Origin: Selaginella moellendorffii | Taxonomy: Eukaryota > Plantae > Lycopodiophyta | Assembly (NCBI RefSeq): GCF_000143415.4 | Contig: NW_003314310.1 | Location: 1,110,611 to 1,174,610 of the forward strand | DNA length: 64,000 nucleotides | Reading direction: 5' to 3' | Shown here: positions 1 to 64,000 of the stretch, in pieces | Layout of the letters: every line of letters begins with the position of its first letter | How positions within the stretch are numbered: position 1 is the first letter of the stretch | The notes under the pieces: model-generated | Told to the model about the DNA's origin: nothing | Databases searched by the model: none | The model's input: the letters and a program-made list of their open reading frames with translations, nothing else | Made by a program: the position numbers and the translations under genes

Positions 1-449
1 CCTGCAGAGGACGGGGAAGCTATTTCTTGGGGGACTAATCGGCATGGTCAACTCGGATCCTCTAGATGGTTCGTTTTTCCTTTATTTCTTGGTTCGTTTC
101 AAAACAAGAATATAATCAGTGACAAATGTTGCAGCATAAGCGAAAGGTCGAACATCAAGTTTTATAGAGTACAAGGGTTGGAAAAACACAGAGTAGTTTC
201 CATATCTGCTGGATCCGAGCACTCTGCCGCTGTTGATGGTTTGTGGAGAGCTTTGATCTTTTTGTTGATGCTAAAGGTCTAATGTTTTCAGCTGCTGGTG
301 ACCTGTATACGTGGGGATGGGGCGAACACGGGCAGCTTGGGCTTGGCCATGTAAACGACGAGAGGCATCCTTGTAGAGTAGTAGTTGGACAATGCCAAAG
401 AAGTCGTGTATGTTGTGGCAGTGGCTTCACGTTTGCATTTTGCAATTGA
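1..449 (+). CDS. RCC1-repeat (UVR8-like) protein, 3' exons, partial
   Basis: RCC1 repeat signatures SWGTNRHGQLG, ISAGSEHSAAV and LYTWGWGEHGQLGLG...CGSGFT across GT-AG introns; stop at 449. Confidence 0.8.
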
Positions 450-1151
450 CCTGTAGGACATTGTTATAACTTCGGTATACTCGAATACAATTCCCACAGA
501 ATATATAAACATTTGCTTATTTAAAATTTAAATTTTTATTACTTGCTGTAATTTAGTAAAGTTTAACCATAAACTTTTAACTTTCCATTTTAATCTCATG
601 GAATATACTTGCAGAAGTTATATGAAACACCACAATTTAGTTTGCTTGAATGCTGCTTACGGGCAAAACATTGCAAGGCTCCAACTGTTGTTTGCAAGCT
701 CCTCAGAAAGATTTGAAATACGTGATACTCTGTCGTGAAAGTACAGCATCTAGAGTACCCCAAACTCTCGTTCTATTACATGCCAGAGTGTAGCATAGTG
801 TCGCAGGCAGTAGTGCGATCCAAGATACCAGATTCCCTTCTGGATTGCAAGAAACAAAGCTTTAGCGAGTTCTATGTGGCCCAAGCTAGAATATGATGTT
901 AGGATTAAATTGTAGCATATACGCAAAGTGGGCATCATGCGGATGAAAGCAAGCATTTCCAGTCTAGATTTCAGTCCTGGTTTCAATCACAAGTCCAAGC
1001 CAATGACCCCTGTTGTAAGCCTAGACTCCAGTTGTAACTTTTCACTGCAGCATCGTGAAATGCTACAAATGATGCGATTCTGATATTCGTATCGACGTCA
1101 GCAAATGTACAAAACTCATAGAAACAAAACTCTGGTAACTGCACGCGCAGT

Positions 1152-2187
1152 TCAGACCAGTAAAAGTGCAGGATCTTCGTTCCTGATGACATCCTCTGGA
1201 AGAAATATTACCCGTAAACATATTGAAAAGGAGACGTAAACAAACTTACCAGGAGAGGCATCAAATACGAAACTGAACAACTGCTGGTAAGGAACCGATC
1301 GCTTCTGCACCACAAGTGCCAGTTTCAAAGCCGAAGCAGAGTGTGCTGCAAAATTCCCGCTCTCTTGATCAGTATTCGGCCCATAGCGAGTCAGAGCCAG
1401 GACATTCGGCGACAACCCCCGAGCCTTCCAGAAAGTGTTTGTAGCTCGGAACTTTCCAGATGCTCGACTCCGTGAGGTTCCACAGTTTCCCAAGGTACTG
1501 GGCTTGGAAGTCTAGAAAGTTTTGCACGAGCAAGCTACGAACCTTGTTCCTGACAAATTCGTGCAGAACACGAATCAGCAGCTCGTCCGACAAGAGATAC
1601 TTGAGTCGCTGGTTCTCAGAGGCGAGCCTGTTTAGCTTCTCCTCAGTGTCCTTGATCCTTTGAGAAAGCTGAGCTATCACGTCTGGCGCTTCCTCCTGGG
1701 GCGCTTCCTCATGAGGTGCTGCCTCCTGGGACTGGACAACTTTGGCTGTGTAAAAACAGCCTTAGTGTTACCGAAGGGGAAGTAAACGAAAGAAGATAGG
1801 ACAGTCACACCTTCGAGCACAAGAGATGTCGCGGATTTCCATAAAGATGGCGAAAGATTGGGCACGCTCTCTGCAAAAAATGTGGTCAAGATCGAAATGC
1901 TGAAAAGAGAAGCTATTATCTTCAGATCTTTCAGGACAGGCCAGAACGATCTCCTTCATCTGCTTCCAGTATTCAAAAGTTTGCTTGTCTAGAACAATTG
2001 TCGCCATTTCTGATAATAAAATTAAAAAACAGAAATACGAAGAAAGTAAGGTGTACTCACCAGAAACAAGAAGGTTTTCTTCGTTTTCCGTCACCGGCTG
2101 CGGCTGTTTAATGGTCGGTGCTTCTGAATAAACTTCTGTGAGGGAAGGAAAGAAACGTAGACCCTTACCTGGAGCTACAATTGCCAT
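1152..2187 (-). pseudogene. Multi-exon coiled-coil protein of unknown function, apparently disrupted
   Basis: ATG at 2187 with GT-AG introns; heptad segment IAQLSQRIKDTEEKLNRLASENQRL; reading frame switches at the C5 run 1416-1420 into LSPNVLALTRYGPNTDQESGNFAAH; last exon stops at 1152. Confidence 0.45.
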
Positions 2188-2631
2188 AAACGTATGAAAT
2201 GAGATTTAAATATACTGTCATCGTGGATCCTTTTCCAGTTAGCATAAAGGGAGAGAGATAAGATGTGTTACAATAGGAATTCATCTAACTTTCAAACCCA
2301 AGGACGCTTAACCCCAAGTATCCCAAAACCTTTAACCGATTAAAAAAAGTGGTGCACTCTTATTTATGGGCTTTTTCCCCATAAATTGTCTCTTAAATCG
2401 TTTTTTTGTTGCTTACAATTTATTATGCTTCTATGCAAGTTCATGGCCTTGTAAAGGGAAGCTAAGAGCCACAACTCAACTTAGAAATTTACATTTAGTA
2501 TCAGAAAGGTTTTCTGACTCTATTGGTTAGTTAAGGGAATTACACTATATATTGATTAACATCTTGCAAATTTAATTTACTTTAATTGTGCTCAATTTGA
2601 GGGGTAAAACGTCAAAAGAGCAAAGCTTTCG

Positions 2632-2661
2632 CTTCCCGGAAGGTCACCCAACCTAATACTA
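2632..2661 (-). pseudogene. 5S rRNA-derived fragment (internal control region / box C)
   Basis: Minus strand TAGTATTAGGTTGGGTGACCTTCCGGGAAG versus plant 5S TAGTACTAGGATGGGTGACCTCCCGGGAAG as recalled (27/30). Confidence 0.6.
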
Positions 2662-2789
2662 TTAAGGATGTATAACCCTAAGTATAGTAAAACCTTTAAT
2701 TGATTGAAATAAAGGGTGTAATGGGTATTTTCCTTTTATATTTAAAATTTATAAATTGTTTCTTAAGTTATTTTCTTTGGTTGCTTATA

Positions 2790-3402
2790 ATTAATGATAA
2801 AGACACCACTACCTTTGTAACTCCTTATGCCAATTCATCTATCAACCCCATAATAGAACCTACACTTAGTTTGTGGCCATTTACCTATAGGGTCTAACAT
2901 GATTGCAATTTAGGGCATTTTGTCATTCCATATACCACAGGCCAAAATTCCCACCTCATAAACCAGAATTCTACAAGCAAGGAAATTCATGGTTCCATTT
3001 CTCCAGAGGACAAAGATGATACCTAGTGTCTAAAGCACTACTCATGCCAAAAATTCTAATATATGCCTCTAATACCATGTGAAGAGAAACTAGCCTCTTC
3101 ACCTAACACTTTGAAGAAAGACAGAATTCCAACAACAAGCAGCTCTCAAAAAAAACAAAAAACCTTAAATTGAAGGAATGTGACTCAAGCCACGTGGCTA
3201 ACTCTAACGGTAGGACAGGATGGCATTGGTGGCTGCTACATTCTCTACTTTGGTGGCAGGAAGACCCTTTACTCACGACCTCCAGAGGGGTGAGCACACT
3301 TATAGAAACTGTAAAATGCTTAAACAAACAACATTGTGGCTACATTTTGTCTCTTGTGTTTATAATCACCGGGCCGTCGGATGAAGATCGTGCGAATCCC
3401 TA
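2790..3402 (-). mobile_element. LTR-retrotransposon remnant (LTR end + tRNA-Met PBS), copy 1 of a direct repeat
   Basis: Aligns with 7452-8030; minus strand reads ...CA-TGGTATTAGAG at 3067-3077 (PBS with one mismatch). Confidence 0.6.
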
Positions 3403-3448
3403 ACCCTAGCCAATATATAGGTTTCACGATAGGGTGTCAACAAGCAAA

Positions 3449-6400
3449 ATGGACGAGGAATTGGCTAAGGTGGAGGCTCAAATCGGGCTTCTTGAGCCGC
3501 AGATCCAAGCGGCTGGGGAATCTTTTTTCTCTGCCTTTGAGAGTGGCAATAAATCTCTGGTGGAATATTGGCAGAAGAAGGAAGAGCAGCTGCGGAATGA
3601 GAAAGAGCAGCTGCGGAAGGAAAAAGAACAGCTGCGGAAGGAAAAATTACAGCTGCGGAAGAAGGAACTCCTCCTCCTCCAATGTAATGGTAAGTCATTC
3701 TTTGTGTATTTCTATTTGGGGCGTTTTGCTGTGTGTCGTGGATTATGTGTGGCTATGGTGGCTTTTGGCTATGCTGCCGGTGGACGCATGCTCCCTTGTG
3801 CATCCTTGGTCGTCCTTGTATGGCTATGGCATTTGAGACCCTGGTTTTTTCTTCTAGATCTAATACTAACTTTGTTTTGTTCTGAATGTTGCAGTGCACG
3901 GATCTGGTAAGCAATTGGGAAAGCCCTTTGTTTCCTTGCACATGCATCCCCATTTTCTGTCCAGTTCTTGGTATTCCATTTGTCCAGTTCTGGATGCTAC
4001 TTTAATGCTGTCTGTCTAGTAATAGTTGGGTGTCTTCTCTTTGGGATGACTGGTATGTTTTTCGGCTTGACACTAGAGTTTGCTCAGTTATGCTCACAAG
4101 TCCTTTGTGCGTTCCTCCAAAGCCCCCTTGTTTGCTTTTCATGTCTGTCTTGTGTTTTACTTGGTCATTCCCCGATGCCTTTTCTTTCAAATTTCGTCGC
4201 TGCTAATCTGGTAGCCCTCTCTGTCGAGTACCCCTCAGATCTGTGTTGCGAAATCCCTGACCATAACCACACATGGAAGAGATGACTAACCGAGAAGGAG
4301 CTCTTTCTCCTCTCCCACAGCAGCCTCTCTTTCACCCGGAGCAGCAGCAACTCTTTATCCCGGAGCTGCTCCACTGTCCTGCTTTGCTTGCCCTGTCTGG
4401 TCACGGTTAAGGATTTTTGCTTCCTGAATCTGTTTCTTTCTTTCTGTGTGGATATCTGGTACTCTGCGCATGCTTGGTGGTCATTCTCACCCCTGTTTGC
4501 CCTTTGGCTGTGTTTAATTCTGTGGCCATTCCTCCATAAACTATATTGTACCGCTCACAGCACCAGCGCCACCAGCAGCGGGACTTCCTCCAGCCGATTT
4601 TGACGTGCCTGGTAAAAATGATGTCTAGGGGACTGAATGCCATAATTTTTTGTTTCAGACAAGATCGCCTGGGCCAAGAAGCTGGAGGAGAACCTGACCG
4701 CAGATTTTACTGACGATGGCATTGACTGGACAAGCCATGCGACTTTTCGTGAGCTCCATATTCCCGCTTTCTCTGGAATGGATGGCAGTCAAACATACAT
4801 GTACATGGGCCGCTCACTCTTCAAGGAGATAGAAAGTTTCGTATCGGGCTTGAGACACGGCACTTCGGATAAGCACAACAAACCTCCAGGTGTTATTACT
4901 GGAACTCCGGGGTCTGGGAAGACCACTGCTCTTGCTACTGTGGCGGGATATCTTCGGAAACTTTGGAAGAACACCTCCAAGAAGGTCGTCTTTATCAATG
5001 GCGAAGATTTCGTCGACAATCCCTTGAGGACAATGTGGCTGGCTCTTTTGCTGAGCTACATAAACGACCTTCCAGCCGAGCTTTCGTACCAGGGGTGGAC
5101 CTTGAAAGTATTAGAATCTTGGATCCTGTCGAGATCAGAGCAGCTTTACTTTCTGGTGGACGAGTCCAACGCGTTTGACACCACGCTGAAGAGAGAACCG
5201 GGGGCTGCCAGCGCGAAAAAAAGAGACGAGGCTTACCATTTTATGATGACGATGCAACTGCAGTACGTCGTTGTCTACTGCTCGTCCGTCGGACCTCTGT
5301 GGAGGAGCAGAGTAGTGAGCGACAAAAGCCCTCCGTACATGTTAGTCACAGGTGGTTACAACGTAAGTGGCGACTACTTTCCAACACTGGTGTGGGGCTA
5401 ACTTGTGTGCTTTTCCTTTTATCCAACAGGCTGAGGAACTGCAGGCATATTGCGAACACGAGGTTCGTCGTGCCGGGGGGCTCCAAGCGGAGGTGAGCAT
5501 AGTATTTACCGTGTCTTCCTTTAAAGCCTACTAATGGTTTGGAGTAGGAGGATCCGATTGTGGCGTATTGCAGGCTTCCCACAAGGCAAGGCCACCGGAA
5601 GTTGAATGCGAAACGCATTAAGGTAAATGAAATGTGTGAATGTGTGGCTTACCGACGCGATGAAGCAGGTTGATGGATCTGAAGAGGAGCTGAATTTGTC
5701 CGACATGGAGCTCTGCTCGGAATTCAAAAGTGAGACTGGCTGGGTTCCCAGGCTTGTCGCTCATTACGGGACCGCGATGCTACGGATGACGTACCAGATG
5801 TACGAAACTGGCGTGGAAGAGTATATCCAAGAGGCGGTCAAGAACCCATCTCGCTGGAATTGCTTCATAGCTGTGGTCGGCGGAGTGGACACGATTAGAA
5901 CGGTGTTGCCAGACGCGCTAGACACTCGATGCTTCTACGTGGATGCAGAAACAGAAACAGGAAAATGCCTATCAGATTCTCTGCGTGCGCGCACTATGGC
6001 GCTCATCACCGAGACTCTGCGGTACGCGTCCGACTTGGAGGCTAGGATGGGCATTGGCCAATGGACAAGGCTGATCCGGCACGACGACAACAGTGCTCGG
6101 GTTGGGTGGAACGCAGAAATGGCAACTCTCATTTTCATCAAACACTATGGTATCGTTATTGACACGGAAGGTCTGCAGCTTAACTTCAGACCTGAAGTGG
6201 TTGTCAGATTCGAAGGTGATTTCTCTCCCCAATTTCTGATCGCGGACAATGTTTCTCGTTTCTTCCCACCTGTGAAGTTCAACCACACGGGAGTTGATTG
6301 CCTTGGATCAAACCAGAAGCACGTTTTGTGGGTGCAAATAGCGACTGGGGTGGATGTGGTATTGAAGCATGGAAATACGCTCTCGCGATTTTTGGAGATG

Positions 6401-6739
6401 ACAAAAGGTGACGCGCGAGAGAAGGTTCTTGTCTGGATCTTGGCAGTGGACAGTGCTGATAAGATATGGATACGCAATGGCGTGGGTTACAAGGAGGTGT
6501 TCATTTGTTTTGGCCGTTTGAGTGAAATGCTGAAAGTCATCGACGTTGCATGCGGCAAGCTGCATCTCGAGAGTAGCAAGCACGTCAAGTTGGCAAGCAA
6601 CCCTGAAGAAGCTAAAGCTGAGGCGGAGGAGTTGAAAAAGCTTGGTCGGTGTGGTTCCTTGAGCACGGAGAGTGGAAAGCCGTGTCGGCGTCTTCGTGGT
6701 GCCCAGCCATATTGCCATCACCACGATAAGCGTCCTTGA
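3449..6739 (+). CDS. Coiled-coil + P-loop NTPase + PD-(D/E)XK-like nuclease + C3H Zn finger protein (Crinkler/CR-effector-like), about 721 aa
   Basis: Phase-compatible exons 3449-3689, 3895-3906, 4659-5362, 5430-5492, 5548-5622, 5669-6739; Walker A GTPGSGKT, Walker B LYFLVDE, PVKFNHTGVD...WVQIA, C-x10-C-x9-C-x2-H. Confidence 0.75.
3584..3667 (+). repeat. 21-nt coding tandem repeat, four units (EQLRKEK heptads)
   Basis: GAGCAGCTGCGGAAGGAAAAA-type units read directly. Confidence 0.9.
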
Positions 6740-6839
6740 ATAATCTTCAGCCTTAGATGTTTACATTTAATGGGGAATTCTAGGGCATCTGGTGGCAAAG
6801 CTTGTGCTTCTCGACGATGGCAGTGATGGTGAGGCTGAC

Positions 6840-7110
6840 AGATAAACGAAGTGAGTGCTGTGGAGGATTTCCATCCTTGTCCCCAGGATTTTCCAGAAGT
6901 TGCTTAGCCAGAACATCTTTCAGGTACACTGGTTTCTTCCTCTCCTTCAAAACCTTCTCTTCCTCGATTTCATCACCATTGTTATTGGAAAACTTCACCT
7001 TTTGGCTTGTACATGTTGATCCTGGCTAGCATCTCTAAAATTAGTATCTTTGCAGCACTCTATCCTCTGTCTTCATCCTCTCATTTTACAACAAATCTGT
7101 GTCCACAAGC
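6840..7110 (-). pseudogene. KRI1-like ribosome biogenesis gene fragment
   Basis: KKPVYLKDVLAKQLLE resembles the plant KRI1 motif as recalled; upstream ILEMLARI lies in another frame; no full ORF. Confidence 0.4.
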
Positions 7111-7215
7111 CTGCACTTTCGAAGCAGTGGCTTCTGAAGCAGTGCCAATCTTGGCCTTTGCTTGAGGATAATAATTCAGATTAGAATACTCTTTGAGCCA
7201 GTCAAATAAAAGCTG

Positions 7216-7400
7216 TTAAAGGAATTTGAAAAAGGAATAGAAGAATAAAGGAGCAAAATAAAAATACATTGATGGGGAGACAAAAATGATAGAAGCAAAT
7301 GTAAAAGGAAATGAAAATAAAATAAAGGGAATGAAAGAAAAATAAAGAAGTATGAAACAATTAAAAAAAATTCTCAACCCAAAAACCACTTTAGGCAATA
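7216..7400 (-). mobile_element. Fragment related to the Gypsy element at 47.8-54 kb
   Basis: Inverted similarity to about 49340-49480 (FPFTFASIIFVSP vs FASTFTSITFVSP). Confidence 0.45.
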
Positions 7401-7451
7401 GAAAATAAATTCAAACCTTTATCAACCAATATAGAGAGAATAACAAGAGTG

Positions 7452-8190
7452 ATTAATGATGAAGACACCATTCCCTTTGTAACTCCCCATACCAATTCGT
7501 TTATCAACCCACAATAGAACCTACACTTAGTTTGTGGCCATCTACCAATTTAGGGCATTTTGCAATTCCAGATACCCACCTTATAAACCAGAATTCTGCA
7601 GGCAAGGAAATTCAGTGCTTCATTTCTCCAGAGACAAAGATGACACCTAGTGTCTAAAGCACTACTCATGCCAAAAATTCTAACCTATGCCTCTGATACC
7701 ATGTGAAGAGAAGCTAGCCTCTCCACCTAACACTGAAGAAAGAGAAAACTCCAACAATAAGTGGCTCTCAAAAAAAACTAACCTTAAATTGAAGGAATGT
7801 GACTCAAGCCACGTGGCTAACTCTAACAGTGGTAGAACAGGATGGCATTGGTGGCTTCCACATTCTCTATTTTGGTGGCAGGAAGACCTTTTATTCACGA
7901 CATCCATAGGTAAAATAGAAGCCGCTTAAACAAATAAAATTGTGGCTGAGTTTTCACTTTTTGTCTCTTGTGTTTATAATTGAGTTAGTGGTCTAAACAA
8001 CCGTCGGATGAAGATCGTGCGGTCCCTGACGATTCTAGGGCGCCACTGTGCGGAAACAGCTTCTCAAATGTCATGCATTCTTTGTGTATTTAGCTTTCCC
8101 CCTCGATTTGGGCTGTTTTGCTGTGTGTCGTGGATTGTGTGGTTCCATGTGGCTATGGCTGCTTTCGGCCATGGTTAAGGATTTTGCCTG
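7452..8190. repeat. Copy 2 of direct repeat: LTR/PBS remnant plus deleted 5' end of the CR-like gene
   Basis: Aligns to 2790-3402 and 3695-3770; perfect PBS complement CTCTGATACCA at 7691-7701. Confidence 0.85.
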
Positions 8191-8430
8191 TGCTGGAAGT
8201 GTGGTGCAAAATCGGCGGATGTCTATAGGGTTTCAAGGTCTTGGATTTGGCCTTGGGTGCTTGTGTGTCTGGCTCATGAATGCTACTTTAATGCTGTCAC
8301 TATGTGGCCTTAGACTGCATGGCAAAAGGCTTGGTTGATCCTTGTTAGCCAGAGGCAAGAGCAACTTTCTTTTGAAAATGTACTTGTTTATTGATCTAAA
8401 AATGACGGGAGAGGATCCATCTGATCTACA

Positions 8431-8714
8431 CTAAAAGTGGAATCCTTTCTTCTCATCTTCCATAGACTTCTTCTTGCAAATGTTGATATTGATGTTGTTG
8501 TTCTTGATCCTCCTGTGCTTGTGAGAGCCATGGACTGAAGAACCTCCATCTTCATGATCACAGGATGCAACGCTGGTTCTACCAATGATGAATCCTTCTC
8601 ACCAACACCATCATCCAAAGACAAAAGCTCCCTTCTACAAAAAGAAGAAGAAGACAGTGCTATCTGGAGAGTGGCAAGAGCAAAAACCAGAAACAACTCC
8701 AAAGAAGCCTTCAT
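8431..8714 (-). pseudogene. Secreted His/Asp-rich peptide paralog, frameshifted
   Basis: Signal peptide MKASLELFLVFALATLQIA; the family C-terminus HGSHKHRR..NINICKKKSM..KKGFHF* is in a different frame. Confidence 0.7.
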
Positions 8715-9138
8715 TGTTATTGATGAGTTTAATCAATGCTTGCTGAGTGCCAATGGTTGGAACATGGAGGCCTTAAATAATTACAAGTATGCATGCATTT
8801 CATGCAATCAACCATTGCTTTATAAAATTTCAAAACTTATGCTATAAAGATATAATGCCAATATTCTGCTCCTCTCTTGATCAAATCCCACATTTCACAT
8901 GTATTATTTATAGGAGGTCAAATATATTTTGGAGGTATGTCATTGATAGCATGGTTGCAGAAACCCATACTACCTTTTCATAATGATCGGCAGGTTGTAA
9001 ACCACACTTTGTCAAATTTGCAAGGACTGTTAACATGGATGAATGTAAATGAATGACAATCACGTTTTTAACTCTAGAGACCAGAGATTGTAATACCAAG
9101 AGCTAAAATGCATTGCATGTAGGTCCCATTCCTTTAGT

Positions 9139-9223
9139 TGTATATGTATATATATGTATATATATGTGTATGTATATATATGTATGTATATGTATGTATG
9201 TATATATGTATATATATATATAT
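9139..9223. repeat. (TA/TG)n microsatellite
   Basis: Visible TATATGTATA array. Confidence 0.95.
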
Positions 9224-9399
9224 GGCTTTTAAGTGTTGGCTGGGCCACCCGGCGAGGAGGGGTGTCGATCGGGGCGGGTGCGTGTGCCGGTTTCCCGGCG
9301 CTCGGGGGAGCAGCTAAATATGCATTCTGGAGTGTGTTTTGTTCACTGTGCAGTGTTTTCTCCAAAATAAATATTAAGTGGTGTTCCGGGAAGATAGTT

Positions 9400-9710
9400 T
9401 TATTAATCTACAAATGCAGAAGAGGATCCAACATTGAGGGTGGAAATTTCATTGAATCCATAAACTTCTTCCTGCAAATGTTGATATTGATGTCGATGTG
9501 GATGTTGTTGTGAGGAATGGGAGGCGCACAAGAAATTTCAGTGTACAAAGGAGTGCTGTGTTCGAATTCGTGCCTTAACGTGCTTGGGAAAATACAAAGT
9601 TGGCAGCCACTCTCCGTAGGCTTTTCTTGCCTCCTTTGCTCTCCTGGCCTCCTCATCTGTACAATCTCTTGCCCAGTGTCCTGGCTTCTTGCAAATGTTG
9701 AATCTCAAGC
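9400..9710 (-). pseudogene. Chimeric remnant: degenerate CCHC knuckle upstream of a peptide-family C-terminus
   Basis: FNICKKPGHWARDC at about 9660-9705; HIDININICRKKFM and matching 3' UTR at 9400-9515. Confidence 0.5.
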
Positions 9711-10059
9711 TCCAGCTCAATAGCCGTAAGCAGGACGAGATAGAATCAGTGAGTGATTTTGCCTGTGTAATGACAAGGCAAAGCAACAAGAAGTTTAAGA
9801 AAAGAAGAAGAACAATTTGTGCAGCAATCTCGCTCTCTTGCCAAGGATCAAGCACATAGCATCCTAAATCTACCATGTAAAGACAAGAGAAACAAAACAA
9901 GGATTTTGGAATGCTAGCTGCTGCTGGCTGTATGCTTGGCACTATTCTTATTCACACATAAAAAAGTGGAAGAGACAAAGCTAAGTTAGCCAAAAGTCAT
10001 AATGGTTATCTTGATTCCCTCAATAGAAAACCTAGATTGGTCTGTCTCCAAAGTTTTTG

Positions 10060-10260
10060 ATCCTGGTGATGTTTGGATTGCCGTCCATTGCCCATTGCCG
10101 TACTGTGATCCCGCCTCTCGAGCATGAGAACTTTGTATTTTCTTGAGAGAGTTGCGGCAAGGAGCAATCCCACGGTTCCACCACCCACGATTATATATTC
10201 CGTAGAGATTGATCAAACAAAACTGCGCTAGAAGAATGTAGGCAACGATCGAGCCCATGT
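10060..10260 (-). pseudogene. GMC oxidoreductase 5' fragment
   Basis: IIVGGGTVGLLLAATLSRKYKVLMLER; deleted copy of 20930-21260. Confidence 0.85.
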
Positions 10261-10349
10261 GCAAATCTTTAATGGAAGAAAAACTACATGGATTTCTGGC
10301 TTAAAAAACCATATATCTAGAGTGATCTATCCACACATAATAAAAACGT

Positions 10350-10670
10350 GATGTTGTTGCTACCAAAAAGATTGTTGTGACCTTTTTACTGACTTTCATG
10401 ACAAGTCCAGATGCGGATCGCCGAGCACCTGGAGGACTGCACAGGTCTTATGACTCCCAGAGCAAACGACCTCGTCAACTCTTCGCTGGTGTGCGAGCTT
10501 GGATGATGTTCGAGGCTCACAGTGGTCCAGTTTTGAAGCAATATGATATAGCAGCGTACAGCGGCCATTCCAGTCTGAAAGCCCTGGAGTCCACGAAGAG
10601 CGTGGCTGATGCCATTAGCTGCGTTGCCAAGATGTACGCACTCGTGTGGTCCGGCCCCCCGGAAGGTGTT
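10350..10670 (+). pseudogene. PPR gene fragment
   Basis: Deleted copy of 21360-21880. Confidence 0.6.
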
Positions 10671-11433
10671 TGACAATAGGTAGAAGAACGAGCTCTGCTC
10701 TACAGCATTAGCTATATAAGAATATTAGTGAAGCCAAACGCCAAAACATTCATTACAGTTTGGGATACGAGAAGGGATTGCGATTCCAATAGCTGAAGAA
10801 CCTGTCTTCTGGGACGATCTGGCTGCTTGAAAGAAGCCCTGAAAGAAGCCAAGGAGAAGCTGCCAGACGGAAACCGCTCCAGAAAGTTTCACGACACAAT
10901 GTATACTTTTCATCAGGAGAAGATGTTTACAGTATATGACCATGTCGCACCTCTCTCTCATCAACTGCTTTAGAGTTTTTGGTAACTCTCCAGCTGAAAA
11001 TGCATCTATTTTCAATCTCTATAGAGAGGGAAGGCTTTGTCACCGCCGGACTTCTTCAATTTGGATCATACGAGGACTCCAACCTACAGAATGCACTATA
11101 CTATAGACCACCGAATGTTGGAAGAGCACAGTCAATTTCTAGCTCTTCCCTTACAGCGTTTGACATACGCTGAGCCAGATGCCCAGAATAAGCTGTGCGA
11201 TCAGGCTTACAAGTTGTCAAAGGTCTACTTCAATTTTAACATTTGAGCATAAGTCAACAGCATCACCACCCAAGAGCATGTTTTTGGCCCTGATCATTTG
11301 GAAGAACTCCCAATCTTCTTCACGGCTGCTGAGCTTTTTATAGATACTGGCCTTTATATTTTCTTCTGACGAACTTACACAAGAACTGCCTTCTCTTAGA
11401 TAGCCTTTCCATAAATACAAAACTACTTAAACA

Positions 11434-11517
11434 TGTCAGAAGTGGGATTTGAACCCACGCCCTCGTGAGAGGAGCAGAACTTGAGTCTGCCGCCTTAGAC
11501 CGCTCGGCCATCCTGAC
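11434..11517 (-). tRNA. trnL-CAA: tRNA-Leu(CAA)
   Basis: GTCAGGA/TTCTGAC acceptor stem, anticodon arm GCAGA-CT-CAA-GT-TCTGC, long variable arm, GGTTCAAATCC T-loop. Confidence 0.95.
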
Positions 11518-11688
11518 AATATATGTTCATAATCTTAGATTTTGGTTTTTATCGAGCAATGGTTGAATGCATGAAGCATTCAACCACTTGGCAATGCATG
11601 CTGGAGTATAACATAATATATAAGGCCTGAAAGGTTTAGCAATTATTCAGCAAGAATTGATCAAGTTCCATTAACCTCTACTGCAATA

Positions 11689-11799
11689 ATGAAGGCTGCT
11701 TTGGTGTTGTTTCTGGTGTTGGCCTTTGCCACTCTCCAGATAGCTTCTTCTTCTTTGGGTAGACGGGAGCTCTTGCACACGAAATCTTCACGATTTTAA
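11689..11799 (+). pseudogene. Truncated secreted peptide paralog (36 aa)
   Basis: MKAALVLFLVLAFATLQIASSSLGRREL then early stop; upstream region matches 22433-22603. Confidence 0.7.
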
Positions 11800-11824
11800 G
11801 GAGCACAAATTAACAAACTGGAAT

Positions 11825-12015
11825 AAAGTTTTGAACGGTCACCTCAAGCCCTGGTAGAGCATGGAGAAGCAGCGCCGGAGAATGGAGGCAAATCGAGCGG
11901 TCGCTTTGGCCGGGCACCAGATGTGTCCTGTCGCATTTCTCACCGCCAAAGCTGCAGCGTCTTGAGCAGATCTTCTCGGGAAGACGATTTAAAAGATCTG
12001 AAACGCCAAAAGTTG
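11825..12015 (+). pseudogene. Rearranged fragment of the ZRANB3-like helicase 5' end
   Basis: Matches 23070-23180 (direct), about 23180-23245 (inverted) and 24020-24060. Confidence 0.75.
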
Positions 12016-12929
12016 TGTTATTTTAAAATTAGTACTTGCCCAGGTGGTTAGTAAGGGTAAATTTGGTGCTAAAACTGATGCAATGCATCATGCCAACCAT
12101 TGTGCTGTTTTGTAGTTTGCCTGGAGCTGGATAACAAAGAAAAAGCTCCTGGTGAGATTTTTTTTTTTTCCCTCAAGGAAGCACTATAAATCTCTGGCCT
12201 ATCCTGGTTGGGGCGAATAATCTCAAACACCAATCCTTTATGTAACACATTAATATCACTAGTTTTTGGATTTACAATAATTTATAAGAAACAAATTAAA
12301 AAAAGGTTTATTGAAGTATAAAAGGAAAGAAAGTGCACCCTTTTTAAAAAATTTAGCAAGTTTGAGTTTTTTGCGCCAGCTGATCCCCCTTCTAACAACC
12401 TGGTTCCCCTGCCACATTACCAACTACGTGTCTTGCCTTAATTTGCAAAACAGAATCAGTATTGGCTACTACAATGTTATAGTAACTAATATTGATCCTG
12501 TATCGCAAAGTGAGGGAAGTAGGGCTGGAGAACTTAATCCAAGACTTAATCTGGGTAATAAATAAAGGTTTAAAATTTCAATCCCATATGTGATATTAAT
12601 ATATAAAAAAGAATTTTAATATTTTAATTCCTTCACTTAATGCTTTATACCTAGTTCATTTCAACCTAGTTCCTTGCAAAACGCTCCTCATGTTAGATTT
12701 ATATAAATTATCGTCAAAAGGGACGATGTTTTCACCGTGGATATGGAGTATATGTAGGGTTTATGAGCGTGAGCAGTGCATTGACGTATGTTTTCAATGA
12801 AGGAGCTACTAGCTCAGCAACGCCAACAGGTACTAGTTTTGTCTTTCTCATTTGTGTTTGTTCTTGGAGCATTTTTCGTTTACATCGACTTTTCTCATCA
12901 CTTTTCTGTTCGTGTTTCTCATCAGGAGG

Positions 12930-13860
12930 CAGGAGAGATTCTGCTAGAGTCTCACAAGGCATTTATGTCCAATGAACCCGCGCAAGAGAAGCTCAAGGAG
13001 ATAGTAAAACTCAAAACAAGCAATGTAAAACTGGGGGACAACAGTGATTATAGCTTTGTCTCGGACATTTCAAGCTCCACTCTACGATATCACGCTTTCC
13101 TCAAAAGGTGGGAACAGATTCGGACTAATGTTTTTATTGCTTCCTTCTAACAACTTTCCAAACTTTTGAGTCCAGGAAAATGTGTCCCGCTCTTTAAAAA
13201 TCTAGCTCCTCCGCGGAGGAAGTCGCTTCAAGCGCTGGCTCCCGAAAAAGTCAGTTTCTCATGGTGAGCACATTTCTCTAAAATTCATCGGCTAGTCTGT
13301 TAAGATGTATTTTTTCGCAAAAGTTTGAGCTTCGTATTTAACGGGTTACAATCCTATCGTGATTGATCCTCCCTGGGTAAACAAGAGCATCCACCGAAGA
13401 TCAGTGTGCTAATTTACATTCTTCGCTTTCACTAACTTCGTCCCTTTTTTTTTCAGTTATCCAACTTTATCTTCCCTTGCAACAATTGGTGCTCTGATAG
13501 GCTTGTGGATAACAAATCGAAGCTTCATCAATTTGTAGAGAAAGAACGTTTTCCTGTCAGCTTGTGGTACTGGCTCAACGTCTGCATTTTTTTTTTTTCC
13601 GACTGTATTTTCTACCTTTGTAAAGCTGCAGATAGGTTACGTAAACCATCACAAGCCATTAGGCAAAATTGCTTTTATCTTTTGCTTCAAATTATGCACT
13701 CTATGCAGGATCACAACGATGTTCCTCACAGACGCGTTGCTATTAGTTACAAGGCCAATTCTTTGATGTCAGCAGCTGGCCGCTAGCAATTCTGTACGTT
13801 GGAATAAAGAGGAGGATGCACAGCTTCATGCTCGAGCTCCGCTTCTCATTTCATTGCCGT
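12930..13860 (+). pseudogene. MT-A70 family (METTL4-like) methyltransferase, degenerate
   Basis: IVIDPPWVNKSIHRRS with the DPPW motif at 13365-13376; GALIGLWITNRSKLHQFVEKERFP; exons broken. Confidence 0.65.
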
Positions 13861-14129
13861 GTCAAAAGACTTACTTGAACCAATGCTGAAGAAGTCCACA
13901 GAACATAGTTGGCTCCATTATGAAATCTGGATTGTAGTGGCAAGAATCATGAACCATGTGGTCCTCAGATAGCGTCAGAAAATCGAACTCGCTCCAGAAA
14001 ATAGCTTTTGCTTTGAAATCGAAGTGGTTCGTTTCCCCATCAAAACAGCTCCAAAGCTCTAACCGGTTTCGGGCAAGAAGTACTGTTTTTCTTGTTAAGT
14101 TTTAAAAAAAAAAAAAAACGGAAGGAAAG

Positions 14130-16356
14130 GATACCGCCTAGCGGGGACTTCTGCGACTGCTACACGATGCTCAGATCTCTACACGTTTACTAGCCAGCAG
14201 TATCGCAGGAATATCATCCAGGCTTTTGGTTCTCTGGCAAACACCACGGATTACAAGACGGTGATCATAAACAGCAACAAGAATGGCTCTACAGTTGACA
14301 CAGTGTTTGGCCTCCTACAATGCCGTGGAGACATTTCTTCCAGCGACTGCAATGCCTGCGCTTCGACTGCCATCAACTCTCTCAATGGATCCTGCGTCAG
14401 AAATTCTACAAAGGGGGGACGGGTGCAGGAAGAGACGTGTTTTCTACGCTACGAAGATCACTACTTCTTTTCGAATTACTCTGGAATCGACTCGGCTCTG
14501 GTGAACTGCTCGTCCGGCATCAGTAACTCCAGCCAGTACCGTTCGAACACAGACACCGGTTTTGCGTTTCTGAGAGACCGTATTCCAGGTAGTGCTGGTG
14601 GCTTCATGATAGCTGTTGCTGGAACTTCTCCCGACAACAGCGCGTACGTTCTGGGACAATGTGTTCGTGATCTGAGCACTTCTGACTGCACGACCTGCTT
14701 GGAGAAAGCCAGAAGCTCATTGTCCAGTACTTGGAATGGCAGAGATGGAGGAAGTTGCTACCTGGCTGAATGCAATATGCAGTACGAGAGTTTCAAGTTT
14801 TTTGGTGGAGTTCCCGTCAACGCAAGCAGCAGTACCGCGGTTTCCACTTCCGGCGGAGGTGATTGTTTTTCATTCTTATTGTTTGTTATATTTTTAAACC
14901 TTGTTGTCTTTCTGAAGGTAGCAACAAAGCAAGAAATGTAGGCATAATCGTGGGAGTAATCGCCGCAGTGCTGCTGGGTGTTGGTATAGTTCTTGGTATG
15001 AATTGGTGGTGGCGAAAATTGGTAAATTCATTTGAAGCCAGCTTGCTTGGAAGCACTTACGAATTTTCATTTCTGCGATAGCCAATGACTTACAATGTAC
15101 CTTGCATCGGGGGCCAGTTACGTTCCCATATCGGATGCTGAAATCGTCCACTGCAAACTTCGACGAAAGCACAAGCTCGGTGAAGGTGGCTTTGGTGCTG
15201 TTTACAAGGTTAAGTTTTATTGTTTTTGCAGCAGTGAAAACTCATGGATCTCTTCCTGAACAGGGATATCTTCCAGATGGATCCGAAGTGGCGATCAAAA
15301 AGCTCACCGTCACCTCCAAGCACGGTTAGCTTCAGTTTCTGAACGAAGTCAAGGCAATCAGCAGCGTGCAGCATCGGAACTTGGTAAAGCTGCTGGGATG
15401 TTCTATGGAAGGCACAGAAAGGCTTCTTGTCTATGAGCTCCTCAAGAACAACAGTTTGGAAAACGCTTTGTTCGGTACGTTTGATCGTTTGTACGTTTGT
15501 ACGTTTGATCTCTTTATACTTCTACAGATTGTATTGAAGCTGGCTGGCCGTGTCTCAGGCCCTGTAGAGAAGCCCCTGTCCTGGGAAACTCGCCATAACA
15601 TTCTCTTGGGAACTGCTCGTGGTTTAGCATATCTCCATGAAGACTCACAAATACGAATAGTACACAGGGACATCAAACCGAGCAACATTCTCCTGGATGA
15701 GTTCTACGAGGCCAAGATAGCCGACTTTGGATTGGCAAGGCTGTTCGAATCGTCCCATCAGCTGGAGGTTCTAACCACCAAAGCTGCAGGAACATAGTAA
15801 GTTCCATAGTACTTGATGTTTTACAACATGCTTTCGATGATCTTGCAGTGGCTACATGGCGCCAGAGTACGCACTCAATGGTCAGCTGAGCGACAAGATC
15901 GATGTTTACAGCTATGGAATCGTCATTCTGAAAACCGTGAGTGGCAAAAGAAACCGAGACAGATCACTGGTGGACGAGGTACTTGAAAAAATTAGTGTTT
16001 GTATTTAGATTTGTAAGGCTCGCGGAATTGTTTTCCAGGCATGGCAGATTCACGCTGACACAGGAGGGGTATTTCGCGACTTTGTGGACCCGAAACTGGA
16101 GAACGAAATTTCCAACAGCCAGGCGCTGCAGCTGGTGACACTGGCGCTCATGTGTACTCAAGGCTTGCCTCAGGCGCGGCCGTCAATGCCTCACGTCGTC
16201 GCGATGCTGGCAGGTTACTCAAACGCTCACGTTCCAGAGAACTTGAGCCGATCATCTTCAGTCTCCTACACAGCCATGCGATCCAATGACTCCACCAGGA
16301 TCTCCTCGGGAGCTTCCAATGAATCCCCGCAGATTTCCACCTTGGGGCCACGATAG
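14130..16356 (+). pseudogene. Cysteine-rich receptor-like kinase (2x DUF26, TM, kinase), disrupted
   Basis: QCRGD/QCVRD DUF26 C-x8-C-x2-C motifs, TM helix, [18 protein letters not shown]; frameshift before KLGEGGFG (about 15170), TAG at 15327-15329, no signal peptide. Confidence 0.8.
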
Positions 16357-18249
16357 TTCCATTTTGATTTTGGAGTTTGAGATGTGCGCTTTCAAAACGT
16401 AGCGAGTGAGAGTGATCTTCGTTTATGCAAACGTTCAAATAATTAATATATCCAGAATATTGAAGCATTTATCTGATTGTATAAGATAAATTCATTCAAA
16501 TTTTTTTATTCAGACTAAATAACCTAATTCTGAGGATGCTGCTGCTGCTGCTGTTGTTCCAAGAGTAATAGAATTTTTTAGAGGTCACAAAGTTTTGCGA
16601 AGTATCTGCTGGGGAACCACACCGCATTTATCACTGGTAAGATAGATCAATTCTCTTCTTTTTTGTGACTTTCTTCTTCTTTTCTTTTCCCTCCAAGAAT
16701 CCGGGGAGCTTTTCACCTGTGGAGATTGAGACTTTGTAAGTCGAAGAACTCCCTGTAAAGTTCTGGCTCTTTCCAATGTGGAATCCACACACTGGTTCTC
16801 TCCGGTAAAATGTTCCTTCTTGCTTCCTTGCGTGCTTCGCATCCAAGTCGTGAGTGAATCTATCTATTTCTTTCTCTTTTCTCTTCTAGCAATGAGGGAT
16901 ACAGGAAAAGGAGATGGCCGAGTTGTCAAAGCTTTTCGACTAGCGAAGCGCGGTCAGCTCGGCAGCCTTTCGTCCCCAGCAGCTGAAAACACCGGAGCTT
17001 TAGCATGAATAAAAAGGACCAGGCTCTCAGTGCTGTGGTTTTCCAACACGTGTACTCTGTAAAATGTCATGTTCGACCGCTCGCAACATTTGTCACAGAT
17101 TATATTCCTGTTTTGAAACATAGAAAGAAATAAAACATTAAGAGGATACAAGCTGACCATGCCATTCCCCATTCTCTGCAGGACACTGATTTCAAAAACC
17201 GCTTGAGATAAGACCATGGTTCCAGCCGAGAGAAACTTCGCGGAAGTTAAGCTCTTCACTTGCGAGAAACAGTATGTAAGCGTCCGTTTGATGCTTTTCC
17301 CGAGCTGGCCAGTGCCTGCCAGAAGATGGAATTGATTTCCTGGAGAAAAGGAAATTTCTTTGAAGACTCACCACTGGTTAGCTGTGGTCTCCATTTGCTG
17401 ACCATAGGAGCTGAGCGATGGAATTGCTTGTGGAAAAGCCACTTTGTCGAGCTCTTCGGATGAAGGGCTGCCGAGCTGGCTGCGCTTGGCTAGTCCAAAA
17501 GCTTGACAACTCAGCCATCACCTTTGCCTGTATCTCTCATTGTTCGAAGATACGGAATAAACAAATAGATACATACTCACGATTTGGATGCAAACCACAC
17601 AAGCGAGAAGAAAGAAAATTTATCCGCGAGAACCAGGGTGTGGCAAGCAACTTTGATAGCATTGGAAAGGGACAGAAAATTGAGTTCACAGGTTGAAGGC
17701 TCCATGACAGATGAGGTGTGGTTCCATGCTTCCCAAATTTTGTGAATTTTTACTTTGGAATACCATCTCCATACAAGAGAAATCAATCACCAAAGTCAAA
17801 CAAAATTTCCTGACCTCTTTGTGAACTTGAATAAAATCACACATTAGGAGAAATCTCCAATTTAGAGTGGTGGTAACAAGACCTTCCACAAAATGCCAAG
17901 GACACCTATTGATTCCTTCAGCCCCAGCTTTGTCACACTTATTATGGAGCATGGGTATAGAGTTCAAGAAGTTGGAGCTAAATGCTTCCTCATTGATACA
18001 AACTCTCACCAGATTTCTCTCCCAATTCTTCCAGCAGTAGCACTGGTAATCAGCTGCCTTTATTTGTACGTTGGAGAGAATAAGGTATATGCTAAGTTGT
18101 TTAAAGAAAACTGTTAACTACTCAATCCTGAATACAATGGAGAAAAAGAATCTTTAAAACTCACCACTCAAAGCTGCGGGTCTCCATTTGCTGCCACAAA
18201 TCGAAACACTGTAGGAGTCGAGCGATGGAATTGCTTGTAGAGAAGCAGT

Positions 18250-18400
18250 TATACTTGGCTATGGGGCGAACACGGGCAGCTTATGCTTGGCCATTCTAAT
18301 GACGAAAGGTATCCTTGTACAGTATTTGGACAGCAAAGTAGTCATGTATGTTGCTCATATTTACATTTGCTTTTGATTTATGCTGTAATAACTTCGGGAT
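18250..18400 (+). pseudogene. Decayed copy of the last RCC1 exon (305-475)
   Basis: Shared ATGGGGCGAACACGGGCAGCTT and downstream sequence. Confidence 0.75.
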
Positions 18401-19518
18401 CCTTGAAGAAGACAAAAATAGTCCCTTTTTATTTTAAACCAAATTGATTGAGAGAATCCTGGTGATAGTTTGTGCGAGGCTTTAATTTTATTTAATATAA
18501 TTTAAATTTTTATGTATAGTATATTAATTCTCAATATATTATAGCAATTATGATTATATTTATAATTATATTTTTAACTTAATATTAAATAAAAATAGCT
18601 TCATATAATAATATACTTTCTTTATCTGTTTAAAATGTGGATTCTTGGGATTTTTTGTCTTAAATACATTAGAAAGAGATTTTTTTTTCTTACAAACTAT
18701 AAGTCTAAGTTTTAACATGTTATAATCTTGAATTTTGTAAATTTTTTATATAAATTATTATTTTATGTTTATTTGAGTTGTAGGGGTATACAATTAAGTT
18801 AGATGGTATATGCACTTATGTTAATGTTATATTCTTAAAATGTACTGCCATGGGTAGCAACTAAAAATTGTAATTGGTTGTCCTCTGAAAACAATGTTAG
18901 CCTAAACTGTCATTCCCCATGATCAAATCTAGACTTTGATAGCTAAATTTGCTATATAAGAATTAGAGGTTTTGTCCAGTATTAACAGTGGCATATACTT
19001 GCTAAAAATAAAAAAATTTGTTGATCCCTTGGCTTATATGGTTATAAGGAGTTTTCCATGAGTATAAAAGTAAAGCAGTAAATAAGTTCTTTGTTCATAA
19101 AAAAAATCTGACATGGGCAATCTGTTAGCTCCAAGTAAACTCATATTTCTTAAATCTTCTACTTTTTTAGTATGTATGCACAACAATGACAAAGAATCAA
19201 GAACTATAAAATCATATCATAAATTTTAAAAATATCACCGTTGATATCCTTTATTACATTACCAAAGCAAGGTCCATGTCTTGGCGGTTCCAGCGGCCAC
19301 GCAAGGCCATATCTCCTGATCCATCTCTGCAATGGTTCGTCGCTTTTCATTTCCAATTCCACAAACCGCAGAAGTTTCTTGTTGCCCAGCCAGAACGCAG
19401 TCTCCAACAGCTCATGGCTGAGGGACGTACTTGCTAGTGCATTTTCACTAGAGATAATACTATTTGATTCTTCTACACTTTTGCAATTTATGTATGTATG
19501 GTTTAGATAAAATTATTC

Positions 19519-21259
19519 TTAGCATGGAGGGATCTCGTCGACGATACTTTTCCCAACGTACCTATCAGTTCAGAAAACTAAATTAATCAAACTTAAGATA
19601 AAACTAAATATACCTTCCAAGCATCATCAGAGTCGCTTGTGGATTGGTTCCAGGCGAGATGTATAAAACGCTAGCATCCACCACACGTAAGTTGTGTACC
19701 CCAATCACCTTGAAGTTGGAATCTACCACCTTGTTTACCAAGCAGCCACCGTGATAGTGATACAAAGTTGCGACGTTTCTTTTGCAGTAATCTGCAAGGG
19801 TGCTGTTGATGACGCCGATCCTTGAATTGCCCCTGCTGGGAGAAATCACTGTTCCTCCGGAGGGGAGAGTTTGATTATCATAACGAAAAGGTTTGTAAGC
19901 GTTTGAGAGCAATGCTTTCTCCACTGCATCCACGCCTGCAACGCAAACTTGCAAATCTCTTGGCTCTTGGAAATAGTTGAAACTTACAACTGGATTGTCA
20001 TCCACATTTATGGTGGCCAGGTAGAGCTCGCCCATGGAAGCTGGGCCATTGACCTTCTCAACAAGGAAGTTCGCGTTGGGCGCTAGCGTTCCTCCGCTAT
20101 CACCCTCGATATAGCTCCCAAAGGACGTGATCCCGACGCTTAGACTCGTGGAGACCTCGACGTAAGATGGCGATGGGACGAACAAGTAGACTGTGGGGTT
20201 GTCTGCCATATGTTTCCCGACCTCTGGGAAATCCTTGATCACTTTGATGCCTTTGGATTGAAGATGGCTTCCAGGTCCGATTCCACTTAGCATTAGGAGC
20301 TGTGGACTTGCAATCGCACCTGCGCAAAGAATTACCTCGCTGGATCGCTTGGGGGAAAGAAATGCTTTCCGGATACGCCCAAGCCTGTCTTTAAACTCCA
20401 CTCCATACGCTTTTGGCGATACACCTTCAAGAGAAGGGATATGAGCAATGTTTCTCTCGAAAACAAAAACAAACCTTGCAAGAAGAGAATTCGTAGAACT
20501 GTGGCATGGAGGAGAATTTTGATGTTTCTTGGATTCGCATAGACAAAGAGGTCTGAAGCTGGCCTTCGAGTTCCCGAATGATCGAATATGGTACCAGAAG
20601 TTTTGGTTCCAACCAAGTGATCATACGTCGCGTTGTTGTCGGGTGTGATTCCAGCTTGGAGCAGTGATTGCCGGAACGCTGTCTGGTATGGCCCAAGCTG
20701 ATCTGGAATGGAAGACACGACACTCTCAACCCAGCGGTAAGACTGATTCACCAGGCAAAGATTGAGACCCAGAGTAGTGATGAAAGATTTCTCGGCGTGA
20801 GAATAAACCCCAGCATTTACACTGGATCCTCCTCCAAGAACTCGAGCTCTCCCGTTTCGTACGCCCTCTGTGGAGAAGAAGACCTGGAGTGGCGATTGGG
20901 GGCTGTCGTCGAATAGAATTGCTCCAAAGTTTTCGATCCTGGTGATGTTTGGATTGCCATACGGTGATCCCCCCCTCTCGAGCACAAGAACTTTGTATTT
21001 GCTCGAAAGCGTCGCGGCAAGGGGTGATCCCGCGGTTCCACCACCCACGATTATGTAGTCATAGTTAAACAAATCCGAGCTCGAGCGATCGGTGGCTTCT
21101 TGTATAAAACTGAACGTAGCTGTGCATGATTCATAGAGATCGATCAAACAAAACTATCTGTCGATCAATTGAAAGATTCTTGTGGAGGAAAGTAATACCT
21201 GATGATGTCGAGCTCTGGAAGAGAAGCACCACAAGAATGTAAGCAACGATCGGGCCCAT
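19519..21259 (-). CDS. GMC oxidoreductase, HOTHEAD/mandelonitrile lyase-like
   Basis: Signal-peptide exon, YDYIIVGGGTAG, ARVLGGGSSVN, YHYHGG, GTNPQAT; four exons in phase. Confidence 0.9.
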
Positions 21260-21479
21260 GCCCCAAATCTCTAATGGAAGACAACTTCGATGATTCCTCC
21301 TATTATATCTCCAGTGATCGAGTCAAACATCGATGAGTATTTATTCCAAATCACTACATGATGTTGTTGCTACCAAAAAGATTGTTGCGATCTTTTATTG
21401 ACTTTCAAGACAACAAAGAAAAGTAGGACTTCTGGTTTGTGACGTGCGTGACCCCAGGTAGGATTTCTCTTTGTCTCGC

Positions 21480-22260
21480 TTTCCGAGTACTTGCATTTTG
21501 GGTCATCGATCGGCGCCAATCGCAGTACAGGCAGGATTATGCTTCCTAGGAGAGGAATTACTCCGTCTACATTGTCCGCCTGTGTACCCGTCTCAAGGCG
21601 CTGGTGGATCCACAAGCAGCTCGTCCGGATGGGGATCGCCGAGCACCTGTGCTGAGAGTTGGACTTTGGGCCGAGCTCGTCCCTGCGTATGACGTCCAGA
21701 GCAACGATCTCGTCAACGCTTCGCTGTACACATGCATACATCGCGAGTGTGCAAGCTCGGATGATGTTTGGCGGGATGGCTCACAGTTGTCCAGTGCTTT
21801 GGAGAAAGATGATCAGCGGCCATTCCAGTCTAAAAGCGATGCAGTCCACGAAGATGTTGGCTGACGCCTACTGCTGCGTTTCGTTTCTGCGATTCTCCTG
21901 GCTCCGGAAGCGGGGCAAGAAGTTCATGAAAAGTGTGGCCTTGAGCAAGATGTTTTCGTCGGCAACGCACTCGTGGACATGCACGGAAAGTGTGGCAGTG
22001 TTTGAGAGAGCCCGGACGGGGAGAAAAACTGGTTTTCGAGGAACTTCATGGTGGAAGCGTACTGCTCTACAGGCTACAGCACAGAGGCTATACAGGCATT
22101 CTTACAGATGCTACAGAAACATTCACGAGTGTTTTGGTTAGCATGCGGACATGCTGGTTTCATATGAGAAGGGATTCTCATGGCAGTGTGTTGTCAGTTT
22201 ACTTACTTACGATGCTCTAGCAGGATCGGATGATGCTGCCAAAGTCGAGAAACAATGACT
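21480..22260 (+). pseudogene. PLS-class PPR gene remnant
   Basis: EQDVFVGNALVDMHGKCGSV near 21943-22002; multiple frameshifts. Confidence 0.7.
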
Positions 22261-22348
22261 TGACGCGATAAACTGCAAAACGTAAAGGTAAAGTGATATA
22301 GTTTTTGTTCTTGAATGTGAATGTATAAATATAAAGGGTACATTTTCA

Positions 22349-22432
22349 TGTCAGAAGTGGGATTTGAACCCACGCCCTCGTGAGAGGAGCAGAACTTGAG
22401 TCTGCCGCCTTAGACCGCTCGGCCATCCTGAC
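22349..22432 (-). tRNA. trnL-CAA: tRNA-Leu(CAA)
   Basis: Identical to 11434-11517. Confidence 0.95.
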
Positions 22433-22603
22433 ATCATATGTTCATAATATTAGATTTTGATTTTTATCAAGCAATGGTTGAATGCATGAAGCATTCAACC
22501 ACTTGGCAATGCATGCTGGAGTGTAACATAATATATAAGGCCTGAAAGGTCTAGCGATTATTCAGCAAGAGTTGATTGAGCTCCATTAATCACTACTACA
22601 GCA

Positions 22604-22966
22604 ATGAAGGCTGCTTTAATGTTGCTTCTAGTTTTTGCCTTTGCCACTTTCCAGATAGCAGTGTCTTCTTCTTCTTCTTTGGGTAGAAGGGAGCTCAATG
22701 GTGTTGCTGATCAAGACCCATCAGTGGAGCCATCATCCAGTTCTCTAGTGCATCCTCCTGAGATGGATGATCATGATCATGGAGATGAAGTTCATGATCA
22801 TGAAGATGATGGAGGTCCTCCAGTCCATGGGTCTCACAAGCACAGGAGGAGCAACAACAACAACAACAACATCAACATCAATATCAACATCTGCAGAAAG
22901 AAGTCTATGAATCATGAAGATTCAAAGAACAAGGACAAGGAGGACAAGAAAGGGTTCCATTTTTAG
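22604..22966 (+). CDS. Small secreted His/Asp-rich protein, 120 aa, unknown function
   Basis: Hydrophobic signal peptide, GRREL, DDHDHGDEVHDHEDD, NININICRKK, KKGFHF*; TATATAA upstream; three paralogous remnants in the window. Confidence 0.7.
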   Translation: MKAALMLLLVFAFATFQIAVSSSSSLGRRELNGVADQDPSVEPSSSSLVHPPEMDDHDHGDEVHDHEDDGGPPVHGSHKHRRSNNNNNNINININICRKKSMNHEDSKNKDKEDKKGFHF

Positions 22967-23111
22967 TGTAAAAAGGATGGATCCTCTCCATCATTTGTAG
23001 ATCAATAAAACCAGAAATTCTTGTCTTGAGGAAAGTAACTGAATATTCCTTACAAAAAATACAAAGGCCTAAAGTTTTAAACGGTCACAATTCCTCAAGC
23101 CCTAGTAGGGC

Positions 23112-26100
23112 ATGGAGATCAGCGAGGAGCAGCGCAGGAGAATGGAGGCGAATCGGGCGGCCGCTTTGGCCCGGCGCCAGAGATCTTCTCAAAATGCGGA
23201 AGCTTTGGCGAATTCCGGTGAGAAATGCGACAAGGCACATCTGGTTTCTCTCGAGATTTGCTCGGCAAGCGAGTTTTTCGTAGTGCCACCGCATTCCTGT
23301 TGCTCTGATGTACTTCGCCGAGTGCACCATTGGCTGGAATCGGTAAGTCTAGCTATCGTTTGAGAAGAAAAAGAATTTCTTCTGAAAGTTCATGGTTTTT
23401 TTTCCCCTTTGTAGGTGCCACCATTGTGCTGGAAATCATGCGATTATAATCGCTGTCCAGTCTATAGACTGAGAGACTACGAAGTCGTGACAGACGTTTT
23501 GCAGAGGTTGCCTGGAGTGAAGTTGGAGCACATACCATTGAGCACACGCAATTCTTTGAGGAGCTGCTCTCACCAACTAAGAAACGCTGACCAGTGGCTT
23601 CCCTTCCACCCGAGGCATGCTCCAGACTCAGTCGTGGACAAGCTCTTGCTAGGCCTGCCTTGGAAGTTGAAGCAATACTTGTTGCCTTTTCAGTGGGATG
23701 GTATTCGATATGGTTTGCGAAGAGGTGGACGCGTGCTAATTGCCGACGAGATGGGGCTCGGAAAGACTCTTCAGGTAATCTTCGAGTACGGTTTCTGTTG
23801 TTCTCATGACTTGTTTTTTGACACAGGCCATCGCCATCGCGGCATGCTATCTAAACGACGGACCTTTACTTGTTGTTTGTCCCGCTAGTCTACGTTTGGT
23901 CTGGGCCGAGGAACTAGAGAGATGGCTTCCATTTCTCTCACCTTCAGATGTTCATCTTGGTACGTTGATGACTTCTCTTTCCAAACGTTTGATTCTGTCT
24001 ACCTGTGCAGTGTTTGGACGAGAAGACGATTTAAAAGATCTGAAAACACCAAAAGTTGTTGTAATATCTTACAATATGCTAAGACGGCTTCGGGAGAGCA
24101 TACTTCGTTGCAGCTGGGAGACGGTAATCGTTGACGAATCACACAATATCCGATGCTCGAAGCGTCCTACTGATTCCGAAGAGGTACGAGTTTACTTTTA
24201 TTTTTTATATCGGCTGAATAGTAACTATAGACTACAGCGCTGATGGAAGTGGCTCGAGCTGCGCCAAGGGCGGTCTTTCTTTCCGGTACTCCATCACTCT
24301 CTAGGCCTTTCGATATTTTTAACCAAGTTAACGCTTTGTGGTAAGAATGTTTTCTTTAATATTTAACAAAGAAAGCTCATCTGCATTGTTTACAGGCCGG
24401 GCATATTGGGAAAAAACAAGTATAATTTTGCGCGAAACTACTGCAGCTCAAGTAGTGATGCAGCGTACAAGGTGTCAACTGTGTTATTTTATGACGTAGT
24501 CTCACCATTATTTTCAGGATTACCAAAGAGGCGTCCGGCTGGAGGAGCTAAACATTTTGTTACGAGAAATAGTTATGGTATATATGCCACTAATTTTTAA
24601 TTTGTTTGAAGTTAACTTTACTTTCTCCTAGATACGAAGGCTGAAGGATCAGATTCTGACGCAGCTGCCTCCAAAGCGAAGACAAATTATACGATTGAGA
24701 CTAAGCTCCGGCGATATGTTGGAAGCGAAGGCTTCTATTGATGCTGACGGAGGTAGTTGTACACTCTAAATTTGTGTCGATGTCTTGTCTTGACTATCAA
24801 ATTCTACAGACGAAAGACAGCTGAATACGCAAGAAATTGGAATCGCAAAGCTCAAGGGTGTGACGGACTGGCTCTCAAACAATCCCTTTTCTGCCGTCAA
24901 AGAAGAAATGCAGAAACTAATCATATTTTGTCATCACCATAAAGTTATGAACTCGCTACAGGTTTGTATCTTATTAGTAAACTTTAGCTTATAAGTTGCT
25001 GCAACAGGAATTTATCGTAAGCAAAGAAATTGAGTTTATTCGGATAGATGGGCACACTGATGCGAAAGACCGTCAAAAGGCTACAGAGATTTTCCGGCAA
25101 AAAGATGAGGTAAAATGTTTTATCTAGTTTCCCGTTGACACGTTACTGGAATTGAAGGTAAAGGTGGCTATTGTCGGGGTCACAGCGGGTGGTGTTGGGC
25201 TTGATCTGTCTGCTGCACGCAATGTGGTGTTTGTGGAGTTGCCGAAGACTGCATCAGAACTTGTACAGGTCAGTTGCATTTTAAGTCATTTGCATTAACA
25301 ATCGGTTCGTTAGCAGGCGGAGGACAGAGCACATCGAAGAGGTCAGAAAAGCGCAGTTAACATTTATATATTTTGCGCTAAGGTATGTTTCTCTTGAACT
25401 TATTAGTCGAGGTTCTAATTTGCATGCTGCAGGAGACATCAGATGAATGCCACTGGCAATCACTCAGTAAAAGTCTTGAAAGGGTAACTACAATGACGAA
25501 CGGATCAGAAGATGCTATACCCGGTTTAGAGGTCTAGAGTTCTCTCCTGGCATGGCTGTTTATTGACGTGCTTGTTTGGTCCAGGTGGAAACTCTTATGG
25601 ATCAAACAGAGTCAGGTGATACGAAAGCGTGCAGTTTGCTACGGAGATGTCAGAACAGTCTGCCGCCGGATGAAGTCCCAGAAGGAAGACGGGTTGTGTC
25701 TGAAACCGCGCAACAAAATGCGTCCAATGAAAGCTGGAATTTTGATGCACACTTGTTGATGTTTGAGGTACATAACAGGTATCACGTTGTGATTGAAATG
25801 TCACCGGCTTTTTTCCAGGTAAGCTCGAACACTGGCCGAGTTCATCTGTACAAGAAGTCGCTTGAAGAGCCGCCTGTCGTGACCGCCTTAAGTGAGAATT
25901 TCAAACCCGAGGATTTAGAGAAGCTGGAACAGATACCAAGCACCGAGAGGAATTTGTTGCTGCCAACCTGTCTCCTTGAGAATACTTCTCTTGTGGACGC
26001 CTCAATGGCTTTCATTCGAGAATGGAAGACATTACGACCGGTTCATCGAAAAAGGCTGTATGGAAGACCACTGCAGCTACCTTTATCAAGGGCACTCAGC

Positions 26101-27191
26101 CGCTTAACTGGAGCTCAAGGGGTATGCTTACGTTTTAGCAGAAGGATGTACTTTTCTCACCTTTTTTTCTCAGGGATTGGTGAAAGGAGGAAGCAAAAGG
26201 CGGCGAAGGCCAATCGGTGAACTGGCTTGCCCGTTACCAGACGGAGCATCGTGGAGAGACATTTATTTAAGCGGCAATATGTCTTCCAGACCGATCTTGC
26301 AAGCTTGGACGGCAGATGACAATCCTCTGTGCAAACTCTGTCACAGGCCATGCACGTAAGTGTCCCACGCAATTTTGCAACGCTTATAAAGCTCATCACA
26401 GGAGACAAGATTCAAGGGAGCCAACGACGTTGGAGGACTTGTTCTGCAAATCGGATTGTTTCGAAGAATACATGACGAAGACTAGCAGTCACTTTATGCG
26501 TGAGGTACGTGTGGAGTAAACATTTACTACCTACTGACGTTGGAGCTACCATTTGCAGAAACTGTTCCGACTGGAACGCGGCGTATGCGTGACTTGCAAT
26601 CTAGACTGTCATGCCTTGGTGGAGTGCATCCGAAATCTCGATGTGAACTTGCGAAGCGCCTACATTCTTAAAAAGGCCCCGGCTTTTGGCACACACGAAA
26701 CGCTGTACGTTTACTGTTTCTTCTTGTTCCCCATCTTCTTATGCATTTTTGCAGGCTTCAAAATCTTGTCGAAGATCCAATCGAGGGGAACGCTTGGCAT
26801 GCCGATCACATTGTACCAGTGTTTGCTGGCGGAGGTAAGAGGCTAGAGACAGTCAGTATGAAATACTTACAGCCTTGCTTTCCAGGAGAATGCGACCTGG
26901 AAAACATGAGGACTCTTTGTGTAGTCTGTCATGCACAGGTAACTAGCGAGCAATGCCGGAAAAGGCATGCGTCCTTTCGCAAAGCGCAACGAGCTTTACA
27001 GTTCACAGTGGAGAGACTCCTTGACAATAAGCGACTAAAATCAGAGGTATGGCTTCCTCCGAAAGGGAGATCATCAATCAAGTGCTCCACTTTGCAATTT
27101 ACAGGAGGTGATTCTTTCAGAAACCGATGACGACAAAGAACTTCTGGGAATTGAAGTTGCAGGGAGTGCATACTCTAAGCAAACAGGATAA
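23112..27191 (+). CDS. SNF2 helicase with C-terminal HNH nuclease (ZRANB3/SMARCAL1 family)
   Basis: ADEMGLGKT, VDESH, RIDG, QAEDRAHRRGQ, WHADHIVPV...NMRTLC..CH; many short introns; stop at 27191. Confidence 0.9.
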
Positions 27192-27234
27192 CGTATAATA
27201 AACTATCACGTCAGATAAACCAGCGGTGGAGGGC

Positions 27235-27998
27235 ATGGCTATGGCAACAACACTGCCGTGCTTGGCGCCCGGAAGATTTCGGAGCCGAGTATTCCCATCA
27301 TGCAGAGCGAACGCTGTTCCTCCCGACACAGTCGAGACAGAGGAAAAGACCAAGGCGAGCTCCAGTCCCAATGTTGAGAAGGAACTCTCCAAGGTAAGCA
27401 GAAAGATTGGTCTCAAATTCATGGCGCTCTCATGTTTTTTCGCCAGGCAGTGAAGAAAACAGCCGCTACTTTCGCTCCTCGTTCGTCCACTGCAAAGAAA
27501 AACCCGGCCGTCCCAGGCAGCGTTTTGTACACCGTTTTCGAAGTCCAGGGCTATCTCTCGATGGCTGTTGGAGGTCTCCTCGCGTACAACTATTTGTTCC
27601 CTTCAGACGAGCCTGATATTGCGAGACTGATGGGAATGTGGTCCGTGTGGATGTTCAGTAAGTTACCATTCTTTCTCTTTCTCTTTTTTTTCGTTATCTG
27701 ATGAAAACTTTTCTGCTGGGTTTGTAGCAATTCCATCGCTTCGCGCAAGAGACTGCTCGTCTAAAGAGAAGGATGCTTTGAATTATTTGTTCTTGGCACT
27801 TCCGCTTGTCAACGTTTTGCTCCCATTTGTGTGGAAATCGTTCGCGGCTGTGTGGTCAGCCGATGTTGCGGTATTTTTCGCAATCTACGCATGGAAGGTG
27901 AGTTGTTTCGTCTTTCTAATGGTTATATTTTTCTTGACTCGGCTATGGTGATTCAGATGGAGTGGCTCCAACAAAACGAATCCAAAGACAAGCAATAG
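27235..27998 (+). CDS. RPH1: RESISTANCE TO PHYTOPHTHORA 1, chloroplast membrane protein
   Basis: KKTAATFAPR...FEVQGY...MGMWSVWMF/TIPSLRARDC...YAWK; four exons. Confidence 0.85.
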
Positions 27999-28107
27999 TA
28001 TATTAGCTTTGATGATCTTTGTAAGTTTTTAAAGGTTTTGTACAAAGGGGAAAGTATAGTTATTTCGGGTAGCTCAAATTCTAGGGTTCTTAACGGCTCA
28101 AACTGTC

Positions 28108-29887
28108 ATGGGTATCGAAGGCGATGGCAAAAGGAGGGCCGACGAGACGCGCATTCGCAGGCTGCAGAAGATTTTAGGCAGCAAGCGCGCCTCCCCTACT
28201 CTCTCCGGTGAGTGGCGATCGATCGCGATCCATTTTATTCATTCATCTTAGGCGAGAAAATGCGATCCCAGGGTGCTCGGAAGTAGAGAATGATCCGATT
28301 AAGAAGCTCAGCACCGCGACGCAAAGCGCCCTCAATGATCTAAAGCTTGGTAACGATCGATTGGAAGTTTTGAGAGCTCGATCGAAAGTTTTTTTCCCAC
28401 ACGTTTTTTTGTTCTTGTCTTCAGAGGTTTCTAAGATGAGGAACGATTTGGAAAAGCTCACAGAGGAAGTTCACGCAGCAAAGAAGCTCGAGGCTGTAAG
28501 TTTCAAAGAGGAAGTTCTGTGCGTGATGTGATTTTTCTTTTTCTTTTCTTTTTTTTGTCCAGGAATCTAAAGGGACAGCGTTAGACATGGAGAAGCGTTT
28601 CACTGCTCAGATGGAGGAGTTCCAAAGGAGCCTTGCATCGCTACGAGGAGAGGTACACCTCTAGCGTCCGGTTTGATCCTCTAACCAGGCTGATAATCTC
28701 TCTGGTAAAAGGAAAAGCAAATTCTAAGGCGTTGCTGTTGAAGGATTTGCCAGGGACTCAAGCGTTGACAAGCTCGCCAAATCTAAGGAAGTCAAATGCG
28801 TCCAGTCGAAACATCGGCCCAACAAAGAGGTAAGGCGATCGTTTCTTGATGGAAGAACGCATTTTCAACAAGCTGAGACTTTTTCATTTTGGCAGTCATA
28901 CCATCAATGGCTGCTCTTCGGATGTTCACAATGGTAAGTTTTCGATTATTTCTTCTCCTCCTCGTTCCATTCTAAAGCTTCGTTTTGATCTTTGTAGTTG
29001 AAGCTCAGAGAAAGGATGTTGTCATCTACACAAACCCGCAACACATACAACGAACCGTTGCTGCTGTTCGTGGATGGCTTCGAGAATGTGAGCGTGCTTT
29101 TCTTCTTTTTCTTCTTTCATTTTTACGATCTCAAATAACACGTAAAACTCCTGGTAGCTCCGACTCCACGAGAATCAACGAGCAAGGATCAACGTCACGA
29201 GGATCCTCTCATCCACATTCCCACATCCTCGTTAATGAGCTCCATCCGAAACGAGGCAAAGCTTTTCAGCAAGCACCACAAGAAGGCAAACAACTTGTCT
29301 CGGAGCGAGTCCCAGAGCCCGAGCACACAAGTGGAGTCCATCTCCGAAGCGTCGGCCAGCGTCAAGGACACAGTGCCCCCGGCAATGCGAATCCTGCAGA
29401 GAAGAAACATGAGAATGGCCGACTTGCTTGGAAGGTTTGCTTTTCTTTGTTGTTCTTCTCCTTTGTTTTGTTTCTATGATTCTAACGCGGAAGTCTTGTG
29501 CGCAGCAGCGAATCCGACGAAGACTGACTGACTCTTTCCATTTGCGCGTTGGAGGTAAGGTACGTACGTCCTCTTGCTTTGGCTTTTTGCCTTTAGAAGA
29601 ACAAAGCAAAAGTGAAAGCTAAAGAACACTACTGTTGCTAATGCTGTGCTAAATGATCATCTCCAGCACTGAGTGACAAAGATTTGGCAAAGATGAAGGA
29701 ACAAAATCGAACCCACGGGTACTTTTCTCTGTCAATCTCATCTCTGATCCAACACTGTTGCTATCGACAGCTGCTGATGATAGTCTCTTTCGCTTTTGCA
29801 GTGTCGATCGATCAAACAAAGCAAAGCCTTGAAAAAAATGGAGAGAGAAAGCGAAAAAAGAACAAAAAAAAAAAAACAAACTCGTAA
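28108..29887 (+). CDS. Hypothetical multi-exon coiled-coil protein (3' end uncertain)
   Basis: ATG at 28108, regular GT-AG introns, heptad exons (MRNDLEKLTEEVHAAKKLE). Confidence 0.45.
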
Positions 29888-30638
29888 AGTTACTGCTACG
29901 CCAGAACTGGTTGACCACTTGTTAACACGTCGAAGTTTCTAAAGTCAAATACGCAGGGACTTTTCCCTCTTCGTGGAAGAGAGAGAGAATAAACAATCTT
30001 TCTTCTCGCTAATGTTAGCTATGTCCGATCAACGAAAGAATTTCCCTCTCTTTCGTAACTCGCGGCCGGGGGATCGCAGCCGTCGATCCGCGAGCGTTTA
30101 AAAGGGGGCCGGGGAATGTAAATGGGAAAAATGGGACGGTTTAAGATTAAAGAGGGGCCGCAAACACGCAAGAGACTGGGCGCCTCGCGTCTCTCCGCCG
30201 TGTGCTCTTCGCGAATCGCGCGCGAGAGAGGTATGTTTGATCTTCTCCTCCCCCGCCTCCTCCACGATCCGCGCGGCGCTGCTGCTCCCGGGCGATGATC
30301 TCTCGCGCCGCGGCCGGGCTTTCCTCGTAGGTCAGGATGGTGCTGCTCCAGCCGCCGCGCGCGATCTCGGTAGACTAGGCAATGGCGGTCACACGCGGCT
30401 CGTGATTCCGAGTGAAATTTCGGGGAGGATTGGATTGCTTTGACCGGGATCGGCAGGAACAGGTCTAGGAGGTGTCACGCCAGTTTGGATTGCCGGGAGC
30501 CCTAAACCTCGCGCTGGTTCTCTGGGAAAGAACGCAAGAGAGGTCTCTAGCGACGAAAAAGAAGGCATCTGGAGAGCTCATGTGTGGAGGACTTGGTAAA
30601 TTTCTTCTCTAGCGAGCAACAAAGGAAGAAGGTCGTCA

Positions 30639-33515
30639 ATGAGAAACGTGGTCGAGATAGCGATGCAAGTGTTGCTACCATCCTGGGGAGAAATCAACGT
30701 TTCCTTTGCGGCGGCGGTGCTGGTGATCTTCATTTTTGGTGTTGTGCGGCATGTCGAACGTCTGCGAGAAGCTGCCGGGGGATTTTTTCTCTCCGCCGCG
30801 GAGGACTTTGGTGTGGAGGGAATTCGCGAGAGGGAGCTGGAGAGAACGAAAGAGGTATTTGAAATCCTATCTCCCGCTTTGGATGATTGTTTGCTTTCTT
30901 TGCCTTTCTTGGTCTTTCGTTTTCGTTTCTCTTTCTGGTACTTGTGTTTTTTTTTTTTGTTTCTCTTTGGAAAGCTTGGGATGCTGCATATGATCAAAGT
31001 AATGCTCTGGATGTTAAGCTTTGCACATGTGATATTCTTTTCTTTTCTTTGACATGCAGCATTGGGGCTTTTGCTGTAGAACTCTTCGAAAGTGGACGCG
31101 GGAAGCCAGCCTATGTACTTCGTTAAGGTATACGAGCCCCCTTCCAGGTAGTCATTGTGACAACGTAACGAGCGTCTTCATTTTCCTGCAGCTGGAACTT
31201 CTAGCGGCGAAGAATATAGCAGCTGCGAATCTAAATGGAACGTCTGATCCTTACGCGGTACTCACCTATGGTTCTCAAAAGCGTTTCAGGTGCCTACACT
31301 TATTTTTTGTTGTTTTGAGCATAAGTCGAGTGTTTTCTTCAGCTCTTTGGTTCCTGGTTCAAGAAATCCCATGTGGGGAGAAGAATTTGACTTTTATATT
31401 GATGACCTCCCAGCTCAAGTACGTGAGTTAACAATTTTTTTTTCTCTTCCACCACTGAGTTTCTATCGCTTTTTTCAGATCATAATAGCGATTTACGACT
31501 GGGATATAATCTGGAAAAGCACAGAACTTGGCTCGACAACCATCGAGATCAAAGAGGAGGGACAAACAGAAGCTATTTGGCATTCTTTGATTGGCACCTC
31601 TGGACAGGCAAAACGTTAAATTTTGTTTTAGTGGTGCTTACTACTTTTTCTCTCTTCAGGTTTGCGTTCAAACATGTACTCGCCGTGTGCCAACAGCAGG
31701 GTAGGAACTATGTTCTATTACGAAGAGAAAATGACACATACTAGCTCATCGCAGGACTGTTGCTGGAACCAATCGACGACGATTTCTAGAATCGCCGACT
31801 GGCACAGAAGTTCGTCAAAAGCCGGGGCCGCTGCAGACAATCTTTGACCTGCCTCCTGATGAAGTATGGTTTGACGGTGATTTTTGCTTCATTTTCTTAA
31901 AAAACATTGTCCGTGCAGATGGTTGAGCACAAGTTTTCATGCGCGCTGGAGAGATCATTTTTGTACCATGGGCGTATGTACGTGTCTGCTTGGCACATAT
32001 GCTTTCATTCGAATGTCTTTGCTAAACAACTAAAGGTACGTCACCGGCGACATTTTTTTCCAGGCTATTTACTTTCTTTTCTAGGTCGTGTTGCCTTACG
32101 ATATCGTAGAAGAGGTAAACTCTGTCACTTTGTCCATTTCATATCTATGTTCGGCTTATAGATCAAGAAAAGTCAGCACGCCTTCATCAACCCCGCGATC
32201 ACCATCATTTTGAGGGCTGGTACAGGTGGTCAGGGTGTTCCTCCTCTTGCTAGTCCAGATGGTTGGTATCAAGTTTGTTTCTGCTGGGCTACAGCGATCT
32301 AAACAACATTCTTGTCTGGATATAGGTAGAGCAAAGTATAAATTTGCATCCTTTTGGAACCGGAATCATGCACACAGGGTTCTCCAACGCGCTGTGAAAA
32401 ACTATCAAGGAAATGAGGAAGCCGCGAAGCAGGTCTGGCTAAGTGTAACCTCTGGCATTGCAGAGACTAATCGATTATCAATTTTCAGGATAAGTTCATG
32501 CGAGTTCACAGCACAAGGTACCAGGAACAGCAGGTCGTACCATTTGTGTCTAGTGTGGATGAGACTACTCCGATTGAAGAAACAAAAGTGGTGCAACCTT
32601 TTATCAAAGACGACGTTCTAGTTGACATTGTAGAGGTTAGTGAATTTCTATTGAAGCTGGCTGACATTATTTGTTGCAGGATATGCTGCCTTGCTCTGCC
32701 GAGCAATTTTTTGCTTCCGTACTAAGCGACAAGTCGGACTTTACGACGCGCTATCGAGCAGAGCGCGAAGACACTGAATTGCAGGTTCACTTAATTCTGT
32801 GTGCGTTTCTTAGCTAACTCGCTGCAGCTCAGATCGAACCATGGCGCAATCCGGAGGAGTACAGCGGTATTCTGCGGAAAGTTACGTATCGAGCAAAGTG
32901 TAACAGCCCAATGTGTCCTCCAGACACCGCAATGACTGACACACAGCACATCTTCTTTTCGGGCGAGAAGAAACTACTGGTGCTTTTACAAATATGCCCA
33001 CGCCGGTTAGAGCTAACTCGTGATCTTGTTACTTCCAGCATTGGGAAAGCATTCAACAGGCGCATGACGTTCCATTCGGTTCCTCGTTCGAGGTAATCAC
33101 TCGACTATGCGATTTTTCGTTTTTGGTTCTACTTCTTTGCACAGATCCACGCAAGATGGACAGTGGAAACGCTCTCGGAATCAAAGTGCAAGCTGAGCGT
33201 CAAAGTTGGTACGGAAACTCTCGTTGGGACGAGCTCCACTTGCTAACTCTTTGATACATTTTAGGAACTAACTTCAAGAAGCGACTGTTCATGGCGTCGA
33301 AGATTCGAAGTGGTGCTGAATCTGAGGTACGCGAAAACAAAAGTCCTAGCGTTTCCAGTCTGATTCTTCGTTTGCAGTACAAAACTGATGCAATGAAGTT
33401 CATCGAGATCATCAAGAAGGGTCTCAAGGAGACCGGTTCTACCGCCAACGATGAATCGAGTGTTTCTACTCCGGCCTTGGAGATTCCCCTCGTCGGCACA
33501 GCAAAGACTTCGTGA
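30639..33515 (+). CDS. BAGP1: TM-C2-GRAM-VASt protein (BAG-associated GRAM protein 1-like)
   Basis: LLPSWGEI + TM, C2 (GTSDPYA, IYDWD), GRAM ([16 protein letters not shown]), VASt (AHDVPFGS). Confidence 0.8.
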
Positions 33516-33843
33516 CAGCAAAGAAAGAACAAACAATTCCTGACAGTTTTGGTAGAGAGAAAATGACGTATGGAGAGGATGATTTGATTGACAGCCGTGG
33601 ATCTGGTGATCCGGAATGTCATGCCGATGCAGAGATCTTGGCCGCACGTTGACAGCGGTGGAATCCGGACGTGTAATGAGAATCCAATCGACGTGAAATA
33701 TCATAAAAAGCTCTAGTCGCGAGAGAGGCATTTCATTGTTTGAGCGGCAGGGCAGGATTTTCGGACGGGCGTCTTCGAACACGCCTAGACGAAAAGCCTG
33801 GGAGCTTCGTTCGATCTCTTCTCTTGCCGCCGGAAGCTACTAA

Positions 33844-35535
<1,692 letters not shown>

Positions 35536-36247
35536 AAGAAAAACTCGGGGAAAAAAAGTGTGGCTTTTAAAAAATAAAGATGTGTGACAACGAAGTAAAG
35601 AAGTAAAGTTAATTTGACCTAATTCGTCATTTGTTTATGGTATAAAGTTAATTTGACCTAAGTTAGACATGTCGTACGGCATTAAATTAAATACTTCTTC
35701 CCCCTTTGTTGGAACTTTTGCCATATATTGTCCAGCAATCATGCAAGGCTGGAAGCAACTATGGACTTAGATTCTTCGCAACTGTAAAATAAGTAAGGGC
35801 AAATGCAGTCAACGCATCTTGACTGACTCGGAATAATTCGTGACTCCAACCAAGTGATTGGCATCGGCGAGCTTCTTCTTTATTGTTTTTTCGGTTTCCT
35901 TTTCCTTTTAACTTTCCAGTATCAAACGTCCTCTACAAAAGTGAGTTGAGGCAAAGGGATCAACTGAGATCATCATCCCTCCCGAGCCCAACAAAAGAAT
36001 GGGTCATCATTTTTCTTGCAAAACTGTTATGGGATCTTCTTGCTTGCTTGCTTGCTTCTTGCTTCTTGCTTGTTCTTGTCTTTGCTGTGTTCGTTTATCT
36101 GCTTTATCCCTGTGTCCCGTAAAGCTAAACCCCCCATTCCCCAGCATTTCTATCTCCAGCTATCTGGGAGCTATCTCTAAGCTGACCAAAGGAATTATAT
36201 TACAAAATCTCCCACCTCTTTCTCCTCGTCGTCGACGCCCCAACGAA

Positions 36248-38057
<1,810 letters not shown>

Positions 38058-39721
38058 CCTCGTCCCAAAGAATCCTCCTCCACCACCACCTGAGAGAGAA
38101 AGAGATCGAGCACAAAGAAACCACTGAGAAAATCGCCAAGAACACGAAGGACTCCACTCCAGCGCATTAAAAGGCATTAAAGTCTCATGCAGGAATTCAA
38201 GGCAAAGCCAAAATCAGGGCAAGCGAGCGAAGCAACGAATCCAATCCAGAATTCTTGGCAGCCAAGGAAAAGAAAAGAAAAAGAAAGAAGAAAAGAGGCT
38301 CCTCGCATCACTCGCCCAAGCCAAGAACAAGCAAGGAGACCTGATCTCGCCAAGAACTCCAATTGGAGCTCAAAATCCCCCGGATCGAAAGGAAGCGATC
38401 ACAACCCATCTGGGAAAACGCGGAGAGGGACTGACCTGGTTCACGCGGCGATGGCGATGGAGGGAATTCGGGGCGAGCCACCTGTGAGCGATTCGGGGAC
38501 AGGAGATCAGCTCTCCCCGTGACCGGGAGCAAATGGAGGAGGCGCCCCTCAGTAGCCAGCGTGACCGACCGCGCAAGAACAATGTGAGTGGAGTGGTGGA
38601 ATCGCGCTCCTCGCTCTCACAGAGAATCGCCCTCTTCCCTTTTCCTGGCCAGGAAATAAAAAAAAGAGAGAGAAAGAGAGAAAAGGCCTCCTTGTGCTCG
38701 TCTTGTAAGTGTCGTGAAGAAGCGTTGGGTGGAGTGAGCGGGATTGGATCGCCAATTTTGGGGTCCGCGTTTTCGTTGCCCACCCTATATATTTTCTCCT
38801 CGCTCCTGTTTTTCTCTTACCCGGTATATACCCTTACGGCGTAAGAATATTCTGTTAGATCGCGTACGGGCCCGAGAAATTTGGAACGCAAGAACGAACT
38901 AACTATACGTGTGGTAATGGATGGCTGCCTCGCGTCCATTCGAGAAAGGTGGCGGGCAATGTGAGAACTTTGGTTGCCTCACGCCTCCCCTGTAGCCCTA
39001 AGGTGGCGGAGTATGATAAGTTGGTGCGTGGGATTTTTTCAATCTAATCTTAGGTGGCGGCCACATGCATGCACAGGCTGGAGTTGTAGATTCTCTTTTT
39101 GACAAAGGTGGCGGCGGGCTGGAGTTTCTGGGAGAAAATGGCGTGCAAGTAAATTTGGTGTCGATCGTTTTGACACGAAATCCCGGCGCTTGTGATAAAG
39201 ATTGTGAGAAGGATGGGATTAAAAGCCAGCGTAACAGATAAGGATAACGGACCACACGCAGCGCAACATTTGATTCGACACGCTGGATTGGGATATGCTT
39301 CCGGCATATTCTTGGTTGCGTATGGACATGCGTGATCACATCCATGAGTCATCCATTCATACACATTCATCCACAATTTGGAGAAAGTGGATTTTAGGGT
39401 TTTGAGGCGGGATTAGGGTATCCAGAGGCATGGCGCAGGCGATGGAGCCCATTCGTCCCCTCTGCCGCAAGCGCCGGCTGCCGCGAGGTAATCTTAGCTG
39501 CGGGGATCAATAGATTTGACGCGCCGGCCATTCTCGTAGCTGGTTTGCCGAGATTTAGGGGGGCTGTAGCTTGAATCGCCGCCGTGGGGATCGGCGAGGG
39601 CTCTGGGGAAGGCAGGTGGGCTACTGATGGCGGATCCGCCCAGTGGCCCATCTGCCTGTGGTAGCGCACAGGGAAAGCTTGTAGATTTTCTAGTCCAGGA
39701 TCGTCATTCCATAGAGGCAGT

Positions 39722-41966
39722 ATGCTGAGCGTCCTGCGCTTGCATTTACCGTCGGACATTCCTATTGTAGGCTGCGAGCTCTCTCCCTACGTCCAACTAC
39801 GGCTTCCCGATGGGACTACCACGACTGACGACGTTCCAGTAACATCTCCCATCGATGGATACTATCTTAGGTGGAAATGGTAAAAGAAAAGTGTTTTTTT
39901 TTTCCCTCTACTCTATTCACTTTTTCTTACGCATTCAATCTTCCAGGTGCCGAATCCAAACTGACAAGAGAGCATCCGTGTGTAGCGTGCATCCCTCGGA
40001 GCCTGCGACTCTTCAGTGTATAGGCTGTTTGAAAGCTAAGCTGCCAGTGAGCAAGAGCCTCCACTGCTCGTCCAAGTGCTTCTCCGATTCATGGCGTCAT
40101 CACCGGGCTATGCATGCACACGCCACAAACATTGCTCGAGAGAATGGGGCCGAGGAAGACGAGTTGTTTGGACGGGGTGGGTCTGTAGGCGGGGGTGCTC
40201 CAGTGAGCAACGGTATCATAGGAGGGCCTACGAAGACACAGGACCAGAACGGAACAGAGATATGGGAAGTAGGCTCTGTGAAAACGTATACGCCGACGGA
40301 AGAAGACGTAGGACATGCTCTCAAGCTGGAGTGCGTGGTTATGTCGACGGCCACGGGCATGCCAACAGGGGGACTCTCTAACTCTCTTCTCACACAACGG
40401 GTTATTCCAGCTCCGTGTCCACCACCCAGGAGAATGGTTCAAGTGAACACCATTGACGGGCTTGAGTTGGATGGTCGGCTGGGGGCTCCAGGATCTTTCA
40501 CGGTTCTGTCATACAATGTACTGGCTGATTTGTATGCCACCAGCGACATGTACAGCTATTGCCCCCAGTGGGCTCTCTCGTGGGCCTACCGACGGCAAAA
40601 CCTGCTGCGCGAGATTGTGGGCTATCGAGCGGATATCCTGTGTCTGCAAGAGGTATGCTCTCACAGGACTTCTACGTATAATCTCTACATGATTGTTTCA
40701 GATTCAAAGCGACCACTTTGACGAGTTCTTTGCTCCGGAACTTGAGAAGCACGGATATTCGGCGGTTTACAAGAAAAAGACTGCAGAGGTATTGTCTAGT
40801 GCTAGGACACTCAAACTTAATGCCATGGGGTTCAGGTCTATGCTGCGGGGGTGTACACTATTGATGGTTGTGCTACATTTTATCGCAATGATCGGTTCTT
40901 ACAAGTCAAAAAATACGAGGTAGATTTTTAATTTCCTAATCCAAACCATTACAAATGGTTACACATTACTGGATCAGGTGGAGTTCAATAAGGCAGCACA
41001 ATCGTTTTCAGAAGCTTACATGCCCTCTGCTCAAAGAAAAGCAGCTCTCACCCGCCTTCTCAAGGTTTTCTCCGTTCGCTGTGTCATTGATACTGACTTG
41101 GCCTCTGCATTAGGATAATGTCGCTCTCATTGTGGTGCTGGAGGTCTTGGATTATCCAGACCCGTCTAAAAAGCAATTGATCTGTGTGGTAAGCTACATG
41201 CAGTGGGATCTCGACTTCCAACACCTTTTCCTTTTCAGGCCAATACTCATATTCATGCGAATCCTGAGCTGAAAGACGTGAAACTATGGCAGGTAGAGTA
41301 TCCCTAATAGCAATTCGCGTGATCTGAGTTTTTCTCTTCAGGTGCAAACTCTTCTTAAAGGTCTGGAGAAGATTGCCGCAAGCGCGGAAATTCCCATGCT
41401 TGTTGCTGGTGATTTTAATTCTGTTCCTGGCAGGTCAGTCTCTACTTCTTGATTCCCGAGAGTGCCAACTTGTTTGTTTTTTGTTCTCAGCGCTCCACAC
41501 TCCCTCCTGGCCACAGGAAGAGTCGAACCAACTCACCCGGAGCTTGCCATTGATCCTCTTGGAATTCTAAGACCTGCGAGCAAGTTGTGCCACCAATTGC
41601 CTCTGGTAAGAACTCGAGCTTCGTTCACTCTTGACTGGCTTGTTATATTTACAGGTAAGTGCGTACTCAGCATTATCGCGGCGTGATGGTAGCAACGAGC
41701 CCCTTTTCACAAATTGCACGAGAGATTTCCTTGGTACGCTGGACTACATATTCTACACCGGTGAGTGTTTAGATGAAGCGATTGACACAAGCAAAACGTT
41801 TTTTTCTCTGTTTGCAGCGGATTCAATAGTGGTGGATTCACTACTCGAGCTTTTGGACGAGGAGAGCTTGCGGAAAGACACAGCGCTCCCTTCTCCAGAG
41901 TGGTCGTCAGATCATATAGCGTTACTGGCGGAGTTTCGGTGCAGACCTTCCAGGCTGAGGAGGTAG
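39722..41966 (+). CDS. CCR4: CCR4 deadenylase (plant CCR4a/b type)
   Basis: MLSVLRLHLPSDIPIVGCE, SYNVLAD, LCLQE, AGDFN, LDYIF, SSDH. Confidence 0.93.
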
Positions 41967-42517
41967 CAAGGGGGAAAGCTTTTGTAAAAGAGAGATTCTT
42001 CTCTTGGAGAGCCAGGCTCGATGAGAAGGGAATGTCCAAAGTAAAAACAAGCAAAAACTAGGATCAACTGTGTTGTGTGGAAAATGGTGGTATTGGGTGT
42101 AGTACGCACGGAATACAGCGCGAGTAGCAGGAGGAATATTTGTCTACGTTGGGGTTTCAAGGTGATATTTTGAGGTAACAGTCATGTGATATATTTTCCT
42201 TGTGGTAGTGATTATAGTTTTACCAGCAAATATTTCAAGCAAAGCAGATATTATAATTGGCTTTGGCGATAATAAATAGAGATCGGCCTCAGAGACGGTT
42301 TGTATCCAAGTCGTAGAAAATAATTGGATTTTATCACTTTAAACATTTTGAGCACCTTATGTGTTCGAATCCTGTCCAGAGCAAATCTAACGGTAAAAGG
42401 TCTTTTTACCAGGTGGCCAGATCATGAGGTGGTGCAGTTAGTGAGCCACACTTGGCACCCATGCAAGAAGAGAGAAGGCCAGCAAATAGCGAAAATTAGG
42501 GCTAGATCTAGCGAGCG

Positions 42518-42880
42518 ATGTCTCGATTGATCCATTTGACGAGGAGGTTTGTCCTGTCCGGGCAATGCCAGAGCGCGAGTAGCACGAGTTCTTTGGTCGC
42601 GTCTTCTTCTTCGTTGGAGTTTGGGTTTGGGCAGAATTGGAGCTTGGATCAGCAGCAGCAGCAGCGATGGTTTTGTGGCCAGAGCGGATCGAAAGGTGGA
42701 GGAGAACCGGATGATGATAGCAAGAAGAAAAGGTATGGCAAAGTCGGGCACAATGTTGCTGACGAGAGCTACAAGGAGAGGGTGAAGAAGAAGAAGGATG
42801 GGGATGAGGAGGAAGAAGAGAGCTTGGAGAAGACGAACTATGATATTTCAAAGAGAACTCGGCCCTCGGGTGAGGAGTGA
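42518..42880 (+). CDS. Hypothetical small protein with a mitochondrial-type presequence
   Basis: Single-exon 120-aa ORF; R/S-rich N-terminus, highly charged C-terminus. Confidence 0.4.
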   Translation: MSRLIHLTRRFVLSGQCQSASSTSSLVASSSSLEFGFGQNWSLDQQQQQRWFCGQSGSKGGGEPDDDSKKKRYGKVGHNVADESYKERVKKKKDGDEEEEESLEKTNYDISKRTRPSGEE

Positions 42881-42928
42881 TCGAATCCAAGAGTTTGGAT
42901 GTTCCACTATACTCTATCGATAATTTTT

Positions 42929-44223
42929 TTACTTGTGTGGTTCGATCAAAGCGAGTAGGTTTGCCATGTGTTCTTGGCGAAGAGTAGCGACGGCTTCCAA
43001 GCTCCCGTCTTGGAGGCCCGATGGAACAACACGGACGTAGCCTTCGCAGGGACCATTTGTGGGTGTGGCAAGGATTGGAGTTCCAGATCCAAAATCCATG
43101 TCGTAGAAGGGCAATCGAGCCCAGCTTGTGATGACCAAGTTGGGATCGAAGCTGATCCTCGTGAATCCGGCGCTGTCGTGCTGCTCTGATTTGGGAGCTT
43201 CTCTCAGCTGGAGAGCCACGAAATCCACCACCGATCTCAAGCGCTCGGCCTCGGACGCCCTCTCGATACTCGCGGCGATGATCGAAGCTCCAAATTCCAG
43301 TGGCTTGCCCGTGAGATCTTCCGCGCTGACCTCACAGCGCGCCCGGAACAGGGAGTGAGAGTCCACGGCGACCATTGACCGGGCAGTAGAGCACCGTGCG
43401 GCGGCCGCCGCTGACTCCCCTGGCCATGGTGATGAGCCGCCAGAGATGGACTGCCAGGCACACGAATGTGGAGCTAGATCCGCCAGCTCTTTCACTGTTT
43501 TTGAGCCGATCGAGCTCGCCTTTGCGAAAGTGGATCCGTCGAGTGATGAGAGCTTTGGATTCCTCCGGGGAGAGGACTGTGTAGTGCTTCGGCGTGAGCG
43601 CGTACTCGGGGTGCTCGAACTCCGGCATGGGTGGATCCCGGGGCATCATCAAGGTACGATCGGACGAGCGACTGTCCGAAAACTTCGCGGCTTTGCCGCT
43701 CGCGAGTGCTGCCCAGTCGGCCAGGAAGCCGGGGACCGCGTTGCAATCGGCGACGTGGTGCTGGATTCCAAGCCCCAGCGCAAATCCTCCACAGCTAAAG
43801 CTTGTGATCTGGAACGAGTAAACTTCACTGATCGAAATCTTGCTTGAATCTAGATTGTTACCTGGACAAGCTAGGTGTAAGCTTGTGAAGATTTCCATGA
43901 CCATCATCGCTACCCAGAAACTCGACCAATGTTTCCGTCGCGACGGCTTCCACCCAAAAAACTCCCTCGTTGTTAAGACGAATAGCCAGATCCCCAGATT
44001 CATCTCTTCCAATCCGACCCGCGAAGCCCAACACCTTTTGGAGCGAATCTTTCAAGCGAGAAGAGGTACTCAGCTTCGAAGAGAATGCAAGGAGGAGTGG
44101 GACGTGATAGCTTGGCATCAGGGCATCCATCGGGCTGAGACGTAGCCATGGAGAATGATCGCTGCTCCCGTCGTCGCTCTGAATCTGGATCCATTCCGGC
44201 AACCGCTCAATCGTGATGACCAT
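42929..44223 (-). pseudogene. BAHD acyltransferase, frameshifted
   Basis: HHVAD and DFGSG motifs; the FFGNA segment is deleted near 43350 with a frame change. Confidence 0.8.
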
Positions 44224-44344
44224 GATTGAGAATGAATTTGTGCTGAACAGTGGAAGAGCTATTTGTCGTGATCGAAAATGGGAATGCGACTTGATTCCTT
44301 CATTAACCATCTATGGAGTGTCCATTGCTGATCAAAGGAAAGTG

Positions 44345-45724
44345 TTAACAACCTTTGTTGTCATTGAAAATGGAGTAGACAAGCTTGTCCATATGAGAGT
44401 TTCTTAGAGTGGGCACTACTGCTAGACCTCCGTCACCATTGCTAGATGGCACCACTCGCACGTAACCTTCGCAAGGGCCCTCCGTGGGGGTGGCAAGAAC
44501 CGGACGACCGAATCCAAAGTCGAGCTCGTAAAAGGGCAGTCGAGCCCAGCTAGTGATGATCAAGTTTGGATCCAAAGAAAAGCGGGGAATCTCTTCCGCC
44601 TGGGGAGAACTACGCTGCTGGTCCTCGTGTTGTTGCTTCAATGCAAGGAAATCCACAACCGATCGCAAATAATCCTCCTGCGATAAAGACTCTAAGCCTG
44701 CGGCAATCAGCGAGGCCAAGTCACCCAAGGGCATGGCAAGGATATCGCAGACCGTGGCGCATGCGCACCGCCTAAACACCGCATTGCCGAAGAAGTGAGC
44801 CGGGAGCGCGAGCCCACGGCGGCCGTTGACCGGGCACAGTACTATCGTCTTGGACTGGACGTTGACTTCACGGGCGGCGGTGATTGACTTCCAGAGGTAT
44901 GCAGACAGGGAGACGTACGTGGAGAAGGGTTGATTGGAGCGACCTTTGTTACACTCGGACTTGAGGAGCGCGAGACGCTCTCTGGTGAAGTGGATCGTGC
45001 GGGTGACGATCGACTTGGCCTCGTCGCTGGAAAGCATTGTGATGATGTTGGTGGTGTAGTCAGAGTGGTCAAAGCTAGGGCGTGGAGGGCGGCGGGGCAT
45101 CATGCAGGAGCGGTCAATGGGCTGCCCGGACAGGAGTTCCTCGATTGACCGCTCCCCCCTGGTCAACTTTGCGAGGTCGAGGAGAAATTCCGGGAGCGCG
45201 TTGCAATCGACGACACGATGGTTGACTCCAAAACCCAGTGCGATCCCACCGCAGCCGAATCGAGTGATCTACACCACAAATGTATGCCAATGGATGAAAA
45301 CATCGGGAGAACATACCTGGAGTAGAAGAGGGATTCCCATGTCCACGGGATCCTGCGAAGCCATTGGCGTCAGCTCTTGGAGCTTTGCGAGATCCTGATC
45401 CGAAAAACCCTGAAGCGTTTCCTGGGTGGAAGCCTCAATCCAGAGGACGCCGCAGTCCTCGTCCTGATCGTTGAGATAGATCCCAAGCTTCCCGGACTCG
45501 TTCCTCCGGATCCGCCCAGCTAAATCTCTGTAGTGGCACAGCACCTGCTGGAGCGCGCGCTCCAAATCGGCCACAAATCCTTGAGGAACCGGGGAGGAGA
45601 ATGCGAGGACCATAGGGCTGTGAATTAGTGGCATGTGGATATCGATCGGGGTGAGAGGAAACCATGTCGAGAGAGGATTCTTGATCGACGACGACACCCA
45701 TCTCAAAGAGCTTCTCTCAATCAT
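44345..45724 (-). CDS. BAHD acyltransferase
   Basis: Two exons split at the Q intron; HRVVD, FFGNA, DFGFG. Confidence 0.9.
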
Positions 45725-46149
45725 CCTAGAAGTGCCACGTCAAACTTACCAACAACTAGGATTATTAACGCTCATATCCGTCGAATATCCCAAATCTGCC
45801 ACGTGGTCACTGGATGCGTCTTTGAGAATCTTTCACTGGCGCTTAAGCAGCGTAAGTAATCACCTTCCTTTGTCCATGAGAATGTTGCTATAGCAGAGCA
45901 TCAATTTTACTTCCACAAGAATCATCAGCATCTCGAACAGACATACCAAGGCCTTTGAATAGTAATGTTGAGCAAAAACCACCCCGCTGAATATTATAGT
46001 TGCAAAAGTTCATGGCAACGGAAGAATGTAAGTTCAAAACTCTGTATAAAAATCATCCTACACTCCAAGAGACTTGCTCTTTTAACGTTTGGCTACGGCA
46101 CCGCAATGGCTAAAGGATAGCGAGTTGATAATGAAACCCCGAGTAGACA

Positions 46150-47072
46150 ATATGAGAGTTTCTTAAAGTAAGCACTACCACTAACCTTCGCAACCCCCCT
46201 TGGTGGGCGTGGCAAGAACTGGACGGTTGAATCCAAAGCCGAGCTCATAGCAGGGCAGTCGAGCCCAGCTAGTGATGACCAAGTTTGGATCGAGAGCAAG
46301 CGCCTGTGAACCTCTTCTGTCATCTGGGGAGAATTATGTTATTGGTACTCATGCCATTCCTTCAATTCAAGGAAATCCATAACTGGTTGCAAATAATCCT
46401 CCTGGAAGCAACAAGCCTCTGTCAATTGTCGAAGCTAAGTCAGACCGTGCTCTAAACTCTGCATTGCCGAAGAAGCGAGCCGGGAGTTTGAGTCCACGGC
46501 GGCCGTTGACCGGGCACAGGACCATCGTCTTGGACTGCTTCCAGAGGTCGGCGGCTAGGGAAACGAACGTGGAGAAGGGTTGACTGGAGCTAGGGCGTGG
46601 AGACCAGAAAAGATTTCCGCTCCTGTGATCAACTTTGTGAGGTTGAGGACACGATGGTTTCCAAAACCAGTGCGATCCCACCGCAGGCGAATCGAGTGAT
46701 CCAAACGAGAAATCTATCGGCTATGGATGATGAAACATCGGGAGTACCTGCAGTAGAAGATGTTCGTGGGATTTGGCGTCAGCTCGTGGAGCTTGGCGAG
46801 GTCCTTGTCCGAAAAGCCCTGAAGCGTTTTCTGAATACAGAGGATGCCGCAGTCCTCGTCCTGATCGTTGAGATAGATCCCAAGCCTCCCGGACTGGTTC
46901 CTTCGGATCCGCCTGATACAGTGTCCGGCGCTCCAAATCGGCCACAAATCCTTGAGGAACCGGGAAGGAGAATGTGAGGACTAAAGGGCTGTGAATTAGT
47001 GGCATCTGGATATCGATCGGGGTGAGAGGTGTCGGGAGAGGATTCTTGATCGACGAAGACACCCGCTCTCAT
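46150..47072 (-). pseudogene. BAHD acyltransferase pseudogene
   Basis: Colinear with 44345-45724 but carries many deletions and frameshifts. Confidence 0.85.
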
Positions 47073-50000
47073 TGTCCCCTATAACTTTTCAACTTACACA
47101 TGCTTCACGAGACAGCCTCACCCGACGTCCAGGTCAAACTTATCCGTCGAATATCCCACAAGCAAGTCTTTGGAGAGCTTGCCCTATTGGCATCTTAGTA
47201 CCAAGAGCTCACGCGGCCCGGACGGAGTTTGACCATCCCGAGTACGCACTCACGGCAAAGCCCTACAGTTCTCCGGATCCTTTTCGGATAGACGAGCTAT
47301 TTCTTCTCACAAACAGCTAACTACGAAATCCAAAAGAAAACCTCACAGCACAACAATCGTATTTTGACAATCCAATCCTACTGTCGCTGATCTGCAGCGT
47401 CTTGTTTGCCACAATGTGAATGAAAAAGCGATTGTAGTGAATCTTATCTAATCAATAAAAAATAAGACAGATATAAAAGAAAAAGACTTCTGATTCTCCG
47501 GGACATCTTAAACTCCAAAGGTTTGATATGCAGCTGAGTTGGACATACATAAGTAACAAGGTCATTGCAGGAAATGTGACAGGTGCCCTTTCAAAGCTAC
47601 GAAAGGAAACTTGATTGACTAGGGATGCTGTTGAACTCTTCCAAAAGATTGTTGCTTTTTGTCTGAAATTCTTCTTCTGAAATATTTTTTATCTTGCAAT
47701 AATTCTATTAATGGGTAATTTTTAATTTCAGAGTACTAACTTTTTTTGAATATAAAGTCTTCTACGTTGTGAGGTCTAAGTGTACAACTATGATGCTTAT
47801 TCCATGCACTCATATTGGTGGAAATGAAAGGTAATTTTGATTATCCCTAAGATTTGGGATATTAATTTAAATTTATTATTTGCATTATCTAAATCTCCCT
47901 TTTCGTATTGCTTTTTAGGATTTTGGTTTAGATCTAGCTTTTGCATTGCTTAGATCTCCCTTTTTTTTAATTATTTTTTTTAACTTTTTCTCTTTTGCTC
48001 TTTCCTTTTCATTCATCTTCATGGTAGAGCACTAACCCTCTTCCTCCTTTGACTCTAAAGCAATAGTTGGTATAATTGTTTGATGTTATATAGTTATAGT
48101 TGAATAATCAAACTTAATTGATGGTAGTATTCACAGTGCGTGGTACAATTCTTCTTGCTCTTGTTACCAATCCTCGCATCCGACTAGAGTTTTTTCGTGA
48201 GAATCTTAAAGATGATGTGTACCATTAGTTTGATCATTTCATGGTGATTGTTACATATCATTTCTGGGATAATATTTGATGTTTACATGAGTTTCCCATG
48301 TATTTTCAAAGGTTGGTGCTGCAATGGTACAATGGTTTGAGTGTAGCCACTTGTTAGGATTGGAGTATTCTCTTAAGCATTTTCAAACATACATTTGGAC
48401 ATGTTGACAATTGTGATGATGCCTTTTAGCAATTGCATCATCTTTGTTAAGGGTCATCTGATCTTATGATGCAAATTAGCTTTTGTTTTCGAAGTCTTTT
48501 GTTTTATATAGAGTCAAATATGTCAAAGAAGATTAAGTTGGGAATGTTGTGGCTAACACTTTATCAAGATTTGGTAGGACTTATGCATGCATTTGCTCTA
48601 GCCACCTTTGATGATGCTTTTTGCTTAGCACAATGTTATGAGACATCATCTCATCCACTTCTTGCTGCACATCCTTCAGCTCCACTTTCTGTGTGAGATA
48701 GTTCTGTTTTAATGGAGGTTGATATTGTTGCTCCTCAAGTTCAAGGACTAAAACGAAGATGTGGTTATTGTTGAGCATGTGATGAAATTGGTCACACTTA
48801 TTGATGTTGTTGGCATTTTCCAGATTGGTGACCTCTATTTCCTGGATGTAAACTTTAGTGTTAACAATGTTCTATTGGTGTTGTTGTAATGAAAGGTCTG
48901 AACACCAAGATATATCTGAGAAACGAGAAGTTGTACAAGTAATGGAAGGATCTTGTGTGAATAAGTCAGTGACCCCTCCATCTTTTTTTATGAGTATTAT
49001 TAAGGGGTTCACTCAACACTGATTCATTCAGTGTTTACTTTCTAAGCTCGTTTTTATAACAATAGATATTCTATTATTCTCTTTATGTTGGATGATACAA
49101 GCTCAAGTTTATTTTCTATTGCTCAGCTTATTGCCACACATTGTCGTCTACATTTGCATTGTGTGGCAAAGCTAACAACAAGGTTCGCCTCATCCTGTTC
49201 ATATGTGTGTGTACGGCCATTGTTATAAAAAATGAAAATGTGTGTAAGCAATCTCAAACTTGAGTTACAATCATTGTAGATGGTGCTGAGTCAAGTTTTT
49301 GATCTCATCCTTAGTATAGATTTGTTGTGGCACAATTATGAAAAATGTGATTTTGAGGTTTCTCCCCCTTCTCTCATACTTTTTGATATTTCTTCTATTT
49401 TTTATACCTTTTTATCTCTTTGCTTCTACCTTTACTTCAATCACTTTTGTCTCCCCTTTACTTCCTTCTAAGTTTCTATCTTGTTCTTCTCTTTCCTATT
49501 TTGATCCCTTTGATGGTCTTTATGTTGTAGTGGTTAACCAATTCATAAATGAGTATGTTGATCTTTTTGAATTTGACCTATCATCTAAGGCAAAATTACA
49601 ACACATTATCCTATTTCAACTAGGAATGCTTGTCCAATCAAGGTTCTTATTTATTGTTTGTAACCCAAAGAGATCAAAATTTTACTTACAAACATTAAAA
49701 AGATGTTGGAAAAGAGAGTTATTTGGAAATCACAGAGTCTTTAGGCATGTGAATCTTATTTTGTGACGAAGTTTGATGAAGGTATTTGTTTCTACATCAA
49801 CTATTGTTTGTTAAATGAAGTGACAATTCTAAATGCTTCTTCACACTATTCATCTCTTAGATTGTCTGGAGAGTCGTTAGTTCACTAAGTTAGATCTTGT
49901 TTTTGGGTAATGGCAAGTATCGATGGTCGAAGAAGATATTTCAAAGATTGCTTTTCGTACACTGTTTGGGTTATACAAGTTCTTAGCGATATCGTTTGGT

Positions 50001-50154
50001 TTGAACAATGTTTCAACAATTTTCGATCGGATGATGGACAAGGTTTTTTGCAATATGCCAGAAGTGATTGCTAACTTCATCAATGATGTCTTAATCCACT
50101 TGAAGGGTCATGAGAAGAACACATTTGTGATGTTCATAAGGTGTTGGATCTTCT

Positions 50155-51583
50155 TGTAAGCGACTAAATTTTTCCATTCTACTTTAGTCATTTAACCACA
50201 CCAACCACTTGGAGGAGTCTCACTCACAACCTCCATAAGTCGTATTTCAGACTTGGGCTTGCTAGCCCCGAGAATGGCATCCCTGCCACTCAACCTTTGC
50301 ATTTGATCCAAGTGCTCCACGTGTCCGATCCCATGACCGACACCCCAAGGTACCACCGACATATCAGCCCGTTACGCTAAGGCCATGCCCCTTTACCTTG
50401 GTCACACCTTTGGTCTAACACCACCTGCATCACAGTCCCATCTCTCAGGGACTGGGCCATCCGTCCATGAGTGATCATTCCAAATCCACTCCTTAGCATC
50501 CTTAAGATGCCCACAGACATGGGGAATAGCCTTCCCCAATATCCCTTTTCCGGTCTTCACCAAATCCCTTTCTGCCCATGGCCGTGTTCACCAACGCTGC
50601 CACTGGATCGAGGCCCACAGGCCCGACCACTAAGTCCCACGGTCCTTTGGGACTTCCTTACCACTCGACTGTATCCTTGGTCACTACACCAGAGGACTAC
50701 TCCTCTTCCTTTCCACAGTCTAGGCCTTTGGGACAACATTTCGGAACACCGTGGCCTTACGCGGGCCTCATGGGTACTCTCCCCGCCATCCGCCTTTGGG
50801 TGCTCTAGCCATGGGCTTAGAGCGAGGTTCCGTTGAGCCACACTAGGTATCCAAGTAGGTAGTGCCACCTACACTTGGACTGGGAGCATCGGTCAGTCGA
50901 TCTTCCGGGGGAACTAAAGCCGGCTTTTGAACACTTCACCAAGCTACCCCGCTTGTTGGTCCGTATTCACTCTAGTTTTGGACTTCCCAGTGGTCAATTC
51001 ATCACCCAACACTGGGTATGGCCTTCCTGGGCCGAACTGGCCTTTCCTGGCCAAACTGGCTCCACTGGGCTCCAACCCCCACACTCTCCTTACTATACTT
51101 TTGGAACCCCCCCCCCCCCCCCCCCTTGGGGGACGATTGCTTTGGGCTTTCACCCAACTGCCTGTATTAGTATTTGGACTCGGACTCCATCTCGAACTCC
51201 ATCTCGGACTCCATCTCGGACTCCACCTCGGACTCCAACTCGGGTCCATCTTGGACTCCATTTCGGACTCCACCTCGGACTCCAACTCGGGTCCATCTCG
51301 GACTCCACCTTGGACTCCAACTCGGGTCCATCTCGAACTCCATCTCGGACACTTCCACATGTCATGTGTTGGTCCTTTTGGGTCCGTTTTTGGAGCCTCG
51401 CTTATTGATCGCTTCATGCTCGTTCCTTGAGCACTCCGTTGGGAGTTCCACTCTTGCTCTCAACCTTTTCAAGTCGGAGCTTTTTAGTCCAAATATGTTA
51501 CACTCGTTTGGTTTTCATTTCGGCCACCACCACATAGCACCCTTCCGGCTCCACTTTGGGGCCTAGGGATTTTTTGTCTCACA
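50155..51583. mobile_element. Solo LTR nested in the Gypsy RT
   Basis: TG...CA ends, 5-bp TSD CTTCT at 50150-50154 and 51584-51588; removal rejoins VLDLL*KIGLKLKWSKC. Confidence 0.85.
51175..51350. repeat. About 12-nt minisatellite (CTCGGACTCCAY) inside the solo LTR
   Basis: Visible tandem array; a long C run lies just upstream at about 51106-51125. Confidence 0.9.
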
Positions 51584-54162
51584 CTTCTATAAAAAATTGG
51601 TTTAAAGTTGAAGTGGTCGAAGTGTGTGTTTAAGTCCAAAGACATGATTTATCTTGGGTACCAAATTTTCTTATGAGAATTTGCAAGTTAATTCTAACAA
51701 ACTTGTGGTTATTCTAAAGTTCCATACTCCCAAGTGTGTGAAGAATGTGTAGTGTTTCCTAGGCAAGGTGTAATATCTCAATCATTTTGTTGATCATTTT
51801 TTTGATTATACCGCACCGTTATGAGCGTTGCTAAAGTTGTTAGTATTATCTTTCATCTAGTCTGAAGATTGTGAGTGGGTGTTTACAGATCTCAAAGAGT
51901 TATTAATAACTCCTTTGGTTTTGGCATATTCTGACTACACTCAATGTTTCATTTTCCGCATGGATGCTTCTGATATCAATCTTGGAGGTGTGTTGATGCA
52001 AGAGAGCCCGAGTGTATTTGGTCAATGTGATATATCAACCGTACATTACAACTAGCAGAGGTGAACTACTCCATAACAAAGAAGGAGTTTTTAGTAGTAA
52101 TTTAGGGTTTCAAGAAATTTCATGCATATTTATATGGTTCTTGGACGTTATTAAAAAGTGATTATGTTGCAAGTACTTCATTATTAAAATAGAAAAACTT
52201 AATTGGTCATACTGCTCAGTGGGCTTTGAAACTTCAGATGTATGATTTTGATGTTGTTCATCACTTAGGAGTTTTATAGTTGATGCTAATACTATTTTTC
52301 AAACTCTTCTTGCTTCTTTGCTCTCTTCTCATGTTTCTGATGAACCTATTGTTCCAACATTTGTGGATTTTTTGGATGAAAATTCCGTGCCATCGGTGGT
52401 TGTTGTAATTGACATTCAATGTTCATAAAGTGTAGAGCAAAATTTATCATTTCTTGATGAGGTTTATGAGGCTCAAAAAATTGAACTGTGAATTCAAAGG
52501 CTTTGCAATGGGTTTAAAAATCTTGCATCACTTACTAATGACTTACCATTTTGGCATTTACATTCTACATATCGCTTTAAGGACGATCTTTTTATTTTTT
52601 AGGGATGAATCCTAATGATCATTTATGGTTGGTAGTGCTTTCAATTTTTATTCCATGTTTTCTTCACGTTTACTATGATTCTCTTATTTTAGGTGGGCAT
52701 ATGGGACACTGTCGTATGACCCAGAAGTTGTGCAAATCTTTTTATTAGACAGAGATGCGACGTGATGTCATCTAATATATGCGTAGTTACATTTGGTGCC
52801 AAACTTGTAATACTCCCTCTTATGCTGCAATATGATGGTTTGAGTCTATTCCAGTTTTTTGTCTGTTTGAGTTGGTGGCGTTTGATTTGATAGAATATTT
52901 TCCATGATTAAATACTAGTAATGAGTATGTCATTATTGCTTTTGATTATTTAACTTGTTAGGTGGAAAGCAATGCTCTTGTTAGCATATCTATAACTACT
53001 ATTTGATACTTCTTCCTCAATTAAGTGGCGTTTTAGCATTCTTATCCTTAGTGGACTCTTTCAGATAATAGTCTTACATTTATGGCTGAGGCATTTCATA
53101 TTTTTATGTCTTGGTTGGGGATATGCCACACTTTTATGAGTGTTTATCATCCATAGTCAGATAGTTTAGTAGAATGGCTCATTTGGACCTTTAAAAGGAT
53201 GATTGCGAAGTATATGAATTTTCAGCATTCGGATTGGGATGGTTATTTGCGGTCTCTTTAGTATGCATATGTCACAAACGTGCAGAGTTTTATTAGTGCT
53301 TCACTATATAAACTTTTATATGGTCATGATATAATACTGCTAACGGAGTTGGGTTTACATTTGCAATTGTCATAGGCTACTAATACTATGTTGTAGGATC
53401 AGTATTTGACAAATATTTTTCCATTTGTCTAAACAAAGTTTGTTGAACACTTGGGCTGTGTACAAGTGGGACAACAAGAAGGCGACAATTCCCATCATCA
53501 TCCACTTGCAAAATACAAAGTGGATGAATCTTATGGTACATGATTTATTTAGGGGGCTTTTTACTCAATAGAAAGGTTTATATCAAGTGTTGCGGCAAGT
53601 TGGACCATAAGTTTATAAAATTCAACATAACATCTAATAGACTAATCATTTAGAAATTGTGTATATGTAACAATTGAAACACTTTGTACAAAGGGATCAA
53701 AAACAATTAACACTATTTATAGATCCATTGATGCCTCCTCTTAATATTCTTTGAAATCCTAGCCCATCCACAAAAGGATATTAACGGTTTTCCATCATTC
53801 CAAGAAGAAGGGATGATGCAAGGTCCAAATGTATAACTATAATGCTATATATTAATATTAGCATAGTGGGATTTTGGTAGCTATTAAATTGGTTTTAATC
53901 TAAATTTTTTACTTTTATATAAAAAATAATGTTTTTAGGCTAATTGATATATACATTTCTTATATTCTCTTTCCATATTCCATGCACTCACAAAGTGTAA
54001 TTGTGCAAAAAATAAAATGTTAATAAATTAAAACTGCCATTAGGCACTTTTAAACAAGGGTAATAAAAGTTACCTTTATTTACTTGACACGTCACGCGAC
54101 GTTTAGCGTGGCGTCTCAAATATTTCTAGGGTTCTTGCGGGATTTTGGAGCGCAGTGACGTG

Positions 54163-56435
54163 ATGGAGTCGGAGAAATTCGCCTTCCAGGCAGAGATCAA
54201 TCAGCTGCTCAGCCTCATCGTCAACACATTCTACAGCAACAAGGAGATTTTCTTGCGGGAGGTGATCAGCAATGCCTCGGACGTACGTTTGTTTCTCGTT
54301 TTCTTTTTTGCCAGATTCAGTGATGGATTCATGCCCTCTGCCGTCAGGCGCTGGATAAGATTCGCTACCAATCGCTCATCGATAAGAACAAGCTCAAGGA
54401 CGAGCCGGAACTTTTCATTCACATTGTTCCGGACAAGGCAAACAAAACCCTGTCGATCGTCGACAGTGGGATTGGATTGACAAAATACGGTACGGTTGTG
54501 CGCTGTGGTGAGCGTTTTCTTTTGGATTTCATGTTGATGATCATTTCAAGTCTCGAGTGTTCGCCTTTTTTCCTTGGTAGAAAAAAATGTGGAACTGATT
54601 TAATTCTTTCGATGTCCAGAGCTTGTCCACAATCTGGGAACGATTGCAAAATCCGGGACAAGAGACTTTGCTGCTGCTTTGGCTGCCGGAGCAGCGGACA
54701 TATCGCTCATCGGACAGTTTGGTGTTGGATTTTACTCGGCTTTCCTGGTTGCCAACAGCGTCACTGTGGTAAGCAAGCACACTGACGACCAGCAGTATGT
54801 CTGGCAATCCGAAGCGGGAGGTTCTTTTACCGTGTCAAAGGACACTTCGAAAGAGAAACTTAGCCGTGGCACCAAAGTTATTTTGCATCTCAAAGACGAC
54901 CAGGTAGAAACTGCGATGGTGGTGGTGGTGATGGTTCTTTTGTTTCATACAAGTGGCTCGCTATGGTTCAGCTGGAATATCTCGAAGAGAGGAGGCTGAG
55001 TGATCTTATCAAGAAACACTCAGAATTCATCAACTATCCGATTTCTCTATGGACTTCGAAGGCCTCTGGAACTTCAGGTTCCCAGAAAGGGAAGGGGAAG
55101 GAGGACACTCACGAGTGGAAAATCGTGAATAATCAGAGGCCGATTTGGATGAGAAATCCCGCGGAGATTACTCACCAGGAGTACGCTAGCTTCTACAAGA
55201 TCCTCACAAACGACTGGGAGGATCACTTGGCTGTCAAACACTTCTCAGTGGAGGGGCAGCTACAGTTCAAGGCAGTGCTCTACATTCCGAAGCGAGCACC
55301 TTTCGACGTTTTCAATCCGAAGAAGAGACTGAACAATATCAAGCTTTACGTTCGAAGAGTGTTCATTATGGACGATTGCGAGGAGCTGATCCCAGAGTAC
55401 CTTGGATTTGTCCGAGGCATTGTCGATTCGGAGGACTTGCCACTGAACATCTCCCGGGAAATGCTACAGCAGAACAAGATTCTTAAAGTGGTCAAGAAGA
55501 ACCTGACAAGGAAGTGCTTGGAGCTCTTTGCAGAGCTTGCCGAGAACAAGGAGCAGTACCGCAAGTTCTACGACGTCTACTCCAAACATATCAAGCTTGC
55601 TATCCACGAGGACTTTCAGAACCGAGCGAAGCTGGCCGAGCTCCTGCGATATTACTCGACCAAGAGCGGGGACGAGTTGACCAGCTTGAGAGACTACGTG
55701 ACTCGAATGAGGCCCGGGCAGAAGGAGATATATTACATCACGGGAGAGAGCAAGACCGCCGTGCAAAACTCTCCGTTCCTGGAGAAGCTGAAGAAGAAGG
55801 GGCACGAGATCATCTTCATGGTTGATGCTATAGACGAGTACGCCGTTAACCAACTTAAGGAATACGACGGCAAAAGGCTGGTCTCTATCACCAAGGAGGG
55901 CCTCATGATGGAAGAGACTGAGGAGGACAAGAAAGCCAAGGAGCAAAAGAAAGCACAGTACGAGCGCCTATGTAAAGTTATGAAGAACATACTTGGAGAA
56001 GAGGTGGAGAGAGTAGTCGTCTCCGACCGCATCGTGAGCTCTCCATGTTGCCTTGTGACGGGCGAATACGGGTGGACAGCAAACATGGAACGTATCATGA
56101 AGGCGCAAGCCTTACGAGATGCGAGCATGTCCAACTACATGACCAGCAAGAAGACGCTGGAAATCAATACCGACAACTCGATCATGAACGCGCTGAGGAT
56201 CAGAGCAGACAGAAACGAGAAGGATACTGCAGTGAGGGACGTGGTGCTACTGCTTTTTGAGACGACGCTCTTGACATCTGGATTCAGCCTTGAAGATCCA
56301 ACTGCATTTGGAGCCAGAATCAGTCGCATGCTAAAGCTGGGACTCAACCTTCACGATGCGACGACAGTTCCTGAGAAGCGTGCCGAGCATGCTCCTAGTG
56401 GAAGCAGCAGCCACAAAATGGAGGAGGTCGACTAA
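54163..56435 (+). CDS. HSP90: Cytosolic-type HSP90, divergent
   Basis: [36 protein letters not shown], terminal MEEVD. Confidence 0.93.
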
Positions 56436-56557
56436 GAAAAATTACGGGTCAGTGTCTGCAGGACAAAGAATAAGCTACACTGTTATTACGTGGTTACTAC
56501 ATCGACTTGAGTCACTCCAAGTCTGGTTCGCTTGAACGGGTGCGGTTCTATCTCCGA

Positions 56558-57602
56558 CTACTGGTGCTTATTCTTCGTTCTCTTTATGGTCGTCTCCAGG
56601 AACTTGTCCTCCCTGTAAGCGAAGTACATCGACAGACAGGCTCCTGGTCCGAGTATAGGCACTCCAAGCAGTATACAAAGGGCAGCTGTAGTTCCGTCCT
56701 CTACAGCCGTCAAGTACACCATCGCAGCAAAAAGGACGAGGCAGTCTATCAAAAGGAAGAAGCTGCACCAAAGGTCTCCTGGGTGGTGCCACAAGAGTTG
56801 AAGTGCTTTGGACGGAATTTCTGGATCGTCCAGCACGAGCAGGATCGCAACAATGTGCCAGACGGCTGCTTTACCAGCTTGCATGAAGTGAAGATGGACC
56901 ACGGCCTTGTGTCCACTGGCTGGATCGGAGTCTTTGGTGGTGGTGATGGGGAGCCAGAATATTGGACAAACTATGGGTGCGAATTGAAAGAGGAAGATGG
57001 CGAGGTCTTTGTTCACATTTTTCAGAGGCAGCACCATGGCTACGGAAATAATCTCAAAGAATAGGAGAGCAAACTGGATAAGTACTGCACGGTGGGAAGA
57101 TATTGTTTTATCACAAGCATGTCGAGGAGATCTCTCAGCTGCGTTCGAAAGGATATAGATGGGGAGCCAGAGGGCCGGAACGACAACAGAAATGCCACCA
57201 ACTTGGAAGAGAAAGGCGTAGATTGGTGTGAGGCTGAGGAGCCAGGCGTGTCCATATCGTGAAGCTTCTACAGCTATGAAAGCAAAGGTGGATATGGCGA
57301 CGGAAAGCAAGTAGCCAGAGATCCAGAGTCCGAGGCTACTGTCCAGGGCGGTCTTGAAGAAAAATACCAGAACACAGATAAATCTGTCGATGGCGTGGTT
57401 GCCAAACCTGTCGACAAAGAAAATAGTGAGCAGCCAAGAACATGACATCCACTGACCTGAAAGGGTACGTCACCGAATCCGGGCAGCCAGCAGCTATGGA
57501 AGACATGGAGACTTCTGCTTGCTCAAAGATCAACTTTGCTGTCCACAAGCCAAGGATGACGAGCGGAGCTGCGGTAGCTACCTTCTTGCTCATCACCGCC
57601 AT
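56558..57602 (-). CDS. Multi-pass membrane protein, fungal CtvD/AurD-like, 331 aa
   Basis: Exons 57602-57457 and 57407-56558 in phase; IDRFICVLVFFF, AVEASR, FQVGGISVVVP, GPGA...AYRE. Confidence 0.65.
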
Positions 57603-57688
57603 AGCCTCCAGGTAGAAATGAATTTCTATATAGGCTGTACAGTATCAGGTATATGGCTGTGACAAAAAGAGTTGTCAAACAGTCGGAG

Positions 57689-59450
57689 CTACGGACTTCG
57701 CTGCTGAAGCTGGATCCCGTGCGCCCGCAAGCTTCGCTCCTCGATCTATAAACGAGGATGACCAACAAGAAGCTATCAAGTAAAAGCAGCACACCTCCAA
57801 AGACGCGATTCTCTCAAGAAGTTGCTTACACTCCCGGACAGATGCTTTCTCGAGTGCTACGGTCTGTGCGAGGTCCTGTGCTAAAAGGCTTTGCTCTTGA
57901 GCCTGCGGAAGAGAGGCCAACGCACAATTCTTCGCAACTTTGGGAGCAACGACAAACCTTTGGAAGCAAGTGATAAGTGGATGCTTCGACGGATTCCAAG
58001 ATAAGGCTTGCGTGCTGAAGTGCTCCGTAAATTATTAGAGCATCGCCCTGCAAAGACAACATTCACAAGTTCGTCTGATAAGATTTACTTTGCTGCGTAC
58101 CTTTGCACCCCGACACAGAGGAACTCGCAGCACATCGGCATTTAACGCTCCAACCATTTCATCCAGTGTAGACGAGAGCTTGTCTTCCAGCCGGGACCAT
58201 TCTTCAAGGCCTTTCTCCTGCAAGTTTACTCACGACTAAGGACCAAGGCAAACTCCGCTGCTTACATGGGATTCAAGGACCGACGCAAGCTTAAGGCTCT
58301 CTGTGGCTTTGTCCAACTTTATCTGATCCATCGCAACGACGGTACGAAGGTCACAGATACGAGCCCAGGCATTGAACAGCAATCTCTGTACTATAAAGGA
58401 TTTAGCACAAGTCGAACGCAGAGGTCGTACCTTAGCGGCTGCTTCCTGGGAGCTGAGAGCAGCGTGAGCGCGAGCATTAACAAATCGCCACTGAAGGTGG
58501 CGGTTGTGAAGAACTTTGAGAAGTTGAGCCTCGTCTTGCTCTGCGGCTGCTCGTTTTACGGGGCTTCCGTGAGAGGAAGATGGTCTCGAGCTTGGTGGGC
58601 TTGGCAGTGTTCTTGATGGAGATGGAAACGTCCCTGGAGATGGAGTTCTAAATGGAGATCGTGGACGAACAGGGAACTCTTCACAGCTCGGTGTTGTTTT
58701 TGTCAGCGGTGTAGAATCAGAAGCAGCTGGTTCGTGGTGGTGTAGATTTTCGTCGACTTCGTTTCCAGTGATGGTGGAGCTCAGGAGTTTCCTGTGTGAA
58801 GGTTTCTTCTTCGTGGTGAAGTTCCCTCCTGACTCCGACCATCTCTGTACCACATATTGAGGTGATCCAAGGCTTCCATTGACGGACATGGACATGCATT
58901 TGGGATTGGAGTATGCTTTGGTTGCTGCTGGCGCATGAGTTCGAGAAGAAGATGGTGCGGGCGACTTTCGGGAAGAAGTTTTATTTTTGGTCGAAGATAA
59001 GTTGACGCTCTTGCAGATCGGCATTGCCCCCGGCTTGTTACAAGCAAATACCGCTTTCGTTGACGTCGTGGATTGCTCGAAGAGGTTATCCCGAGGCTTC
59101 TCATTCTCGGCTTGCTCCAGATTTTTCCTGCTACTTCGCACAGCTTTCTCGTCGACCTTGCTGCTCTCTTCTTTGTTGAGCGAAGGCCACAGACCGTCCG
59201 GCCGAGAGGAAGCTCTTTGCTGGCTTGAAGATGACGATGGAGAAGACAGGCTGCCGAGATCAATCGATGAAGTTCCAACCGGTGACAAGGAAGTTTTCCT
59301 AGAAGCAAGTTTGTACCTGGAAGCAACTTCCCGAACTCGAGACCTTCGGAGCTGCGTTGAACCGGTGTTCTCCTCGAGCGAAGGAGCAAACGGCACTCGG
59401 CCATTGTCTAGAGCTCGATCCTGCTGCCGTTTACTGGTACTTTGAAGCAT
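57689..59450 (-). CDS. QWRF-motif microtubule-associated protein (AUG8/SCO3 family); start uncertain
   Basis: REVASRYK, HNRHLQWRFVNARA, IEERSLRAH...*. Confidence 0.85.
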
Positions 59451-60609
59451 TGCTTCTTCGGAATTCAGCTCAACCCATGGACGGATTCCTCTACGCCGAA
59501 GCTCTTCTAAACGTTCTCTATTCTACTATGGGGGAGATACATACCGCTGCCGCAGGAAGGGTGATGGTTTTCGCAGTGCTGAGGCCCCGATTTTCTACAC
59601 ACTTCATGGCCTGCCTCAACAAACCTTGCCACCAAACATCGCCAGAAATTTCCCCTCGCACTCATCACAACAACAACAACAACGAAAGAGAGAAGACACG
59701 AGATATACTTGAGCTCCAAGGTAACTTAAGTCGGTACTCGGCAGGCTCAAATCAGAAACCACTGTTTACGGGAGGAATGCTTCCGCGAGTTGCGCACGAA
59801 TACACATCCGCGATGCACCAACCAGTCCTGGAGAAAAGATAAAGAAAGAAAGCATGAAGAAAGGGAAAAGAAGGAAAGTTTGGATTATCTTGGAGCCAAC
59901 AACCATTTTCCTCTGCTGGTGGCCGATACTTGTCGATTTGCGAAGAGCTCGGATAGCGATGTTCCGTTGGAGTTCCTCTCCTCATGGGCAGCTCAGCACA
60001 AGATACATGCTTCGCTGCTTCTTCCCCGTTCTTAAAGAAGACGAGCAAGCTTGCAGCAGCTGTCTCGCGCAACATGGCAAACCGTCCGAGAAACGAACGC
60101 TGGAACGAACAAAGGCTGGAACAAACAAAGGCAGCAACGAGAAATGAATTCGCAAAACAGATTTCAAGTGCTTTCCGACAAGGAACTTCTTTGTGCTGGC
60201 TGGCTGGCTGGCTGGCTGACTGCTGCGAAGGTGAGGAGGAAGATCGAATTTATACAGTACGACAGCCGTAAGAAATCCGTGTTCCCTGTCCGGAGCTTTG
60301 CCAACTTTCCTGACCGGCGTGGAGAGATCGGGTCAGGTCATGCCTGGAATATGTAAGTTAAAAAAATGGAGCGGATGCTTTCGTTCCGTTTGCATGCCAA
60401 GAAGGTGGTGGTGCGATGGTGGTGGCGGTCCCAGGCAACCAACCATGCTCCCTTTGTCTTTAAAGAAGGGAAGAAGACCGCTCTACAGAGGAAACAGGAT
60501 TTTCTGCCATAGACTCGGTACGTGTTCCCTTTTATCGTTATTGTTTTTCGAGGCAGGATCTTACGCTGCCGCTGTTCTTTCGTGCTGTGCAGATCCGCCA
60601 GCAGAAAAA

Positions 60610-61919
60610 ATGAGGCGCTCGCAGAATTTCTCGACGCTTGTTGTTGCTTTCCTGCTGCTCGTCGTCGGCATTGGCGAGTTCATGACATGCGCTTCCGCTT
60701 TCAACGTGCCGATGATGTTCGTGTTTGGCGACTCGTTTGTGGACTCCGGAAACAACAACCATCTCAACACAACTGCTCGAGCAAACCATCAGCCTTACGG
60801 CATAAACTTTGAGGAGAGGCGTGCCACCGGAAGATGGTCCGATGGAAGGATTGTAACGGACTACCTGGGTAAGTTTTCTTCTTATTGCAAAGTAGACAAG
60901 GAAATGGATGGAAATCTTATCCCGTCTTCTCGTGGCAGCGGATTACATCGGCCTGTCGTATCCTCCGTGTTTTTTGGACTCCGTCAACATCACTCGAGGT
61001 GCAAACTTCGGCTCGGCTGGCTCTGGAATCCTCAACATTACCCATATCGTAAGTTCACTGGAAAAAAAAATTAATGGAGCTTACTTACATGATCGCTTTG
61101 AACAGGGAGGGGAAGTTCTAACGTTCACGGACCAAGTAAACGGCTTCGACACGTACGTTACGAACCTGAACCAGATGCTCGGAAGAACGCTGTCCGAGTA
61201 CTTGGTGTCCAGATCCATCTTCTACATAAACATCGGCAACAACGACGTGAATGACTACCTTTTGGATCACAATGCCACAGCGCTTCCCTTCGGCTTTCGT
61301 GCCAGCCTCCTGTACCAAATGCAAACCAAGATCCAGGTTTGTCGTTGATTCAAATAAGATTGCTTCCAACTTCTGACTATTTCTTTCCAGCAACTCTACC
61401 GAGCCGGGGCTCGCAAGATGATCGTCACGTCGAACTACGCTCTCGGCTGCGCGCCAATGTACCAGATTTACGGGAGGTGCAACCCGGTCGGCCTGAACGC
61501 CGCCAGGTACTACAACCAGGGCCTGTTTGATCTCCTCCAGACTCTCCAGCGCACGCTCAGAGGCCTCGTCATTGTCTACGCCAACGCCTTCCAAGTCATG
61601 ATGGACGTCCACCAGCAGCCACTTTTCTACGGTAAGAAAGTCGTGGTTCTATCGATCTCTGTGGAGGAAGAGCTGAGAAACTTGGTTGGTTTTCCCAGGA
61701 ATGCGCAATGTCACACACCCGTGCTGTCCGAACTTCAGCCGACCCCAGAACCGCTGGTGCTACTCGTCCGATACGTTCTGCCAGCAGCCGTCGGGATACT
61801 TGTTCTGGGACACGGCTCACCCGACCGATGCCTTCAACCGCATCGCCGCTCAGAGGTTCTGGCAGGGAGACTTAAGATACGCGTTCCCGATGAACGTCCG
61901 GACCCTGGCCAATCTCTAA
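60610..61919 (+). CDS. GDSL esterase/lipase
   Basis: Signal peptide, FGDSFVDSGNN, GRWSDG, GANFGS, IGNND, WDTAHPT; five exons. Confidence 0.92.
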
Positions 61920-62005
61920 GTTCAAGAGCTGCTACTGCTACTGCTAGTTCTAAGCACTCCTTTCCATTTGTTTGATAGAGTTTAAAAAGGAGATAAAATA
62001 AAAAG

Positions 62006-64000
62006 ATGTCAGTCGCGGAGTTCTCTTCGATCTCGCTTTTCTCAGAGTTTTCTTCTTCGTCTCAGATGAGGAATTTCTCCACCAATCTCGTGAGCGACGC
62101 CGCGGAGAAGGGCAGCGGCTGGATTGCGCAGAGGTAGCGCGTTTTTTTCGTGTTTCTTGCCTAAGAATCCACGACATGATCTAGGAAATGGGATGCATTG
62201 GTCGTGGGAGGTGGTCACAACGGGCTCACGGCGGCGGCCTATCTCGCGAGAGCTGGACTGGCGGTGGCGGTGCTGGAGCGGAGGCATGTCCTTGGCGGCG
62301 CTGCTGTCACTGAGGAGATTGTTCCCGGATTTAAGTTTTCTCGCTGTAGCTACCTCCAAAGCTTGCTTCGTCCATCTGTGATCAAGTTGGTTCTTTCTTT
62401 CTCGCTTTTCTCGATTCTCTAGAGTTGGTTTTTATGTCTTTCTTTTCCCAGGGAGCTGGAGCTTCACAAGCATGGCATGAAGCTTCTGCCAAGGAACCCT
62501 TCGTCGTTTACACCCAGTTTGGATGGGAGTTATCTGCTCATGGGACCGGATGCTGGTTTGAATCACAGCGAGATCTCTAAGTTTTCAAAGAAGGACGCTG
62601 ATGCATATCCAAGGTGGTATAGAAACTGTCGAGATAGCTAACATCGTTTCCATGAAAGCTCGCAGGTATGAGCAACAGCTCGAGAAGTTCAGTTCCTTCA
62701 TTGCGCCTCTCGTGGATACGGTTCCACCCGAGGTGTCGAGCAAAGCATCCTTGACAAGCCATGTCTCTCGGCTTAAAGTTCTTGCTGGCATTGTCAACCG
62801 GAGCTTTGGAATGAGCCAAGCAGACATGGTGTAAGGTTTTCATGCGGGTTTATGTTCAGAGTTGTCTGTTCTTTCCTGACAGTGCTTTCATGGAACTCCT
62901 GCTCGCTCCAGCCTCTAGAGTTCTCGACAACTGGTTCGAGGTAAAATCACAATGATTTGAAGTGATTTCATGTTTTCTTTCTTCAGTCAGATCTGCTCAA
63001 AGCAACGCTTGCTACAGATGCCATCATCGGTACCATGGTGAGATGAAACTTACCTCTAGAAGTTGGATCATTTCCACACTCTTTGATGCCACAGGGAAGT
63101 GTTGACACCCCTGGAAGCGGCTACGTTCTTCTTCACCACGTAATGGGAGAAACCGAGGGAGCTCGTGGAATCTGGTCGTAAGTTGTCGAATTCATCCTTG
63201 TCTTTGGAGTCTAATCCTAGAGTTCCTGGAGAAACACTCTAGATATGTTCAAGGTGGGATGGGATCTATCTCGATGGCCATAGCAGCAGCAGCAAAAGAA
63301 GCAGGAGCAACTCTGGTGACCAATGCCAAGGTTTGTTCGTTTGCTTTCTCTTTCTACTTGTTTTGTAGGGTGATCCTTTCTCACTCAGGCAGGGATGGAA
63401 ACTTTAAGGTTGACAAGTTTATTGTGGAGGCAAGCAGCGGTGATAGCGCATCTGTGACAGGAGTAAGAACTCTCTATTTCATTTCAAACTCCAACTGCAA
63501 GAGCTTTGTTTTGCCAGGTGACTCTGGAAGATGGCACACACATTGAAGCCAAACGAGTTCTCTCAAATGCAACAGCGGCGACAACGTTCTTGGTATGTCG
63601 ACCCGATGATGGTTGAAATGAAACCAAACACTTTTTTTTTTTTTTTTGTACAGAAAATGGTTCCGAGTGGTGTACTTCGTGAGGACTTCCTCAACGAGAT
63701 CAGTAAGATTGACTACCAATCGGTAAGTCTTAACAACTTATTCCTGCGTTGCTTGTCAAACGTAGAAAATCCAGGGGACAACGAAGCTGAATCTGGCTGT
63801 GAGTGAGTTACCACGCTTTCGAGCATGCAGCGGCAAAGGCCAAGAAGATCCTGGGCCGGAACACCGTGGAACGATACATCTTGGAGCTGACAAGTAAGAA
63901 CTTTGTCTCTAGAAATTCTCAAAATTGCCTGTTCTGTAGCATGCAGGACCTTCTAGCAGCACATAAGGACGCCTGTAATGGTTACTCATCAACCAGACCA
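62006..64000 (+). CDS. FAD-dependent oxidoreductase, PYROXD2/phytoene-dehydrogenase-like, partial
   Basis: [48 protein letters not shown]; runs off the window end. Confidence 0.88.

Follow-up and report, generated by a model that had tools for sequence, protein, structure and literature searches.

The window, the 64,000-nt stretch of Selaginella moellendorffii DNA analysed here, contains LOC9648117, a gene annotated as uncharacterised in RefSeq. Spliced transcript contigs, drawn from four runs in four studies, gave a gene model of 7 exons, 2217 nt and 738 aa, which was identical to isoform X1 of RefSeq (XP_024542323.1; P0008 in our protein set); a further isoform, X2, begins at M142. By direct reading of the DNA, the start ATG lies at 3449 and the stop codon at 6737-6739, and all introns have GT..AG borders according to both the contig joints and direct reading. 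Exon 1 covers the first 80 residues together with one base of codon 81, and in the contigs of X1 and X7 it is followed by the letters of a microexon and then by position 4561; the open frame of exon 7 encodes 356 aa. The features of the locus are summarised in Table 1. LOC9648117 is an endogenous, transcribed and correctly spliced gene. A previous sequence-only reading had proposed an intact gene without stops whose exons are spliced together, and the joints are indeed present in transcript contigs from the four studies; each motif that it listed was also found in place when re-read directly from the DNA. Its count of six exons and about 721 aa is replaced by the seven exons and 738 aa of the contigs. 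A candidate exon near 4321-4405, part of the six-exon model, is skipped by the contig joints, which use the 12-nt microexon, and the old JGI model (P0001, 724 aa) was discarded for its wrong 5' end.

Table 1. Features of LOC9648117 and its flanks (positions are those of the window)
Feature	Position	Strand	Basis
5' flank, putative promoter region, part of the duplicated gene unit	2763..3404	+	78-79% identity to copies
Exon 1: start codon and header, a charged helix of heptad repeats	3449..3689	+	Joint 3689/3895, GT..AG, contigs
Four 21-nt tandem repeats, EQLRKEK-type heptads	3571..3675	+	Repeat family D1
Exon 2: 12-nt microexon	3895..3906	+	AG/GT flanks; contigs of X1 and X7
Exon 3: Pro/Ala-rich linker	4561..4611	+	Contig joints, splice sites, agreement with P0008
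Exon 4: P-loop NTPase core (YMGR motif, Walker A, Walker B, GGYN)	4659..5362	+	234-aa open frame
Walker A GTPGSGKT (G183-T190)	4901..4924	+	Direct reading
Walker B LYFLVDE	5144..5164	+	Direct reading; D269 invariant in alignment A1
Exon 5	5430..5492	+	Joints 5362/5430 and 5492/5548, GT..AG, in 3-4 runs
Exon 6: basic insert, subfamily-specific	5548..5622	+	Joints in 4 runs; alignment A1
Exon 7: helical linker domain, predicted REase-fold domain, CCCH finger, stop	5669..6739	+	Joint 5622/5669, 4 runs
Predicted REase-fold core, about aa 524-690	6092..6592	+	AF2 model, VIA-align, ESM Atlas shape search
Active-site-equivalent strands: D592 and Q605-I-A607	6296..6343	+	Model secondary structure and alignment A1
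CCCH finger C710-x10-C721-x9-C731-x2-H734	6650..6724	+	Direct reading
Truncated tandem copy with 5' flank and part of intron 1 but without coding exons	7452..8188	+	blastn, window and paralog locus L001

The relatives of LOC9648117 were close copies together with four or five paralog clusters at 25-30% identity. LOC9643764 is an intact close paralog. A PHD finger takes the place of the CCCH finger in 6 of the 7 aligned relatives, and the PHD paralogs include LOC9639839, LOC9653127, LOC9632773, SELMODRAFT_406521 and SELMODRAFT_449370. Across the NTPase, the linker and the REase-fold domain, these are homologous to LOC9648117 at 24-30% identity, and they have in common with it the motifs YMGR, GxxGxGKT, GG(Y/F)N, TGxVPxL, RIGWNxE, FNHxGxD and VLVW. 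They differ in having other N-terminal headers and no exon-6 insert, and in encoding the PHD finger on an exon of its own, whereas the CCCH finger lies inside the last exon. An exhaustive phmmer search of 1.84 billion representatives detected no relatives of exon 7 outside S. moellendorffii, and homologous-protein profile searches of the family returned Selaginella proteins only. Searches of Pfam, NCBIfam and PADLOC gave sub-threshold P-loop matches only, mad8 excepted (see below); PDB sequence and profile searches with LOC9648117 gave nothing usable, and neither the Pfam RHSP nor the Pfam Crinkler model matched LOC9648117 or any family member. The individual exons served as queries first, and the RefSeq protein P0008 thereafter. 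Judged from these searches, the family is small and so far found only in S. moellendorffii. Purifying selection acts in the PHD paralog pair P0005/P0014, with a pN/pS of 0.445 (p = 0.005). The recent dN/dS of LOC9648117 was not significantly below 1, at 0.70 against L002 and 0.42 for exons 4 and 7 (p = 0.07).

We examined the surroundings of the gene for signs of duplication and mobility. The 5' flank at 2763-3404 has two counterparts at 78-79% identity, one being the 5' flank of the paralog locus L001 and the other the stretch 7452-8030 of the window. No second coding copy was found in the window by tblastn, and a frameshifted pseudogene paralog lies nearby on the same scaffold. The rest of the window contains ordinary plant genes, such as those for HSP90, QWRF, a GMC oxidoreductase, a BAHD transferase and a DUF26 protein, so the earlier impression that most neighbours are decayed applies to the gene's own duplicates and not to the rest of the window. 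A self-copying mobile element with LOC9648117 as its cargo or its own protein, as the selfish-element proposal would have it, is very improbable. The sharing of about 650 bp of 5' flank among several close copies, the direct repeats on either side of the gene in the window and the transposon origin proposed for Crinkler/RHS-type (CR) modules (PMC5289972) speak for such an element. However, a downstream flank copy is absent at L001, and the flank repeats are therefore not an LTR pair; the LTR reading of these 600-bp direct repeats was abandoned, the repeat being the gene's own 5' flank and its downstream counterpart a truncated tandem duplicate that is absent 3' of L001. Furthermore, there are only a handful of family loci, no terminal inverted repeats of at least 40 nt were found around the unit, and no transposase, integrase or reverse transcriptase was found. 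The copies retain introns, and one of these, a phase-0 intron after GG(Y/F)N and before exon 5, is common to LOC9648117 and the PHD paralog P0005 at 25% identity. This old shared intron, the low copy number and the ordinary neighbours count against an active mobile element, and together with the lack of terminal repeats they weaken the selfish-element proposal.

The NTPase core is encoded by exon 4. In the family alignment A1, G188, K189 and T190 of the Walker A motif are invariant, and the layout YMGR-x~30-GxxGxGKT is kept across the paralogs. The NTPase gave weak Pfam matches to nSTAND5, AAA_22, AAA_16, NACHT and NPHP3_N, all below the curated cut-offs; a profile comparison gave ORC1 at E 0.08, and PADLOC matched the ATPase of P0008 alone to mad8 at 5e-6, with nothing more specific. 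The structural model of the NTPase resembled ORC/Cdc6, NLR, BrxC and TnsC at Z 5-6.7, matches that are a class-level hint only because the model, which like that of the C-terminal domain was built from 7 sequences, is poor (pLDDT 53). The P-loop NTPase itself, recognised previously from the sequence, is borne out by its conserved Walker motifs, and the STAND/AAA-like class expected for it meets with weak HMM matches and a low-confidence model. On this weak evidence, the NTPase looks ORC/Cdc6-STAND-like.

The C-terminal domain was modelled with AF2 from the 7-sequence alignment A2 (pLDDT 61 as a whole and about 70-90 within the core). The secondary-structure order of the model is alpha-beta-beta-beta-alpha-beta. 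With VIA-align, on whose own scale a Z of 7-8 is 'middling', the best match was the R.BspD6I small subunit (Z 8.3 over 131 aa), followed by Nt.BspD6I (8.0-8.1), McrC (7.8), Shedu (7.7-7.8) and EcoT38I (7.3), and further matches included SduA, LlaBIII, FokI and Can1/Can2/Card1. All alpha/beta matches with >120 aligned residues were PD-(D/E)xK nucleases, at Z 5.7-8.3. Foldseek gave no match to the PDB at E <= 0.001, and its weak top rows, YopJ-family acetyltransferases, were taken as not meaningful. With moderate confidence, the model indicates a restriction endonuclease (REase) fold, as had been anticipated for the C-terminal domain.

The residues equivalent to an active site were assigned by topology and alignment, without residue-level superposition. 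In the motif FNHTGVD-x9-VLWVQIA, D592 (6296-6298) occupies the 'PD' position, which is Asn in two of the seven aligned sequences (P0004 and P0014), and Q605-I-A607 (6335-6343) occupies the (D/E)xK position. The latter reads Q/K-x-A/T/S family-wide, and the catalytic Lys is absent from it in all members of alignment A1; E532 (6116-6118), H616 (6368-6370) and R632 are invariant. The sequence-only reading had described an NTP-gated nuclease acting in immunity or cell death. We consider it unlikely that LOC9648117 is such an active restriction-type enzyme cutting DNA. Q in place of E, as in QxK-type REases, can be counted for this reading, as can the REase fold of the model, the invariant alpha1 glutamate E532, the presence of D592 in LOC9648117, the invariant H616 and R632 near the site, and the birth-and-death dynamics of the locus, with its pseudogene and truncated copy. 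Also, CRN cell death was lost on mutation of the REase domain of CRN8 but not on disruption of its kinase function (PMC5289972). By contrast, the catalytic Lys is replaced by A, T or S in all members, the PD aspartate is not kept throughout, and the likeness to characterised active nucleases is one of fold only. With the catalytic Lys of (D/E)xK missing in every member, any nuclease activity of the family is putative, and the family-wide Q/K-x-A/T/S makes a classical restriction-type cutter less likely than a recognition or scaffold module or a non-canonical nuclease.

The two ends of the protein differ from those of the paralogs. The header is encoded by a separate exon and varies among paralogs; in LOC9648117 it has Leu at each seventh residue amid E/K/R/Q, and HMM searches gave no match of it to the Crinkler model PF20147. 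CR (Crinkler/RHS-type) proteins begin either with the Ubl Crinkler domain or with an alternative alpha-helical header. Paralog L001 lacks 21 nt at the tandem-repeat stretch. Within subfamily A, the Cys and His of the C-terminal finger are conserved amid varying neighbouring residues, and in alignment A1 PHD cysteines of the paralogs fall opposite C710 and C721. Only sub-threshold matches to DUF5763 and DUF7140 were obtained for the finger. The domain that the finger had been likened to, the WRC domain found in GRF transcription factors of plants, is a C3H motif of the form CX9CX10CX2H. Both are basic CCCH knuckles with G-K-x-C and Y-C-x-x-H and near-equal spacing; the likeness thus holds for spacing and not for HMM identity, as aa 690-738 gave no match to WRC (PF08879) at E <= 10. 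Nor is an added finger singular to this gene, since in the paralogs a PHD finger occupies this position.

We then compared the protein with clusters of the ESM Atlas, whose matches are leads without alignments or E-values. The best shape match to the C-domain was a Crinkler-header cluster from Mucoromycota (TM 0.44 over 167 aa), and McrBC and PDDEXK clusters ranked after it. In the language-model search, Mucoromycota clusters scored 0.97-0.98, five Crinkler clusters 0.93, and archaeal ATPase_2+Hjc and bacterial Mrr_cat+ATPase clusters 0.89-0.91; a weak lead at 0.83-0.89 pointed to Euglenozoa clusters, one of which carries PF07999. A P-loop NTPase joined to an REase is the commonest C-terminal module of CR proteins, and CR proteins have been reported in land plants (PMC5289972, citing Zhang et al. 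2016). The CR architecture proposed before is therefore supported at fold level, by the REase-fold model and the Mucoromycota neighbours, and not at the level of sequence homology, of which none was found.

The same comparison bears on an origin independent of CR proteins, through a prokaryotic ATPase-nuclease module or a fusion of an ORC/STAND ATPase with an REase in lycophytes. McrBC, Shedu, TnsA/TnsC and ATPase_2+Hjc, systems of defence or transposition, are candidate prokaryotic sources under such an origin, which we regard as decidedly unlikely. It would agree with the lack of a sequence-level link to CR proteins, with the prokaryotic nucleases that are the structural neighbours of the C-domain, with the ATPase_2+Hjc and Mrr_cat+ATPase clusters among the Atlas feature matches and with TnsC among the ATPase fold matches. 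However, the top Atlas scores, for shape and features alike, belong to eukaryotic Mucoromycota clusters, some of them Crinkler-headed, and an exon-encoded variable header before a constant module fits the CR layout. The two origins also overlap, since an ancestry in prokaryotic systems such as ATPase-nuclease defence or transposition modules has been proposed for CR modules too (PMC5289972).

On balance, LOC9648117 probably encodes a CR-type module, composed of an ORC/Cdc6-STAND-like NTPase, a helical linker and an REase-fold domain, with subfamily-specific ends and a nuclear role, a reading that we favour with some reserve. Its CR ancestry, nuclear or chromatin role and NTP gating are inferred. 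The protein would be nuclear and act on DNA or chromatin, to which the zinc finger may target it, by nucleic-acid binding through the CCCH finger and by histone-tail reading through the PHD finger of the paralogs. The helical header may let the protein associate with itself or with partners, and the REase-fold domain would change state as NTP is bound and hydrolysed. That domain could be a DNA-recognition or scaffolding module, or else a nuclease with a non-canonical site, for which E532, D592, Q605, H616 and R632 are candidate residues.

A more far-reaching proposal, which we offer tentatively and regard as doubtful, is that a Crinkler/RHS-type module was domesticated as a plant nuclear factor with exon-shuffled targeting parts and now forms a surveillance system, possibly seeded from Mucoromycota. 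The shuffled parts would be the nucleic-acid-binding CCCH finger and heptad-helix header in LOC9648117 and, in some paralogs, a histone-reading PHD finger. Such surveillance might be lineage-specific and directed at chromatin or DNA, for example against transposons or invading DNA. An ancient transfer from Mucoromycota symbionts might be the source, as their CR-type proteins are the nearest look-alikes.

The best-known CR-type modules are the cell-death effectors that oomycetes and fungi secrete and, in trypanosomes, the enigmatic RHS family. An expressed plant family, in which an ATPase and nuclease-fold core is joined to putative chromatin- or nucleic-acid-reading zinc fingers, may offer a tractable case of conflict-module re-use inside a host nucleus, and its family-wide loss of the catalytic Lys poses a testable question: does the REase fold serve for cutting, sensing or clamping? 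What is gained is limited, because CR proteins were already reported in land plants in 2016 and the gene was already annotated, as uncharacterised.

Among known systems, the prokaryotic ATPase-coupled PD-(D/E)xK nucleases gave the best solved-structure matches to the C-domain, namely McrBC/McrC, Shedu SduA, R.BspD6I/Nt.BspD6I and the type ISP enzyme LlaBIII (Z 6.5-8.3 over 120-147 residues, at 6-13% identity). They likewise couple an NTPase to an REase, but retain D...(D/E)xK where the Selaginella family has Q/K-x-A/T/S. The CR NTPase-REase proteins show the same order as LOC9648117, from a variable header through a P-loop NTPase to an REase fold. The CR-type clusters of Mucoromycota are also close to it in length (547-725 aa), and CR proteins, as in Selaginella, form a multi-copy family with pseudogenes. 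Unlike them, LOC9648117 has an added C-terminal zinc finger (CCCH, or PHD in the paralogs), lacks the Lys of (D/E)xK and belongs to a free-living vascular plant, with no secretion signal evident by eye; no sequence or HMM similarity to CR proteins is detectable, and the Crinkler header is a Ubl domain whereas that of LOC9648117 is a charged heptad helix. The RHS proteins of trypanosomes differ in a copy number far above that of the Selaginella family and, to our knowledge, in being without zinc fingers. They are alike in being a CR-type module that acts in its own nucleus, associated with chromatin and Pol II, and not as a secreted toxin (PMC6393297).

The interval 3449-6739 (+) holds a genuine, expressed gene, LOC9648117, which is annotated as "uncharacterized protein" and nothing further; a literature search found no paper naming it or its paralogs. 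Contigs from four public runs of four different studies were aligned to 3300-6900. The runs, initially only guessed to be RNA, were confirmed as such because the contig joints are intron-less. GT..AG joints were detected at 3689/3895, 3689/12-nt microexon/4561, 4611/4659 (visible as a loose end), 5362/5430, 5492/5548 and 5622/5669. From these joints and splice-site context, with split codons and each exon frame checked by hand, a seven-exon model was obtained (see the table), whose exons sum to 2217 nt, or 738 codons ahead of the stop. RefSeq isoform X1 (XP_024542323.1, P0008, 738 aa) matches this model letter for letter, whereas the 5' part of the older JGI model EFJ17351 (724 aa) is wrong. 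The six-exon, 721-aa model of the sequence-only reading was near but incorrect, and a candidate exon near 4321-4405 is skipped by the joints; the co-splicing of the gene's exons was confirmed, and direct reading placed all listed motifs at the coordinates it had given.

Features of LOC9648117 and of its neighbourhood (window positions)
Feature	Position	Strand	Basis
Exon 1	3449-3689	+	contig joints, splice-site context
Exon 2 (12-nt microexon)	3895-3906	+	contig joints, splice-site context
Exon 3	4561-4611	+	contig joints, splice-site context
Exon 4	4659-5362	+	contig joints, splice-site context
Exon 5	5430-5492	+	contig joints, splice-site context
Exon 6	5548-5622	+	contig joints, splice-site context
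Exon 7	5669-6739	+	contig joints, splice-site context
Heptad repeats	3571-3675	+	direct reading
Walker A	4901-4924	+	direct reading
Walker B	5144-5164	+	direct reading
GVD-x9-VLWVQIA	6290-6343	+	direct reading
C-x10-C-x9-C-x2-H	6650-6724	+	direct reading
DUF26 stress-antifungal ORF	14261-14941		
HSP90 ORF, intact	54963-56435		
QWRF-family ORF	58236-59450	-	

The contigs also contain variant joints and letters, evidence that transcripts of close paralogs are present as well. Over most of intron 2 (3939-4538), contigs from three runs are about as deep as over the exons and carry SNPs as well as deletions of 3 and 10 nt; possible sources are intron retention, isoform X2 with its alternative start (597 aa, from M142) and transcripts of paralogs. 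Roughly half the words sampled from LOC9648117 also occur in run X13, whose label carries a different organism code; that run may represent a close relative, or its sample may have been mislabelled or mixed.

Exhaustive phmmer against 1.84 billion cluster representatives matched exon 7 to five clusters, all from Selaginella moellendorffii. Subfamily A, whose members carry the CCCH finger, comprises LOC9648117, LOC9643764 (740 aa, 85-90% identical), SELMODRAFT_444913 on the same scaffold and a partial copy on a 3.6-kb contig. In SELMODRAFT_444913 (L001 5113-7939, GL377614.1), which annotation splits into 122-aa and 582-aa genes, the exon-4 equivalent is disrupted by a 1-nt insertion and in-frame stops, and dN/dS against LOC9648117 is ~1.1; the insertion, the stops and this ratio mark it as a pseudogene. 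Approximately 650 bp of 5' flank accompanies the gene in subfamily A duplicates, and a third, truncated copy at 7452-8188 consists of this flank and part of intron 1. The direct repeats bracketing LOC9648117 are explained by the duplicated flank and this copy, and an LTR reading of them was rejected.

Four or five more clusters at 24-30% identity (P0002/P0010, P0003/P0013, P0004, P0005/P0014 and P0019) have the whole core and terminate in a PHD finger, matched by Pfam in 6/7 aligned sequences and in P0019. Conserved motifs run along the whole protein: YMGR, GxxGxGKT, hhhhD(D/E), GG(Y/F)N, TGxVPxL, DTRxFY, RIGWNxExA, FNHxGxD, VxQ(I/F)x, an invariant His and R-x3-L-x-W. A phase-0 intron immediately follows GG(Y/F)N and occupies the identical alignment column in LOC9648117 and P0005, so the family diversified as an intron-bearing eukaryotic gene. 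The header and PHD finger of P0005 each lie on a separate exon; in LOC9648117, exon 1 encodes the header and exon 7 contains the CCCH finger. The P0005/P0014 pair gave a pN/pS of 0.445 (20 synonymous and 30 non-synonymous differences, p = 0.005). For LOC9648117 and the partial copy L002, the ratio was not significant either overall (0.70, p = 0.24) or in exons 4 and 7 (0.42, p = 0.07). With its alternating hydrophobic strands, the N-terminal exon of P0005/P0014 (aa 1-91, L003 1501-1773) seems rich in beta structure; it has no Pfam match and might be a ubiquitin-like CR header. P0013 (EFJ38803, 836 aa), an old model of a PHD paralog, has a Cupin_1-like C-terminal tail that the RefSeq model lacks; two genes were probably fused during annotation.

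We next consider whether LOC9648117 is itself a mobile element, the selfish option left by the sequence-only reading. Several observations argue against it: the loci are few, introns are kept and one is common to LOC9648117 and distant paralogs, a search around the gene found no terminal inverted repeats of at least 40 nt, no transposition enzyme is present, and the adjoining genes in the window are ordinary. The BAHD acyltransferase (PF02458, 42438-45724, -) and GMC oxidoreductase (19604-21147, -) each span several consecutive ORFs, owing perhaps to introns or to decay. Two tRNA-Leu(CAA) genes with equal Rfam scores (11433-11518 and 22348-22433, both -) lie ~10.9 kb apart, and 10046-11921 duplicates 20922-23181 in diverged form (pieces are 64-90% identical), including GMC-oxidoreductase-like sequence. 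Immediately downstream of the truncated gene copy, inverted repeat arms at 8622-8860 and 11514-11775 (complementarity 80% over 86 nt and 74% over 62 nt) enclose ~2.7-2.9 kb. One arm adjoins a tRNA-Leu gene, and the pair may be what remains of a foldback element or transposon.

The header (aa 1-80) is a run of E/K/R/Q with leucine at each seventh residue, encoded by 21-nt tandem repeats whose number differs in L001, and could form a weak leucine zipper or a charged single helix. For the NTPase (about aa 100-345), all Pfam matches were sub-threshold (nSTAND5, AAA_22, AAA_16, NPHP3_N and NACHT), and the family profile matched ORC1 at E 0.08. Its low-confidence model (pLDDT 53) aligned best with ORC/Cdc6, NLR NACHT domains, BrxC and TnsC (Z 5-6.7). 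ORC/Cdc6-STAND ATPases have the layout GR, ~30 aa, GxxGxGKT, as does this family, and the NTPase probably belongs to this class, although the evidence is weak. In the finger (aa 710-734), Cys and His are kept across subfamily A while adjacent residues vary. Its C-x10-C-x9-C-x2-H pattern is present as described, but the "WRC-like" label found no WRC match in Pfam, only sub-threshold DUF5763/DUF7140.

The C-terminal domain (aa 383-690) was modelled by AlphaFold2 from a seven-sequence alignment (pLDDT 61 overall, ~70-90 over aa 540-660). Foldseek against PDB returned nothing at E <= 0.001. VIA-align searches of 48,161 representative chains and of the 1000 chains ranked highest by Foldseek agreed: all alpha/beta matches with >120 aligned residues were PD-(D/E)xK nucleases, and the remaining high rows were long-helix artefacts. 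The matches were R.BspD6I small subunit (Z 8.3 over 131 aa), Nt.BspD6I (8.0-8.1 over 141-145 aa), McrC (7.8), Shedu (7.7-7.8 over 136-147 aa), EcoT38I (7.3), SduA (6.9) and LlaBIII (6.5), along with Can1, FokI, Card1 and Can2. These results support, with moderate confidence, the predicted REase fold. The family alignment was then placed on the model strands. An invariant E532 lies on the helix preceding the sheet; the "PD" strand holds D592, which is Asn in P0004 and P0014; the "(D/E)xK" strand is V-Q605-I-A607, and Q/K-x-T/S/A in all paralogs; and invariant H616 and R632 follow directly. With the (D/E)xK lysine absent throughout the family and D592 variable, classical restriction-type catalysis, as first proposed, is not supported. 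A non-canonical nuclease site is conceivable, and nuclease activity of the protein is doubtful.

We regard LOC9648117 as a CR-like module of NTPase and predicted REase fold with a C-terminal zinc finger. The protein would act in the nucleus, assembled via the heptad helix and targeted by its finger, which would bind nucleic acid as the CCCH type found here and read histone tails as the PHD type of the paralogs. The ORC/STAND-like NTPase may serve as a nucleotide-dependent switch, and the REase-fold domain would contact DNA, which it may recognise, clamp or, as a non-canonical nuclease, cleave. A genome-defence or immunity role is plausible in view of the family's birth-and-death pattern.

The CR architecture recognised in the sequence-only reading drew fold and alignment-free leads but no HMM or phmmer link. 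In the ESM Atlas, the top shape match of the C-terminal model was a 725-aa Mucoromycota cluster with a Crinkler header (TM 0.44 over 167 aa), followed by McrBC, PDDEXK_3 and PDDEXK_2 clusters. Language-model search with aa 100-700 scored 0.97-0.98 to Mucoromycota clusters of 547-700 aa, one of which recurs in the shape search, 0.93 to five Crinkler-header clusters, and lower to archaeal ATPase_2+Hjc and bacterial Mrr+ATPase clusters. When exon 7 was searched by itself, weak leads pointed to clusters from Euglenozoa, one of which carries Pfam RHSP. These leads are alignment-free, and we treat the family as a putative CR member that works like an NTPase-REase module of this type and probably derives from one. 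The review PMC5289972, summarising Zhang et al. 2016, describes CR proteins as variable headers joined to C-terminal modules, most commonly P-loop NTPase plus REase (more than a quarter), and reports them from land plants, with eudicot versions bearing Myb-type headers thought to act on DNA inside the cell. A precedent for a CR-type family working on its own cell's chromatin and Pol II transcription is provided by the trypanosome RHS proteins, which act on both (PMC6393297).
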